A stretch of DNA of 64,000 bases from Malacoraja senta (taxonomy: Eukaryota), in assembly GCA_038087875.1 (NCBI GenBank), contig CM075977.1, positions 111,228,001 to 111,292,000 on the forward strand. Reading direction: 5' to 3'. Below, one piece after another: positions 1 to 64,000 of the stretch (position 1 is the stretch's first letter; each line of letters begins with the position of its first letter). Under the pieces are notes generated by a model. It worked only from the letters and a program-made list of their open reading frames with translations, had not been told where the DNA came from and made no database searches. Both the position numbers and the translations under genes were made by a program.

Positions 1-181
1 TGTGATTTCTCATTTTCTCAGGTGGAAATAAAGTGTGCGGTATGTTTAAAAAGCGGGATTTTTTCCGATTTACATATTCTCTGAAATTCATGTTGAGGTC
101 GCAGTCGGGACTTTTTTACCGACTCCAACAGCACGAAAATTGCTCTGACTCCCACTCGATGATTCCGACTCCACAGCCCTG
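1..181. mobile_element. Terminal part of a probable hAT-type non-autonomous DNA transposon (cut by window edge)
   Basis: Ends in GACTCC-rich subterminal repeats and ...CCGACTCCACAGCCCTG, the reverse complement of a CAGGGCTGTGGAGTCGG hAT-like terminus. The other end is not visible. Confidence 0.45.
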
Positions 182-650
182 CATGTACCTGTCTAAATGT
201 TTCTTAAACATTGAGATAGTACCTGCCTCAACTACCTCCTCTGGCGGCTCGTTCTATAAACATACTGCCCTTTGTATTTAAAAAAAAAAGTTATCTCTCG
301 GGTAACCTATTAAATCTTTTCCCCCCTCACCCTAAACCTATGTCCTCTGGTTCTCGATTCTCTTACTGTGGGCAAGAGACTGTGTGTTTACACAACCAAT
401 TCCTCTCATTATTTAGTATATCTGTATAAGATCATCCCTCATCCTCCTGCACTCCAAGGAATAGAATCCTAGCCTGTTCAACCTCCCTATAGCTCAGACC
501 CAATCTTGGCAACACCCTCGTAATTTTTCTCTGCACCCTTTCCGGCTTGACAACATCTTTCCTTTAACATGGTGCCTCGAACTGAACACAATAATCTAAA
601 TGTGTCCTCACCAACGTCTTTTACAACTGCAACATGACCTCTCAACTATA
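182..650 (-). mobile_element. CR1-type LINE 3' fragment
   Basis: Reverse complement of the CR1 ORF2 C-terminus/3' UTR seen in other copies in this window (GAGGAGGTAGTTGAGGCAGGTAC, GAGAACCAGAGGACATAGG). Confidence 0.75.
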
Positions 651-999
651 CTCTGATAATGAAGTAGATTGGACCTATATACATTAAGGCTTGTAAAGCA
701 TATTTGTATGCAGTATGGTTGGTATCCCATCCATCACTGGAAGCACATGGCTGCATTATTTATTGACTACATGGTTGATAAATCTTGGCACACCTTACGG
801 CAGCAACTTGCTCATCCGCTAGCCCAAAAGAACAGTGGAATATGTATTGCAGGAAGTTCCCGGAGAAGGGACTGGAAATATTTTGTAGAAGGGAAGACAG
901 ACTTTGGTTCCGCAGTAGACTGGAGAAGCTGGGATTAAATTTGGCGGACAGAATTTTGTGAGATGATTTGATGACCGCAAATCATTCAAGCTTAAAATT

Positions 1000-1262
1000 G
1001 GGAAAAAAAAGAAACTGCAGATACTGCTGGAAGGATTCAGATCTAGGCAATAACACAAGCAAAGAGCCAGCGGGACAAATAGAATATCTTGTAGCAGGCA
1101 TAAAGAATTCCTGTAGAAACAGAGAACTGAAGAAGGGTTTCGGCCCGAAACGTTGCCTATTTCCTTCGCTCCATAGATGCTGCTGCACCCGCTGAGTTTC
1201 GCCAGCATTTTTGTGTACCTTCGATTTTCCAGCATCTGCAGTTCCATCTTAAACACTGCAGA
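1000..1262. mobile_element. Penelope-terminus-derived short repeat, partly fold-back, with hammerhead-like core
   Basis: CTGAAGAAGGGTTTCGGCCCGAAACGTTGCC at 1127-1157. The same tail follows the Penelope GIY-YIG ORF at 11305-11403. Confidence 0.7.
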
Positions 1263-1274
1263 TGCTGGTTTGTA

Positions 1275-1904
1275 CTATGTATATTGAGTTGAGTATGGGA
1301 GCAAAGAGGTCCTTCTGCAGTTGTACAGAGCCCTAGTGAGACAACACCTGGAGTATTGTGTGCAGTTTTGTTCCCCTAATTTGATGAAGGACATTATTGC
1401 TATTGAGGGAGTGCAGCCTAGGTTCACAAGGTTAATTCCCGGGATGGCGGGAGTGTCATATGCTGAGAGAATGGAGCGGCTGGGCTTGTATACTCTGGTT
1501 TTTAGAAGGATGAGAGGGCATCTTATTGAAACATATAAGATTATTAAGGGTTTGGACATGCTAGAGGCAGGAAACATGTTCCCAATGTTGGGGCAGTCTA
1601 GAACCAGGGGCCACTGTTTAAGAATAAGGGGTAAGCCATTTAGAACAGAGTTGAGGAAACACGTTTTCACACAGAGTGGTGAGTCTGTGGAATTCTCTGC
1701 CTCAGAGGGCGGTGGAGGCCGGTTCTCTGGATACTTTCAAGGGAGAGCTAGATAGGGCTCTTAAAGATAGCGGAGTCAGGGGATATGGGAGAAGGCAGGA
1801 ACGGGGTACTGATTGGGGATGATCAGCCATGATCACATTGAATGGCGGTGCTGGCTCGAAGGGCCGAATGGCTTACTCCTGCACCTATTGTCATTTGTCT
1901 ATTG
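1275..1904 (+). mobile_element. CR1 (HER1-like) LINE, 5'-truncated
   Basis: ORF 1321-1755 YRALVRQHLEYCVQF...RMRGHLIETYKIIKG; 3' UTR GGCTCGAAGGGCCGAATGG; short tail repeats. Confidence 0.9.
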
Positions 1905-3049
1905 AAAGAGAGGCACAATGTGCTGGAGTAACTCAGCAGGTCAGGCAGCATCTATGGAGGAAATAGGTGATGTTTCAGGTCGGGACCCTTCTTAAGCCTG
2001 AGTCTGAAATGAGTGATTCTTGAGTCTGAAGAAGGGTTCTGAACTGAAACTTTTCCTCCAGAGATACTGTCTTCCTTAGGAAAAATCTATAATTTGGTTT
2101 ATAGAACGTAGAACAGTGCAGCACAGGGACAGAGCTTTGGGCACACAATGTCTGTGCCAAACATGAGAAGATAAACTTATCTCCTCTGTCTGCATATGAT
2201 CCATATCCCTCAATGTCCTACAGATCCAAGTGACTATCCAAAAAATGCCACTATCATATCTGTTTCCACCACCACCTCTGGTTGAGCGTTCCAGGCACTC
2301 GCCAATCTCTGAAAATTTTCTTGCACCGCACATCTCCTTTAATTTTTTTACCACAATTAGGCTGAAGAATGGTCCAAACCCAAAACATCACCCATCCATG
2401 TTCTCCAGAGATGCCGCGTGTCCTGCTGAGCTACTCCTCCATATCCTTTCTGTAATGGGGCAAGTGGGATTGCACACAAATTCAGGATAACAATTTGGTC
2501 ATTCAAGACCAAATTAAGAAATTTCATTGTGGAGGGGGGAGGGAAAGTTGTTCACTGAGGAGTCTGAATATTCAGATATTAAGTTTAAGATTCGGATTGG
2601 CAGGTCTCTGAATACTAAAGTTATGGAGATGGGGCAGGATGGTGAGTTGAGATAACAGATTAGTCAGATAAACAGATTAGGCTCAAGGGCAGTATGTTCT
2701 TTTCCTGCTCATTTTCTTATTGTGACATGTGGACTGCAACACCTAATATAAGATGAACAATTGAGGGAGTTATTATTATTTAACAACATGAAGTGACCTT
2801 TTAATTAAAAGATATCATTAATTTGCAAACGGTGCAGAAGAGATTCACCCGGATGTTAACCAGACTTGCTTATAGGTTATAGGGGGGGGGGGGGGGGGGG
2901 GGTGCCAGGCCAAAGAATGGTCCTGACCAGAAACGTCAACCCATCCTCTTTCTCCAGAGATGCTGCCTGTCCAGCTGAGTTAACAATCCTGCACTTTGTC
3001 TCTATCTTCGGTATAAACCAGTATCTGCAGTTCCTTTCTACACACTGCT

Positions 3050-3470
3050 AATAGAGAGAGGATAAATAGGCTGAGATTATTTTCTTTGGAGCGTGGGATC
3101 CAGAGGACTGACCTTATTGAGGTGTACAAGATCATGGGGGGGTATGGATAACGTTAACGCTCTCAGTCCTTTTTCCATGGCAGAGCGTTCTAAAATTAGA
3201 GGGCAGAGGTGTGGGGGGAGAGCGTAAGCGGGAACTCGGGGGCAACTTTTTCACTCAGGGTAGTCCGTATCTGGAACGAGCTGCCAGAGGAACTAGAAGC
3301 TATAATTCCAAGTTAAAAGACATTTGTACAGATATAAGGACAAGAAGAGTTGAGAGGGCTACGGACTAAATGCAGGCAAATGGGACCAGCCCGGTGTGCC
3401 AACTTGATCAGCAGGAACAAGGTGGGCCGAAGGGTCGGTTTCCATGCTGTACAGCTCTATGACTGGTGGA
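3050..3470 (+). mobile_element. Decayed CR1 3' fragment
   Basis: GACCTTATTGAGGTGTACAAGATCATG...GGAACGAGCTGCCAGAGG...GGGCCGAAGGGTCGGTTTCC. Confidence 0.7.
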
Positions 3471-3914
3471 CAGACGCTAATTGCTAACTGGCCTGACTCT
3501 GGCAAAGGCAGGAACATCTGAAATCAATCTCTTCCAGCAGAGGAACGGAAATAATTACATGGTAGCTTCAAAACACATACAGAATTTCGAGTCTCTATTC
3601 GTAAGTTCATCTGTCCCTTTTGTAGCCAAAATGTCGGCGCTTATTGCGTACGGACTGAGGCGGCTGTTGTGTACATTCTCTACCAACCGGGGGATAGTGC
3701 TTCTGTACGGGGATAATCTTACTGAGCTGTATGCAGAAACTGTATTTCACTGTACCTTATACACATGATAATAAAGAAACCATTGAACCTCATGTTGTCC
3801 CTCTGATTTTCCTCCCACTCTCACTTCATTTCTCCGTGCAATATTCCTTTGCTAATCCATCCCTCCATCCCCACCTCTTTCTTACCCCATTATCAGGCTC
3901 AATTTACCACCTAC

Positions 3915-4062
3915 CATTGTGCACTCTTGATACTTCAACAGCTATGTGATGTTCTCTTGCTGTTTCTACATCTGGAGCCGTGTTCTCGTACAGCCTCTGT
4001 TCCAGGATCACTTCCAGCTGCTGCGCAATCTCAGCAAAGGATGGCCTTTGGTAGGTATCCAG
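3915..4062 (-). CDS. TESK1: TESK1-like kinase exon (end of kinase domain and start of C-terminal region)
   Basis: Acceptor GTTCAG. Encodes LDTYQRPSFAEIAQQLEVILEQRLYENTAPDVETAREHHIAVEVSRVHN, in phase with the 8309-8395 exon. Donor GTAGGT is inferred; an alternative GTAAAT lies 7 nt further on. Confidence 0.8.
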
Positions 4063-4199
4063 CTGAACGTGCAAAGAATGGAAACGCAACATTAATTCAG
4101 ACCACTCGTTAAAGGGATCACATTGCTCCATTTCTAATGAGTTTAGTGTTGCAAGTTGATCTGTCGGTCCTTGACTGCCCATACCATTTTTGGTTGTTC

Positions 4200-4501
4200 A
4201 GTTTAGAGATACAGCGCGGAAACAGGCCCTTTGGCCCATTGAGTCTGCGCCGACCAGCGATCCCCACACACTAACAACATCCTACACACACCAGGGACAA
4301 TTTACAATTTTACCAAGTCAATTTGCCCACAAACCCTGTACATCTTTGGAATGTGGGAGGAAACCGGATCTCCCGGAGGAAACCTACACAGGTCACGGGG
4401 AGAACGTACAAAGTCCGTGCAGACAGCACCTGTACTCACGACCGAACCCGGGTCTCTGGCGCTATAAGACAGCAACTCTGCCGTTGTGCCATGGTGCCAC
4501 C
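4200..4501 (-). mobile_element. HE1-like tRNA-derived V-SINE
   Basis: Degenerate A/B boxes on the minus strand, V-domain GTACGTTCTCCCCGTGACC, and CR1-shared tail GGGCC...CCTGTTTCCGCGCTGTATCTCTAAAC. Confidence 0.85.
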
Positions 4502-4510
4502 CTTTTTTGA

Positions 4511-4807
4511 TTGAAAGACACAACATGGAAACAGGCCATTTGGGTGACCGAGTCCGCGCCGACCATCGATCAGTCGTTCACACTAGTTCTATGTTATCCC
4601 ACTTTTTGCATCCACTCCCTGTACACCAAGGACAATTTACCGTGACCAATTATCCTACAAACCCACATCTCAGATGCGGGAAGAAACCAAAGCAAACCCA
4701 CACGGTCACAGGGAGAACGTGCAAAGTCCACACAAACAGCAGCCGAGGTCAGGACCGAATCTGGACCTCGAGCCCTTTGTGGCAGCGGCTCCACCAGCTG
4801 CATCACT
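4511..4807 (-). mobile_element. HE1-like V-SINE (second subfamily)
   Basis: Same head/V-domain/tail organisation, more diverged. Confidence 0.75.
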
Positions 4808-5193
4808 TTGTTACCCATATATATGTATAACTTATAAGCACTTAATACATAGCATGGTCAAACACCACAAATACATTTGGCTGAGGGGATACCACCATGT
4901 TAACACTGCCAATTGAGGGAAACGCTCACTCTGGGGAAGTTCCTGCCAGTGACCGTTTCAGGTTTTCCATCTTATGAATTGCCTATTCTCAGGATGCATC
5001 AGGTTGGACCTGCAATGTTATCTCCGTTTGCCAGCGAAGTGACATAAATCACTGTTTACTTGCAACCTCACACTGGGTAATGATTCCTTCGCAATTGCCC
5101 ATCCGGGAGCAATATATCAATGTTCTCACTATGCTCCCGATGAATAGCCAGCTGAACTGATTCCTGCCTGGACAATACATGCAGACCATCTAG

Positions 5194-5725
5194 GGCGGCA
5201 CAGTAGTGCAGCGGTAGAGTTATAGTCATAGAGTGATACAGCGTGGAAACGCCCTTCGGCCCACACCGACCAACAATGTCCCATCTACACTAATCCCACC
5301 TGCCCATGTTTGGCCTGTATCCCTCTAAACCTATCCTATCCATGTACCTGTCTAAACATTCCTTCAATGTTGCGATAGTACCTGCCTCAACTACCTCCGG
5401 CAGCTTGTTCCATACACCCACCACCCTATTTGCTGCCTCACAATGCCAGAGACCCAGGTTTGACCTTACTACGGGTGCTGTCTGTGTGGAGTTTGTACGT
5501 TCACCCTGTGACCGCGAGGGTTTTCTCTGGGTGGTTCAGTTTCCTCCCACACTCCAAAGGCGTACAAGTTTGTAGGTTAATTGCCTTCTGTAAATTTTAA
5601 ACTGTCCCTAGTATGTAGAATAGTTCAAGTGTACGGGGGTGACCGCTGGTCGGCGCAGACTTGGTGGGCCGAAGGGCCTGTTTCTGTGCTGTAGCTCGAA
5701 ACTCTAAACTAATCTAAACTAAATC
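5194..5725 (+). mobile_element. V-SINE whose head is split by an inserted minus-strand CR1 tail fragment
   Basis: GGCGGCACAGTAGTGCAGCGGTAGAGTT at 5194-5221 resumes as TGCTGCCTCACAATGCCAGAGACCC at about 5430 and ends in (AAACT)n. Confidence 0.7.
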
Positions 5726-6090
5726 ACTTGCGAAACCGGGCACCGTAGATTAATTCAGCAAAACACAAAGAACTCAGCGAGCCAGCCGGCATCCGGGGGA
5801 GGGAACGGACAGACGGTCTGCCCATCAGTCTGCAGAAGGGTCCCGACCCCAATCGTCATCTGCCCATTCTCTCCACAGATGCTCCACTGAGTTCCTCCAG
5901 CACTCTGTTTGTTGCTGAAGATTCCAGCATGTGCAGTCTCTTGTATCTACAGTAGACTTCACCAGGGGAACAAATGATTCAACCACTCAACCAAATTCTT
6001 GTCCCAACAAGAATCCTGGCCCAAGTTTCATTTATTAAAGAAAAAGACCAGCATCTAGTGGTCCCAGGGTTGGTTCAGAAATTTATTGGC

Positions 6091-6684
6091 TACTAGACAA
6101 AGTGGGACCCGTTGGGACCCTTTCACACATATAGGAGGCCTGGGGGGAGAGAGGGGGGGGGGGTAGAGACAGGGAGGAGAGAGGGGGGGAGTGGAGGGAG
6201 AGAAGGGGAGGAAAGGGGGGAGGGGTAGTGGGGAGAGAATGGGGAAGAGAGGGGGGAGGAGAGTGGGGGAGGGGGAATGGGGAGAGGGGGGGGGGGCTGG
6301 GTAGGGGGGGTGAGAGAGGGGGGGAGAGAGGGGTAGGGGGCAGAGAGGGCGGACTTGAACTCGGTGACGGCGAGCGGGCTGGGTGGACGGCGAGCGGGCT
6401 GGGCGGGCGACCAAAGGACTGCGAGTCGGGGGGCTGACGTTACTCGCAGCGCGTGAAACACAACGCAGGCCACGCGCAGCAGACCCATTGTGACGTCATC
6501 AGAGAGACCATCTCGTTTAGATTCAAGTCATTTCAGATTTTTGAAAATTTTCATTAATAACTCGAGAAATAATGCATGAATCTTTCAGATAAGATGATTC
6601 AGATTAGAGTCCACGGGATAAATCGCTACCGGAAAATGTAAAATTAGCGTGTCGTTTTTTCGAGAAAAAACACACACACACACA

Positions 6685-6715
<31 letters not shown>

Positions 6716-6716
6716 G
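6091..6716. mobile_element. Non-autonomous element, possibly Helentron/Helitron-associated
   Basis: Begins TACTAGACAAAGTGGGACCCGTTGGGACCC, has an internal G-rich polypurine tract (6140-6350) and a CpG-rich segment, and ends in (CA)n/(CACG)n. Family assignment is from memory only. Confidence 0.35.
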
Positions 6717-6769
6717 TAACCTGGAGGAAATGAACACACATGGAAATAGTGTAGGGGGTAGGAGATTGC

Positions 6770-7110
6770 ATAAAGTCTTTTACCCAGAATAGGGGAATTA
6801 ACTCAGAATAGGGGAATTAAGAACCATAAGTTTAAGGTGAGAGGGGAAAGATTTAATAGGAACCTGAGCAGCTACTTTTTTCACACACAGAGAGATGTGG
6901 GTGTATGGAGCAAGTTGCCAGTGGAGGTAGTTGGCAGGCACTATAACAACATTTAATAAACATTTGGACAGGTACTAACATTTGGACAGGTACATGGATA
7001 GGAAAGGTTTAGGGGGATATGGGTCAAGGGTCAGGTGGGACTAGCATCAATGGGGCATCTTGGTTGGCGTGGGTAAGTTAGGCCGTGGGGCCTGTTTCCG
7101 TGCTGTTTTA
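6770..7110 (+). mobile_element. CR1 3' fragment
   Basis: AAGGTGAGAGGGGAAAGATTTAATAGGAACCTGAG...GGGCCTGTTTCCGTGCTG. Confidence 0.7.
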
Positions 7111-7546
7111 CCCTGAGGCACGAGGTTGAATGGCGGAGCAGGGGACTAAATGACTAATGCTATATCTAAATGTTACACAGAAAAGGGTTTTTCTATTTGT
7201 TTCTGATATTATGGATGCGTTAGCAATGTTGGTTGATCCAGAGCTGAGGAGGCAGTGACAATTCAGTCATGTTTTTGGGACCGGGGATGTCATACTAGGT
7301 CAGGATGATACAGTTCCTCTTTGAAAGACATTAGTGAAGCAGAGCTATATTTACAACAATCTAATGGCTTCATGGTTAATCTTATGCCTTTTTTCTATAA
7401 TAGAATCATATATTCCACTTAATTACTCAGATTTTAAATTTTCCAGCTGTCATGATGGGATTTAAACTTGCATCTTAGGACCAGTGATCCAAAGCTCTCG
7501 CTGTCAATTCAATAATATAAGAATTGCACTATTGTAGCATTATTTA

Positions 7547-7888
7547 AGGGCCTGTCCCACTTATACGATTTTTGTGGCGACTGCCAGCGACTGTCACAGT
7601 CGTAGCAGGTCGTCGAAAAAGCAGCGACTGGACCCCCCTGATGACAATGTCTACGACAAGCTACGACGACCTACCAACCAGTCGACGGCAAGCTACCGCC
7701 AACCGCCGATCCATTAGGACGATCACTACGAACATTTCAAAATCCAGCGGCGACCAGAAAAACGTTACGACTCATTAGGCGACTTGAGGAGACTACTCAC
7801 GACAATACAGGCGTCACCCCGCGACCATGTCGCGACAGCCTAGTCGCCTGTAGTCGCCGAAAAAAATCGCCTAAGTGGAACAGGCCTT
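7547..7888. mobile_element. PIF/Harbinger-type MITE
   Basis: TIRs AGGGCCTGTCCCACTT / AAGTGGAACAGGCCTT; TTA target duplication at 7544-7546 and 7889-7891; internal CGAC-rich repeats. Confidence 0.85.
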
Positions 7889-8021
7889 TTACTCTACGCC
7901 TCTGCCAGCCACCCACCATCCCATCAGAGTGCTTTAGACTGAGACTCTGATATATTTACAAATTATGCACTAAGCATGTTTAGGCTTTCTCTGACCGAAT
8001 TAAGAAACCTGGCCTATCGCA

Positions 8022-8188
8022 GCACGGTGGCGCAGCGGTAGAGGTGCTGCCTTACAGTGCCAGAGACCAGGGTTCGATCCTGACTACGGGTGCTCCGGTT
8101 TCCCCCCACATTCCAAGCACCCGTAGTCAGGATTGAACCCGGGTGTCTGGCGCTGTGCGGCAGCAACTCTCCCTCTGCACCACCGTGC
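8022..8188. repeat. Fold-back pair of SINE tRNA-like heads
   Basis: 8022-8093 is an imperfect reverse complement of 8117-8188, with a 23-nt spacer taken from the SINE V-domain. Confidence 0.85.
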
Positions 8189-8308
8189 CACCCTGAGACT
8201 TTCAGGGATGCAAGTCTCTCAATACACCCAAGGGCTCCACCATTCGTTTTAATTCTGCACACACATTTCAGTTCTTACAGGGACTTTGACAAGTTTTACG
8301 AGACTCAC

Positions 8309-8395
8309 ATCACAGCAGATGACAGCCAGGTCCAGGAATACAGGCGGACAGTCTCCCACCATTTTCTCGAAAGTCTTCACATCCAGCCCAAAGTT
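8309..8395 (-). CDS. TESK1: TESK1-like kinase exon (subdomains X-XI)
   Basis: 87 nt, phase 0/0, acceptor CTTGCAG, donor GTGAGT; encodes NFGLDVKTFEKMVGDCPPVFLDLAVICCD. Confidence 0.92.
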
Positions 8396-8940
8396 CTGCA
8401 AGAGGGTGGAGAACACTGACGTTAGCCTGTCAGTTGTCTGTTGTGCAAGTACAGTGTACATAGAAACATAGAAAATAGGTGCAGGAGTAGGCCATTCGGC
8501 CCTTCGAGCCACAACCGCCATTCAATATGATCATGGCTGATCATCCAAAATCAGTACTCCGTTCTGGCTTTTTACCCATATCTCTTGATTCCCTTAGCCC
8601 GAAGAGCTAAATCTAACTCTCTCTTGAAAACAGTGCAGGACTAGAGGGCCTGAGCTATAGGGAGAGGTTGGTCAGGCTAGGATTTTATTCCTTGGAGTGC
8701 AGGAGGATGAGGGGGGAATGTTGTAGAGATGTACAAAATAGGAGGTGAACAGATCGATAACGGCAGAGAATCTTTTACCCAGAGTAGGGGGATCGAGAAC
8801 CAGAGGCCATAGGTTTAAGGTGAGAGGGGAAAGATTTAATAGGAACCTGGTGGGCAGCTTTTTCACACAAAGGGTGGTGGGTATATGAAATGAGCTGCCA
8901 GAGGAGGTAGTTGAGGCCGGTACAATCACAACATTTAAGA

Positions 8941-9335
8941 GAAGTAAGCTGACCGGCTAAGGCTGGAAGCGCAGTGCCTGCACTGTAGGCCCTGCAGCAG
9001 CCTGTGGCTCGGCTGGACCAGGCGCCGCTCAAACAGGCCTTGCATCTGTACTGGACGCGGCCTGCAGCAGCACAGAGGACCAATTCTGCCAGGACAACAG
9101 GCCTTCATGGTCAGGTCAAGAACTCTACACCTATAACAGGTGGGACTTGAAAATGGCACTGATTCTGCTGACTATACTGTCTCAGTTTACCACTGCTACA
9201 CATTTGTATTGTATCTGAGATCCTCATGTGTCAAAGTGCTTATATATAGTGATACCTGTACTTAACTGTATACCAAAATTAATTTAACGATACCTTGGTA
9301 CATGTGACAATAAAGTGCAATTAAAAGTACCATTG
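8941..9335 (+). mobile_element. Short non-autonomous retroelement with Rex1-type tail, inserted in a CR1 fragment
   Basis: CR1 text ACAACATTTAAGA resumes as AAGAAACATGTAGACAGG after the insert. The insert ends GGTACATGTGACAATAAA. Confidence 0.6.
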
Positions 9336-9639
9336 AAGAAACATGTAGACAGGTACATGGACAGGACAGGTTTAGAGGATATGGGCCAAATACAGGCAGG
9401 TGGAACTAGTATAGATGGGGCATGTCAGTCAGTGTGGGCAAGTTGGGCTGAAGGGCCTGTTTCCCCACTGTATGTCCTCAATCACGTTTTAATGGGGGAG
9501 GGGGAGGGAATAAGAGGAAATGAATGGATGGAGGGAATGGGGAAATTTTAGCCTGGGCTAAGGTGCATCCAGTACTGAATTGAAACTTGCAGTTTCTCCT
9601 AACAAGAGGACACTGTCAGTCTAAGCTGGGATTGGTATT

Positions 9640-10087
9640 GGGTTATTGTTGTCACGTGTGCTGAGGTACAGTGAAAAGCATTTGTTGTGTGCTATCCAAT
9701 AACATTAGATGATACTACAAGAAAACACAGCCAAGCCATACACAAGTACAACAGGTAAAGCAAAGAGGAAAAATACCAGAGTGCAGAATATATATTTTCT
9801 CAGCTGTAAAAGTTCTTAGTGTAAAAGTTCCAGAGAAAAGTCCAATGTTTGCAAAGAGGTAGGTTGTAAAATCAGGGCAATACCCTAGCTTATGGGAGGA
9901 TCATTCAGTAGTCTGATAACAGAGCTGAAGAAACTATTCCTAGTCTGGTGGTGCGTGTTTTCACGCTTCTATATCTTCTGCAAGCTGGAAGTAGGGAGGA
10001 GAGGGAATGACTAGGGTGGAAAAGATCCTCGATTATGTTGGCTGATTTTCTGAGGCAGTGTGAAGTATAGATAGAGTCAATGGTGGG
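9640..10087 (-). mobile_element. Rex1/Babar-type LINE 3' fragment, interrupted by the ERV; continues at about 14935-15060
   Basis: Reverse strand matches the SIIKDxSHPxHSLFSLLPSGRRYRSVK motif region and 3' UTR of other Rex1 copies in the window. Confidence 0.7.
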
Positions 10088-10597
10088 TGTGAGGAAGGGG
10101 TTAATAGGTATAGTTGATTTATACTAAGAACCCTTTGTATAGTAGAAAGAAGATGTGTTCATCATCACGAACACCAGACACACGGATAGATAATAGCCGT
10201 GAGTACAAATGGTGACATTTCAAGGATGGGAAAAAAGGAGATAGCAACAGCCCAGCAAAGAACTAGGGTAAGGGTCATGAGCAACTCTCTGTGTGCATGG
10301 GCAATGAACTTACATGAATATGTACACACGCCCATCATGACAAGATGTCTCATTTAAATGCACATGCGATGTATGATCTGGGAGGTACCCTGGGCGTTAC
10401 GGGGCGTTACGGGTAGATTGTGCACCTCAGTGCTCTGATTGGAAGGAGCCCGAAGGGGAGGAATTAAAGGTGTAAACCATTGTATAATGGTGTGAATAAA
10501 AGAGAGTGAATTTCCTGGTCTCGGTGTGTCTTGATAGGGGAGACCCGACTCTGCAGACTTGCTAATCAATAAACTTGTTTCGCTAAATCCCTTGCAT
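10088..10597 (+). repeat. 5' LTR, missing the last ~45 nt
   Basis: Matches 14214-14716 with 8 substitutions and one 2-bp indel by my manual alignment. CCAAT-like CTGATTGG; AATAAA at about 10495 and 10568; no PBS follows. Confidence 0.93.
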
Positions 10598-11403
10598 CTC
10601 TTGCGGTTGCAAGGGAAAGTACCAGGGGAGGGGGTGGTATGGGAGGGAAGGGAAGAATTGACAAGGGAGTTACGGAGGGAGCGGTCTTTGCGGAAGGCAG
10701 ACATGGGGGGAGATGGGAAGATGTGGCGAGTGGTGGGGTCACGTTGGAGGGGGCGAAACTGACGGAGGATCACTTGTACTTTCCCTTGCAACCGCAAGAG
10801 ATGCAACACTTGTCCCTTCACCTCCCCCCTCGACTCCATTCAAGGACCCAAGCAGTCGTTCCAGATGCGACAGAGGTTCACCTGCATTTCCTCCAACCTC
10901 ATCTATTGCATCCGCTGCTCTAGATGCCAGCTGATCTACATCGGTGAGACCAAGCGGAGGCTTGGCGATCGTTTCGCCGAACACCTCCGGTCGGTCCGCA
11001 ATAACCAACTTGACCTCCCGGTGGCTCAGCACTTCAACTCCCCCTCCCATTCCGTATCTGACCTCTCTGTCCTGGGTCTCCTCCATGGCCACAGCGAGCA
11101 ACACCGTAAATTGGAGGAAATGCACCTCATATTCCGCTTGGGCAGTCTACATCCTGGGGGCTTGAACATTGAATTCTCCCAATTCTGCTAGCCCTTGCTG
11201 TCCCCTCCCCTTCATCAGCCCTCTGGTTGTCTCCTCCCCTCCCCCAGCCCTCAGGCTCCTCCTCCGCCTTTTTCCTTTTTTCCTTTCTTCTCCCCACCCC
11301 CTATCAGTCTGAAGAAGGGTTTCGGCCTGAAACATTGCCTATTTCCTTCGCTCCATAGATGCTGCTGCACCCGCTGAGTTTCTCCAGCATTTTTGTGTAC
11401 CTT
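10592..11403 (+). mobile_element. Penelope-like element 3' part with inverted 5' segment
   Basis: GIY-YIG ORF 10865-11191 (LIYCIRCSRCQLIYIGETKRRLGDRFAEH). 10592-10770 is upstream Penelope sequence in reverse orientation. Confidence 0.9.
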
Positions 11404-12280
11404 AGAAAGAATTAGCATGGATTTGTGATTGTGATGTTTGACTAATCTTTAATTTTTTGAAAAGGTTATTGGGGAAATTGATGAGGGTAAAGTGGTGGAT
11501 GTTGTCTAGATGAACTTCAGTAAGGCCTTTGACAAGGTTCAATAAGGAAAGAAGGTTGGTTAAGAAGGGTTAGTAAGGAATAGCAAGATGGATTAAAAAG
11601 TGGCTGTATGGGAGATGTCAGAGAGCAATGGTGGATGGATGTTTGTCAGGTTGGAGGTCAGTGACTAGAGGGGTACCTCGGGGATGTGTGTTGGGTCCAC
11701 TGTTGTTTGTCATGTGAATCAATAATCTGGATGTTGGTGTGGTAAAATAGATTAATAAGTATGTAGATGATAGTAAGATAGGTGGTGATGTGAATAATGA
11801 AGTAGATTTTAAAAGTGTACAGAGAGATTTAGATCATTTGGAAGAGTGGGTTGAAACATGACAGATGGGTTTAATGTTGATAAGTGTGAGATGATACATC
11901 TTGGCAGGACAAATCAAAATTGAACGTACATGGTAAATGATTGTGAATTGAGGAATGAAGTTGAACAGAGGGATCTAGGAATAACTGTGCATAGTTCCCT
12001 GAAGGTGGAATCTCATGTAGATAGGATGGTAAAGAAAGATTTTGGTGTGTTGGCCTTTATAAATCAGAGCATTGTGTATAGAAGTTGGGTTGTAATGTTA
12101 AATTGTACAAGGTATTGGTGAGGTCAATTGTGGAGTATGGTGTATAATTTTGGTATGCATAATTATAGGAAAAAGGTCAAGAAAATAGAGAGAGTACAGA
12201 GGAGATCAATTAGAATGTTGACTGGGTTTCAGCAACTAAGACACAGAGAAAGGTTGAACAAGTTAGGTCTTTATTATTTA
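11404..12280 (+). mobile_element. Decayed CR1 RT fragment inside the ERV
   Basis: Remnants of DVVYMDFSKAFDKV, GVPQGSVLG and YADDTKIGG with multiple in-frame stops. Confidence 0.85.
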
Positions 12281-12670
12281 GGAAAGATAGGAGTCCCAAC
12301 AATGCAAGGGAACGATGTGTTCCTGAGGAACTATTTACTGGCAGTGTCCCAATCTCTTGCAGAACTAAAAATTAAAGGATTGCTGGCCCAGAGCCCACCA
12401 CTGGACTTCCCGATTCACTCAGTCAAGGCTGGAGGCTGGGTATTAATAAAAACGTGGAAAGAAGAAAAGCTGCAACCTAAGTGGACTGGACCCTACCTGG
12501 TGTTACTGACCACGGAAACAGCAGTGCGGACAAAAGAAAAAGGGTGGACACACGCAAGTCGAGTTAAGGGTCCTGTGGAGGCCCCACCAGACAAAATCAG
12601 CCCGTGGACTGTGCGCAAAGGAGAGGAACAATTGACTTTAATATTTACCAAGAACCCGTGGGAAAAATGA
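12281..12670 (+). pseudogene. pol: ERV pol remnant: integrase C-terminal (GPY/F) region
   Basis: WVLIKTWKEEKLQPKWTGPYLVLLTTETAVRTKEKGWTHASRVK; the TGA stop overlaps the env ATG (ATGA at 12667-12670). Confidence 0.9.
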
Positions 12671-14177
12671 AGATTTCGTGTTGGTGGGTCGTGTGTTGGG
12701 TGGTTATCCAACTCGTGAGTAATATAACATGTATAAAAATCACAATACCACAGAATAGAAGGTCCACCACCCCATTTGATGTATGTAAAGGAAAATGGTG
12801 GTGTGGCTATAGAATGTATGTATGCACCCATCCCTGTAAAGATTGGCACGCGGTGTTTACTTCATCAAGATATGGGTGGCATCGAACCACCTATCAAACT
12901 GATAGGTGGAAAGTATATCAAAACCCGAATGAGGGATTGCCAGGACGCGTATATGTAAGCATACAGAGTGTTCAAATGCAGGAAAGTGGTAGGTATTGGA
13001 TATGTGCAGATATAACAGGGAGAATGAGTCTAAGGATTTGAAGATAATGATAGTAGCAGGAGAAACAGAATTAAGGCAATTATATGAGGAGGGAATACCT
13101 ACAGGAGGAAAGGGAGCCAACACCTGGCTTGCCTGGATGATGTACACGGCCAGGAGTATGCAACACACCAATTGCTACGCCTGCGCCGGAGCTAAGCCTC
13201 AGCTGGTTCCAGTACCATTTCCCTTGAATTGGGATAGGACACCTGGGGCTATGCCATGTATACTACAGCTATTCACGAATCCCATCCCACCAAAGGATGC
13301 GACCTGCCAGAGTTATCATTACCTATTCCCGGCTAGCAACAACAATACAAAGGGCCGAAGGACAGACCCTCGACCTCCTCCATTTAGCACTCCCCTTGGG
13401 GAGGAGGGATTTGAGTGCTATACCAGATATAACCCAGATGGACAGGAAATGGGGGAGGTACTCAACTGCAATCAGACGTATAACATAACGGCTGAGGAAC
13501 AGGGGCCACTGTTCAAAAGCTCCTGGCTGAGAAAGCAGATAGTCAGCAGAGCTGATGTCTGGTGGTGGTGCAGGGAGAATACCCTGTGGCCCCGGTTACC
13601 GGGGTCATGGACGGGAACCTGTACCCTCACACAACTGATGATGCCCTTCACCATAGCAGTAGAACATGCTGTAGAACTCAATGAAGGAAGCCGACGACAA
13701 AAGAGAGGGGTGAAAGGATCATTCGACACACACATATATATAGATGTGATAGGGGTGCCAAGAGGGGTACCCGATGAATTCAAAGCCAGAAACCAGATAG
13801 CTGCGGGCTTTGAGTCCATACTCTTCTGGTGGTCCACAATTAATAAAAATGTGGACTGGATCAACTACCTATACTACAATCAACAACGCTTTATAAATTA
13901 CACTCGAGATGCGGTTGAAGGATTAGCGGAACAACTGACAGATACCAGCCTAATGGCCTGGCAAAATCGCATGGCCTTAGACATGCTACTGGCTGAGAAG
14001 GGAGGGGTGTGTGTAATGTTTGGGGAACAATGTTGCACCTTCATCCCCAACAACACTGCTCCTGATGGGTCAGTGTCGAGAGCCCTAGCAGGTCTCACCT
14101 CCCTGTCTATCGAATGAGAGGAAGATAGGGAGGCGAAGATTCTGCTGTTAGCATTAGAAAAGGGGGAGATAGTATAA
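12667..14177 (+). pseudogene. env: ERV env (gamma-type): frameshift near 13000-13040, TM anchor missing
   Basis: Signal peptide MKISCWWVVCWVVIQLVSNITC; CXXC CYAC 13173-13184; furin site RRQKR 13692-13706; ISD WQNRMALDMLLAEKGG from 13959; CX6CC 14010-14036; stop at 14117, then a tail-like remnant to 14177. Confidence 0.92.
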
Positions 14178-14213
14178 ATCAAAGGTTGCTTAGCAAAAAG
14201 TAAAAGTGTGGAT

Positions 14214-14761
14214 TGTGAGGAAGGGGTTAATAGGTATAGTTGATTTATACTAAGAACCCTTTGTATAGTAGAAAGAAGATGTGTTCATCATCACGAACAC
14301 CAGACACACGGATAGATAATAGCCGTGAGTACAAATGGTGACATTTCAAGGATGGGAAAAAAGGAGATAGCAACAGCCCAGCAAAGAACTAGGGTAAGGG
14401 TCATGAGCAACTCTCTGTGCGCATGGGCAATGAACTTACATGAATATGTACACACACCCATCATGACAAGATGTCTCATTTAAATGCACATGCGATGTAT
14501 GATCTGGGAGGTACCCTGGGCGTTGCGGGGCGTTACGGTTAGATTGGGCACCTCAGTGCTCTGATTGGAAGGAGCCCGAAGGGGAGGAATTAAAGGTGTA
14601 AACCATTGTAAAATGGTGTGAATAAAAGAGAGTGAATTTTCTGGTCTCGGTGTGTCTTGATAGGGGAGACACCCGACTCTGCAGACTTGCTAATCAATAA
14701 ACTTGTTTCTCTAAATTCTCTGGCATCGTGATTGTGAGCAATCAGTTTTTTGCACCTCACA
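14214..14761 (+). repeat. 3' LTR (548 bp, complete)
   Basis: TG...CA with 7-bp inverted ends; preceded by purine-rich AAAAAGTAAAAGTGTGGAT. Confidence 0.95.
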
Positions 14762-14766
14762 GTGGG

Positions 14767-14935
14767 GATGTCTGAAGAAGGGTCCCGATCCAAAACATCA
14801 CCTATCCATATTCTCCAGAGATGCTGCCTGACCCGCTGAGTTACTCCAGCACTCTGTGAAACGTCACCTATCCATGTTCTCCACAGATGCTGCCTGACCC
14901 GCTGAGTTACTCCAGCACTTTGTGTTCTTTTATTG
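14767..14935 (+). mobile_element. Penelope-terminus-derived short element with 66-bp internal dimer
   Basis: CTGAAGAAGGGTCCCGATCC followed by two units of period 66 (14821 vs 14887). Flanked by an imperfect ~20-bp duplication GTCAATGGT(T)GGGGA(T)GTCTG. Confidence 0.75.
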
Positions 14936-15624
14936 TCAATGGTTGGGGAGTCTGGCCTGTGTGATGGACTGGACTACATTTACAACTCTGCAGTTGATTG
15001 CAATCTAGGGCAGAGCAGTATCCAAACCAAATTGTGATGCAACCCAACGGTATGCTTTCCACCATAGAATTTTGTAAGAGCTAGCCAGCAATATGATGAC
15101 TCACTGTACACTCTAACTATTTATTTTGATTTAACTTCATGGATAACCAGAAGAGAGAATGAATGTACCCCTGCAGCTCCAATAGCAACAATGACGTGAA
15201 GTGGACAAAAAATGCTGGAGTAACTCAGCGGGTGAGGCAGCATCTATGGAGAGAAGGAATAGGTGACGTTTTGGGTCGAGACCCTCACCTGCTGAGTTTC
15301 TCCAGCATTTTTTGTCTACCTTTGATTTTACCAGCATTTTCTTTCTACCAGCAGTTCTTTCTTAAACATGATGTGATGTGAACATGTTTGAGAGACCTTT
15401 GGAACCAGGAAGGAAGTTGGACCGTCATGCACTACGCATTAACATCAGCAGGTGGCGCAGTGTGCGTGTTTCTAGAGGCTCTGAACAAGGGGTCCTGATT
15501 GGAAACTGCCTAGTCATCTCCCCCAAAGATGCTGCCTGACCTGCTCAGCTACTCCAGCACTTTGCGTCTTTTCTTGCTCTGGTGAGAGGTTGGGCTGCAC
15601 TTACTGCAAATGCACAATTATGAA

Positions 15625-15905
15625 CGTTAGACTTTTGAGATACAGCATGGAAACAGGCCCTTCAGCCGACCAGCGACTATCCTACACACTGGGGACAATT
15701 TATAATTTTACCAAACCCACGAAACTTGCACACCAAAGCAGAACATCTTTGGAGTGTGGGAAGAAACCGAGGCACCCGGAGAAAACCCACGTGGTCACAG
15801 GGAGAACGTGCAAACTCTGTACGGACAGCCCCCGTAGTCAGGATCAAACCCGGGTCTCTAGTGCTGTGAGACAGCAACTCTACCGCTGCACCACCGTGCC
15901 GCCCA
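15625..15905 (-). mobile_element. HE1-like V-SINE
   Basis: A/B boxes, V-domain and tail on the minus strand. Confidence 0.85.
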
Positions 15906-16189
15906 AGTGGTAGTGGCAAACAGGAGCGTAAGCCAGAGCTGTTAAAAGCAGCCACAATGCTATTATAAAATGAACATTGTAGCCGAGGAAAAACCTCTCC
16001 AATTGTTATCAGAAACAGGTCTTCCCAACAAGCATCAGGCAATTGAACACTACAAAACAGCAATAAACTTTGAACTATGAGCAGTCTTGGTTGCACTTGG
16101 GACATCAGGCTTTTGTTTTGCACAATATTGAGATTTTCTATATTTCAACTTCTTGTTTGTTTCTTATGCTATCAAATTAGAGGAACAGC

Positions 16190-16570
16190 ATCTCATATTT
16201 CGCTTGGACAGCTTACAGCCCAGTGGTATGCCTTTTGATCTGTCTAACTTCAAGTAACCCCGGCATTCCCTCTCTCCCTCCCATCCCCACCCAAGTCGCA
16301 CCAGCTTCTCATTTTCATCCAACAAACAGCTAACAATGATCAGTTTCCTTTATCATCGTTACTTTTATGCATATCTTTCATTCATTGTTCTTTATCTCTC
16401 TATATTATCGTCTATATCTCTTATTTCCCTTTCCCATGACTAGTCTGAAGAAGGGTCTCGACCTGAAACGTCATCCGTTCCTCCTCTCCAGAGATGCTGC
16501 CTGTCCCGCTGGATTACTTTAGCTTTTTAAACTTCGGGTTAAACCAGCATCTGCAGTTCCTTCCTACACT
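16190..16570 (+). mobile_element. Penelope-like element extreme 3' end
   Basis: GAGGAACAGCATCTCATATTTCGCTTGG (EEQHLIFRLG) followed by the UTR and terminal repeat. Confidence 0.8.
16445..16472 (+). ncRNA. Minimal type I hammerhead ribozyme core motif (activity unknown)
   Basis: CTGAAGA-A-GGGT-CTCG-ACCT-GAAA-CGTC: conserved core, stem II, palindromic ACGT stem III and GUC triplet. Stem I pairing is weak. Confidence 0.55.
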
Positions 16571-17484
16571 ATCTATTGACTATTGCATTTACAAAACCGC
16601 TGTGCTACTGCGAGTATGAATTTAATTTTTCTGCTTATCTACATATGAAAATTAAACACTCCTGAATCTAAAAGTGCAGATTCCTTCCGGATAAATGAGC
16701 TAAGATGTGCCATCCTCTGTCTCCCCTTTTTCACTTTAAAGTAATAGTTGTCTCAGCTCCTTATTGCCATGAACTGATACACATTTATTTATCTCTCAGC
16801 ATAGGACCTGATGTCCCAGTTAAGGAATGGTCCCGGCCTGAAACGTCATCTGTCCATTGCCTCTACAGATTCAGCCTGACCCGCTGAGACAGTCAGTCAG
16901 CGCTTTGTGCTTTGCTCAAGATTCCAGCACCTGCTGTTACTCGTATCTCTGATTTTTCCAGCTATTAAAACCTCAGTGAATTTCAAGTCATAGAAACATC
17001 CACCTCTATGCAGGTACTATTGCAACGTTTAAGAAACTTTTACACAGGTACATGGAGACAGGTTTAGAGGGTTAAGCGGCCAAACGCAGGCAGGTGGGAC
17101 TAGTGCATATGGGACATGTTGGTTGGTGTGGGCAAGTTGGGCTGAAAGGCCTATTTTCCACGCTGAAGATAAGACACAAAAAGCTGGAGTAACTCAGCGG
17201 GTCAGGCAGCATCTCGAGAAAGTAAGTGCGTTTCGGGTCAAGACCTTTCTTCAGATCCACGACGTATGACTCTTGTGACCACGGAAACAGGCCCACTGAA
17301 TCGGCATAAAGTACCCATTTACACTAATCCTACACTGATCCCATCTTCTGGAAACAAGGAACTGCAGATGCAGGTTTACACAAAAGGACATAATGTGCTG
17401 GAGTAACTCAACAGGTCAGGCAGCATCTCTGGAGAACATGGATTGGAACGTGCCTGACAAAGGGTCTCTTCCTGAAACATCATC

Positions 17485-17612
17485 AATCCATGTTCTCGAG
17501 AGGTGCTGCCTGACCCGCTGAGTTACTCCAGCACTCTGTGAAACGTCACCTATCCATGTTCTCCACAGATGCTGCCTGACCCGCTGAGTTACTCCAGCAC
17601 TCTGTGTCCTTC
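17485..17612 (+). repeat. 66-bp tandem dimer of Penelope-derived unit
   Basis: Same CTCTGT|GAAACGTCACCTA junction as at 14857 and 41597. Confidence 0.85.
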
Positions 17613-17807
17613 TGATCCCATCTTATTAGCCTCACATTTGTATCAACTGTCAGATTCTACCCCTCACCCACAAAACGGGGCATTTTACAGTGGCCAATTA
17701 ACCTACCAATCCACACATCTTTCAGTTGAAGGAGGAAACTAGAGCATCGGGGGAAACCTACACAATCACAGGGAGAACGTGCAAACTCCACACAGATGCC
17801 CAGCAGC

Positions 17808-18039
17808 TGCACTACCCACTGTCTGTACAACCCTAAACTTTCATGGACGTATAAAATAAAGATCGCATTAGTGGAAGAAACAACTTAAAAGGTTAAGGCT
17901 TGTCTCAACTAAAACAGAGATTAAGGTGTCCATTCCTCACTATTCACTGCGGGAATTCTGTCCCTTTGTAAAATGGCTGCTGTGTCCCTCAACAACTTTG
18001 CATGGGAGGTTTAACAACAGACCTTTAAAAATGCAAGTC
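17808..18039 (+). repeat. 232-bp direct repeat, copy 1
   Basis: Identical to 18555-18786 except at 2 positions. Confidence 0.95.
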
Positions 18040-18231
18040 GCTCTTCCCTGCTCTCCTCCCCAACTCACCACCTTCTGACATTGATTGAAAGATACAGTAT
18101 GGAAATGGACCACCGAGACCGCGCCGACCATCGATCACTCGTTCACACTAATTCTATGTTATCCCAATTTCTCCTCCACTCCCAACACACTGGGGGCAAT
18201 TTACAGAGGCCAAACCCGCATGTTTAGTTAA

Positions 18232-18510
18232 GAGATAAAGTGCAGAAACAGGCATTTCGGCCCACCGAATCCGCACCAACCAATGATTACCCGTACACTA
18301 GTTCTATCCAATACACAAGAGACAATTTACAGAGGCCACTGAACCTGCAAACCCGCATGTGTTTGGGATGTGGGAGGAAACTGGAGCACCTGGAGGAAAC
18401 CCACGCGGTCATAGGGAGAACGTACAAACTCCACACACAGACAGCGCTCGAGGTCAGGATTGAACCTGGTCTCTGGTGCTGTGAGCCAGTGATTCTACCA
18501 GCTGCGTCAC
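18232..18510 (-). mobile_element. HE1-like V-SINE
   Basis: Tail, V-domain and B-box GGTTCAATCC on the minus strand. Confidence 0.8.
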
Positions 18511-18554
18511 TGTGTTGTACTAATCTCAGCAAGAATGGGACAATGTGTGTCATT

Positions 18555-18786
18555 TGCACTACCCACTGTCTGTACAACCCTAAACTTTCATGGACGTATA
18601 AAATAAAGATCGCATTAGTGGAAGAAACAACTTAACAGGTTAAGGCTTGTCTCAACTAAAACAGAGATTAAGGTGTCCATTCCTCACTATTCACTGCGGG
18701 AATTCTGTCCCTTTGTAAAATGGCTGCTGCGTCCCTCAACAACTTTGCATGGGAGGTTTAACAACAGACCTTTAAAAATGCAAGTC
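18555..18786 (+). repeat. 232-bp direct repeat, copy 2
   Basis: See 17808-18039. Confidence 0.95.
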
Positions 18787-19379
18787 TGTTTTTGTCTGGC
18801 CTGCCATTTCCTCTTTTAGATTAGTTTATTGTCAATTGTATGCATGATAAAGGGAATAACGTTGAGTGCAAGATAAAGCCTACTAAGCCCGATTAAAGAT
18901 AGTCCGAAGATCTTCAATGAGGTAAATAGTGGCTTAGGACTGCTCTCCAGTTGTTGATAGGATTGACGGGAATCAGTCTTGACGGAAAGTAGTCATACTG
19001 AAGGCCAGTTGCTGCAAAGGTGATGTGAATAATTTATGTGCCAGCACATATAATTTGAATGCTCCATGTACAATGGCTACGCCTCAATAATCGCTTTTAA
19101 AAAACAGGGAACCTACACAAAGGTAGTACTGAATGCTGAGAAAGGCCTTCACTTGCCACACACAGTCCCCTTCTGAATAATTCACAGCTTGTGGAGCCCA
19201 GTCACAGACTGATCATTCAAAATTCATGCAGCAGCAGAGTGAGTGATCGGGGAAAACAGGTTCTTTGTCAAATGGTGGTAAGTGTTACATCTGGGGAAAT
19301 GGCGCATGTTCCACTCAGATCACGAGTGAAAGTTCGACCTGGAGTATGTCTCAGCCCATAGTGTCTGACCAAACGCTTA

Positions 19380-19625
19380 GCGGTGGCACAGTAGGGCAGC
19401 AGTAGAGCTGCTGCCTCACGGCGCCAGAGACCAGGGTTCAATCCTGACCTAAGCTGCTGTCTGTGGAGTTTGCAGGTTCTCCATGTGACTGCGTGTGTTT
19501 CCTCCGGGTGCTTTGGTCTCCTCCCACATTCCAAAGACGTGCAGGTTTGTGGGTTAATTGTATAAATTGTCACAGACTAGGTGGGCTGAAGTACCTGATT
19601 CCACGCTGTGCCTCTAAACCAAACT
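19380..19625 (+). mobile_element. V-SINE with internal deletion
   Basis: GGTGGCACAGTAGGGCAGCAGTAGAG, GGGTTCAATCC and V-domain. Confidence 0.8.
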
Positions 19626-19627
19626 TC

Positions 19628-20043
19628 TTAGGCCCCCTTCGGTCGTGGATGACCATGGGTGTCTCCAGGGTGCTATTCCTTATATGGAGGACGCCAGTAC
19701 GTGACTTTGTTTAACGTGGGGAGACTGCTGCACAGACAGCCACCCCACGGTCCTTGACAGATCTGGGTCAGGATCCAGTGGCTTGGTGTCCAAGATGACT
19801 GGAGACCCTTTTCTGCTGCAGCCTTCATCCGCCTTCCCAGCCGTTGTGACGCTCCACTAAGGTCAGACATCATTCTCCGCCTGTTCCACCGTTGAGGTCT
19901 TGGTTGGATTGCTTTGTCAGAGACCTCCCCCTCGACCTTACCGCCAAGGGTGGCCCTACCAGGAGCGTAGATAGCTCCAGACGGCATCGTTCTCAGGATC
20001 CCAGGTCCACACAAGCTTCTCCATCACGACAAGGTGACAATCC
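19628..20043 (-). mobile_element. Short non-autonomous RTE derivative (RTE 5' end joined to RTE-type 3' end)
   Basis: Minus strand starts GGATTGTCACCTTGTCGTGATGGAGAAGCTTG...AGGGCCACCCTTGGCGGTAAGGTC...CTGACAAA, resembling BovB/Bov-A/Expander 5' ends as recalled. It ends CGACCGAAGGGGGCCTAAGAAG. Confidence 0.55.
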
Positions 20044-20184
20044 ACTAAACTAAACTTGCAGAAAAGGTGCAGTATGGCTTCAGTCGACAGCATGGAACCT
20101 TTTACAACAATCCAATTCCTGATATTTCAGAACATAATCTAGCTGACTCCGAGATGCTTATGTTTTTTTATAATTTAGAAATAC

Positions 20185-20450
20185 AGAATGGAAATAGGCT
20201 CTTCGGTCCACGCCAATTTTCAATCACCCATTCAATCTAGTTCTAAGTTATCCCAGTATCTCATCCACTCCCTACACACTATGGAGAAGTTATGGATTTG
20301 GGATGTGGGAAGAAACCAGAGTATCCCGAGAAAATCCACGCGGTCTGAGGGAGAACGTGCAAACTTCACACAGACAGCACCCGAGGTCAGGATCGAATCC
20401 AGGTCTCTGGCGCTGTGAGGCAGCAGCTCTACCAGCTGCGCCTCTGTGTA
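20185..20450 (-). mobile_element. HE1-like V-SINE
   Basis: B-box GATTCGATCC and V-domain on the minus strand. Confidence 0.8.
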
Positions 20451-20589
20451 ATGAAACAGTACTGGACTTTATGGCTGGGACCAAAGAGATTTCAAACCGT
20501 AATGAGTAATGGTATTAGTTTCTTCACGGAAAGCTTGTTCAGTTTGTACAGCAAGCCGCGCCTTGCAGCAGTCAACCTTGTTTAATTCT

Positions 20590-20840
20590 CACAGCGCCAG
20601 AGACTGGGTTCGATCCTGAATACAGGTGCAGTCTGTATGGAGTTTGTACATTCTCCCTGTGACCATGTGGGTTTTCTCCGGGTGCTCCGGTTTCCTCCCA
20701 CATTCCAAAGACATACAGGTTTGTAGGTTAATTGGCTTCTGTAAATTGTCCCCATGGTGCTAGTGTACACATGATCGCTGGTCAGCGCGGACTCGGTGGG
20801 CCAATGGGCCTGTTTCCACGCTGTACCTCCATAGTAAAGT
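20590..20840 (+). mobile_element. HE1-like V-SINE, 5'-clipped
   Basis: GGGTTCGATCCTGA, V-domain and tail GGGCCTGTTTCCACGCTGTA. Confidence 0.8.
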
Positions 20841-21679
20841 AAAGCTGCACAGGGCAGGGTTGCCTGGGCATGAAGTGGGATTGCTCAACACTCACGCGTG
20901 CCGAAACAGATCCCAATAAATCAACAATGTTATTTCCCAAAAGGAATGCTTATTAAAAACTGGCTGAAGGGAGCTCGAGCTGAAAGAGGCACAATGGTCA
21001 TTTATACAGAATGGGCAATCGAAGTTGCCAACTTTTCCCCCTTTCCACAGCCCAGAATAATGCTCCGGGTCAAATCCAGAGAAAGGATACACGAGCAAGC
21101 CTGTGTGCAATAAAAATCCACTAAATGACACCGACACACAATGACAACTCCCTTCTGCAACCCCCCCTCCCTCCCCAACCCCCACATGGTGTCTGTTAGC
21201 ACCCTCATCTAGATGGCATAGCTTTAAGGTGAGCGAAGCAAAGGTTAAACAAGATGTGTGGGGCATTTTATTTTTACACAGAGCGGTGGGTGCCTGGAAT
21301 GTGCTGCTAGGGGTGGGAGTGGAGGCAGACACGACAATGGCATTTAAGAGGCTCTTAGAAAGAACCATGATTATGGAGGAAAATGGATCACAGACAGGCA
21401 AATTAGATTATCTTGACATGCTCAGCACAGATATTGTGGGCTGAAGGGCCTTTGCCTGTGTGGTACTGCTCAGGAAGCACCTTAACTTAATTCACTATTA
21501 TCCTGAGGATGAGATCTTATCAAGGACTATTCATATTTCAATCATCCCCTCTTCCCTCCTCTCCTATCATGGAAAGGATATGAAAGCTTCAAACACAGAC
21601 CATCAGATTCAAGAACAGCTGCCTCCCCGCTTGTTATAACACCCTTGAACAGACCTGTCATAATCTTAGTGTGTAAGAA

Positions 21680-21860
21680 AGAACTGCAGATGCTGGTTTA
21701 AATCGAAGATAGACACAAAATGTTGGAGTAACTCAGCGGGTGAGGCAGCATCTGGGCGACATTTCGGGTCGAGACCCTTCTTCAGTCCCAAAACATCGCC
21801 CATTCCTTCTCTCCAGAGATGCTGCCTCACCCGCTGAGTTACTCCAGCATTTTGTCTCAT
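21680..21860. repeat. Fold-back Penelope-terminus repeat
   Basis: Arms of about 42 bp (21714-21756 and 21817-21858) are near-perfect reverse complements around a hammerhead-like core on the minus strand. Confidence 0.8.
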
Positions 21861-22339
21861 AAGCTTAGGTTGTATTCCTGATGTTCCAATCAACCTAATT
21901 GCAGCCCTTGCACTTTTTTTATCTGCACTTTCTCTTTAGCTGTAACACTATATTCGGCTCTACCTTTACTTCCTTTTTGCACTAGCTGATGTATTCATCT
22001 ATGGTAAGAAAGCTCACAAAAACATTATTTTTTTCACTGTGTACACATGCCAATAATAAATCAATAACCAATAACTCTCAGGTGATTGAACAATAACATC
22101 ATAATGCTGAGTTACTCCAGCATTTTGTGTCTAACTTCATAATACTACTGGATGAAGATCAGTAAATCTCTTCCTGACTACTTGCTCACTGCTTATCATT
22201 CAAGCAATAAAACGTGTTCATGCCTATTTCCTTCGCTTCATAGATGCTGCCTCACCCGCTGAGTTTCTCCAGCATTTTTGTCTACCTTAGATTTTCCAGC
22301 ATCTGCAGTTCCTTCTTAAAAACTTGTTCATTCGTTGGA

Positions 22340-22810
22340 CATTTGCAAATTGGAGGAGCAGCACCTCATATTTCGCTTGGGCAGCTTATGATTGGGCAGC
22401 GGTATGATTCTTGATTTCTCCAGCTTCAAGTAACCATTGCATTTCCTCTCTCTCCGTCCCTCCCCCACCCTAGTCATCCGACTAGTTTCACTGTCCTCCT
22501 GCTTAGTTTCACCGTTTGTATCACTTGTTATCACCTTCTACACAGCCAACAATGAACCATTGTGGGCTCCACCTGTCCCTGATCATATGGCTGGCTTTGA
22601 TTTATTCTTTTCATACACTTCATTCATTTGTTCTTTACACCTTTTCATATCTCCAGTTCCCCTCTCCCCTGACTCTCAATCTGAAGAAGGGCCTCGACCT
22701 GAAACGTCACTCATTCCTTCTCTCCAGAGATGTTGCCTGAACCGCTGAGTTACTCCAGCTTTTTGTGTCTATCTTCAGTGTAAACCAGCGTCTGCAGTTC
22801 CTTCCTACTC
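22340..22810 (+). mobile_element. Penelope-like element 3' end
   Basis: CAAATTGGAGGAGCAGCACCTCATATTTCGCTTGGGCAGC plus UTR and CTGAAGAAGGGCCTCGACCTGAAACGTC. Confidence 0.8.
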
Positions 22811-24056
22811 ATTTATGACATTGTTGTTGGTGAGACCTTATTTTCCTCAGACTCACTGTGCTATTTCTATACATTTTGTACTTAATCTAGGATTGTGCTT
22901 AAGTACGGTTGCACTTTACTGAACTGTATGCAAAGAAAAAGAATTTCACCGTACATGTGCTTGTAGATACTTGCACATCAAACACTATGAAGGTGTCAGT
23001 GAAAGAATTATTGAATGCAGAGAGTGAGTTACAGTGAGCTTTCTACTCAAAGCGTCGTATAGTATGCAATATGTCTTTCAGCCCGACTTGTTCATGCTAA
23101 CCAATATGCCTATCTACGCTAATCCCATTTTACCACATTTTATAAATTCACAGCAGCAGAATCTGGCCATACGGCCCATCGAGTCTACTCCGCCATTCAA
23201 TCATGGCCGATCTATCCCTCTCAACCCCATTCTCCTGTCTTCTTCCTGTCACCCGTACTAATCAAGAAACTGTCAATTTCCGCTTTAAAAATACCCAATG
23301 GCTTGGCAATGAATTCCACAGGTTCACCACCCTCTGACTAAAGATATTTCTCCTCATCTTCTTTCTAAAGGAACGTCCTTTTATTCTTCTGGTCCTTTAC
23401 TCTCCGCTAGTGGAAACATTTCCCTCTTACCTGATCCCAGTGCTATTCTGCTGTTGTCCCACCTACCTTTCTCTACCCCCCCCACTCCCCCTCCCTCTTC
23501 CCTTGCACCTATATCTCTCCCTCTGGCTTTACATTTCACTGAGCTTTCAAAACTCTTCTCTCCTATCAACACCCTTTTGTCTACTTTAGTCCCCTTTTGT
23601 TTCCCCTTCATCTCTGTCCTTTATGCACCCATCTGCCAAATTTAAAAAAAAAATCCCTCACCTGTATCCAACTATCACCTGCCAGGCTTTGTCCTGCCCC
23701 CATCCCTTTTACAGCTTTCTCTCTCCCCCATCCCCTCCCACTACAATCAGTTTGAAGAAAGGTCCTGACCCAAAAAGTCGCTTATCCATGTCCACGAGAG
23801 GTGCTGCTTGACCCGCTGAAATACTCTGGCACTTTGTGTTCTGCCGACATTTGAGATGAATAAAGGTGCAGCGTATGTCGAAAGGGCCGAGAACCAAGTA
23901 AGCTCCACACTTCCGTGCCTCTTGGTAACTTGTCAGTGGTTGGTTTCAGCGACAATGCTCAGGGACACACCAACCTTTTCTTCCCCTCTGAGAAATATAT
24001 CTGATTCCACTGCCTTCTCCGGCAGTGAGTTCAGGACATTAACCTCCAGAACATGT

Positions 24057-24368
24057 GGCAGCACAGTGGCGCAGTGGTAGAATTGCTGTCTCACGGCGGC
24101 AGAGATCCCGACCACGGGTGCTGCATGTATGGAGTTTGTACGTTCTCCCCGTGATCGTGTGGGTTTTCTCTGGGTGCTCTGGCTTTGTCCCACACTCCAA
24201 AGATATACTGGTTTGTAATTGGCTTCGGAAAAATGGTACATTGTCCCTAGTGTGTGTAGGATAGTGTTAGTGTGCGGGGATCGTAGGTCGACGCAGACTC
24301 GGTGGGCCGTAGGGCCTGTTTCTGCACTGTTTCACAAAACTAAAAACTAAACTAAATTAAACTAAATT
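24057..24368 (+). mobile_element. HE1-like V-SINE
   Basis: A box GGCGCAGTGG, V-domain and (AAACT)n tail. Confidence 0.85.
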
Positions 24369-24439
24369 CAAAACAAAAAAAAGTTAAAATGTTAAAGATT
24401 GCTCTTTTAAAGTCTTTATGCACGGTGAGATTTTTGGAT

Positions 24440-24715
24440 AGTGGTGCAGCGGTGGAGTTGCTGCCTTACAGTGCCTGAGACCTGGGTTCAATCCTGACTA
24501 TGGGTGCTGCATGTATGCAGTTTGTACATTCTTCCTGTGACCAGGTGGGTTTTCTACAGCTTCTCCGGTTTCCTTCCACATTCCAACGACGTGCAAGTTT
24601 GTAGGTTAATTGGCTTCCATAAATTGACCCCAGTGTTTAGGATAGAACTGGTGTACGTGCGATCGCTGGTCGGCGCGAACACAACGCTGTATCTCCAAAA
24701 TAAATTAAACTCGAA
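24440..24715 (+). mobile_element. HE1-like V-SINE
   Basis: GGTGCAGCGG / GGGTTCAATCC boxes; ends about 35 nt from the TESK1 donor site. Confidence 0.8.
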
Positions 24716-24748
24716 GGAACGAAATAAATGCAGGGTGCTTGTTGTTAC

Positions 24749-24832
24749 CTCAGTGCGGGGCATGTAGTCGGGGTCAGCGGGTATTCTGGCAATCATCTCG
24801 CACAGAATGATGCCGAAAGCGAAGATATCCGT
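24749..24832 (-). CDS. TESK1: TESK1-like kinase exon (subdomain IX)
   Basis: 84 nt, phase 0/0, acceptor ATGCAG, donor GTAACA; encodes TDIFAFGIILCEMIARIPADPDYMPRTE. Confidence 0.95.
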
Positions 24833-25722
24833 CTGCATCAGGGAGAGAAGGAAGCAACATTTTAAATGGAAGATGTGGTCACAGACTGCCAATCGACCCA
24901 TTGTTCCCATCTCAACAAGGGAACTTTGAGTGATATTTATTCTTTGGTTTGAACAATAGGCTTGATCCCATTTACACTGTCCGTACACGGAAAGTGTCTT
25001 CAAATCAACCTTCTCCTTTAGAAAAAAAGACAATTGAGCTATGGGACAAGCAAAGGAAGACACCAAGTGCTGGAGTAACTCGGCAGTTCCTTGTATCTCC
25101 AAAGGTTTAGGGGATATTCCTCGAGGGATAATTCTACTCCTATAACTTGTGTGAACTTTAGACCGGGTATCAAGGGTTATGGGGAGAAGGCAGGAAAATG
25201 GGATTAGGAGGCAGAGATCAGGCATGATTGAATGGCAGAATAGACTTGATGGGCCGAATGGCCTAATTCTACTATAACCTGTGTGTGATATGGACTAGGC
25301 GAGGGCAAATGGATGGGACATCTTGATTGGCAACTCAAATACCAAGAAAGGAAGAAGATTGCATAAAGTGGAGAAAACGGCCGGGTCCATCACGGGTACT
25401 GACCTCCCCTTCATCAACGGGACCTACATGAGGTACGGCCTCTAAACGTCAGCCCGCATTATCAGAGACCCACACTACCCTGGGTACAATCCCATTTCAC
25501 TCCTGCCATCGGGAAGAAGGTATAGGAGCCTTGGAGGTATAGAGGTAAACTATAATGACCAGGTTGAGGAGCAACAACCTTTAGGCTATCAAACAGCACA
25601 ACTCCAAATAAACTCTGAAATACCTAAACTTGGGGGCATACCCAACTTGTTTCATACACGGAGTTTCATTGTCATATGTCCCAGAAAGGAACAAGGAATA
25701 TATATAGACACAAACACAAATA

Positions 25723-25726
<4 letters not shown>

Positions 25727-25768
<42 letters not shown>

Positions 25769-25774
25769 TATATA
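25727..25774. repeat. (TA)n microsatellite
   Basis: Directly visible. Confidence 0.95.
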
Positions 25775-26015
25775 CACACACTAGAGCATAATTTTATATA
25801 TACACAAAAAAACTTTTTGTTTCTTATGGGTTTTACAGAGTTCTATCTTTACATGTCCGTTGTGCTGCTGCAAGTAAGATATTAATTGTTCTGTTTCAGG
25901 ACATATGACAATAAAACACTCTTGACCCCTTAAAGGGCCTTTTCCGTGCTCTCTGACTGCACCCTTGTCGCGGGGGGTCATGTGTTACTGTGAGAGTGGC
26001 CGCGTGCTTGCGTTA

Positions 26016-26138
<123 letters not shown>

Positions 26139-26164
26139 TCACCAGTGTGTGACCATGTAACTTC

Positions 26165-26600
26165 GTTAAAAACAGGCCAACTTGGTTAAAATCCTACTCA
26201 CAGCTGGCAGAAAGGCCATTACAAGAAACTGGCTTGCAGCGGACACACCCAGACTTAGACAATGGTTAGACATCGTACAGGAAATATTTGTGATGGGGAA
26301 AATTACATATTCTCTAAGAGTGAAAGAAGACGAGTTTAACTGAAAATGGGGAAAATGGATTAGGTATAGAAATAAAGACATCAACACTGTATATTTTTAT
26401 TGACAATAATGTAAGTTATTGGAAAATGTTTTAATAAGAAAATAGTTCTGTATACTGCATCATTAATTGTAAACTGCACTGTTGTACGTTTCACTGCATT
26501 GTTGTATGTTTCGTTGTTATATTTGTGTTTTATTTGTGTATGTATAAAAGCATAAAAAGCATAAAAGCAATAAAGACTAAAGTGAAAAAAAAAACAGGCC
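26165..26600 (+). mobile_element. L1/Tx1-clade LINE 3' fragment
   Basis: LVKILLTAGRKAITRNWL...WLDIVQEIFVMGKITYSLR...KWGKW, followed by an AT-rich UTR and A-rich tail. Confidence 0.7.
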
Positions 26601-26624
26601 AGCTGATGAACAGGTAATACAGAT

Positions 26625-27660
26625 GTCATGCTTGCCAGGAGCGGCACAACACCACACAACACGCTGCCTCGGCAAGGCCAGCAGCATAATCAAGGACCAG
26701 TCTCAACCTGGTCACGCCCTCCTCTCCCCTCTCCCATCAGGCAAGAGGTATAGAAGTGTGAAAACGCACACCCCCAGATTCAGGGACAGTTTCTTCCCAG
26801 CTGTTATCAGGCAACTGAACCATGCTATCACCAACTAGAGAGCAGCCCTGAGTAGAAGCAGACATACTAGCCTGGTAGACACGAGCTTGAACAGAACCTT
26901 GCGAACCATCACTGGGTGCCTTCAACCTACTCCAATCGAGCAGCTCCCTATACTTGCAGGCATTCCGCCTGCAGGGATCGAAAGCAAGTAGCAAGTCTGG
27001 CACTATCTCGTCGTGCCATAGACCCAGATCACCTCCTCCATCAGGCTATCAGCAGAGAGCAGAGGCCACCCTGACTGAATTCCCGTCACCCCTTTGCTCC
27101 ACATGGAAAACAACTATCATCCATCCAGCCAACTGAGACAAAAGCACACTGGATAGCCACCAAGTAGTCACAGGAGTGGAAGGCAACCTCATCTTCATTA
27201 CACAGCTACATCTCTTCACCAGATAAAAGCTGTCCAGGGTCTGACCTCCCCAGAGGAGCATGGGTGAAGCTCAACAGACTTGGTACTGGAGTTGGGCATT
27301 TCAATGCCAGCATGTGGAGATGGGGGCTCCACCAGAGCCCAGCCTGTGAATGCGGAGCACAGCCAACCATGTCATCTCTGGGTGCCTGCTCTACCACCCA
27401 CCAAATGGAGCTCAGGGCCCGGCAAACATCGACGCAGAGACAACAACCTGGCTGCTCAACACCCGGCTTGAGATCTAACTACTCCTTTGGCTTATTTATG
27501 TTTCATTCCCAAGAAGAAGAAGGTACCATCTACCTCATTGGAGACATTCGGATTATTTTACTGGACTATATCTTGCACTAGACATTATTCCCTTTATCCT
27601 GTATCTGTACACTGTGGACGGTTCGATTGTAAACATGTACAGTTGTACCGCTGACTGGAT
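26625..27660 (+). mobile_element. Rex1-type LINE 3' end, split by an RTE insertion
   Basis: RCLGKASSIIKDQSQPGHALLSPLPSGKRYRSVKTHTPRFRDSFFPAVIRQLN; the UTR resumes at 27522 (GTACCATCTACCTCATTGGAGAC). Confidence 0.8.
26851..27521 (+). mobile_element. RTE-clade LINE 3' fragment
   Basis: KLNRLGTGVGHFNASMWRWGLHQSPACECG zinc-knuckle-like region; (GAA)n tail. Confidence 0.7.
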
Positions 27661-27854
27661 ATGGCCATTGCTTTAAGAGGTGGCTGCAGAGATTGCACAC
27701 CGCTGTCCATTGTTGGAACTTGCAATTCAGTGCATCTTACAATGGTGCCACTGAGTAGTACAGCACGGAATCAGGCCCCTCGACCCACCTTGTCCATGCC
27801 GACTAAGTTGGTATATTGGGCCTGTCCCAGTTGCCTGCATTTCACAATGGCAGG

Positions 27855-28890
27855 CAGTGACTAGTGGGGTACCGCAAGGCTCAGTGCTGGGACCCCAGCT
27901 ATTTACGATATATATTAATGATTTGGACGAGGGAATTGAATGCAACATCTCCAAGTTTGCGGATGACACGAAGCTGGGGGGCAGTGTTAGCTGTGAGGAG
28001 GATGCTCGGAGGCTGCAAGGTGACTTGGATAGGCTGGGTGAGTGTGCAAATGCATGGCAGATGCAGTATAATGTGGATAAATGTGAGGTTGTCCACTTTG
28101 GTGGCAAAAACAGGAAAGTAGACTATTATCGGAATGGTGGCCGATTAGGAAAGGGGAGATGCAACGAGACCTGGGTGTCATGGTACACCAGTCATTAAAA
28201 GTAGGCATGCAGGTGCAGCAGGCAGTGAAGAAGGCGAATGGTATGTTAGCATTCATAGCAAAAGGATTTGAGTATAGGAGCAGGGAGGTTCTACTGCAGT
28301 TCTACAGGGTCTTGGTGAGACCACACCTGGAGTATTGCGTACAGTTTTGGTCTCCTAATCTGAGGAAAGACATTCTTGCCAAAGAGGGAGTACAGAGAAG
28401 GTTCATCAGACTGATTCCTGGGATGTCAGGACTTTCATATGAAGAAAGACTGGATAGACTCGGTTTGTACTCGCTAGAATTTAGAAGATTGAGGGGGGAT
28501 CTTATAGAAACGTACAAAATTCTTAAGGGGTTGGACAGGCTAGATGCAGGAAGATTGTTCCCGATGTTGGGGAAGTCCAGAACAAGGGGTCACAGTTTAA
28601 GGATAAGGGGGAAATCTTTTAGGACCGAGATGAGGAAAACATTTTTCACACAGTGAGTGGTGAATCTCTGGAATTCTCCGCTACAGAAGGTAGTTGAGGC
28701 CAGTTCATTGGCTATATTTAAGAGGAAGTTAGATGTGGCCCTTGTGGCTAAAGGGATCAGTGGGTATGGAGAGAAAGCAGGTACAGGATACTGAGTTGGA
28801 TGATCAGCCATGATCATATTGAATGGCGGTGCAGGCTCGAAGGGCCGAATGGCCTACTCCTGCACCTATTTTCTATGTTTCTATGTTTCT
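27855..28890 (+). mobile_element. CR1 (HER1-like) LINE, 5'-truncated, little decayed
   Basis: GVPQGSVLGPQLFTIYINDL...KFADDTKLGG; C-terminal ORF 28159-28656; (TTTCTATG)n tail. Confidence 0.93.
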
Positions 28891-29502
28891 ATTTAGCTCA
28901 TATCTCTGATCTTCAAACCTAACAGTTTAAAATGACTGTAAACATCACTACAGTGATACTCAACGCTATTTTAACCAATAACTGAAGTGTGAAACAAAAT
29001 CTAATCTTCAGGGTTTTATTAAAATTATCTGGTATACATCTTGAACTAATTTAATCTGCAGTTGAGATGCACTTTGAGGCATCATATAACCAAACAAACA
29101 CGCAGCAGGAATAGGCCACACAATCCCTTTAACTTGTTCTGACATTTTTAATAAGATCAGGGATAATTCAATTCCCATTTTCCTATCTATTCCCGGTGAC
29201 CTTTCCAGATCTTTTCTGATCAAATACCGTCCCATCTCTGTCGTAAAACTTCCATGGAGGAAGGCTTTCGAAGACTCACAACATCTCTGGGAGACCTTTG
29301 GGTCGATGGTGGAGAAAGTTAGCAGCTTCAAATACCTACGGGTTAACATCTTGGACGATCAACCCTGGGACAAGAACCTCGATACAATCACGAAGAAGGT
29401 TCATCGGCACATCTACTTTCTTGGAATTTTAAAGAGATTCGGTTTATCTCCAAATACCCTAATCAAAATCTTTACTGGTGTACCATAGAAAGTATCCTTT
29501 AG

Positions 29503-29797
29503 ACATTAAACTTATAGATACAGCGCAGAAGCACGCCCTTCGGCCCACCCAGTCCGTGCCAAACAGCGATCCCCATACACAAGCACCATCCCACACACGG
29601 GGCACAATTTACAATTTTACCGAAGCCAATTAAACTACAAACCCACACGTCTTTGGAGTGGGGGGGGGGGACCGGAGCACCCGAAGTAAACAAGGAGAAC
29701 GTACAAACTCCGTACAGACAGCACCCATGGTCAGGATCGAACCCGGATATCTGGTGCTCTAAAGCAGCAACTCTACTGCTGCGCCACCGTGCCGCCC
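29503..29797 (-). mobile_element. HE1-like V-SINE inserted in a Rex1 fragment
   Basis: Rex1 text GAAAGTATCCT occurs on both sides (about 29488 and 29828). Confidence 0.8.
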
Positions 29798-30109
29798 TCT
29801 AAACAAAATCTTTACAGATACACTGCAGAAAGTATCCTGACTGGTTGCATCATGGCCTAGTACAGATATTCCAAAACACAGGGACTCACGCGGCTGAAGA
29901 GAACGAGGAGGGACCTGGCGGCAGTAGGCCTGGTTGTCCGCTGCGTGAAGATGAGACTGTTCAATAAACCTTTGTAACTTTGTTGGCGCTGGAAACAGGG
30001 GACCCTTTAGGTACTGCCTAGGTGAGGTCGACTGGACGATTTGCACACACCGGATTGTGTGCAAACACAAAGAATTTCACTGGACCTAGGTACATGTGAC
30101 AGAAAAGTA

Positions 30110-30570
30110 TAATTGAATCATGGAGTGGTGGACTCAGGCCGGTCCATCACGGGCACAGCCCTCCCCACCATCGACAGCATCTACACCAGGCGCTGCTTCA
30201 AGAAGGAGGCATCTATCATCAAGGATCCCCACCATCCGGGCCGTGCCCTCTTCTCACTGCTACCGTCGGGCAGGAGGTACAGAAGCCTGAAGTCCCACAC
30301 CACCAGCTTCAGGAACAGCTACTTCCCTGCAACCATTGGGTTCTTGAACCAACCCGCAGCACCCTAATCCTAATCCCACCTCGGCAACAGAACACCACGG
30401 TCCACCTCTTGCTCTACCGGGGACTTGTTTTTCTTCATTTCTAATTATGTTATTGCACTGCACTTGTTTTTTTTTGCAGTCTTCTTTCTTTTTGAATGTT
30501 ATGAATAACTTGTTTTATGCGTATGTTTCTTTGCGTCTGTGTGCCTGTGGTGCTGCTGCAAGCAAGATCA
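30110..30570 (+). mobile_element. Rex1-type LINE 3' end
   Basis: ORF 30113-30367 SIIKDPHHPGRALFSLLPSGRRYRSLKSHTTSFRNSYFP. Confidence 0.85.
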
Positions 30571-30589
30571 TTCATTGTATCTGAGATTG

Positions 30590-31235
30590 AGTTTATTTTT
30601 TTGTCACGTGGACTGAGGTTCAGTGAAAAGCGTTTGTTGCGTGCTAACCAGTCAGCGGAAAGACAACACGTGATTACAATCCAGCCGTCCACAGTGTACG
30701 GATACATGATAACAGGAACGTGATAAACATGAATAACATTTAGTGTCAAATAAAACCAGTAAAGTGCGATCATTGATAGTTTGAGGGTCTCATGGGAGGC
30801 CAGCTCCGCTCTCTAGTTGTTGGTAGAATGGTTCAGTTGCCTGATAACAGCTGGGAAGAAACTGTCCCTGAATCTGGAGGTGTGCGTTTTCACACTTCTC
30901 TACCTCTTGCCTGATGGGAGAGGGGAGAAGAGGGAGTGACCGGGGTGAGACTGGTCCTTGATGATGCTGCTGGCCTTGCCGCGGCAACGTGAGGTGCAAA
31001 TGAAGTCAATGGAAGGGAGGTTGGTTTGTGCGGTGGTCTGGGCTGCGTCCTCAATTCTCTGCAATTTCTTGGATGGAATTGATCCCAAATCGTGTCATTT
31101 TGCATGCCAATAAAATGTTCTATCGTGCATGTGTAGAAGTTGTTGAGAGATATAGGGGACATGCCGAACTTCCTAAGCCTTCTAAGGAAGGAAAGCTGTT
31201 GGTGTGCATTGTACATTGTACATTGTACCAGATTT
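30590..31235 (-). mobile_element. Rex1-type LINE 3' end
   Basis: ORF 30900-31088 SRCRGKASSIIKDQSHPGHSLFSPLPSGKR; UTR and tail. Confidence 0.85.
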
Positions 31236-32036
31236 TTTAGTGCATCCATGATTGCATCAAATGTCAGAAAAGATGTGAGGGATTGAGGGACATTCCTGCT
31301 CACCTCCGGACTTTGACGTATCATCTGTTTATCAAAACCACTCACCTATGACCTGCCGAACTTTGTCCTGCCCCTCCTCTCTTCTAGGTTTTTCTCCCTC
31401 CACCCCTGCAATCAGTCTGAAGAAGGGTCCTGAGCAGAAACGTCACCTATCCATGTTCTCCAGAGATGCTGCCTGACCCGCTGAGTTACTCCAGCACTCT
31501 GTGTCTTTCTTATTCCTGCTACTTGCGTGTTTGTTCATATGCTGTATCAATATACTTGTGATATATCACAACCACATATATCACCACCATAGATTAAATT
31601 AGTTCAGGAAGTATACAGTATAATTCTGATAGACCATGAAGATTAGATATTGTTTCACACTCCATGTATCGATGTTAAAATAGCATTGGCTGCCACTGTA
31701 ATGTTATTTAGACTTTAGACTTTGGAGATACAACGCGGAAACAGGCCCTTCAGCCCGCTGAGTCCTTGACGACCAGCGATCACCCCGTACATTGACACTA
31801 TCTTACACACTCGGAACAATTTACAATTTTACGGAAGCCAATTAACCAGGCCGTGTTGCAACCAGTCAAGATATGTTCCACAGTACATCTCCAAAGGTTG
31901 TTAAGAGTATTCAAAGACATACAGAATATCCTTAAACCAATCTTGTGATAATAAACGAGGTGCAGATGCTGGTTTACAATAAAGTGCTGGAGTAACGCGA
32001 CAGGTCAGACAGCATCTCTATAGAACATGGACAGAT

Positions 32037-32320
32037 TTAGACTTTGGAGATACAGTACGGAAACAGGCCCAGCGGGTCTGGGCCAACCAGTGGTCACCCC
32101 GTACGCCAGCACTATCCTACACACTCGGGACAATTTACAATTTTTTACCAAAGACAAACCTACAAACCTGTACATATTTGGAATGCGGGAGGAAACAAGA
32201 GCACCCGGAGAAAACCCTTGCGGTCAAAGGGAGAACTCCATACAGGCAGCACCAGTAGTCAAGAACTAACCCTGATCTCTGGCGCTGTAAGGCAGCAACT
32301 CAACTGCTGTGCCACCATGC
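32037..32320 (-). mobile_element. HE1-like V-SINE
   Basis: Tail, V-domain and head on the minus strand. Confidence 0.8.
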
Positions 32321-32489
32321 TGGCCATTTTGGGACTAAGAAAAAGGGTCCTGTCCTGAAATGTCGCTGTCCACGTTCTTCAGAGATTATGCTTGACCCAC
32401 TGAGTTACGCTAGCACTTTGCGTTTTTTCTTGTGACAATAAACCTAAACTCATCTCCATCTTAACTTGGTGACCCCATATTTTATAAAT

Positions 32490-33190
32490 CCAAGACCGCA
32501 AGAAATTGCAGAGTTGTGGACGCAGCCCAGACCTTCACACAGACCAACCTCTCTTCCATTGACTCAATTTACACTTCACGCTGCCTCGGCAAGGCCAGCA
32601 GCATCATCAAGGACCAGTCTCACCCCGGTCACACCCTCTTCTCCTCTCTCCCACCAGTCAAGAGGTACAGAAGCGTGAAAACACACACCTCCAGATTCAG
32701 GGACAGTTTCTTCCCAGCTGTTATCAGGCAACTGAACCATCCTATTAACAACAAAGAATGGTAGCCACAAAAAGCTGAACTCAGCAGGTCAGGCAGCATC
32801 TCTGGAGAGAAGGAATGGGTGACGTTTCGGGTCGAGACCCTTCTACAATCTGAAGAAGGGTCTCGACCCTCAACATCATCCATTCTTTCTCTCCAGAGAT
32901 GCTGCCTGTCCTGCTGATACTCCAGCATTTTCTGTCTATCTTCGATTTAAACCAACATCTGCAGTTCTTTCCTGCACAACTAGAGAGTGGTCCTGAGCTA
33001 CTATTTACCTCATTGGAGATGGACACTATCTTTCTGGGCTTCACTGGACTTTATCTTGCACTAAACATTATTTCCTTTATCCTGTGCCTGTACACTGTGG
33101 ACGGCTCGATTGAGTCGGTTTCTTCCGCTGACTGGTTAGTACGCAAAAAAAAAGCTTTTCACTGTACCTCGGTACATGTGACAATATTTT
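32490..33190 (+). mobile_element. Rex1-type LINE 3' end containing a fold-back Penelope-terminus insertion (32775-32975)
   Basis: ORF 32516-32764; CAACTAGAGAGTGGTCCTGAGC resumes at about 32977. Confidence 0.8.
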
Positions 33191-33644
33191 AAACTAAATA
33201 GTGACCTTGTGCCTAGGTTATCCAAGAAGACACACTCCCCACACCCACCCTGTCCGAAGATTTCTCAGGAACGTAAGCTGCCAATAAAAAACTTCAACCA
33301 CTGACATTCGAGGCCGTTTCCAATCCACACTGAACAAACATGCTGTGACAGGCAGACAGACAATCCAATAACTCTGGATTCATTTTACAACCTGGTGCAA
33401 GAGCCTGCCAGGCACTTAACTGTTTATTCAAGAGGTTTGCTTGAGATATCACACTGAACCAAAGGTCAGGCAATAAATATTGTCACATCAAAATGTCAAC
33501 TGTCTCATAGTACCAGAATTTCGTACTTCAGACTGATGTCGCTGGGCCCAGTATAATCTGAACTTACAGCAGTGGTGACTCAGACGGATTGTTACAGCAA
33601 CAACTAGACACAGAATGTTAGCATTTAAAAAAAAAAGGAAACTG

Positions 33645-33932
33645 TATTTAGACCATATACAGCGCGGAAACAGGCCCTTTGGCACCACCAGCCAGCTATC
33701 ACCCATACACTAGCACTATCTTATACACTAGGGACAATTTAGAATTGTTGTGATTTTACAATGTTTACTGAAGCCAGGGAAACCGGAGCACCCAGAAAAC
33801 CCCACGCAGTCACACGGAGAATGTACAAACTCTCTGCGGAGTTTGTACGTTCTCGCTGAGACCGCATGGGCTTTCCCTAGGTGCTCCAGTTTCCTCCCAC
33901 ACTCAAAAGATGTGCAGGTTTGTAGGTTAATT
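33645..33932. repeat. Minus-strand SINE fused to plus-strand SINE at a symmetric V-domain point
   Basis: Junction GTACAAACTCTCTGCGGAGTTTGTAC at about 33822-33848; both heads are absent. Confidence 0.75.
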
Positions 33933-34420
33933 GCATCGTGGCTTGGTTCGGCAACGTGAACGCCCTGGAGCGGAAAAGACTGCAAAAAGTTGTAAACACT
34001 GCATTGTCCATCATCGGCTCTGACCTCCCTACCATCGAGGGGATCTATCGCAGTCGCTGCCTCAAAATGGCTGCCAGCATCGTCAAGGATCCACACTATC
34101 CTGGCCACTCACTCATCTCCCCGCTGCCTTCAGGTAGAAGGTACAGGAGCCTGAAATCTGCAACATCCAGGTTCAGGAATAGCTACTTCCCCACAGCCAT
34201 CAGACTATTAAACTCAACTCAAACAAACTATGATCATTAATAGCCCATTGCACTTTATCTGTTTATTTATGTGTGTGTATTCATTGGTATATGTTCACAC
34301 TGATCTGTTCTGATCTGTTCTGTATTTGTGCCTACTATATTCAGTTGTGTTGAAGCAAAGCAAGAACTTCATTGTCCTGTCTGGGACACATGACAATAAA
34401 CTCTCTTGAATCTTGAATCT
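33933..34420 (+). mobile_element. Rex1-type LINE 3' end inserted in a SINE
   Basis: ORF 33938-34240; tail GACAATAAACTCTCTTGAATCTTGAATCT; the SINE resumes at 34421. Confidence 0.88.
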
Positions 34421-34864
34421 AATTAGCTTAGGTAAAGATTGTAAATTGTGACTAGAATGTAGGATAGTGCTCGTGTACAGGGATCGCAGGTTGGCACGGA
34501 CTTGGTGGGCCGAATGGCCTGTTTCCGCGCTGTATCTCTAAACTAAATCTCCAAGCTAAACTAATTGCCTGGTCCATCACAGGTACTGACCTCCCCACCA
34601 TCAAAGGGATCGAAATGAGGCTCTGCCTCAAAAGAGCAGACAATGTCATCAAAGATCCACATCACCCTGGCCATGCTCTCATCTCGCTGCTACAATCAGG
34701 AAAAAGGTTTCGGAATTTGAAAACTGTGACCACCAGGTTCGAGATAGCTTCTTCCCAGCAACTTGAGCACTAAACACTACTAACCTTGTAGAGAAACTTC
34801 AATGACTGTGTTGCACTAAGGACATTGGGTGTTTTGCACTAGTGGTTATTCATTCACTGCATTT

Positions 34865-35195
34865 TTTTGTTTATTAAATATGAGGGTGTCACAGTGCACC
34901 GTCATATTTCTGGCAGAGACCCGTGTCCGATCTTGACCTCGGCTGCTGTCTGTGTAGAGTTTGCTCATTCTCCCTGTGACCGTGTGGGTTTTCTGCGGGT
35001 GCTCCTGTTTCCTCCCACATCCCAAAGACGTGCGGGTTTGTAAGTTAATTGGCTCTCTGCAAAATTGTCGCTAGTGTGCAGGGAGTGGATGAGAAAGTGG
35101 GATAACATAGAACTAGAGCGAACAGGTGATCGGTGTGGACTCTGTGGGCCGAAGGGCCTGTTTCCGTGCTGTATTTCTAAACAAAACTAGACAAG
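34865..35195 (+). mobile_element. HE1-like V-SINE
   Basis: V-domain, GGGCCGAAGGGCCTGTTTCCGTGCTG tail. Confidence 0.8.
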
Positions 35196-35349
35196 ACTAT
35201 ATTAGTTGTGTTTACTGCCTGTTACGCTGCTACAAGTAGGAATTTCATTGTTCCATTGTCGGTACATATATCGAACTCTTGCACTCAGTACTAGATTACT
35301 ATGCAAGCTGGCTTTCGTTCTGTAACAGTTTTCAGAACATCTGAGTCCT

Positions 35350-35655
35350 TACATCTGAGTTGGGGGAGTCCAGAACCAGGGGCGACAGTTTAGGTAGGCC
35401 ATTTAGAACAGAGATGAGGAAAAAACGTTTTCACTCAGAGAGTTGTGAATTCTCAGAAGGCAGTGGAGGCCAATTCGCTGGATGCTTTTATGAGAGAGTT
35501 AGGTAGAGCTCTTAAAGATAGCGGAGTCAGGGGATATGGGGAGAAGGCAGGACTGGGGTAATGAATGTGGATGATCAGCCATGATCACAGTGAATGGCGG
35601 TGCTGGCTCGAAGGCCTGAATGGCCTACTCCTGCACCTGTTGTCGAATGTCTACT
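35350..35655 (+). mobile_element. CR1 3' end
   Basis: GGGGAGTCCAGAACCAGGGG...GGCTCGAAGGCCTGAATGGCCTACTCC. Confidence 0.8.
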
Positions 35656-36339
35656 GTCTTATCATATTTTCCTGTCTATCACCTCCGACCCTTTATCATT
35701 GTCCAGTTTGCCACGTAACCACATGAACTATCTATCTGATCACACGTCTTCATGAGTTTCCACATGGTGCTCCAGTTTCCGCCAGCGAGGACCTGTAGGT
35801 TAATTGCCCTTCACACTTCACGCTGCCTCGGCAAGGCCACCAGCATAATTAAGAACCAGTTTCATTCCGGACGCTCCCTCTGCTCCACTATCCCATCGGG
35901 CAAGAGGTAGCGAAGTGTGAAACCGCACTCAAAAAAGAGTTCAGGGATATGACAAGTGTACGCCTGGAACAGTGATTGTCCGTAGTACCCTGCAAAGAGG
36001 CAGGCAAAGAGACATACCCTACAAAGAGTGCTGGCTCGAAGGGCCGAATGGCCTACTCCTGCACCTACTGTTCATTGCATAGCTGGGGCCCATGCAAGTG
36101 CAGAGTTAAGAACCAGCCCCACCCCCGTTACTCCCTCTGCTCCCCCATCCCATCAGGCAAGAGGTACAGAAATTTTAAAACGCACACCTCCAGATTCAGG
36201 AACAGATTGCTGGCTGTTATCAGGCAACTGGGTTGGAACCATCCTCTCACCAACCAGAGAGCGGTCCTGACCTCCTATGTACTCGACTGGAGACATTCAA
36301 ACTATCTTTATTCGGACTTTACTGGACTTTATCTTGTAG

Positions 36340-36660
36340 TCAAGTCAAGTGAGTTTAGTGTCATGTGTCCCTGATAGGACAATGAAATTCTTGCTTTGCT
36401 TCAGCACAACAGAACATAGTAGGAATTTACTACAAAACAGATCAGTGTGTCCATATACCATTATATAAATAAAGTGCAAATAACAGATAATGGGTTATTA
36501 ATGATCAGAGTTTTGTCCGAGCCAGGTTTAATAGCCTGATGGCTGTGGGGAAGTAGCTATTCCTGAACCTGGTTGTTGTACCTTCTACCTGAAGGTAGCA
36601 GGGACATGAGTGTGTGGCCAGGATGGTGTGGGTCTTTGATGATACTGCCAGCCTTTTTGA
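36340..36660 (-). mobile_element. Rex1-type LINE 3' end
   Basis: Reverse strand AAAAAGGCTGGCAGTATCATCAAAGACCCACACCATCCTGGCCAC; (CTTGA)n tail. Confidence 0.75.
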
Positions 36661-37556
36661 GGCAGCTACTAAATGTTATTCCCTTTATCCTGTATCTGTA
36701 CACAATGACAGCTTAATTAGTAATCATGTTTAGTCTCTCCACTGACTGGATAGCACGCAACAAAAAAGCTTTTCACTGTACCTTGGTACATGTGACAATA
36801 AACTAAATTATCAACTATTGTCTGCTTTCTGTCTGGAGATGTGTGACTCAATTGCCTGTAAACTGCCTGGTTGTGAGCTGCACGCACTTGGCAACCCAAC
36901 CAAGCAGAGCAATGAGGCTGTGGGTTCAAACATGTTTGTAAATCCCACCCATACATTTATAATGGAGAGATTCAGTGAGATAAACGTAGCCACAGTGAAT
37001 CAAGCTGTGTGTCTTCAGGATTTTTTCCTATTAATTATAGATAGGTTTCATTTTTTGTAATTTAGTTGAATATAGTTTCAAGATACAGTGCCGAAACAGG
37101 CTCTTCGGCCCGCAGAGTCCGTATCGACCAGCGATCACCCTATACACTGTCTAAAGAAGGGTCTCGAACCAAAACTTCACCTATTCCTTTTCTCCACAGA
37201 TGCTGCCTGGCTCATTGAGTTACTCCAGCTTTTTGTGTCTATCTTTGGTGTAAACCAGCATCTGCAGTTCCTTCCTCTGCATACACAAGTACTATATACC
37301 ACACACTAGGGATGATTTACAGAAGCCAATTAAACTACAAACTCGCACGTCTTTGGGATGCCTTGTAAAGTCTATGCGACTTTTAGGTATGATTTATGTT
37401 TCTGTGTGTTGTCTGAGTCTATGTGTCTGTGATGCTGCTGCAAGCAAGATTTTCATTGTACCGGTACCTAACCCTAACCATACTTGTGCAAATGACAATA
37501 AACTCGACTTATGTTCGCTTGATTTTTGGCTTCTGTAACTCACAAAAGGCATTTGA

Positions 37557-37866
37557 ATGACTTTAGACTGTAGAGATACAGCGTGGAAACAGGCCCTTCG
37601 GCCCACCAAGTCCGCGCCGACCAGTCATCACCCCGTACACTACCACTATCCTACACAATAGGGACAATTTACAAATTTACCAAAGTCAATTAACCTACAA
37701 ACCTACATCTTTGGAGTGTGGGAGGAAACCGGACCATCCAGAGAAAACCCGCGTGGTTACGGGGAGAATGTACAGTACAAAATCCATACAGACAGCACCT
37801 GTAGTCAGGATCGAACCTGGATCTCTGGCTCTGTAAGGCAGCAACTCTATGCTGCGCCACCGTGCC
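37557..37866 (-). mobile_element. HE1-like V-SINE
   Basis: Complete head-to-tail copy. Confidence 0.88.
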
Positions 37867-38064
37867 ACTCGTTTGTTCTTGATGCCTGTCAGAATAATAT
37901 TGGGCCTAGATGCAACCTCACGTTGGTCAAAAAAACAAATTGCTCGAGGAACACAGCAGGTCAGGGTGAAATGTCCCGACCTGAAACGTTGTCTGTCCCT
38001 TCCCTCTACAGATGCTGCCTGACCCGCTGTGTTCCTCCAGCCTGTTTATTTTGCAGAAGATAAT

Positions 38065-38360
38065 CGGCACCGTGGCGCTTCAGGTAGAGCCGCTGCCCAG
38101 CAGCGCAAGAGACCTGGGTTCGATCCTGACCTCGGGTGCTGTCTGTATGGAGTTTGCACGTTCTCCCTGTGACCGCATGGGTTTCCTCCGGGTGCTCCAG
38201 TTTCTTCCCACATTCCAAAGACGCGAGGGTTTGTAGGTTAATTGGCCCTCTAATTGCCCCTGGTGGGAAGGGAGTGGATGAGTAAGTGGGATATCAAAGA
38301 ACTCGTGTGAACAGGTGATCGATGGTCGGCGTGGGCAGCAGGGCCTATTTCCATGATACA
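38065..38360 (+). mobile_element. HE1-like V-SINE
   Basis: GGCACCGTGGCG..., GGGTTCGATCC and V-domain. Confidence 0.85.
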
Positions 38361-38743
38361 CAGTGTCGTAGATTTATAGAGTCACATCGTGTCGAAACAG
38401 GCCCTTCGGCCCAACGTCCACATTGTCAAACATGCCCCATCTACACTATTCCCACCTGCCTGTATTTGGCCCATATCCCTCTAACCCTATCCGATCCATG
38501 CACCTTTCCAGACTGCATTCACCCGATCTATTCCTCTCATGATTTTGTATAAGATCACCCCTCATCCTCCTACGCTCCCAGGAATAAAGTCCCAGCCTGC
38601 TCAACCTCTCCTTACAACTCAGATCATCGAGTCCTGGAGACATCCTCGGAAAAATTTCTTTGCACCCTTTCCAATTCAAGAATATTTTTCCGGTAATATC
38701 TTTCAATCAATCAATCTGCCATCTCTAGAGTCTCCTGTTGGAG

Positions 38744-39760
38744 TATGCGCTCGTAGGCAAGGACTGACCGAAGACAGACCTTCCGAAGATTGCAGAAGAA
38801 CTATCCTCCTAACTATTGCCTTTGATAACACGCACACACACATGTGCGCACATGCCCACACACATGCACACACACTCGCAGACAGGCACATACCCATACA
38901 TGCATGTGCACACACACATACACACACGCACACTCACACACAAAATCACACATGCATACACGCATGCACACACACACCGTCACGCACACACAGGCTGACA
39001 CACACATGGACGCATACATACACACTCATACATATACAGGTTGCACATGCATGCATAAGCAGGCATACGCTCGTGCATCCACACACATGGGCACTCACAA
39101 GGTAGTGTGCGCTCGTAGGCAAGGACTGAGCGTATGACAGACCCTCCAAAGATTGCGTATGACAGACCGTCCAAACCATCCTCCTAATTGTTGCCTTTGA
39201 CACACACGCGCGCATGAGCACGCACGCACACTCACACTCAGATGCAAACATGCACACACGCACACATACACACACTCAAACACACACAAGCACACACACA
39301 CAAGCACACACACAGACAGGCAAGCATACACATGCAGGCACACACACGTACAGACGCAAACGCTTACACACTCACACACACATGCCATCACAAACAAGCA
39401 GAGACATGCACATGCAGGCACATGCTCACGGATGCAGGCACACGCTCACGCATGCACACACATACGCATACATACACACATATATGTACACAAACAAACA
39501 CACACACTCACACAGTAGTATACGCTTGTAGCCAAGGACTGAATGTATAACAGACCTTCCAAAGAATGCAGAAACCATCCTATCCTAACTATTGCCTTTG
39601 AACACACACATGCATACACATAGATGCACGCACACACATACATGTACACAAACACACAGGATGCATATACATACATACACACGCACACAAACACACAGAG
39701 ATGCACACACACACACAACGTACACACACACACATACACACACACAAACACCCAGAGTGT
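38744..39760. repeat. Higher-order tandem array: three ~85-95-bp modules, each followed by a degenerate (CA)n-like tract
   Basis: Module GCGCTCGTAGGCAAGGACTGA...CAGACCTTCC.AAGA.TGC...ATCCTCCTAA.T.TTGCCTTTGA at 38744, 39106 and 39519. Confidence 0.85.
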
Positions 39761-40029
39761 GCCGTATATGTCGCGGGCTAAAGGGTTGATGGTTTATATA
39801 TAAAACCCAGCAGCAGAGGTCTGGAACATGTTACAAGCTGCAGAACACGGACAGGTCTCGACAGCATCATGAATCACGGGAATGCAGCAGGAATGTTAGC
39901 AAAGTCACCCTCACACCAAAGAGATCATAGCCTCACACACACACCACGGCTCACAACTACATAGGAAGAAGCACTTTGTAATTATAAAAACACTGCAAAC
40001 CTTCAAGCACTCATAGCAACTCATAGCCA

Positions 40030-40405
40030 ACTAAATACAGTGTGGAAACAGGCCTATCGGCCCAACAACCCTATGCCGACCAACATGCTGCATTTGCACA
40101 TATGCTTCTGCCCCATATCCCTCTAAACCTGCCCCATCCCTGTAACTCTCTAACTGTTTCTTAAACATTACAACAGTCCCTGCCTCAACTACCTCCTCCG
40201 GCAGCTTGTTCCATACACCCGCCACCCTTTGTGTGTAAAAGTTACTCATCAGGTTCCTATTAAATCTTTCCCCCCCTCACCTTAAACCTATGTCCTCTGG
40301 TTCTCGATTCCACCTGCTCTGGGCAAGAGCCTCTTGTGCGTCTACCTGATCTATTCCTCTCATGATTTTGTGCACCTCTATAAGATCACCCCCTCATCCT
40401 CCTGG
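40030..40405 (-). mobile_element. CR1 3' fragment
   Basis: Reverse-strand CR1 UTR (GAGGAGGTAGTTGAGGCAGG, GAGAACCAGAGGACATAGG). Confidence 0.75.
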
Positions 40406-40489
40406 TTGTCAGAGCATGAGGACGTAAGACGTTTGACCAGGTCACCCTTCCTCAGCCATTAAGTAGGATCATGGCACACACGGGCAGTC

Positions 40490-40800
40490 AGGGTGGCGCA
40501 GCGGTAGAGTTGCTACCTTACAGCGAATGCAGCGCCGGAGACCCAGGTTTGATCCCGAGTACGGGTGCTGTCTGTTCGGAGTTTGTACCTTCTTCCCTTG
40601 ACCTGCGGTGGGTGTTCTCTGAGATCTCCGCTTTCCTCCCACACTCCAAAGACGTGCAGGTTTGTAGGTTAAATGGCTTGGTAAATGTAAAAATTGTCCC
40701 TAGTGGGTGTGGGATAGTGTTAGTGTGCGGGGACCGCTGGTCGGCGCGGACCCGGTGGGCCGAAGGGCCTGTTTCCGCGCTGTATCTCTAAACCAAACTG
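40490..40800 (+). mobile_element. HE1-like V-SINE
   Basis: GGTGGCGCAGCGGTAGAG, GGTTTGATCCC, V-domain and tail. Confidence 0.88.
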
Positions 40801-41544
40801 AAAACTTGACCTTTGCACCATCTTTATGGCCCGATCCACACACTCCTTGATTCCTTCACTATGCTGCAATCTATCCATCTCTGTTCTCAGCATCAAGATT
40901 GAAAGGAGATTTGCGGGGCAAGTTTTTTGACACAGAGTTTGCCCGGTGCTTGAAACACGCTGCCAGGGAGGTTTACAGAGTCATATAGCGTGGAAACAGG
41001 CCCTTCAGACCAACTTGCCCACACAACCAGGTGGCGCAGCAGTAGAGTTGATGCCATATGGCACCAGAGACCCGGGTTTGATCCTGACTACGGATGCTGT
41101 CTGTACGGAGTTTGTACTTTGGGGGTGTGGGGGGGGGGGGGGTGGTCAGGAAGATGACAGCAGGAAGGAGGCAAGTGCTCTCTGCACGGCCATATCCCGC
41201 TGAGTTTATTCAGGTACTTGCTGGGAGCCCTGTGTCCATCTCCCCCCCCGCCCCTGTCTCTGCAAGTCGCACTAACGCGAGGGTCGCTCTATTTTTACCA
41301 ATGACGTACGCTCCGTCCGGGGCCGGCTATACTCAGGAGAGAGGGCCAGGAAGGCAGGTAGCGAGGCAAAGCTTCAGGCCATGGGTTTTCCGAGCACAGC
41401 CCTTCCTGAAGTACACTTAACCCTTTCACTGGGATCGTTCACTGTCCACCTTCCAGTCAAATGTCCAACTGCAGCAACCTTTTGTTAAGTATCGCTTGCT
41501 CCGCACCCATGGTCTCTAACCCTTTGCTAATCCTGAGAGATGAT

Positions 41545-41735
41545 CCATGTTCTCCAGAGATGCTGCCTGACCCGCTGAGTTACTCCAGCACTCTGTGAAA
41601 CGTCACCTATCTATGTTCTCCACAGATGCTGCCTGACCCGCTGAGTTACTCCAGCACTCTGTGAAACGTCACCTATCCATGTTCTCCGGAGATGCTGCCT
41701 GACCCGCTGAGTTACTCCAGCACTTTGTGTCTTTT
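41545..41735 (+). repeat. 66-bp tandem trimer of Penelope-derived unit
   Basis: ATGCTGCCTG at 41560, 41626 and 41692. Confidence 0.9.
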
Positions 41736-41964
41736 CTTGGTCTGAAGAAGGGTCCCAGCCCCAAACTTCACCTGTCCATGTTCTCCAGAGATGCCGCCTG
41801 ACCCTTTAGACTTTAGAGATACAGTGTGGAAACAGGACATTCAGACCACGCCGACCAGCGATTCACTTGCACTATCCTACACACTAGGATAATTTACAAT
41901 ATTACAGAAGCCAATTCACCTACAAATGTGTACGTCTATGGACTGTGGGAGGAAACCAGAGCAC

Positions 41965-42164
41965 NNNNNNNNNNNNNNNNNNNNNNNNNNNNNNNNNNNN
42001 NNNNNNNNNNNNNNNNNNNNNNNNNNNNNNNNNNNNNNNNNNNNNNNNNNNNNNNNNNNNNNNNNNNNNNNNNNNNNNNNNNNNNNNNNNNNNNNNNNNN
42101 NNNNNNNNNNNNNNNNNNNNNNNNNNNNNNNNNNNNNNNNNNNNNNNNNNNNNNNNNNNNNNNN
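41965..42164. other. Assembly gap (200 N)
   Basis: Run of exactly 200 N, probably an arbitrary-size scaffold join. Confidence 0.98.
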
Positions 42165-43810
42165 TGTCATTGCACAAGAGGTCCCAGGCAGTGAGGCAGC
42201 AACTGTACCACGTGCGCCACCATGTGGCAGCTAAGATCGTAGCATGCTCAGGAATGAGTGATGGACTGAGATCTTAGAGAGAGTTCAGGAGGCTACATAT
42301 AAAGATAGACACAAAAAGCCGGAGTAACTCAGCAGGACAGGCAGCATCTCTGGCGAGAAGGAATGGGTGACGTTTCAGGTCGAGACCCTTCTTACTGATC
42401 ACCATGAGTAAATAACAGGCAACAGGAAAAGAAGGAGGGGAATTGGATCGTCACCACAGAAACCTCGACCATTCCCAGAAAATTGATGGAGGCCATTATG
42501 GTCTCCACCCTTCCTGAGGTCTTCTGTTACTGGCCCTGTTTTGTTCTGGCCTCCTCTATCTTTCAGCGTGAAAAAGTGTTGCGACCCGAAACGTCACCTA
42601 TTCCTTTACTCCAGAGATGCTGCCTGGCCCGCTAAGTTACTCCAGCATTTTGTGCTTGTCGTTCCTTTCTCTCCACCATTACGGCTTGGTCTGCTGAGGT
42701 CTTCCAGCCGTATAGAAAGATAGAAAGATAGAACATTGGTGCAGGGGCAGGCCATTTGGCCCCTCGAGCCAGCGCCACCATTCAATATGATCATGGGTGA
42801 TCATCCACAATCAGTACCCTGTACCTGGTAACAAGGTACAGTGAAAAACCTTTGTTTATGTGCTTTCCAACCCTCATTTCTTGTTTCATTGACAACGGCG
42901 CATGTGATGCTCACTGTCCCAAGTTCTGAGTCATAAGTTCTTGAAGCAGATTTCGGCTGTTTGCCCTATCAAGTCTACTCCGCCATTCAATCACGGCTCA
43001 TCTATCGTTCCCTCTCAACACCATTCTCCTGCCTTCTCCCCATAACCCGTGACAACCTACGAATCAAGAATCTATCAATCTCCACCTTAAAAATATCAAT
43101 GGACGGCCTCCACAACCGTCTGTGGCAATGACTTGCACAGAATCACCACCCTGCGACTAAAGAAATTCCTCCTCATCTCCTTTCTGAAGGAACATCCTTT
43201 TAATGTCCTCATTTCCTCCTGAAGGGTTATTTCAAACCTCAGATCAATGTCTTCCAGCACTTTACTTACCCCCCCCCCGCCCGCCCCCCACACAATTTCT
43301 TTCCACCTGAAAATCCACAATTTGAAATGTTGATTCCAAAATGTATTTGGTTAATGACCTTTGTGAACCACAGTGGCTTCACTATGATTCTTGTGTGGGG
43401 AGAAATATGACAAAGTGCTGCAGGAGTGAACGGGTCATGCAGCATCTGAGAAGGGAACAGGATGGACAACATTAGAACGGCCTGACCTGAAATGTCCTCT
43501 TTCTTTTTCCCTTTGGCTGGCACAGTGTCGCAGCGATAGAGTTGCTGACACATAAGGCCACAGACTCGGGCTCAAAAGGGTAAGAAGTGTGAAAACGCAC
43601 ACCTCCAGGTTCAGGGACAGTTTCTTCCCGACTGTTATCAGGCAACTGAACATTCCTACTGGAACTGGAGAGCGGTCCTGAACCACTATCTACCTCCATT
43701 GGAGACTTTTGGACTGTCTATGATCAAACTTTACTGGACTTTTATCTTGCACTAAATGTTATTCACGATATTACCGACGCGATATTGATTACCGACTCTT
43801 TCTATTCCAG

Positions 43811-44191
43811 CAGCCACCCATACTTGGCATTTTCCAACTGCCGATGAAGTGTCTGCCATGGAAGGAGGCTCGGCTGTGTTGCCGTGTACGTTCACCCACC
43901 TGGCCACTGATCACATCCTCAAACTCGAGCTGCGCTGGTGGAAAGGTGACCTGCGGAGTTTCAATGCCATTATTACGTGTCTGTTCACTGCTCCCTTCAC
44001 TCCTGGTGCGATGAAGTGAGGCATGAGGCAGGAGGAAATCGGTTTAGGTTCATCGGGAACCTCAGTCGGGAGGATGCCTCGATAATAGTGGAGCGACTGG
44101 GACAGGAGGGATAATGGTCTATATATGTGCAATGTGAACGACATCGATGGATTTCCTCTATTACAAAAGGTCACTCACCTGACTGTGAGAG
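43811..44191 (+). pseudogene. Ig V-set exon 1 (Siglec-15-like) with two compensating 1-bp indels; pseudo-exon or assembly error
   Basis: Acceptor TCTATTCCAG, donor GTGAGG, phase 1/1, 381 nt. Repaired translation: ATHTWHFPTADEVSAMEGGSAVLPCTFTHLATDHILKLELRWWKGDLRSFNAIITCLFTAPxHSWCDEVRHEAGGNRFRFIGNLSREDASIIVERLGQEDNGLYMCNVNDIDGFPLLQKVTHLTVR. Confidence 0.85.
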
Positions 44192-46064
44192 GTGAGGAAG
44201 GCTCTAATTGTACCAATAAAGGTGGAGCAGTGGTAGAGCCATTGCCTCTCAGTGGCAGAGACCCGGGATCGATCTCCCAATCCACCTTGTTGCAGCCTTT
44301 GCAAATTGGTTTTACCTGCACTTTCTCTGTCGCTGCAGCACATTCTACTGCACTCTGATACTTTTCTTTTTTGCGCCAGCTCGTATACTCAACCTCTCAA
44401 CATTTCAACATAATAGCGGTAGAGTTGCTGCTTCACAGCGCAAGTGAGCCAGGTTAGATCCTGACTACGGATGCTGTCTGTACGGAGTTTGCACGTGATC
44501 CCTGTGACCCCGCGAATTTTCTCCGGGTGCTCCAGTTTTCTCTCACATTTGAAAGACACATGTTAGTCGGTTAATTGGATTCTGTAATTTGCCCTAAATG
44601 CACCAAGGTACAGTGAAAAGCTTTTGTTTGCGTGCTGTCCAGTCAAGAAAATGCTATACATGAATACCATCAAGCTGTCCACAGTACACAGATAAAGAAT
44701 AAAGGATGCAAAGATGCTCTTTTAGTGTAAACATATGACATTGTAGTCTGATAATGTCCCATTTAAGATAGTTCAAAGGGTCTCCAATGAGGTGGATGGG
44801 AGGTCAGAACCGCACTCCAGTTGGTTAGAGGACCATTCAGTTGCCTGATAACAGCTGGGTAGAACTGTCCCTGAATCTGAAGATGCGCATTTTCACACTT
44901 CTGTATTTCTTGCCTGGTGGGAGAGGGGAGACGAGGGGGTGACTGGGGTGAGAGTCGTCCTTGATTATGTTGCTGGCCTTGGGTAAAGTGTACACGGGAT
45001 TAATGGAAGGGGAGGTTGATTTGTGCGATGGGCTGGGTTATGTCCACAACTCTCTGCTATTTCTTGCGGTCTTGGATGGAGCTTTCCCAAACCATGCTGT
45101 GATGAATCCGAATACACCTGACAGTAAACTAAACTAGTAACTGGCCCTTCTAGTACCAATACATCCAACCAGGACAATTGGTTTGAAACACAAAATACTC
45201 TAGTTGCTTCAATCCCAAGCAAAACAAGGTACTGGAGGAACCCGGCAATTCAGGCAGCATCGGTGGAGGGATTAGACAGGCTGTCCATTCCCTTCACAGA
45301 TGCCGCCTGACCCACTGAGTTTCTCCCTCACTTTGATTTAATTGGGCATTAATTGGTTGATTGATGCATCATTATTAAGTTTACCGAGATGGAGTGAAAA
45401 TCCTTGTTTTGCATGCTAAGGTCAGAAAGTCGTCAGGAATAGAGTAGAATTAGGCCATTCAGTCCATCAAGTCTGCCCCACCATTCAATCATGGCTGATC
45501 TATCTCTCCCTTCTAACCCCATTCTCTGTCTTCTCCCCATATCCTCTGACACCCATTATGTTGAAATCATATCATAGTCATACAGTGTGGAAACAGGCAC
45601 TTCGGCCCAACTTTCCCATGATGACCAAGATGCCTCCTCTACACTAGTGTTACCTGCCCATCTTTGGCCCGTATTCCTCTAAACCTTTTTGTATCCATGT
45701 ACCTGTCCAAATGTCTTCTAGATTCAGTTTAGTTTAGAGATACAGCATGGAAACAGGCCCTTTGGCCCACTGAGTCCCCCGCAACCAGCAATCACTAGTT
45801 CTATGCAATCCCAATTTGCATCCTACGCATTAGGGGCAATTTACAGAAGCCAATTAACCTACAAACTTGCACGTCTTTGGAATGTGGGTGGAAACTGGAG
45901 CACACAAGGAAAACCGGGATGGAGCCGGGTCTCTGGCACTGTTACTGCCGCCACTGTGCCGACCTTATGTTGAAATGTTGATAAGTTGAGTATATCAGGA
46001 AGTGCAGAAGAGAAAATTATCACAGTGCAGAATGTGGCGCTACACCCACAGAGAAAGTGCAGGT

Positions 46065-46975
46065 AAGAAAATGTGTGTTTGTGTGTGTCTGGTGCTGCAT
46101 TTGTGGCTGCATGTGTGTCTGTGCGAGTGCATGTGTGTGTGAGTACGTGTGTGTCTATCTCTATGCGTGTGTGTCTGTTTGTTTATGGGCGTGTGCATGT
46201 GGTTGTATATCTATGTGTGGTGTGATTCTGTAGGGTGCGTGCATGCACGTATGCGTCAATGTCTCTTGGTTTGTGTGTCATTGGGTCATTGTGTATGTTT
46301 TGTATGAATGTGTGAGTACGTGTATGTGTGTCCATTTGTATGTCTACTGCGTGCGAGTGTCTTTATGTATGTGTGTGTGTGTCACTTGCTGGAGTATGTT
46401 TGTGTTTCTGTCTATATTCCTGTATGTGTGCACATCTCATTTGTGTGCGTGTGTATATGCGGCTGTGTGTACGTGTCACTGTGTATGTGTCTCGATTGTG
46501 TGTATGTCAGTGACTGTGTGTGTGCGTCTCATTTCTGTGTGCATATATCTGTGACTGTATGTGTGCATCTGCATCCCTATATTGTGCAGGCATGGGTGTG
46601 TGTGTGGTATGTAAGTGTGGGGTGTGTGTATGGCTGTGTGTGTGTGGGGTCTGTGTGTGTGTGTGGGGGGTCTGTGTGTGTGTGTGTGGGTCTGTGTGTG
46701 TGTGTGAGCATGTGTGTGTGTGTGGATGTGTGGGTCTGTGGGTGTGTATGTGGGTGTAGGTGTGTATATGTGGGAATATGTGTGTCTGTGTGTGTGCACG
46801 TGTTTAAACATGTGATAGCACATGCCTGTTTGTGAGTGTGTACATGTGTATGTGTGCATGTTGTGTGTATATGCGTGTGTGTGTGCGCATGTTGTGTGTA
46901 TGTGTGTGTGTGTGTGCATTAATGCCTATGTGCGTGTGTTCGTGTGCATAAGTGTGTGTGTAAGTGATGTTCGTA
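46065..46975. repeat. Long degenerate (TG)n-rich tract
   Basis: Directly visible; it generates spurious Cys/Val and His/Thr ORFs. Confidence 0.95.
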
Positions 46976-47349
46976 ACGCTGGACATAACTGTGATGGGGA
47001 TTTGCTGGGAGGTGACTTCTGAAGTCACTGAACGGAGGTGGGGAGGGAGGGGAGGGGAGGAGGAGGGGAGGGGCGGGGAGGGAAGGGTAGGGGAGGATAG
47101 GGGAGGGAGGAGACTGTGGTGCGAACGACGGAAGGTGGGATTTAATGAGACCTTCTCTGACCTTCACCACCCATGTGAGATCTTCAAAGCTCATCATGAC
47201 CGTGTCCATGGATGTTGAGCCCTGCATCGATCTGTGGGGAGAACTCTGCCCAGCACTACACCTGGAGTTCTCTCAGTCCTGTACGTCAGGGCTGCCTCTT
47301 CTCATCCTTGCCCATTAAGATGTCTGCCGACATGTCCAGTGGAGGTTTA

Positions 47350-50300
47350 CTGGGAGTAATAAAGATGGAGTTAAAGGGGAAGTGAGTACAGGAAAAGTTA
47401 CAAAAGACTCCCGAATTAATGGAGAGGAATGTTCGAGAAGGGATAAGAGAGTAAGGTCAGGGCCAATTGTGAGCGGTGTGCGAGGGGAGGTGAATACCGG
47501 AAGTCAAAGTGTTGTATATGAATGTGCAAAGGATAAGAAATAAAGTGACGAGCTTGAGGCTCAGTTAGAAATTGGCAAGTATGATTTTGTGGGAATTACA
47601 GAGACATGGCTGCAAGAGGGCCAGGGCTGGGAACTGATATTCAAGGGTATACCTCCTATCGAAAAGCCAGACAGGTGGGCAGAGGGGGTGGGGTTGCCCA
47701 TGTTGGTGAGGAATGAAATTCACTGCCTTGCAAGGGGTGACATTAAAACAGGAGATGTGGAGTCAGTATGGATAGAACTAAGGGAATTGTAAGGGTAAAA
47801 AGACCCTAATGGGACTCATCTACAGGCCTCCAAACAGTAGCCTGGATATTGGGTGCAAGTTGAATCAAGAGTTAAAATTAGCATGTCGCAACGGTAATGC
47901 TACAGTTCTTAAAGGAGATTTCAACATGCAGGTAGACTAAGTAAATCAGGTTGGTACTGGACCCCAAGAAAGGGAGTTTGTGGAGTGTCTCTGTGATGGA
48001 TTCTTTGAGCAGCTTGTACAGGAGCCTACCAGGGGGAAGGCAATTCTGGATTTAGTGTTATGTAATGAACCGGATTTGATAAGGAAACTCGAGGTAAAGG
48101 AGCATTAGGAAGTAGTGACCATAATATGGCAAGTTTTAATCTACAATTTGAGAGGGAGAAGGTAAATTGGAGGTGTCCATGTTACAGTGAAAAAAGGGGA
48201 CTATGGAGCCATGAGGGAGGAGCTGGCCAAAGTTGACTGGTAAGATATCCAGCAGGATGACAGTGGAACAAAATGGTAGGTATTTCTGGGAATAATATAG
48301 AAGGTGCAGGATCAGTTCATTCCAAAGTGGAAGAAAGATTTCCAAGGGGAGTAAGGGACGACTGTGGCTGACAGGGAAGTCAGGACAGTATAAAAATAAA
48401 AAGAGAAGAGTACAACGTAGCAAAGATGAGCGGAAAACAAGAGGATTAGGTAATGTTTAAAAGAGCAACAGAAGACAACTAAAAATGTAATACGGGGAGA
48501 AAAGATGAGGTATGAAGGTAAGCTAGCCAAGAATATAAAGGAGGATAGTAAAAGCTTCTTTAGGTATGTGAAGAGGAAAAAAATAGATAAGACCAAAGTT
48601 GGACCCTTGAAGACTGAAAAAGGTAAATTTATTATGGGGAACAAGGAAATGGCAGATGAGTTGAACAGGTACTTTGGATCCGTCTTCACTAAGGAGGACA
48701 CAAACAATCTTCCTGATGTACTAGTGGCCAGAGGATCTGGGGTGACGGAGGACTGAAGGAAATCCACATTAGGCAGGAATGGTGTTGGGTAGACTGATGG
48801 GAGTGAAGGCTGATAAATCACCAGGGCCTGATGGTCTGCATCCTAGGGTACTTAAGGAAGTGGCTCTAGAAATCGTGGATGCATTGGTGATAATTTTCCA
48901 ATGTTCTATAGATTCAGGATCAGTTCCTGTGGATTGGAGGGTCGCAAAAGTTATCGCAATTTTTAAGAAAGGCGGGGAGAGAGAAAACATGGAATTATAG
49001 ACCAGTTAGCCTGACATCGGTGGTGGGGAAGATGCTGGAGTCAATTGTAAAAGATGAAATAGTGGCACATTTGGATAGCAGTAACAGGATTGGTCTTAGT
49101 CAGCATGGATTTACGAAGGGGAAATCATGCTTGACTAATCTTCTGGCATTTTTTGAGGATGTAACTAGGAAAATGGACAAGGGAGAGCCAGTGGATGTAG
49201 TGTACCTGGACTTTCAGAAAACATTTGATTAGGTCCCACATAGGAGATTAGTGGGCAAAATTAGGGCACATGATATGGGGTAGAGTGCTGACATGGATAG
49301 AATATTGGTTGGCAGACAGGAAACAAAGAGTAGGGATTAACGGGTCCCTTTCAGAATGGCAGACAATGACATGGGGTACCGCAAGACTCGGTGCTGGGAC
49401 CGCAGCTATTTACAATATACATCAAAGATTTAAATGAAGGGCTTCAAAGTAACATTAACAAATTTGCAGATGACATTAAGCTGGGTGGCAGTGTGAACTG
49501 TGAGGAGGATGCTATGAGAATGCAGGGTGACTTGGACAGGTTGGGTGAGTGGGCAGATGCATGGCAGATGAAGTTTAATGCGGATAAATGTGAGGTTATC
49601 CACTTTGGTAGCAAAAACAGGAAGGCAGATTATTATCTAAATGGTGTCAAGTTGGGTAAAGGGGAAGTGCAACGAGATCTGTGGGTCGTAGTTCAGTAGT
49701 CAATAAAAGTAAGCATGCAGGTACAGCAGGTAGTGAAGAAAGCTAATGGCATGTTGGCCTTCATATCAAGAAGAGTTGCGTATAGGAGCAAAGAGGTCCT
49801 TCTGGAGTTGTACATGGCCATAGTGAGACCACACCTGGAGTATTGTGTGCAGTTTTTGTCTCCTAATTTGTGGAAGAACATTCTTACAATTAAGCGTAGG
49901 TTCACAAGGTTAATTCCCGGGATGGCGGGACTGTCATATGCTGAGAGAATGGAGCAGCTGGGCTTGTATACTCTGGAATTTAGAAGGATGAGAGGGTATT
50001 CTATTGAAACATATAATATTATTAAAGGTTTGGACACGCATGAGGCAGGAAACATTTTCCTGATGTTGGGGGAGTCCAGAACCAGGGGTCACAGTTTAAG
50101 ATTAAGGGGTAAGGCATTTAGAACATTTTCACACAGAGAGTTGTGAGGCTGTGGAATTCTCTGCCTCAGAGGGGGGTGGAGGCCACTTCTCTGGATACTT
50201 TCAAGAGAGAGCTTGATCGGGCTCTTAAAGTTAGCGGAGTCAGGGGATATGGGGAGAAGGCAGGAACGGGGTACTAATTGTGGATAATCAGCCATGATCA

Positions 50301-50368
50301 CATTGAATGGCGGTGCTGGCTCGAAGGGCCGAAAGGCCTACTCCTGCACCTATTGTCTATTGTCTCTT
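47350..50368 (+). mobile_element. Long decayed CR1 LINE (APE endonuclease through 3' end)
   Basis: KVLYMN, VGITETWLQEG, GDFNMQVD, SDHN, PGPDGLHPRVLKE, QHGFTKGKSCLTNL, DVVYLDFQK and FADD motifs with many frameshifts and stops; CR1 tail. Confidence 0.93.
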
Positions 50369-50459
50369 GTCTGTTATGAGAATGATCCCAGAAATGAGTG
50401 GGTTAACATATGATGGCACTGGGCCTGTATTGATGGCACTGGGCCTGTATTGGCTGGAG

Positions 50460-51129
50460 CAGGGGCGGAAATCGCTATCAAAACATGGGGGGGGGGACAA
50501 AATTTCTTGGTGGCCACTCGCGCACACACACACATGCAGGCTTCGGCCGTGGGCCCTGTGGACGGTAACACCGGGGGCTGATCTGGTTGGTGACCGACTC
50601 CGAACTCCAGCAACAGCAGCTTAGTCCGCCCTGTATCGTGGTGCATCAATCGGCCCGTTTGTGGGGCCTTTCATCGCCCGGCATGGCTTAAAATGGGCCG
50701 CAGGATCTTCCATCACCCGGCGTTGCGATGAAAGGCCCCGCGAACGGACCAATTCAAGCTCCGCTCTATGATCTTTGCTCCACCAGGACGTCTCCCTCCT
50801 CCAATCACCGCGCTCTATCCTTAGTCCCACCCCACTACTTCCGCCTCTGACCGACACCTCCCTCCTCCAATCATCACACTGAATCATCATGTCTCGCCAC
50901 CCCCCCACTGCCTGCTGACCGACGTCTCTCTCATCCAATTGGCGCCCTTGATCATCAGTTCCACCCCCACTGTCTCGCGGAAAGCGGAGATTTTTAATAG
51001 TTTTTCAACCGAATTTCAAAATTCGGATTATAAAACATGGGGTGGATTGTCCCCCGCCTCTCAAAACATAAGGGGGACGTGCCCCACCCTGTCCCCCCCC
51101 CTGCCCCCCCCCCTGGATTTCCGCTCATG
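50460..51129. mobile_element. hAT-type MITE inserted in a CR1 fragment
   Basis: Imperfect TIRs CAGGGGCGGAAATC / GATTTCCGCTCATG; perfect 8-bp TSD GGCTGGAG at 50452-50459 and 51130-51137. Confidence 0.88.
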
Positions 51130-51648
51130 GGCTGGAGGATAGAAGGATGAGAGGGGCTCTTCATAGAAACTTACTGAATAGTGAAAGGCCTGGATCGGGT
51201 GGATGTGGAGAGGATGTTTCCACTAGTGGGAGAGTCAAGGACCAGAGGCCACAGCCTCAGAATAAAAGGATGTACCTTTAGAATGGAGATGAGGAGGTGT
51301 TTCTTTAGTCAGATGGTGGGGAATCTGTGGAATGCATTGCCACAGAAGGCTGTAGAGGTCAAGTCAATGGATATTTTTGAGGAGATTTGCCAGATTCTTG
51401 ATTAGTACGGGTGTCACAATTTACGAGCGGAAGGCAGGAGAATGGGTTTGAGAGGGTAAGATAGATCAGCCATGTTTGAATGGTAGACATGATGGGCCGA
51501 ATGGCCTAATTCATTTCACATCACTTATGAACATGACACATCTAAAGCTCATTCAGCATGAGTCCAGCATCCAGTTCCTATTTCCAGTTTACAGTATCTC
51601 CAGCTCCCTCGTCCTGCTTCTCTTGACCGGTGCCTGTCGTTCCCTCAG

Positions 51649-51996
51649 CTCCCAGCGGGAATGTCTCAGTGGTGACTGGGACTGAGGGGGCTTCGGCCAC
51701 GCTACCCTGTGTGTTCTCACCGCTTCCGCTCGACCACGTCCTGCTCGCGGTCACATGGATGAGGAAGGATCCCTACCGACACATCGTCACGTTCATTCCC
51801 CAAACTGATCGATCTTGGGCGGCGGAGAACGGAGCAACTCGGTTAGAGCTGGTCGGGAACCCAGAGCGGGGAAACGCCTCAACCAGGATAAAGCAGCTGA
51901 GGGTGGAGGACAGTGATGGCTACCTGTGTCTGGTGGAGATCGTGACCTCGACCTACCATCTGTTCCAGTGTGAGATCCAACTGCAAGTTGCAACAG
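51649..51996 (+). CDS. Ig V-set exon 2 (Siglec-15/NKp30-like), intact
   Basis: Acceptor TTCCCTCAG, donor GTAAGA, phase 1/1, 348 nt; GTEGASATLPCVF...VTWMRK...RLELVGNPERGNASTRIKQLRVEDSDGYLCLVE...IQLQV. Confidence 0.92.
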
Positions 51997-53320
51997 GTAA
52001 GAAACCCTATTAACTCACGCTGCAGTGTGCAGCGAAGGTATTTAGGTTTAGCTTTAGTGCTAGGTTTTTGTTTTATATTGTCACGTGTACCGAAGTATGG
52101 TTAAAAAGCTTTTGTTTGCAAGGCTATCTGATCAAGTCATATAATACTGTATGCGAATACAATCAAATCAAACACAAGTACCAGAGGAATTGATCGGGTA
52201 GACGCACACTCTTGCCAGAGCAGGGAACTCGAGAACCAGAGAACAATGTTTTAAGGGGAAGGGGGAAAGATTTTATTGGAATCTGAGGGGTAACTTTTTC
52301 ACACAAAGGGTGATAGGTGTATGGAACGAGATGCAGCAGCAGGTAACTGTGGCAGGTACTATCACAACGTTTGAGAAGCAATTAGACAGGTACATGGATA
52401 GGACAGGTTTAGAGGGATATGGGCCAAATGCCGACAAGTGGGATTAGTGTAGATGATAGACACAAAACACTGGAGTAACTCAACGGGACAGGCAGCATCT
52501 CTGGAGAGAAGGAATGGGTGATGTTTCGGGTCGAGACCCTTCTTCAGGCAGATCTAAACCAGCATCTGCAGTTCTTTCCTACACATTAGTGTAGATGGGA
52601 CATGTTGGTCGGTGTCAGTGTGGGCAATTTGGGCTGAAGGGCCTGTTTCCACATTGTATGACTCATTGACTCTATAGAGCAAAGAGAAAGATATCAGATT
52701 GCAGAATATGCAGAATTACAGCGTGGAAACAGGCCCTTCGGTCCACCGAGTTGGTGCCAACCAAACGTACAAACTCTGTGCAGACAGCACCCGTAGTCGG
52801 GAATGAAACCGGGTCTCTGGTGCTGTAAGGAAGCAACTCAACTGCAGTGCCAACGTGCCACCCACCCACATTACAGAAAACTAGTTTCTTCATATTGTAG
52901 GGTTACATTTCCAGAGACCATTGTCTGCAATGAGGTAGGTAGGTTGGAAAATCAGAACTGTGTCAGATCTTATGGATGGACGGGTCAGAAGTCTCTATGG
53001 AGTTTGTACGTTCTCCCTGGGACCGTGTGGGTTTTCTCCGGATGCCCCGGTTTCCACCCACACTCCAAAGACATAGGGGTTTGTACGTTACTTGGCTGCT
53101 GTAAATTGTTCCAAGGTTTTAGGATGCAAAAGTAGGATAAAATAGAATTAAGAGGGCGGAACAGCAGTAGAGTTACTGCCGCACAGCGCCAGAAACCCAG
53201 TTTCGATCCTGACTATGGGTGCTTTATATAAGAAATTTTCACATTCCCCCTCTGACCCTGTGGTTTTTTTTTCCGGGTGCTCCGGTTTGCTCCCACATTT
53301 GAAAGACACACAGGTTTGTC

Positions 53321-54192
53321 ACAAATGCCACTAGGGGCGCTGCATTGATGGCAGCCTCTGCCTACAGTCTGTCTGTTTTTCTATTTTGAAAAATGTTCAG
53401 TCTGTTTTAAAAGTGTGTTTTTGGAGGTTTCTTTAGTATTTCTACGTGGGGGAGGGGGGTAGGGGGGTAGGGTAAGGGGTAAACCATTTCCCAGTCACTT
53501 CCTGGCGAGAACGCAACTATTCCCCGAGTCGCATCCTCGCCCCCCTCCTCGGGGCCTACCACCTGGATTGGCGCGGACTTTCCTGCCGGGGACCCGGACC
53601 AGAGTTTCAGCAGCGGCGGCGGCGCGATGATACATGTATACATCGCGGAGCGGGTGATTGCTTACCTGGATCGCCGTTGAAGCTCTGGAGTGTTGGGCCT
53701 GCTGCTTCAACATCGCGGAGCTGTGGTCCGTAGAGCTTCCAGCGCGGGCGGCGCTGACTTCAATATCGCGGAGTCCTGGGGCCCTTTGCTGAGGGCCGCT
53801 AGCGTTGAATCTCCGCCCAGCGCGGCCTGTGGACTTCGGGAGCTGCTGACTCCGGTAAGAAGTGGCCGATTCGGAGGTCCAAGCCGCTGAGGATGTCCTC
53901 CCGTCCCGACGTTGGACTGCATTCACCGCGGCGAGCGGGCCTGAACATCGGGCCTCCCGTAGCGGCGACAGCGGGGTGGTTCGGGAGCCCCCCGACCACG
54001 GGAGGACAACAGTGGAGGATGACTAAAATTTGGAGCCTTCCCTCACAGTGGGAAACTTTGATCCCGCTGTGTTAAAGGCTATCGTGTTCTATGCTCTTTA
54101 TTATTCGTATGGCTGTATGGTGACAACACATTTCACTGTACCAATTGGTACATGTGACAAATAAATGTATCTTGTATCTTGTATCTTGTATT
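53321..54192 (+). mobile_element. CpG-rich non-autonomous retroelement with Rex1-like tail, inserted into a SINE
   Basis: SINE text CAGGTTTGT resumes as AATTGGCTTCTGTAAATTG after the insert; tail GGTACATGTGACAAATAAATG(TATCTTG)n. Confidence 0.65.
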
Positions 54193-54554
54193 TTGTAATT
54201 GGCTTCTGTAAATTGCCCCAAGTGTGTAGAAAGGTAGGACACCATAGAACTAGTGTACGTGTGATTATTGGTCGGCGGCGACGCTGTATCTCTAAACACT
54301 ATTCTAAGTTGGCTGCATTGTCTTGGAAAGTTTTTAGCTTCTTAAAGGTTGTTAGTTAAGAAATGGAGAGTGTTGCATCACTCCTGACTTGTGCTCTGTA
54401 AATGGTGTCATGTCTTTGGAGTGTCACAAGGTGGCTCCCTCAGACAGGATGTCATTATAGCTCTTGCGGTCACAATATTTTAGGTTTAGGGTTGTATTTG
54501 TCACGTGTGAAAAGAGAGCTTTACAATGAACAAAAGCTCTTCACAGCTTTGTTT

Positions 54555-54890
54555 CGCATGCTTTAGACATTGGACTTTAGAGATACATACTGTAGATACA
54601 GTGCGGAAACAGGACTTCGGCCCACGGAGACTGCACTGACCAGTGATCACCCTGTATACTAGCACTATTCCAAACACTGGGGACAATTTATAATTTTATC
54701 AAAGCCAATTAACCTACAAACTTGTACGTCTTTTGAGTGTGCGAGGTGACCGGAGCAACTGGAGGAAAAACCCAAGGGATCACAGGGAGAACGTTCAAAC
54801 TCCACACACAGACAACATCTGAGATTGGGATCAAACCAGGGTCTCTGGCGCTGTGAGGCAGCGGCTCTGTCAGTGGTGCCACAGTGCTGC
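54555..54890 (-). mobile_element. HE1-like V-SINE
   Basis: Complete copy on the minus strand. Confidence 0.82.
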
Positions 54891-54970
54891 ACTTTGTTGC
54901 AGGATGGTCAGTTGATGGAGCAGCTGGAAATAGTTGGGACTACAAAATGCTGGTGTTGAGATGATTAACC

Positions 54971-55144
54971 CAAGATACAAGATACAAGATACATTTATTT
55001 GTCACATGTACCAATTGGCACAGTGAAATGTGTGGTCGCCATACAGCCATACGAATAATAAAGAGCACAGAACACGATAGTTTTTAACACAGACATCCCC
55101 ACACAGCGGGATCCAAGTTTCCCACTGTGAGGGAAGGCTCCAAA
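54971..55144 (-). mobile_element. 3' fragment of the same element family as 53321-54192
   Basis: Reverse complement of 54029-54192 with a ~14-nt indel. Confidence 0.85.
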
Positions 55145-55769
55145 ATGGTACCAGAGCAAACACAACCAACTATCTTACACTGTGACTCCAGCCCATCCAG
55201 CTCTACAGTCCCCATTATTATTAATCTTCCCCACTGCCTCAATGTCAAGGGCAACTGTGTGACTAATGTAATCTGTACGCTCCATTTTGTTGGTCCTTGT
55301 TGGAGGGAATTGTGTGTTTGACCTGGATGGGCAGCACATAAAAAAAATCTCGCAGAATGGTGACGAGTTTCTCAAACAAGTCGTGTTATTCAAGGCCTTC
55401 ACACTAAATACTGGGGAACACTCTGAGGGAACCCAAAGTGTTTCAATGATTCACAGCATCAATGGGCTTTTGGTTACAATGGCCGCAAAGAGATTCTACA
55501 TTTTGAAATAATTCAACGACGCTTCTCGGCTGCTTTCATCCTTGTTTTTTTCCCCAGGACCTCTTTTACCTTCTATTCCTTGTTATTTAGAAAAGCATTC
55601 CCCCATTTGTCTGACAGTGGGTGCAATAAAGGACATGTCTATTTTCTGATCAGTTCTATTGCTCTCAACCTGGTTTTACAGCCTCCTATCTTTACTCCAG
55701 CAAGCTATGCCTTGTACTCTAAACTCATCCTAAATCTATTTATTGCCTCTCCTAGTGTGAGTATCTTCC

Positions 55770-56480
55770 CATCTCCACCCCTTTCTGCTTTCCGCTGGGA
55801 CCATTCCCTCCGTAACTCCCTGGTCAACTCATCCATTCCCACCCAAACCACCCTCTCCCCCGGCATTCCCCTGCAACCGCAGGAGATGCAACACCTGTCC
55901 TTTTACCTCCCCCCCTCGACTCCATCCAAGGACCCCGACAGTCTTTCAAGGTGAGGCAGAGGTTCACTTGCACCTCCTCCAACCTCATCTATTGTATCCG
56001 CTGTTCCAGAAGTCAACCCCTCTACATCGGCGAGACCAAGCGTAGGCTCAGCGATCGTTTCGCTGAACACGTCCGTTCAGTCCGCATTAGCCAAGCTGAT
56101 CTCCCGGTGGCTCAGCACTTCAACTCCCCCTTCCATTCACAACCAGACGTTTCTGTCCTGGGCCTCCTCCATTGTCAGAGTGAGGCCCAGCGCAAATTGG
56201 AGGAACAGCACCTCATGTTTCGCTTGGGTAGTTTACACCCCAGCGGTATGAACATTGACTTCTGTAACTTCAGGTAGCCCTTACTTTCTCTCTCCATCCC
56301 CTCCCACTCCCCCTTCCCAGTTCTCCCACTAGTCTTACTGTCTCCACCTACATTCTTTCTCTGTCCTGCCCCGTCCCCTGACATCAGTCTGAAGACGGGT
56401 CTCGACCCGAAACGTCAACAATTCCTTTTCTCCATAGATGCTGCCTCACCCACTGAGTTACTCCAGCATTTTGTGTCTAT
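55770..56480 (+). mobile_element. Penelope-like element 3' part with open GIY-YIG ORF
   Basis: ORF 55951-56277 LIYCIRCSRSQPLYIGETKRRLSDRFAEH; hammerhead core at 56389-56416. Confidence 0.9.
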
Positions 56481-57030
56481 CTGAGTATTTACTAAGTTAC
56501 CTTTAGTATGTTGGCCTCATTTTGCATCATGCTTCCCCACAATGTTAGCTCTTGGGTTAACACCAGTCCTTCACTGATATACTGGGCATGTCTCCCTCAT
56601 AATGCCCATTTTAATGTTTATCGAGTCTTTTAGGTTTAGATTTAGGTTTATTATTGCCATGTGTAACCATGTACAGTGAAAAGCTATATTTTGCACGCTA
56701 TCCAAACAGATCAGATAATAGTACACGTAAACACAATCAAACCAAACTCGAGTACAATAGGTAGAGCATAGAAGATACAGGGTGCAGAATATAGTTCTCA
56801 GCATTATAGCACACCAGTTCCACAGACAAAGTCCAATGTCCTCAATGAGGTAGAGGTGACAGTACCCTAGTATTTGCAAGGACCGTTCTGAAGCCTGATA
56901 ACAGAGGGGAAGGAGCTATTCCTGAGTCTGGTGATGCATACTTTCAAGCTTCTGTACCTTCTGCTGGAGATAGTAAAATGAATTGTCTCCATGTTATTGA
57001 TCGAGTCTGGTTTGACTTCTCTCTCTTCAG

Positions 57031-57130
57031 CCCCACAGTTTTCCTACCCTCTGATACTGTGTATTCCACTTGGAGTGAAAATCCTTGTCCTTTTGGTGAT
57101 GGGCTTCATTTTAATCAGGGACAAAATCAG
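57031..57130 (+). CDS. Transmembrane exon of the Ig receptor, with an intramembrane lysine
   Basis: Acceptor CTCTCTCTTCAG, donor GTATGT, phase 1/2 in frame with V2; (A)PQFSYPLILCIPLGVKILVLLVMGFILIRDKI(R). Confidence 0.85.
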
Positions 57131-57454
57131 GTATGTAATATTGCTGCGAGATACTTGCCTTCCGATGTCCGCAATGTGATTCATGGTCTTCTTCTGGTGA
57201 TTCATCTAAAACATTGATTCCTTTTCTCTCTCTGTAGATGCTGCCTGACCAACTGAGTGTTCTCAGTGTTCTCTCCCCTCTCTCAATCTCTCTGTGTCTA
57301 TCCATTGATATTTACGGCAAACACACTGACACTAGATCTTCCTTGACTACACCCAGCCCCACCCTGTCTCCTGCAAGATTGCCATTCCTTTCTCCCTCTG
57401 TTCTCACGATGCTTTCCCCTTTCGGACATCTGAGAAGTTATTTAAATTCATTCA

Positions 57455-57535
57455 AACTTATTCATTCAAACGTATTCATTCATTCATTCATTCATTCATT
57501 CATTCATTCATGCATTCATTAATTCATTCATTATT
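57455..57535. repeat. (TTCA)n microsatellite
   Basis: Directly visible. Confidence 0.9.
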
Positions 57536-58761
57536 CAGGAAATGTGGATCTGCACAGTCATTATCCTTTCTTCCCAGGTTTTCTCTGTTTTTCTCCGTGT
57601 CAAACCTTGTCTACCCACTCCAGCATCCAATTTGTCTATTGCACACAGCATGGAAACAGGCCCGTTGGCCCCATCTGATATAATCCCATGTGCCGGCATT
57701 TCACCCATATCCCTCTAACCCTTTCGTGTCCATTGCGGACATTGGACTTTGTCTCTGGAACTGATGCGCTACAATGCTGAGAACTATATTCTACACTCTG
57801 CATCTTCCCATTTGCTCTACCTACCGTACTTGTTTGACTTGTTATGTTGTTATGTGTAGCATAATCTGATATGATTGTTTTGCATGAAAAACAAAGCTTT
57901 TAACTGCATCTCAGTTCATATGACAATAATAAACGTGAACTTAAAGCGGAAAAGAAATTCAGGGGGTGAAGGAGGGTCCTGACCCAAAATGTTCCCTGTC
58001 CATTCCCTCCACAGACGCTGCATGGCCTGATGAATTTCTCCAGCACTCTGCGTTTTGCCCAGCATCTGCAGTTCCTTGTGTCTCCCATGCTCTGCTCCGT
58101 CTCTCCCCATGGACCTTCACATTCTTTGCCTGAATAGCTCAGATGTGATGGTATTCAGAGAATGGAGCGCTGCAAGTCCAGAAGGGGGTGAGCGAGTGAG
58201 GGTTAGGATTAGGCTTATTATTGGCATGGCTATTAAGGTACAGTGACAAGCTTTGCTTTGCATGCCACCCAATGAGATCAGATAATATGATACATAATTG
58301 CAATCAAGTGACACTCAAGTACAACAGGTAGAGCAAAGGGGAAGATCCACCAGAGATGCTCCAGGGTTCTCCAGCGATGCTGCCTGACTCACTGAGTTAC
58401 TCCAGAACTTTGTGTCATACGTTCATGTTCATAAGTTCAAGAAGCAGAATTAGGCCATTCGGCCCATCAAGTCTAAGCCACCATTCAATCATGGATGATC
58501 TAACTTCCCCTCTCAACCCACTCTCCTGCCTTCTCCCCCATAACCCCGGCACCCGTAATAATCAAGTGTCTTTCTTTGATAAACCAATATCTGCAGTTCC
58601 TTGACACACGGGGATTTCCCTCCACAGATGCTGCCTGAACTGCTGAGTTGTCACCGCCTACCCTGTAACCATTCCGTGATGCTACCAATCAATGGTTAAA
58701 AAAACAGATTTCCCTGTGGAATTACTGAAGCTCATTTTAACTGGTCTTGTTCTGTCCACAG

Positions 58762-58777
58762 AAGGAGTCGGGACTGA
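58762..58777 (+). CDS. Probable last coding exon: short cytoplasmic tail (R)RSRD*
   Basis: Acceptor CTGGTCTTGTTCTGTCCACAG at the 5' side of a non-repetitive stretch; phase 2 gives AG|A AGG AGT CGG GAC TGA. Inferred only from the splice signal and phase. Confidence 0.55.
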
Positions 58778-59456
58778 TCCACCGCTGGAGGCTGAGACAC
58801 CCATTTTCATCGTCCACATGCACATCTGCCGCTCTTTCCACACTGCCTGCCTCCGCCGATCTCAGCTGTGCTTGTGAAGGCAATCATTCGATGCGCGTTG
58901 CATGGGCCCCAAGTGCAAATTTCGTCCTGCCTACGAGCTATCCATCACAATTGTACACCACCGTGGCATTCCCACTGGGATTTATGTACGATCATTCCCA
59001 ATAATAATATTGGACATGAATACCAGTAACTAAACTTCACAAACACCCAGGGCGAGAAATTTGGGAACATCTATTTTGAGCTGAGTGCGGGGAAAGAGTA
59101 GCGAGGAGTAAGAAGGAGAGGCGATGATGAGTGTGGAGGGAATAGGTCAGGGGAGTGGTGGGATATGGAGATTTAGATTAGAGATACAGCATGGGACTAC
59201 ACCCTTCGGCCCACCGATCCACGCCAACCATCAATCTCCCACGCATATTAGTTCTAGGCTATCCCACTTGCTCAACATAAGTTGGGAATGTACCTACAGG
59301 CAGACATAATAAAAAGCATTCACGACCAAAATCAACCACAAGCGAAGAAACAGTAGAAGGATAAACAGTTGCAAACATATGTACCTTTCACAAAGTTGCA
59401 TTAATTCATAATTATTCACACAAGTATAATTGTACAGAATTGCACACAAAATTATT

Positions 59457-60870
59457 ATTTTTTTTTTTATTTTTTTTATTTTTTTATTTTTTAGAAGTAC
59501 GGTAGATTACAGTAATGTACAACACGTATATATTAATACATTTTTTGTACCGCTTCACTTTTTTAAACTTTAAAAAAGAAAAAGAAAGAAGTAAGAAAAG
59601 TGAAGAAAGTGCACAAAGGTTGTGAAGTGCAAAAGAGTGTTGGGAAAAGAAAGCCCCTTAGAAAAGAAGTTAGAGAAGGAAGTAAAGTTAGAAAATAGAC
59701 CCTAGAAAAAAAAAGAGAAAGAAAGAAGGAACAATCGCTCTATTATAACTCTTATACCATACTTCATAGAGAAGGAACTACCAACCAAGTCTGTTTTTAT
59801 TTTACCTCCCATTACCAGGTCCAGATACCTTTTATTTATTTATTTGTTTTTCTAAATTACTATTGCACCTCATGCTTGTAATAGGTCCAAAAACGTAGAC
59901 CACGTCTTTTGAAATTGATCTACTTTGCCTACTAGGAGGAATCTCATCTCTTCCAGATGTAATGTTTCCAACATATTTGATGTCCACATTTTTATTGTTG
60001 GTGTGGGCGCATTTTTCCAGAATTTAAGTATAAGCTTTTTTCCCATTATTAGCCCATAATTGAGTAAATTCTTCTGATACACGTTTAATTCAGGAATACC
60101 TTCCGATATTCCAAAAATAATCCATTCTGGTTTTGGTACCAGTTTTATTTTGATTAATTTTGAAAAAATATCAAATATTTCAAACCAGAATTTTTGGATT
60201 TTTGTACAAAAAACAAAAGAATGTGCTATGGTAGCTTCTTGACATATACATTTATCACAGATTGGTGAGACGTTAGGAAAGATTTTATTTAGTTTGGTTT
60301 TTGAATAATATAATCTATGTAATGTTTTAAATTGGATAAGCGTATGTCGTACGTTGATCGAGCATTTATGCACCTGTAATAAATGATTATCCCAACTCTC
60401 TTTTGAAATTTTTATACCTAGATCTTGTTCCCAATCTCTTCTAATTCCATCTGTTGTGGGTATTTCTATATTTAAGATGATATTATATAAGTATGATATT
60501 AAATTAACTGATTCCGCCTTTGTCTTCATTGCTTCATCTAGTAAGTCGGAAGGCATATTATAATAATCTTTTGTGTGTGTTTTCAAATAGTCACAGATTT
60601 GTAGATATTTAAAATATTGATTATTTTTCAAATTATATTTCAGTTGTAGTTGTTGGAATGATAGTAATTTTTCTAATTCATACAGATCTTCGAGCGTTTT
60701 AATTCCCATTCTTTCCCATTGTATAAATGCTTTATCTATGATTGAAGGTTTAAACGATGGGTTATTGACTATTGGTATTAAGAGAGATAGGTTTCTTAAT
60801 TTTAGATTCTGTTTTATTTGCTTCCATGTTCTAATAGTGCTATATATAATTGGTTGGAAATTATTATCAG
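59457..60870 (-). mobile_element. L1-clade LINE, 5'-truncated, with uninterrupted ORF2 C-terminus
   Basis: About 335 codons open, including the CDKC...HSFVFC zinc-knuckle; 3' UTR; poly(A)-like tail (T-runs at 59457-59492). Confidence 0.9.
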
Positions 60871-62454
60871 CATATAACACACAGATCATATATATGCACA
60901 AAAATGTATTTGCATACACAGCCCATGTACTGCTGATGCACGCATTTACAAATAACACGTGCATAAGCAGACAAGAGTGCACGTAGGAATGGTGCAGGAT
61001 GGTACGATGATACAGCAATGCATGTATTTGCACACACGCAAACACACATCATACTAGTTTACGTTATCTCACTTTCATATACACTCTTTACACACCAGCT
61101 GAAATTTACAGAGAACATTAACCTGCAAACCCTCATGACTTTGGGATGTGGCAGGAAACCCAGAGGGTTACAGGGAGAAGGTACAAATTCCACACTGACA
61201 GCACCCAAGGTCAGGATCGAACCCGTGTCTCTGGCCCTGTGAGGTAGCAACTCTACCCATTGCGCCACTGTGCCGCCCATCATCCGCACACAAGGTTACC
61301 GTAGAAATTCTAGATCGGAAAGCAGGGTTGAGGGAGAGGTGCCGTTTAATGTGGGGTTGGGATGAGCTCCTCTTTCCTTGTGACCTCCCAGTCACGGAGA
61401 CTTTCAAAACCCAGCTGGTGGGCTGCAGGCAGTCAAATGGATAGTTTCTTCCTCTTGGGTCTGTCTGTCTCAGGGTGACCAGACCCTTATTTCCACATAA
61501 AGAGTTCCTAACCCTTGCTAATTTTACCTTTGCCACTATGGTGGACTGTGCTTTCACAGTCGTAGAGACATACGGCGCACAGCAGACCCTTCAGTCCAAC
61601 TCATGCGTGCCGACCAAGGTGCCATATCCAAGCTAGTCTCGGAGTTTATGAAAGTATTTTGATGACGCTACAATGACTTGAAATGCAACAAATAAACCTG
61701 TTTTTGTGCAACGACGTTGGCTGTTCCTCAGTGATAATCTGCACTGCACTCAGTCAGAGCATTCAGCCCATCATCCCTGTTCTAGCCCTTTTTTGGGTCA
61801 GAATCAATGATTCAATGTTTCATTTATTGTCACTTGTGCAAACACAGTGACATTATTTTCCTTACAGACAGTCCAGTAAGGTTTTGAGTTTAGTTTATTG
61901 TCACATGTACCGAGGTATAGTAAAAAAGCTTTTGATGTGTGCTAACCAGTCAGTGGAAAGACAATGCATGGTTACAATCGAGCCATCCACAATGTACAGA
62001 TACATGATAAAGGGAACAATGTGAATAGCATTTAGTGCAAGAAAAAGTCGTAAAGTCCAATCAAAGATAGTCCGAGGGTCTCTAACGCCATATTGCAATA
62101 CCTAACCACAATGCCCGATTAGCAAAGTGTACAGAAATAGTCCACTGAGAGTGCATGCAAGAGGCACTAGGTTTTGGAGCCATATAAAAGTCCAGTCTGC
62201 ACCAGGTCTTATGAGTGGTGCCTGATCCAGGTGAGCCCCAGGCTGCTGCAGGGCCTCCAGCCATCATCTTCCTTGGATGTCTAGATCCCAGGGAACGTCC
62301 TGCAGCCAACCTTGAGGGATTACCTTATTGAGGTGCACAAAATCACGATGGGCATGGATAAAGTGAACCCTCACAGTCTTTTTCCCAGTGTAAAGGATTC
62401 AAAAACTCGTGGACATAGGCACAAGGTGAGAGGGGAGAGATTTAAAGGGGGTCT

Positions 62455-62760
62455 TTTAGTTTAGTTTAGCGATACAGCGTGGAAACAGGCCTTACGGCCC
62501 ACTGAGTCCACATCGAACAAAGATCACTCATACATAAGTTCTATCTGACATACAAGGGACAAGTTACAGAAGCCAATTAAATTACAAACCTGTACGCCTT
62601 TGGAATGTAGGAGGACACCGGTGCACCCGGAGAAAACCCCACGCGGTCACAGAGTACAAGGTACAAACCCCATACTGAGAACACCCATAGTTAGGATCGA
62701 TCCAGGGTCTCTGCCGTTTTAAGGCAGCAACTCAACCACTACGCCACTGTGCCACCCCTG
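62455..62760 (-). mobile_element. HE1-like V-SINE inserted in a CR1 fragment
   Basis: Complete copy; CR1 text GATTTAAAGGGG resumes as GGGCAATATTTTCACTCA. Confidence 0.82.
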
Positions 62761-63029
62761 ATGGGCAATATTTTCACTCACCGGTATAGTCTGTATCCAG
62801 ATTGAGCCGCCAGAGGAAACTATAGAAGTTGATACAATGATCACTTTCAAACGATATTTGGACATATATAGGGATATGGAAGGAAGGGATTAGAGGATTA
62901 TTGGCCAAATGTGGGCAGATAGGACAAGCCCAGAATGCCAACTTGGTCAGCATGGACAAGGTGCAACAAGGTTTCCATTTATAAAAGAGTTTGATGACAA
63001 TTGTCTAAGAGTTTGCTGAGATACTGTAC

Positions 63030-64000
63030 CTGAAACAAAAGCTATAAATGTGTTTATTTGTAAACACACAGCTAACATTACGCTTGTTCCAAGTATACAC
63101 TGGTCCTATCCCCGAACTCTATTTCTGTTACATTGACAACTGCATCGGTTTTACATCCTGCACCCATGCAGAACTCATAGACTTCCCTAACTTCACCACC
63201 AATTTCCATCCTGCACTGAAATTCACTTGAACAATCTTAGACAGCTCCCTCCACTTTCTTGATCTCACTGTCTCCATCACAGGAGATGGTTATGATGTAT
63301 ATCATAAACGTACAGGCTCCAATTACTATATAGACTACATTTCTTCACACTCTGGTTCCTGCAAATCCTTTATCCACAACTCCCAATTCCTCCGTTTACG
63401 CCGTATTTGCACCCAACATGTGGTGTTTCACACTAGGACATCCGAGATGTCATCGTTCTCTAGGAAACGGGAATTCCTCTCTTCCATCATAGATTATGGC
63501 CTCACACATGTCTCCTTGGTACCCCACAGCTCCGTCCTTGCTCCCCTTCGATCCAGTCGTAACAGGGACCGAATCCTTACCTTTTACTCCATCAGCGGTC
63601 GCATACAACACATAATCCTCTGACATTTTCGCCACTACGAACACCATTAGTCACATCTTCCCTTTCAGCCTTCTGCAGAGACTGTTCCCAACGCAACTCC
63701 CTGGTTAACTCATCCCTTCCCACCCAAACCAGCCCCTCTCCAGGTACCTTTCCCTGCAACCACAAAGTTGCAACACCTGTCCCTGTACCACCACCCCAGA
63801 CTCTGACCAGGGACCCTGACAATCCTTTGAGGTTAGACAGAGGTTCAGTTACACCTCTTCCAACCTCATCTATTGTATCCGTTGTTCAAGGTGTGGACCT
63901 TGGACAAGACCAGATGTAGACTGGGCGATCATTTCGCTGAACAGTTTATCTCCGTCCACTTCGCCCTACCTGATAACCCGGTTGCCAAAGCCTTTAAATC
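63030..64000 (+). mobile_element. Decayed Penelope-like element (RT end, linker and start of GIY-YIG)
   Basis: PELYFCYIDNCIG (degenerate YIDD), FHPALKFT, FLDLTV, QFLRLRRIC, and CTSSNLIYCIRCSRC at the end. Confidence 0.85.

What the first reader, a model, noticed from the sequence alone, without database searches (positions are those of the whole stretch)
43811..58777. Siglec-15-like activating receptor with V-V-TM(Lys) architecture and no sialic-acid arginine
Seen: four phase-compatible exons give V1-V2-short stalk-TM(LGVKILVLL)-RDKIRRSRD*. Established (from memory): human Siglec-15 has EVSA..G.AAVLPCTFTH, an extra C-C' cysteine pair, GRFRLLGNP, YFCRVE (essential Arg) and TM LGFKALLLL pairing with DAP12. 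V1 matches this pattern (EVSAMEGGSAVLPCTFTH, ITC..WC, RFRFIGNL) but has YMCNVN, and V2 has YLCLVE, so neither domain keeps the Arg. A second V domain replaces the C2 domain. Inference: a cartilaginous-fish Siglec-15/NKp30-related receptor that signals via a DAP12/DAP10/FcRgamma-type adaptor and recognises a non-sialic ligand, possibly one of an uncharacterised family. The signal-peptide exon was not found and may lie in the gap.
Basis: partly seen in the sequence, partly recalled or inferred. Interest (0 to 1): 0.8.

Follow-up and report, generated by a model that had tools for sequence, protein, structure and literature searches.

The report
Skate Siglec-15-like activating receptor gene
This is a real gene for a cell-surface immune receptor in a skate-like fish; it belongs to a large shark-and-ray family related to the sialic-acid sensor Siglec-15 that I found described in no paper, and its lineage lost the sugar-binding arginine long ago.

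Summary
The four exons exist with the stated phases and motifs: V1 43814 (or 43811)-44191, V2 51649-51996, TM-Lys 57031-57130, tail 58762-58777.

It has a 1-nt loss near 43997 and a 1-nt gain near 44108. Short-read contigs from two samples lack both changes, and the Rhinoraja orthologue is intact. These are most likely assembly errors, so the gene is probably functional.

The locus is collinear with Rhinoraja longicauda, and Leucoraja erinacea has a full-length annotated orthologue with the same short tail.

The gene sits in a well-supported clade of skates, sawfish, stingrays and mantas, all lacking the strand-F arginine. That clade is part of a large elasmobranch family of two-V-domain receptors. 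Some members have a TM lysine and a short tail; others have a long ITIM tail.

The family V1 profile hits human Siglec-15 first in the PDB (E 2.6e-22). It keeps Siglec-15's extra cysteine pair.

Adaptor pairing and a non-sialic ligand remain inferences. No RNA data were available. The signal exon is not in the assembled sequence.

The scan already found this family 10 kb and 60 kb beyond this window. I found no paper describing it.

The parts
41965..42164 (.). Assembly gap of 200 N, 1.65 kb upstream of V1; possible place of the missing signal-peptide exon (not filled, not looked up)
   Evidence: N run found. Collinearity with the Rhinoraja locus resumes directly after the gap: window 42165-42297 matches L001 7730-7858. 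The orthologue's signal exon at L001 3573-3633 has no match anywhere in the window.
43814..44191 (+). V1 exon: Siglec-15-like V-set domain with the extra Cys pair and Asn in place of the strand-F Arg (YMCNVN). Phase 1 at both ends. An alternative acceptor lies at 43811.
   Evidence: Sequence and three-frame translation. 86% identical to the intact Rhinoraja exon. Best PDB hit of its first piece is Siglec-15, E 0.0018.
43996..43998 (+). Site where the window lacks one base relative to the orthologue and to all read contigs (first frameshift)
   Evidence: Alignment gap. 'Put in behind 43997: C' in 100.3 of 100.3 depth in X3, and in the spanning X4 contig. With the extra C the reading is APFHSWC, as in Rhinoraja (APVHSWC) and Leucoraja (APFHSSC).
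44106..44108 (+). Site where the window has one extra G (GGG instead of GG), the second frameshift
   Evidence: Alignment gap. 'Left out 1 at 44108' in the X3 contig that otherwise matches 44038-44299 exactly, and in the X4 contig. Without it the reading is GQEDNGLY, as in both orthologues.
44192..51648 (+). Intron 1 (7.5 kb), inflated by a TG/CA-rich low-complexity block (about 46000-47000) and a LINE reverse-transcriptase remnant (about 47590-50150)
   Evidence: ORF list. Pfam RVT_1 on 49391-49696. The Rhinoraja intron is about 2.1 kb and lacks this 5 kb.
51649..51996 (+). V2 exon: intact second V-set domain (YLCLVE, no Arg, no extra Cys pair). Phase 1 at both ends.
   Evidence: Pfam V-set E 8.9e-14. 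77-79% identical to the skate orthologues. In the family-profile search its best single-domain PDB match is the Siglec-15 V domain, 44.9 bits.
51997..57030 (+). Intron 2 (5.0 kb) with a Penelope-type GIY-YIG remnant at 55951-56277
   Evidence: Pfam GIY-YIG E 5.7e-05. Collinear blocks with L001.
57031..57130 (+). Stalk and transmembrane exon with a central Lys (…LCIPLGVKILVLLVMGFILI RDKI). Enters in phase 1, leaves in phase 2.
   Evidence: 95% identical to Rhinoraja. The same V2-TM join appears in annotated proteins P0005 and P0202.
58762..58777 (+). Coding part of the last exon in the TM-containing form: RRSRD then stop (TGA 58775-58777)
   Evidence: The Leucoraja orthologue ends RRNRD at the same place. 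Rhinoraja has TGC there and runs six codons further.
58762..58877 (+). The same last exon read in the frame that results if the TM exon is skipped: 38 open codons (EGVGTDPPLEAETP…). This is the possible tail of a soluble isoform.
   Evidence: The frame is open and ends at the same stop in the window and in Rhinoraja. Annotated TM-less isoforms of Pristis (P0214) and Mobula (P0212) end in the homologous …TDPLLEAENP… tail.

Best explanation
The stretch is a probably functional gene for a type I membrane receptor of about 290 residues. Its order is signal peptide (exon not in the assembled sequence), a distal V-set domain of the Siglec-15 type, a second V-set domain, a short stalk, a transmembrane helix with a central lysine, and a nine-residue tail without motifs.

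Shown:
- the exon structure;
- the two V-set domains;
- the specific kinship of V1 with the Siglec-15 V domain, including its second disulfide;
- Asn in place of the arginine that Siglec-15 needs for sialic acid;
- one-to-one orthologues in two other skate genera;
- membership of an Arg-less clade present across skates, sawfish, stingrays and mantas;
- membership of a large elasmobranch family with lysine-TM short-tail members and ITIM long-tail members.

Inferred:
- the lysine pairs in the membrane with an acidic residue of an ITAM or YxxM adaptor of the DAP12/DAP10 kind, so ligand binding activates the cell;
- without the arginine, V1 no longer binds sialic acid in the canonical way and recognises something else, or a glycan by another mode;
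- ITIM-bearing paralogues give the opposing signal;
- skipping the TM exon may give a soluble form.

The two frameshifts in the window's V1 are most likely consensus errors of the assembly.
For: Exons and phases.

V-set domains: V2, E 8.9e-14; orthologue P0202, two V-set stretches, E 6.3e-28. The AF2 model of the orthologue's ectodomain has pLDDT 88 and pTM 0.82 and shows two V-type sandwiches. Foldseek's best matches are two-V proteins: JAML, CD226 and pIgR.

Siglec-15 kinship. Family V1 profile against 7zoz gives E 2.6e-22 and 82 bits; next come JAML 49, pIgR 46, CD33 40 and NKp30 30. The aligned cysteine pair and CRVE motif are visible in the alignment. Human Siglec-15 features come from PMC10264397 and PMC7226832.

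Orthology: collinear blocks through introns at 82-92% identity with Rhinoraja L001. The Rhinoraja V1 is intact. Full-length Leucoraja P0202 has the same architecture, YQCNVN and the RRNRD stop. The window, P0202 and P0005 form a clade with 99% support inside a 9-row batoid clade with 98% support. All members of that clade with a residue at the column have N, H or Y there; one row has a gap.

Frameshifts absent from reads of two samples.

Family make-up. Activating type: 13 with Arg, 16 without. Inhibitory type: 16 with Arg, 1 without.

Link to true Siglec-15: Pristis P0254 has V-V-C2-TM(K). Its V2-C2-TM segment aligns collinearly with human Siglec-15 V-C2-TM, including LGFKALLLL.
Against: - No RNA evidence: the only RNA-like runs (X1, X2) covered repeats but not the exon.
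- The signal-peptide exon was not found.
- As assembled, V1 is broken.
- V1 evolves at about the neutral rate against Rhinoraja: dN 0.14, dS 0.165, intron distance 0.117. That fits diversifying selection, but also relaxed constraint.
- Read contigs can miss rare variants, and X3 may come from the assembled individual, so a real private frameshift allele is not excluded.
- A 2014 survey found no FcR gamma chain in sharks (PMC4016189). I did not test whether skates have DAP12 or DAP10.
- The association of Arg loss with the activating type has too few independent pairs to be significant.
Confidence: 0.65

Rival explanations
1. It is a pseudogene. The two V1 frameshifts are real in this genome, the signal exon has been lost, and the exons are decaying at the neutral rate.
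For: The window sequence has a -1 and a +1 shift with three stops between them. No signal exon is in the assembled sequence. V1 omega is 0.85 and its dN is about the intron distance.
Against: Both shifts are absent from the read contigs of two samples, and no contig supports the window's version at 43997. The two shifts cancel exactly, and the stretch between them still encodes the conserved WC…GNRFRFIGNLS…DAS…VERL in the shifted frame. Orthologues in Rhinoraja and Leucoraja are intact. The TM exon is 95% conserved. All splice sites are kept.
Confidence: 0.12
2. It is simply the skate orthologue of Siglec-15 and still a sialic-acid receptor, binding through another basic residue or through V2.
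For: Siglec-15 is the top PDB match. The TM motif LG-x-K-x-L-x-LL is shared with the human protein. NCBI names several family members 'Siglec-15'.
Against: There are dozens of paralogues per genome rather than one conserved gene. The architecture is V-V, not V-C2. The essential Arg is Asn here and in the two skate orthologues, and no member of the batoid clade has Arg there. A closer candidate for the real orthologue exists in Pristis, with a Siglec-15-type C2 domain.
Confidence: 0.1
3. It is a JAML/CD226-type two-V adhesion or co-stimulatory molecule, and the Siglec-15 likeness is only general V-set similarity.
For: Foldseek's best matches for the two-domain model are JAML (E 1e-17 to 1e-18, TM 0.47-0.48) and CD226. 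NCBI calls some members 'junctional adhesion molecule-like'.
Against: The JAML profile score is 49 bits summed over two domains, against 82 bits for the single Siglec-15 V domain. The Siglec-15-specific second disulfide and the LPCTFTHP and CRVE motifs are shared. The TM-lysine versus ITIM-tail pairing across paralogues is the mark of paired immune receptors. TM-scores under 0.5 reflect domain arrangement, not kinship.
Confidence: 0.05
4. It is an NKp30-related receptor.
For: There are weak PDB hits of the V1 piece to NKp30 at E 0.7-0.8. The family profile gives 30 bits.
Against: The match covers only the first 45 or so residues (A-B strands) and lies 52 bits below Siglec-15. NKp30 has one V domain and none of the extra cysteines.
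Confidence: 0.02

Closest known systems
Siglec-15 (human structure 7ZOZ; conserved from fish to mammals)
   Same: V1 is the closest solved-structure relative by sequence (82 bits, E 2.6e-22 for the family profile). The canonical disulfide, the unusual second disulfide of the C'-C'' region and the LPCTFTHP motif are all present. Most family members also keep Y-x-C-R-V-E. A central TM lysine sits in an LG-x-K-x-L-x-LL context like human LGFKALLLL.
   Different: The second domain is V-set instead of C2. The arginine needed for sialic acid (R143) is Asn. The tail is nine residues long. The gene is one of dozens of paralogues, including ITIM-tailed ones, whereas Siglec-15 is a single conserved activating gene.
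Paired CD33-related Siglecs of primates (Siglec-5/14, Siglec-11/16) and arginine-mutated Siglecs
   Same: Near-identical ectodomains are coupled either to an ITIM tail or to a charged TM with a short tail. Ectodomains evolve fast. The arginine is lost repeatedly in some members; here it changed state about 10 times on the family tree. The pairing concept is described in PMC4042635 and PMC5701461.
   Different: This is an independent radiation in elasmobranchs from a Siglec-15-like, not CD33-like, V domain, with V-V architecture. No ligand or adaptor data exist.
JAML and CD226 (two tandem V-set domains)
   Same: They share the membrane-distal V plus membrane-proximal V arrangement and are the best structural matches of the model.
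   Different: Sequence similarity is weak. JAML and CD226 signal through their own tails, are single genes, and lack the Siglec-15-type second disulfide.
Elasmobranch V-V-C2-TM 'Siglec-15' proteins (Pristis pectinata P0252, P0254)
   Same: They have two N-terminal V domains related to those of this family (E about 1e-39 to the family profile). P0254 has a TM lysine.
   Different: They keep a C2 domain and a TM that align with human Siglec-15. They look like the link between canonical Siglec-15 and the C2-less family to which this gene belongs.

Membership tests
Siglec-15 | N-terminal V-set domain homologous to the Siglec-15 V domain | tested here: met
   The window's V1 piece has 7zoz as best PDB hit, E 0.0018. 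The family V1 profile against 7zoz gives E 2.6e-22 and 82 bits, about 33 bits above the next hit.
Siglec-15 | Second intradomain disulfide (human C95-C104) besides the canonical C64-C142 (PMC10264397) | tested here: met
   The Cys pair is invariant in 39 family V1 domains and aligns with the human pair. In the window it is …IITC…SWC….
Siglec-15 | Arginine on strand F essential for sialic acid (human R143) | tested here: not met
   The window has YMCNVN. The aligned column is N in the window, Leucoraja and Rhinoraja, and N, H or Y in the rest of the batoid clade. It is R in 47 of 69 family rows.
Siglec-15 | Membrane-proximal C2-set domain | tested here: not met
   The second domain is Pfam V-set, E 8.9e-14. 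The model shows two V-type domains.
Siglec-15 | Transmembrane lysine that recruits DAP12/DAP10 | tested here: inconclusive
   The lysine is present and central in the TM, in a context like the human TM. Adaptor binding cannot be tested here.
Siglec-15 | Single conserved orthologue per genome | tested here: not met
   Many paralogues occur per elasmobranch genome on one chromosome. Two Rhinoraja members lie 535 kb apart, with tandem neighbours.
Elasmobranch two-V Siglec-15-like receptor family (operational, no published name found) | V1(Siglec-15-like)-V2-TM order encoded by phase-1 exons, and placement inside the family tree | tested here: met
   Exon phases. The same exon order is seen in Rhinoraja paralogue P0003. 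The window gene sits in a 99%-supported skate clade and a 98%-supported batoid clade.
Paired activating/inhibitory immune receptors (functional class) | Related ectodomains joined either to a charged TM with a short tail or to an uncharged TM with an ITIM tail | tested here: met
   There are 30 lysine-TM and 17 long-tail members among 69 ectodomain rows. ITIM-like motifs such as xCTYASI and VxYAxV occur in the long tails. The signalling itself was not tested.
NKp30 (NCR3) | Single V domain homologous over its whole length | tested here: not met
   Only 30 bits, restricted to profile positions 8-53.

The most novel reading that the evidence does not exclude
An arginine-less, lysine-TM lineage has been kept across skates, sawfish, stingrays and mantas inside a Siglec-15-derived family of two-V paired receptors. 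It would be an activating sensor for a non-sialic, perhaps pathogen-derived, ligand. That would make it the elasmobranch counterpart of activating KIR/LILR or Siglec-14/16-type receptors, with a conserved soluble isoform made by reading the last exon in a second frame.
Probability: 0.3. Interest if true: 0.75.

Novelty: new variant of a known kind. Interest (0 to 1): 0.58.

Why it matters
Siglec-15 is the most ancient and conserved activating Siglec and a drug target in bone disease and cancer. Its evolutionary history outside bony vertebrates is barely charted.

This gene and its relatives suggest that sharks and rays turned a Siglec-15-like V domain into a large, fast-evolving family of paired activating and inhibitory receptors with a new two-V architecture. 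One lineage gave up the sialic-acid arginine early and was nevertheless kept.

That gives a natural experiment on how Siglec binding sites are re-purposed. It also offers a candidate innate receptor system for cartilaginous fish, where a 2014 survey found no LRC-type (KIR/LILR) or classical Fc receptors (PMC4016189).

A practical point: the window's assembly carries single-base errors in coding sequence. Apparent pseudogenes in this genome should be checked against reads.

Tried and rejected
- Signal exon. I scanned 30000-43810 for ATG-hydrophobic-GT phase-1 exons. Candidates at 37374-37428 and 30517-30607 have no conservation with Rhinoraja and were dropped. DNA of the Rhinoraja paralogue's and orthologue's signal exons, and leader peptides of family members, found nothing in the window.
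- RNA evidence. Two run searches gave only two small RNA-like runs of another organism. Laid on V1, they covered repeats only. Reads were laid on the V1 frameshifts, so the joins 51996-57031 and 57130-58762 were not tested with reads.
- Premature stop in the tail. I first read the TGA at 58775 as a lesion, because Rhinoraja has TGC there. I rejected this when the Leucoraja orthologue proved to end at the same place.
- Fetching bony-vertebrate Siglec-15 sequences for a rooted tree. A region search with the V1 of Rhinoraja paralogue P0003 and a family-profile search returned elasmobranch proteins only, though 12 of the 132 profile hits were not listed. No outgroup-rooted phylogeny was made.
- The Leucoraja locus look-up for P0202 found no record.
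- The ESM Atlas feature search gave only generic V-set clusters.
- Arg loss versus activating type. Raw counts are striking, but only about 2 informative independent pairs exist, so I make no claim.
- Literature. Seven searches found no paper on this family. The library lacks most subscription journals, so absence is not proof.

Full report
**What is in the sequence**

The + strand between 43.8 and 58.8 kb holds four exons with matching phases.
- V1 begins at a NAGNAG acceptor (43811 or 43814) and ends at 44191, phase 1 at both ends.
- V2 is 51649-51996, phase 1 at both ends.
- The stalk and TM exon is 57031-57130. It enters in phase 1 and leaves in phase 2.
- The last exon starts at 58762 and gives RRSRD and a TGA at 58775-58777.

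V2 is a clean Pfam V-set domain (E 8.9e-14). The TM exon encodes …LCIPLGVKILVLLVMGFILI followed by RDKI, with the lysine in the middle of the helix.

V1 is not one open frame in the window. The first part runs in one frame up to …IITCLFTAP. The middle (…SWCDEVRHEAGGNRFRFIGNLSREDASIIVERLGQ…) is in another frame. The end (DNGLYMCNVN…LTVR) is back in the first frame. Three stops lie in the original frame in between.

Aligned with the orthologous exon of Rhinoraja longicauda, the window lacks one base near 43997 and has one extra G near 44108. The Rhinoraja exon is intact.

Runs X3 (unique depth about 50) and X4 (about 3) cover introns as well as exons, so they behave as DNA.
- Every X3 contig across 43997 carries an extra C (100.3 of 100.3 depth).
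- The X3 contig that otherwise matches 44038-44299 exactly lacks one G at 44108.
- An X4 contig shows both changes.

With those two changes the reading is …APFHSWC… and …GQEDNGLY…, as in the orthologues. All X3 contigs also read T instead of G at 43940. The simplest account is that the window's consensus has single-base errors and V1 is intact in the animals sequenced. A private broken allele cannot be fully excluded, because contigs show presence better than absence and X3 may be the assembled individual.

**Orthologues**

A search of V2 against 1.8 billion representatives found a family of two-V proteins. The nearest, P0005, is from Rhinoraja longicauda. Its locus (L001) is collinear with the window through exons and introns at 82-92% identity: V1 86%, V2 83%, TM exon 95%, last exon and 3' flank 90-96%.

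The little skate protein P0202 (289 aa, named by NCBI 'hepatitis A virus cellular receptor 1-like isoform X2') is a full-length orthologue. It runs signal peptide, V1 with YQCNVN, V2, …LGVK…, RDKTRRNRD then stop. It supports the V1-V2 and V2-TM joins and the short tail. I had first taken the TGA as a lesion because Rhinoraja has TGC there. The Leucoraja protein shows it is a normal end.

The signal exon of the Rhinoraja orthologue (L001 3573-3633, MGFLSIWLLTVQLLVSVHGN then GTAAGT) has no counterpart in the window. Collinearity resumes immediately after the 200-N gap at 41965-42164. I did not try to fill it.

**The family**

Searches with a full-length member and with a family profile returned 90 and 132 proteins, and every listed hit was from sharks, rays or skates (12 of the 132 profile hits were not listed). 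No chimaera or bony vertebrate appeared. [quoted passage not shown]

Members lie in clusters. Two Rhinoraja genes are 535 kb apart on one chromosome, with tandem neighbours about 11 kb away.

Among 69 ectodomain rows, 30 have the lysine-TM short-tail form and 17 have an uncharged TM with a long tail carrying ITIM-like motifs. The rest lack a TM in the annotated product.

On a tree of V1+V2 (IQ-TREE quick search, SH-aLRT support), the window gene groups with the Leucoraja and Rhinoraja orthologues at 99%. It falls inside a 98% clade of nine rows that adds Pristis, Mobula (two species), Hypanus and Hemitrygon. Every member of that clade with a residue at the strand-F column has N, H or Y; 47 of 69 family rows have R. 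The Arg-less state is therefore old, and the lineage has been kept.

Arg loss is commoner in activating members (16 of 29) than in inhibitory ones (1 of 17). Phylogenetically independent pairs are too few to test this.

**Relation to Siglec-15**

A profile of 39 V1 domains hits the human Siglec-15 chain 7zoz first in the PDB: E 2.6e-22, 82 bits. JAML follows at 49 bits (two domains summed), pIgR at 46, sodium-channel beta-2 at 43, CD33 at 40 and NKp30 at 30, the last over the first 45 residues only.

The alignment includes W-S-M, the LPCTFTHP stretch, the extra cysteine pair, RFR-x-x-GN, VERL and Y-x-C-R-V-E. The Siglec-15 structure paper describes C64-C142, the unusual C95-C104 bridge and R143 as the key sialic-acid contact (PMC10264397). 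The TM lysine binds DAP10/DAP12 (PMC7226832).

V2's best single-domain PDB match is also the Siglec-15 V domain (44.9 bits). This suggests V2 arose by duplication of a similar domain.

Two Pristis proteins (P0252, P0254) have V-V-C2-TM. The V2-C2-TM part of P0254 aligns collinearly with human V-C2-TM, including CRAEGEPP against CTAEGEPP and the lysine TM. They look like a link between canonical Siglec-15 and the C2-less family.

I could not fetch bony-vertebrate Siglec-15 sequences for a rooted tree. Descent of the whole family from a Siglec-15-like ancestor is therefore well suggested but not proven.

**Structure**

An AlphaFold2 model of the orthologue's ectodomain, built with the family alignment, has pLDDT 88 and pTM 0.82 and shows two V-type sandwiches. 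Foldseek ranks two-V proteins first: JAML, CD226 and pIgR domain pairs, with TM about 0.47-0.48. That speaks for the architecture, not for kinship.

**Rates**

Against Rhinoraja:
- V1 has dN 0.14, dS 0.165 (omega 0.85).
- V2 has dN 0.129, dS 0.223 (omega 0.58).
- The intron distance is 0.117.
- The TM exon has five non-synonymous and no synonymous changes in 32 codons.

Framework residues are kept while loops change. Together with open frames in three genera, this fits a fast-evolving, probably diversifying, ligand-binding ectodomain better than decay, but it does not prove it.

The read contigs also hold a second V1 version at equal depth. It has 12 differences in 197 nt, 10 of them non-synonymous. 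It is either a very divergent allele or a close paralogue.

**How it most likely works**

By analogy with Siglec-15 and other lysine-TM receptors (established knowledge: such receptors assemble with DAP12-type adaptors through a membrane Lys-Asp contact), the protein would sit on leukocytes. It would bind its ligand with V1 and signal through an ITAM or YxxM adaptor, opposed by ITIM-bearing paralogues. With Asn in place of the arginine, the canonical salt bridge to sialic acid cannot form, so the ligand is probably different.

None of this was testable here. I did not establish that skates have DAP12 or DAP10. A 2014 survey did not find the FcR gamma chain in sharks (PMC4016189).

**Prior knowledge and earlier scan notes**

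Seven full-text searches found no paper on this family.

The scan itself has noted the same family in this genome 10 kb and 60 kb beyond this window's end, and follow-up agents reached the same reading (s1-140173, s1-140085). The gene here is thus the first member of a cluster that continues downstream.

**Verdict**

This is a real and probably intact gene. It is an arginine-less activating member of an elasmobranch Siglec-15-like two-V receptor family that is known only from automatic annotation.

Noticed in passing
window 58762-58877 (+); L001 26891-27006: The last exon is open in two frames. One gives the five-residue end of the TM form. The other gives a 38-codon tail (EGVGTDPPLEAETP…) that would follow V2 if the TM exon is skipped. 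That second frame ends at the same stop in Rhinoraja and matches the tails of annotated TM-less isoforms in Pristis and Mobula. It could be a conserved soluble isoform.
   Followed up: partly
window 43871-44067 (read contigs of X3 and X4): A second version of V1 is present at equal depth, with 12 differences in 197 nt, 10 of them amino-acid changing. Several of them match the residue seen in Rhinoraja or Leucoraja. It is either a very divergent allele or a near paralogue not in this window.
   Followed up: partly
window 43940: All X3 contigs read T where the window has G (Trp to Leu, or Phe in the second version; Rhinoraja has Phe). This is another sign that the window's consensus has base errors in coding sequence.
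   Followed up: no
L001 4993-5808 (Rhinoraja), minus strand: An inverted copy of the V2 exon plus about 500 nt of its upstream intron (87% identical to window 51131-51948) lies between the signal exon and V1 of the Rhinoraja orthologue. No such copy is in the window.
   Followed up: no
proteins P0252 and P0254 (Pristis pectinata): These are V-V-C2-TM proteins whose V2-C2-TM part aligns with human Siglec-15 V-C2-TM (E 2.4e-21). One has a TM lysine and the other a long tail. They are candidates for the true elasmobranch Siglec-15 and for the ancestor-like form of the C2-less family.
   Followed up: partly
window 24557-25225 (-) and 3907-4182 (-): These look like exons of a LIMK/TESK-type protein kinase on the opposite strand. 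[26 protein letters not shown] matches the LIMK1 kinase domain (E 1e-06). The receptor gene therefore lies upstream of, or next to, a kinase gene transcribed the other way.
   Followed up: partly
window 12128-14117 (+): Endogenous retrovirus remnants: an ORF with an MLV-type integrase C-terminal domain (E 2e-10) and a 373-aa ORF matching the gamma-type ENV polyprotein family (E 1.2e-11). Observed only.
   Followed up: no
window 46000-50150 and 55951-56277: Intron 1 is about 5 kb longer than in Rhinoraja because of a TG/CA-rich low-complexity block and a LINE reverse-transcriptase remnant. Intron 2 holds a GIY-YIG (Penelope-type) remnant.
   Followed up: partly
protein set: Many annotated family proteins of about 200 aa start at the conserved Met of …ASIMVERL… inside V1. 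This probably means the gene models missed the short signal exon, not that the genes are truncated.
   Followed up: no
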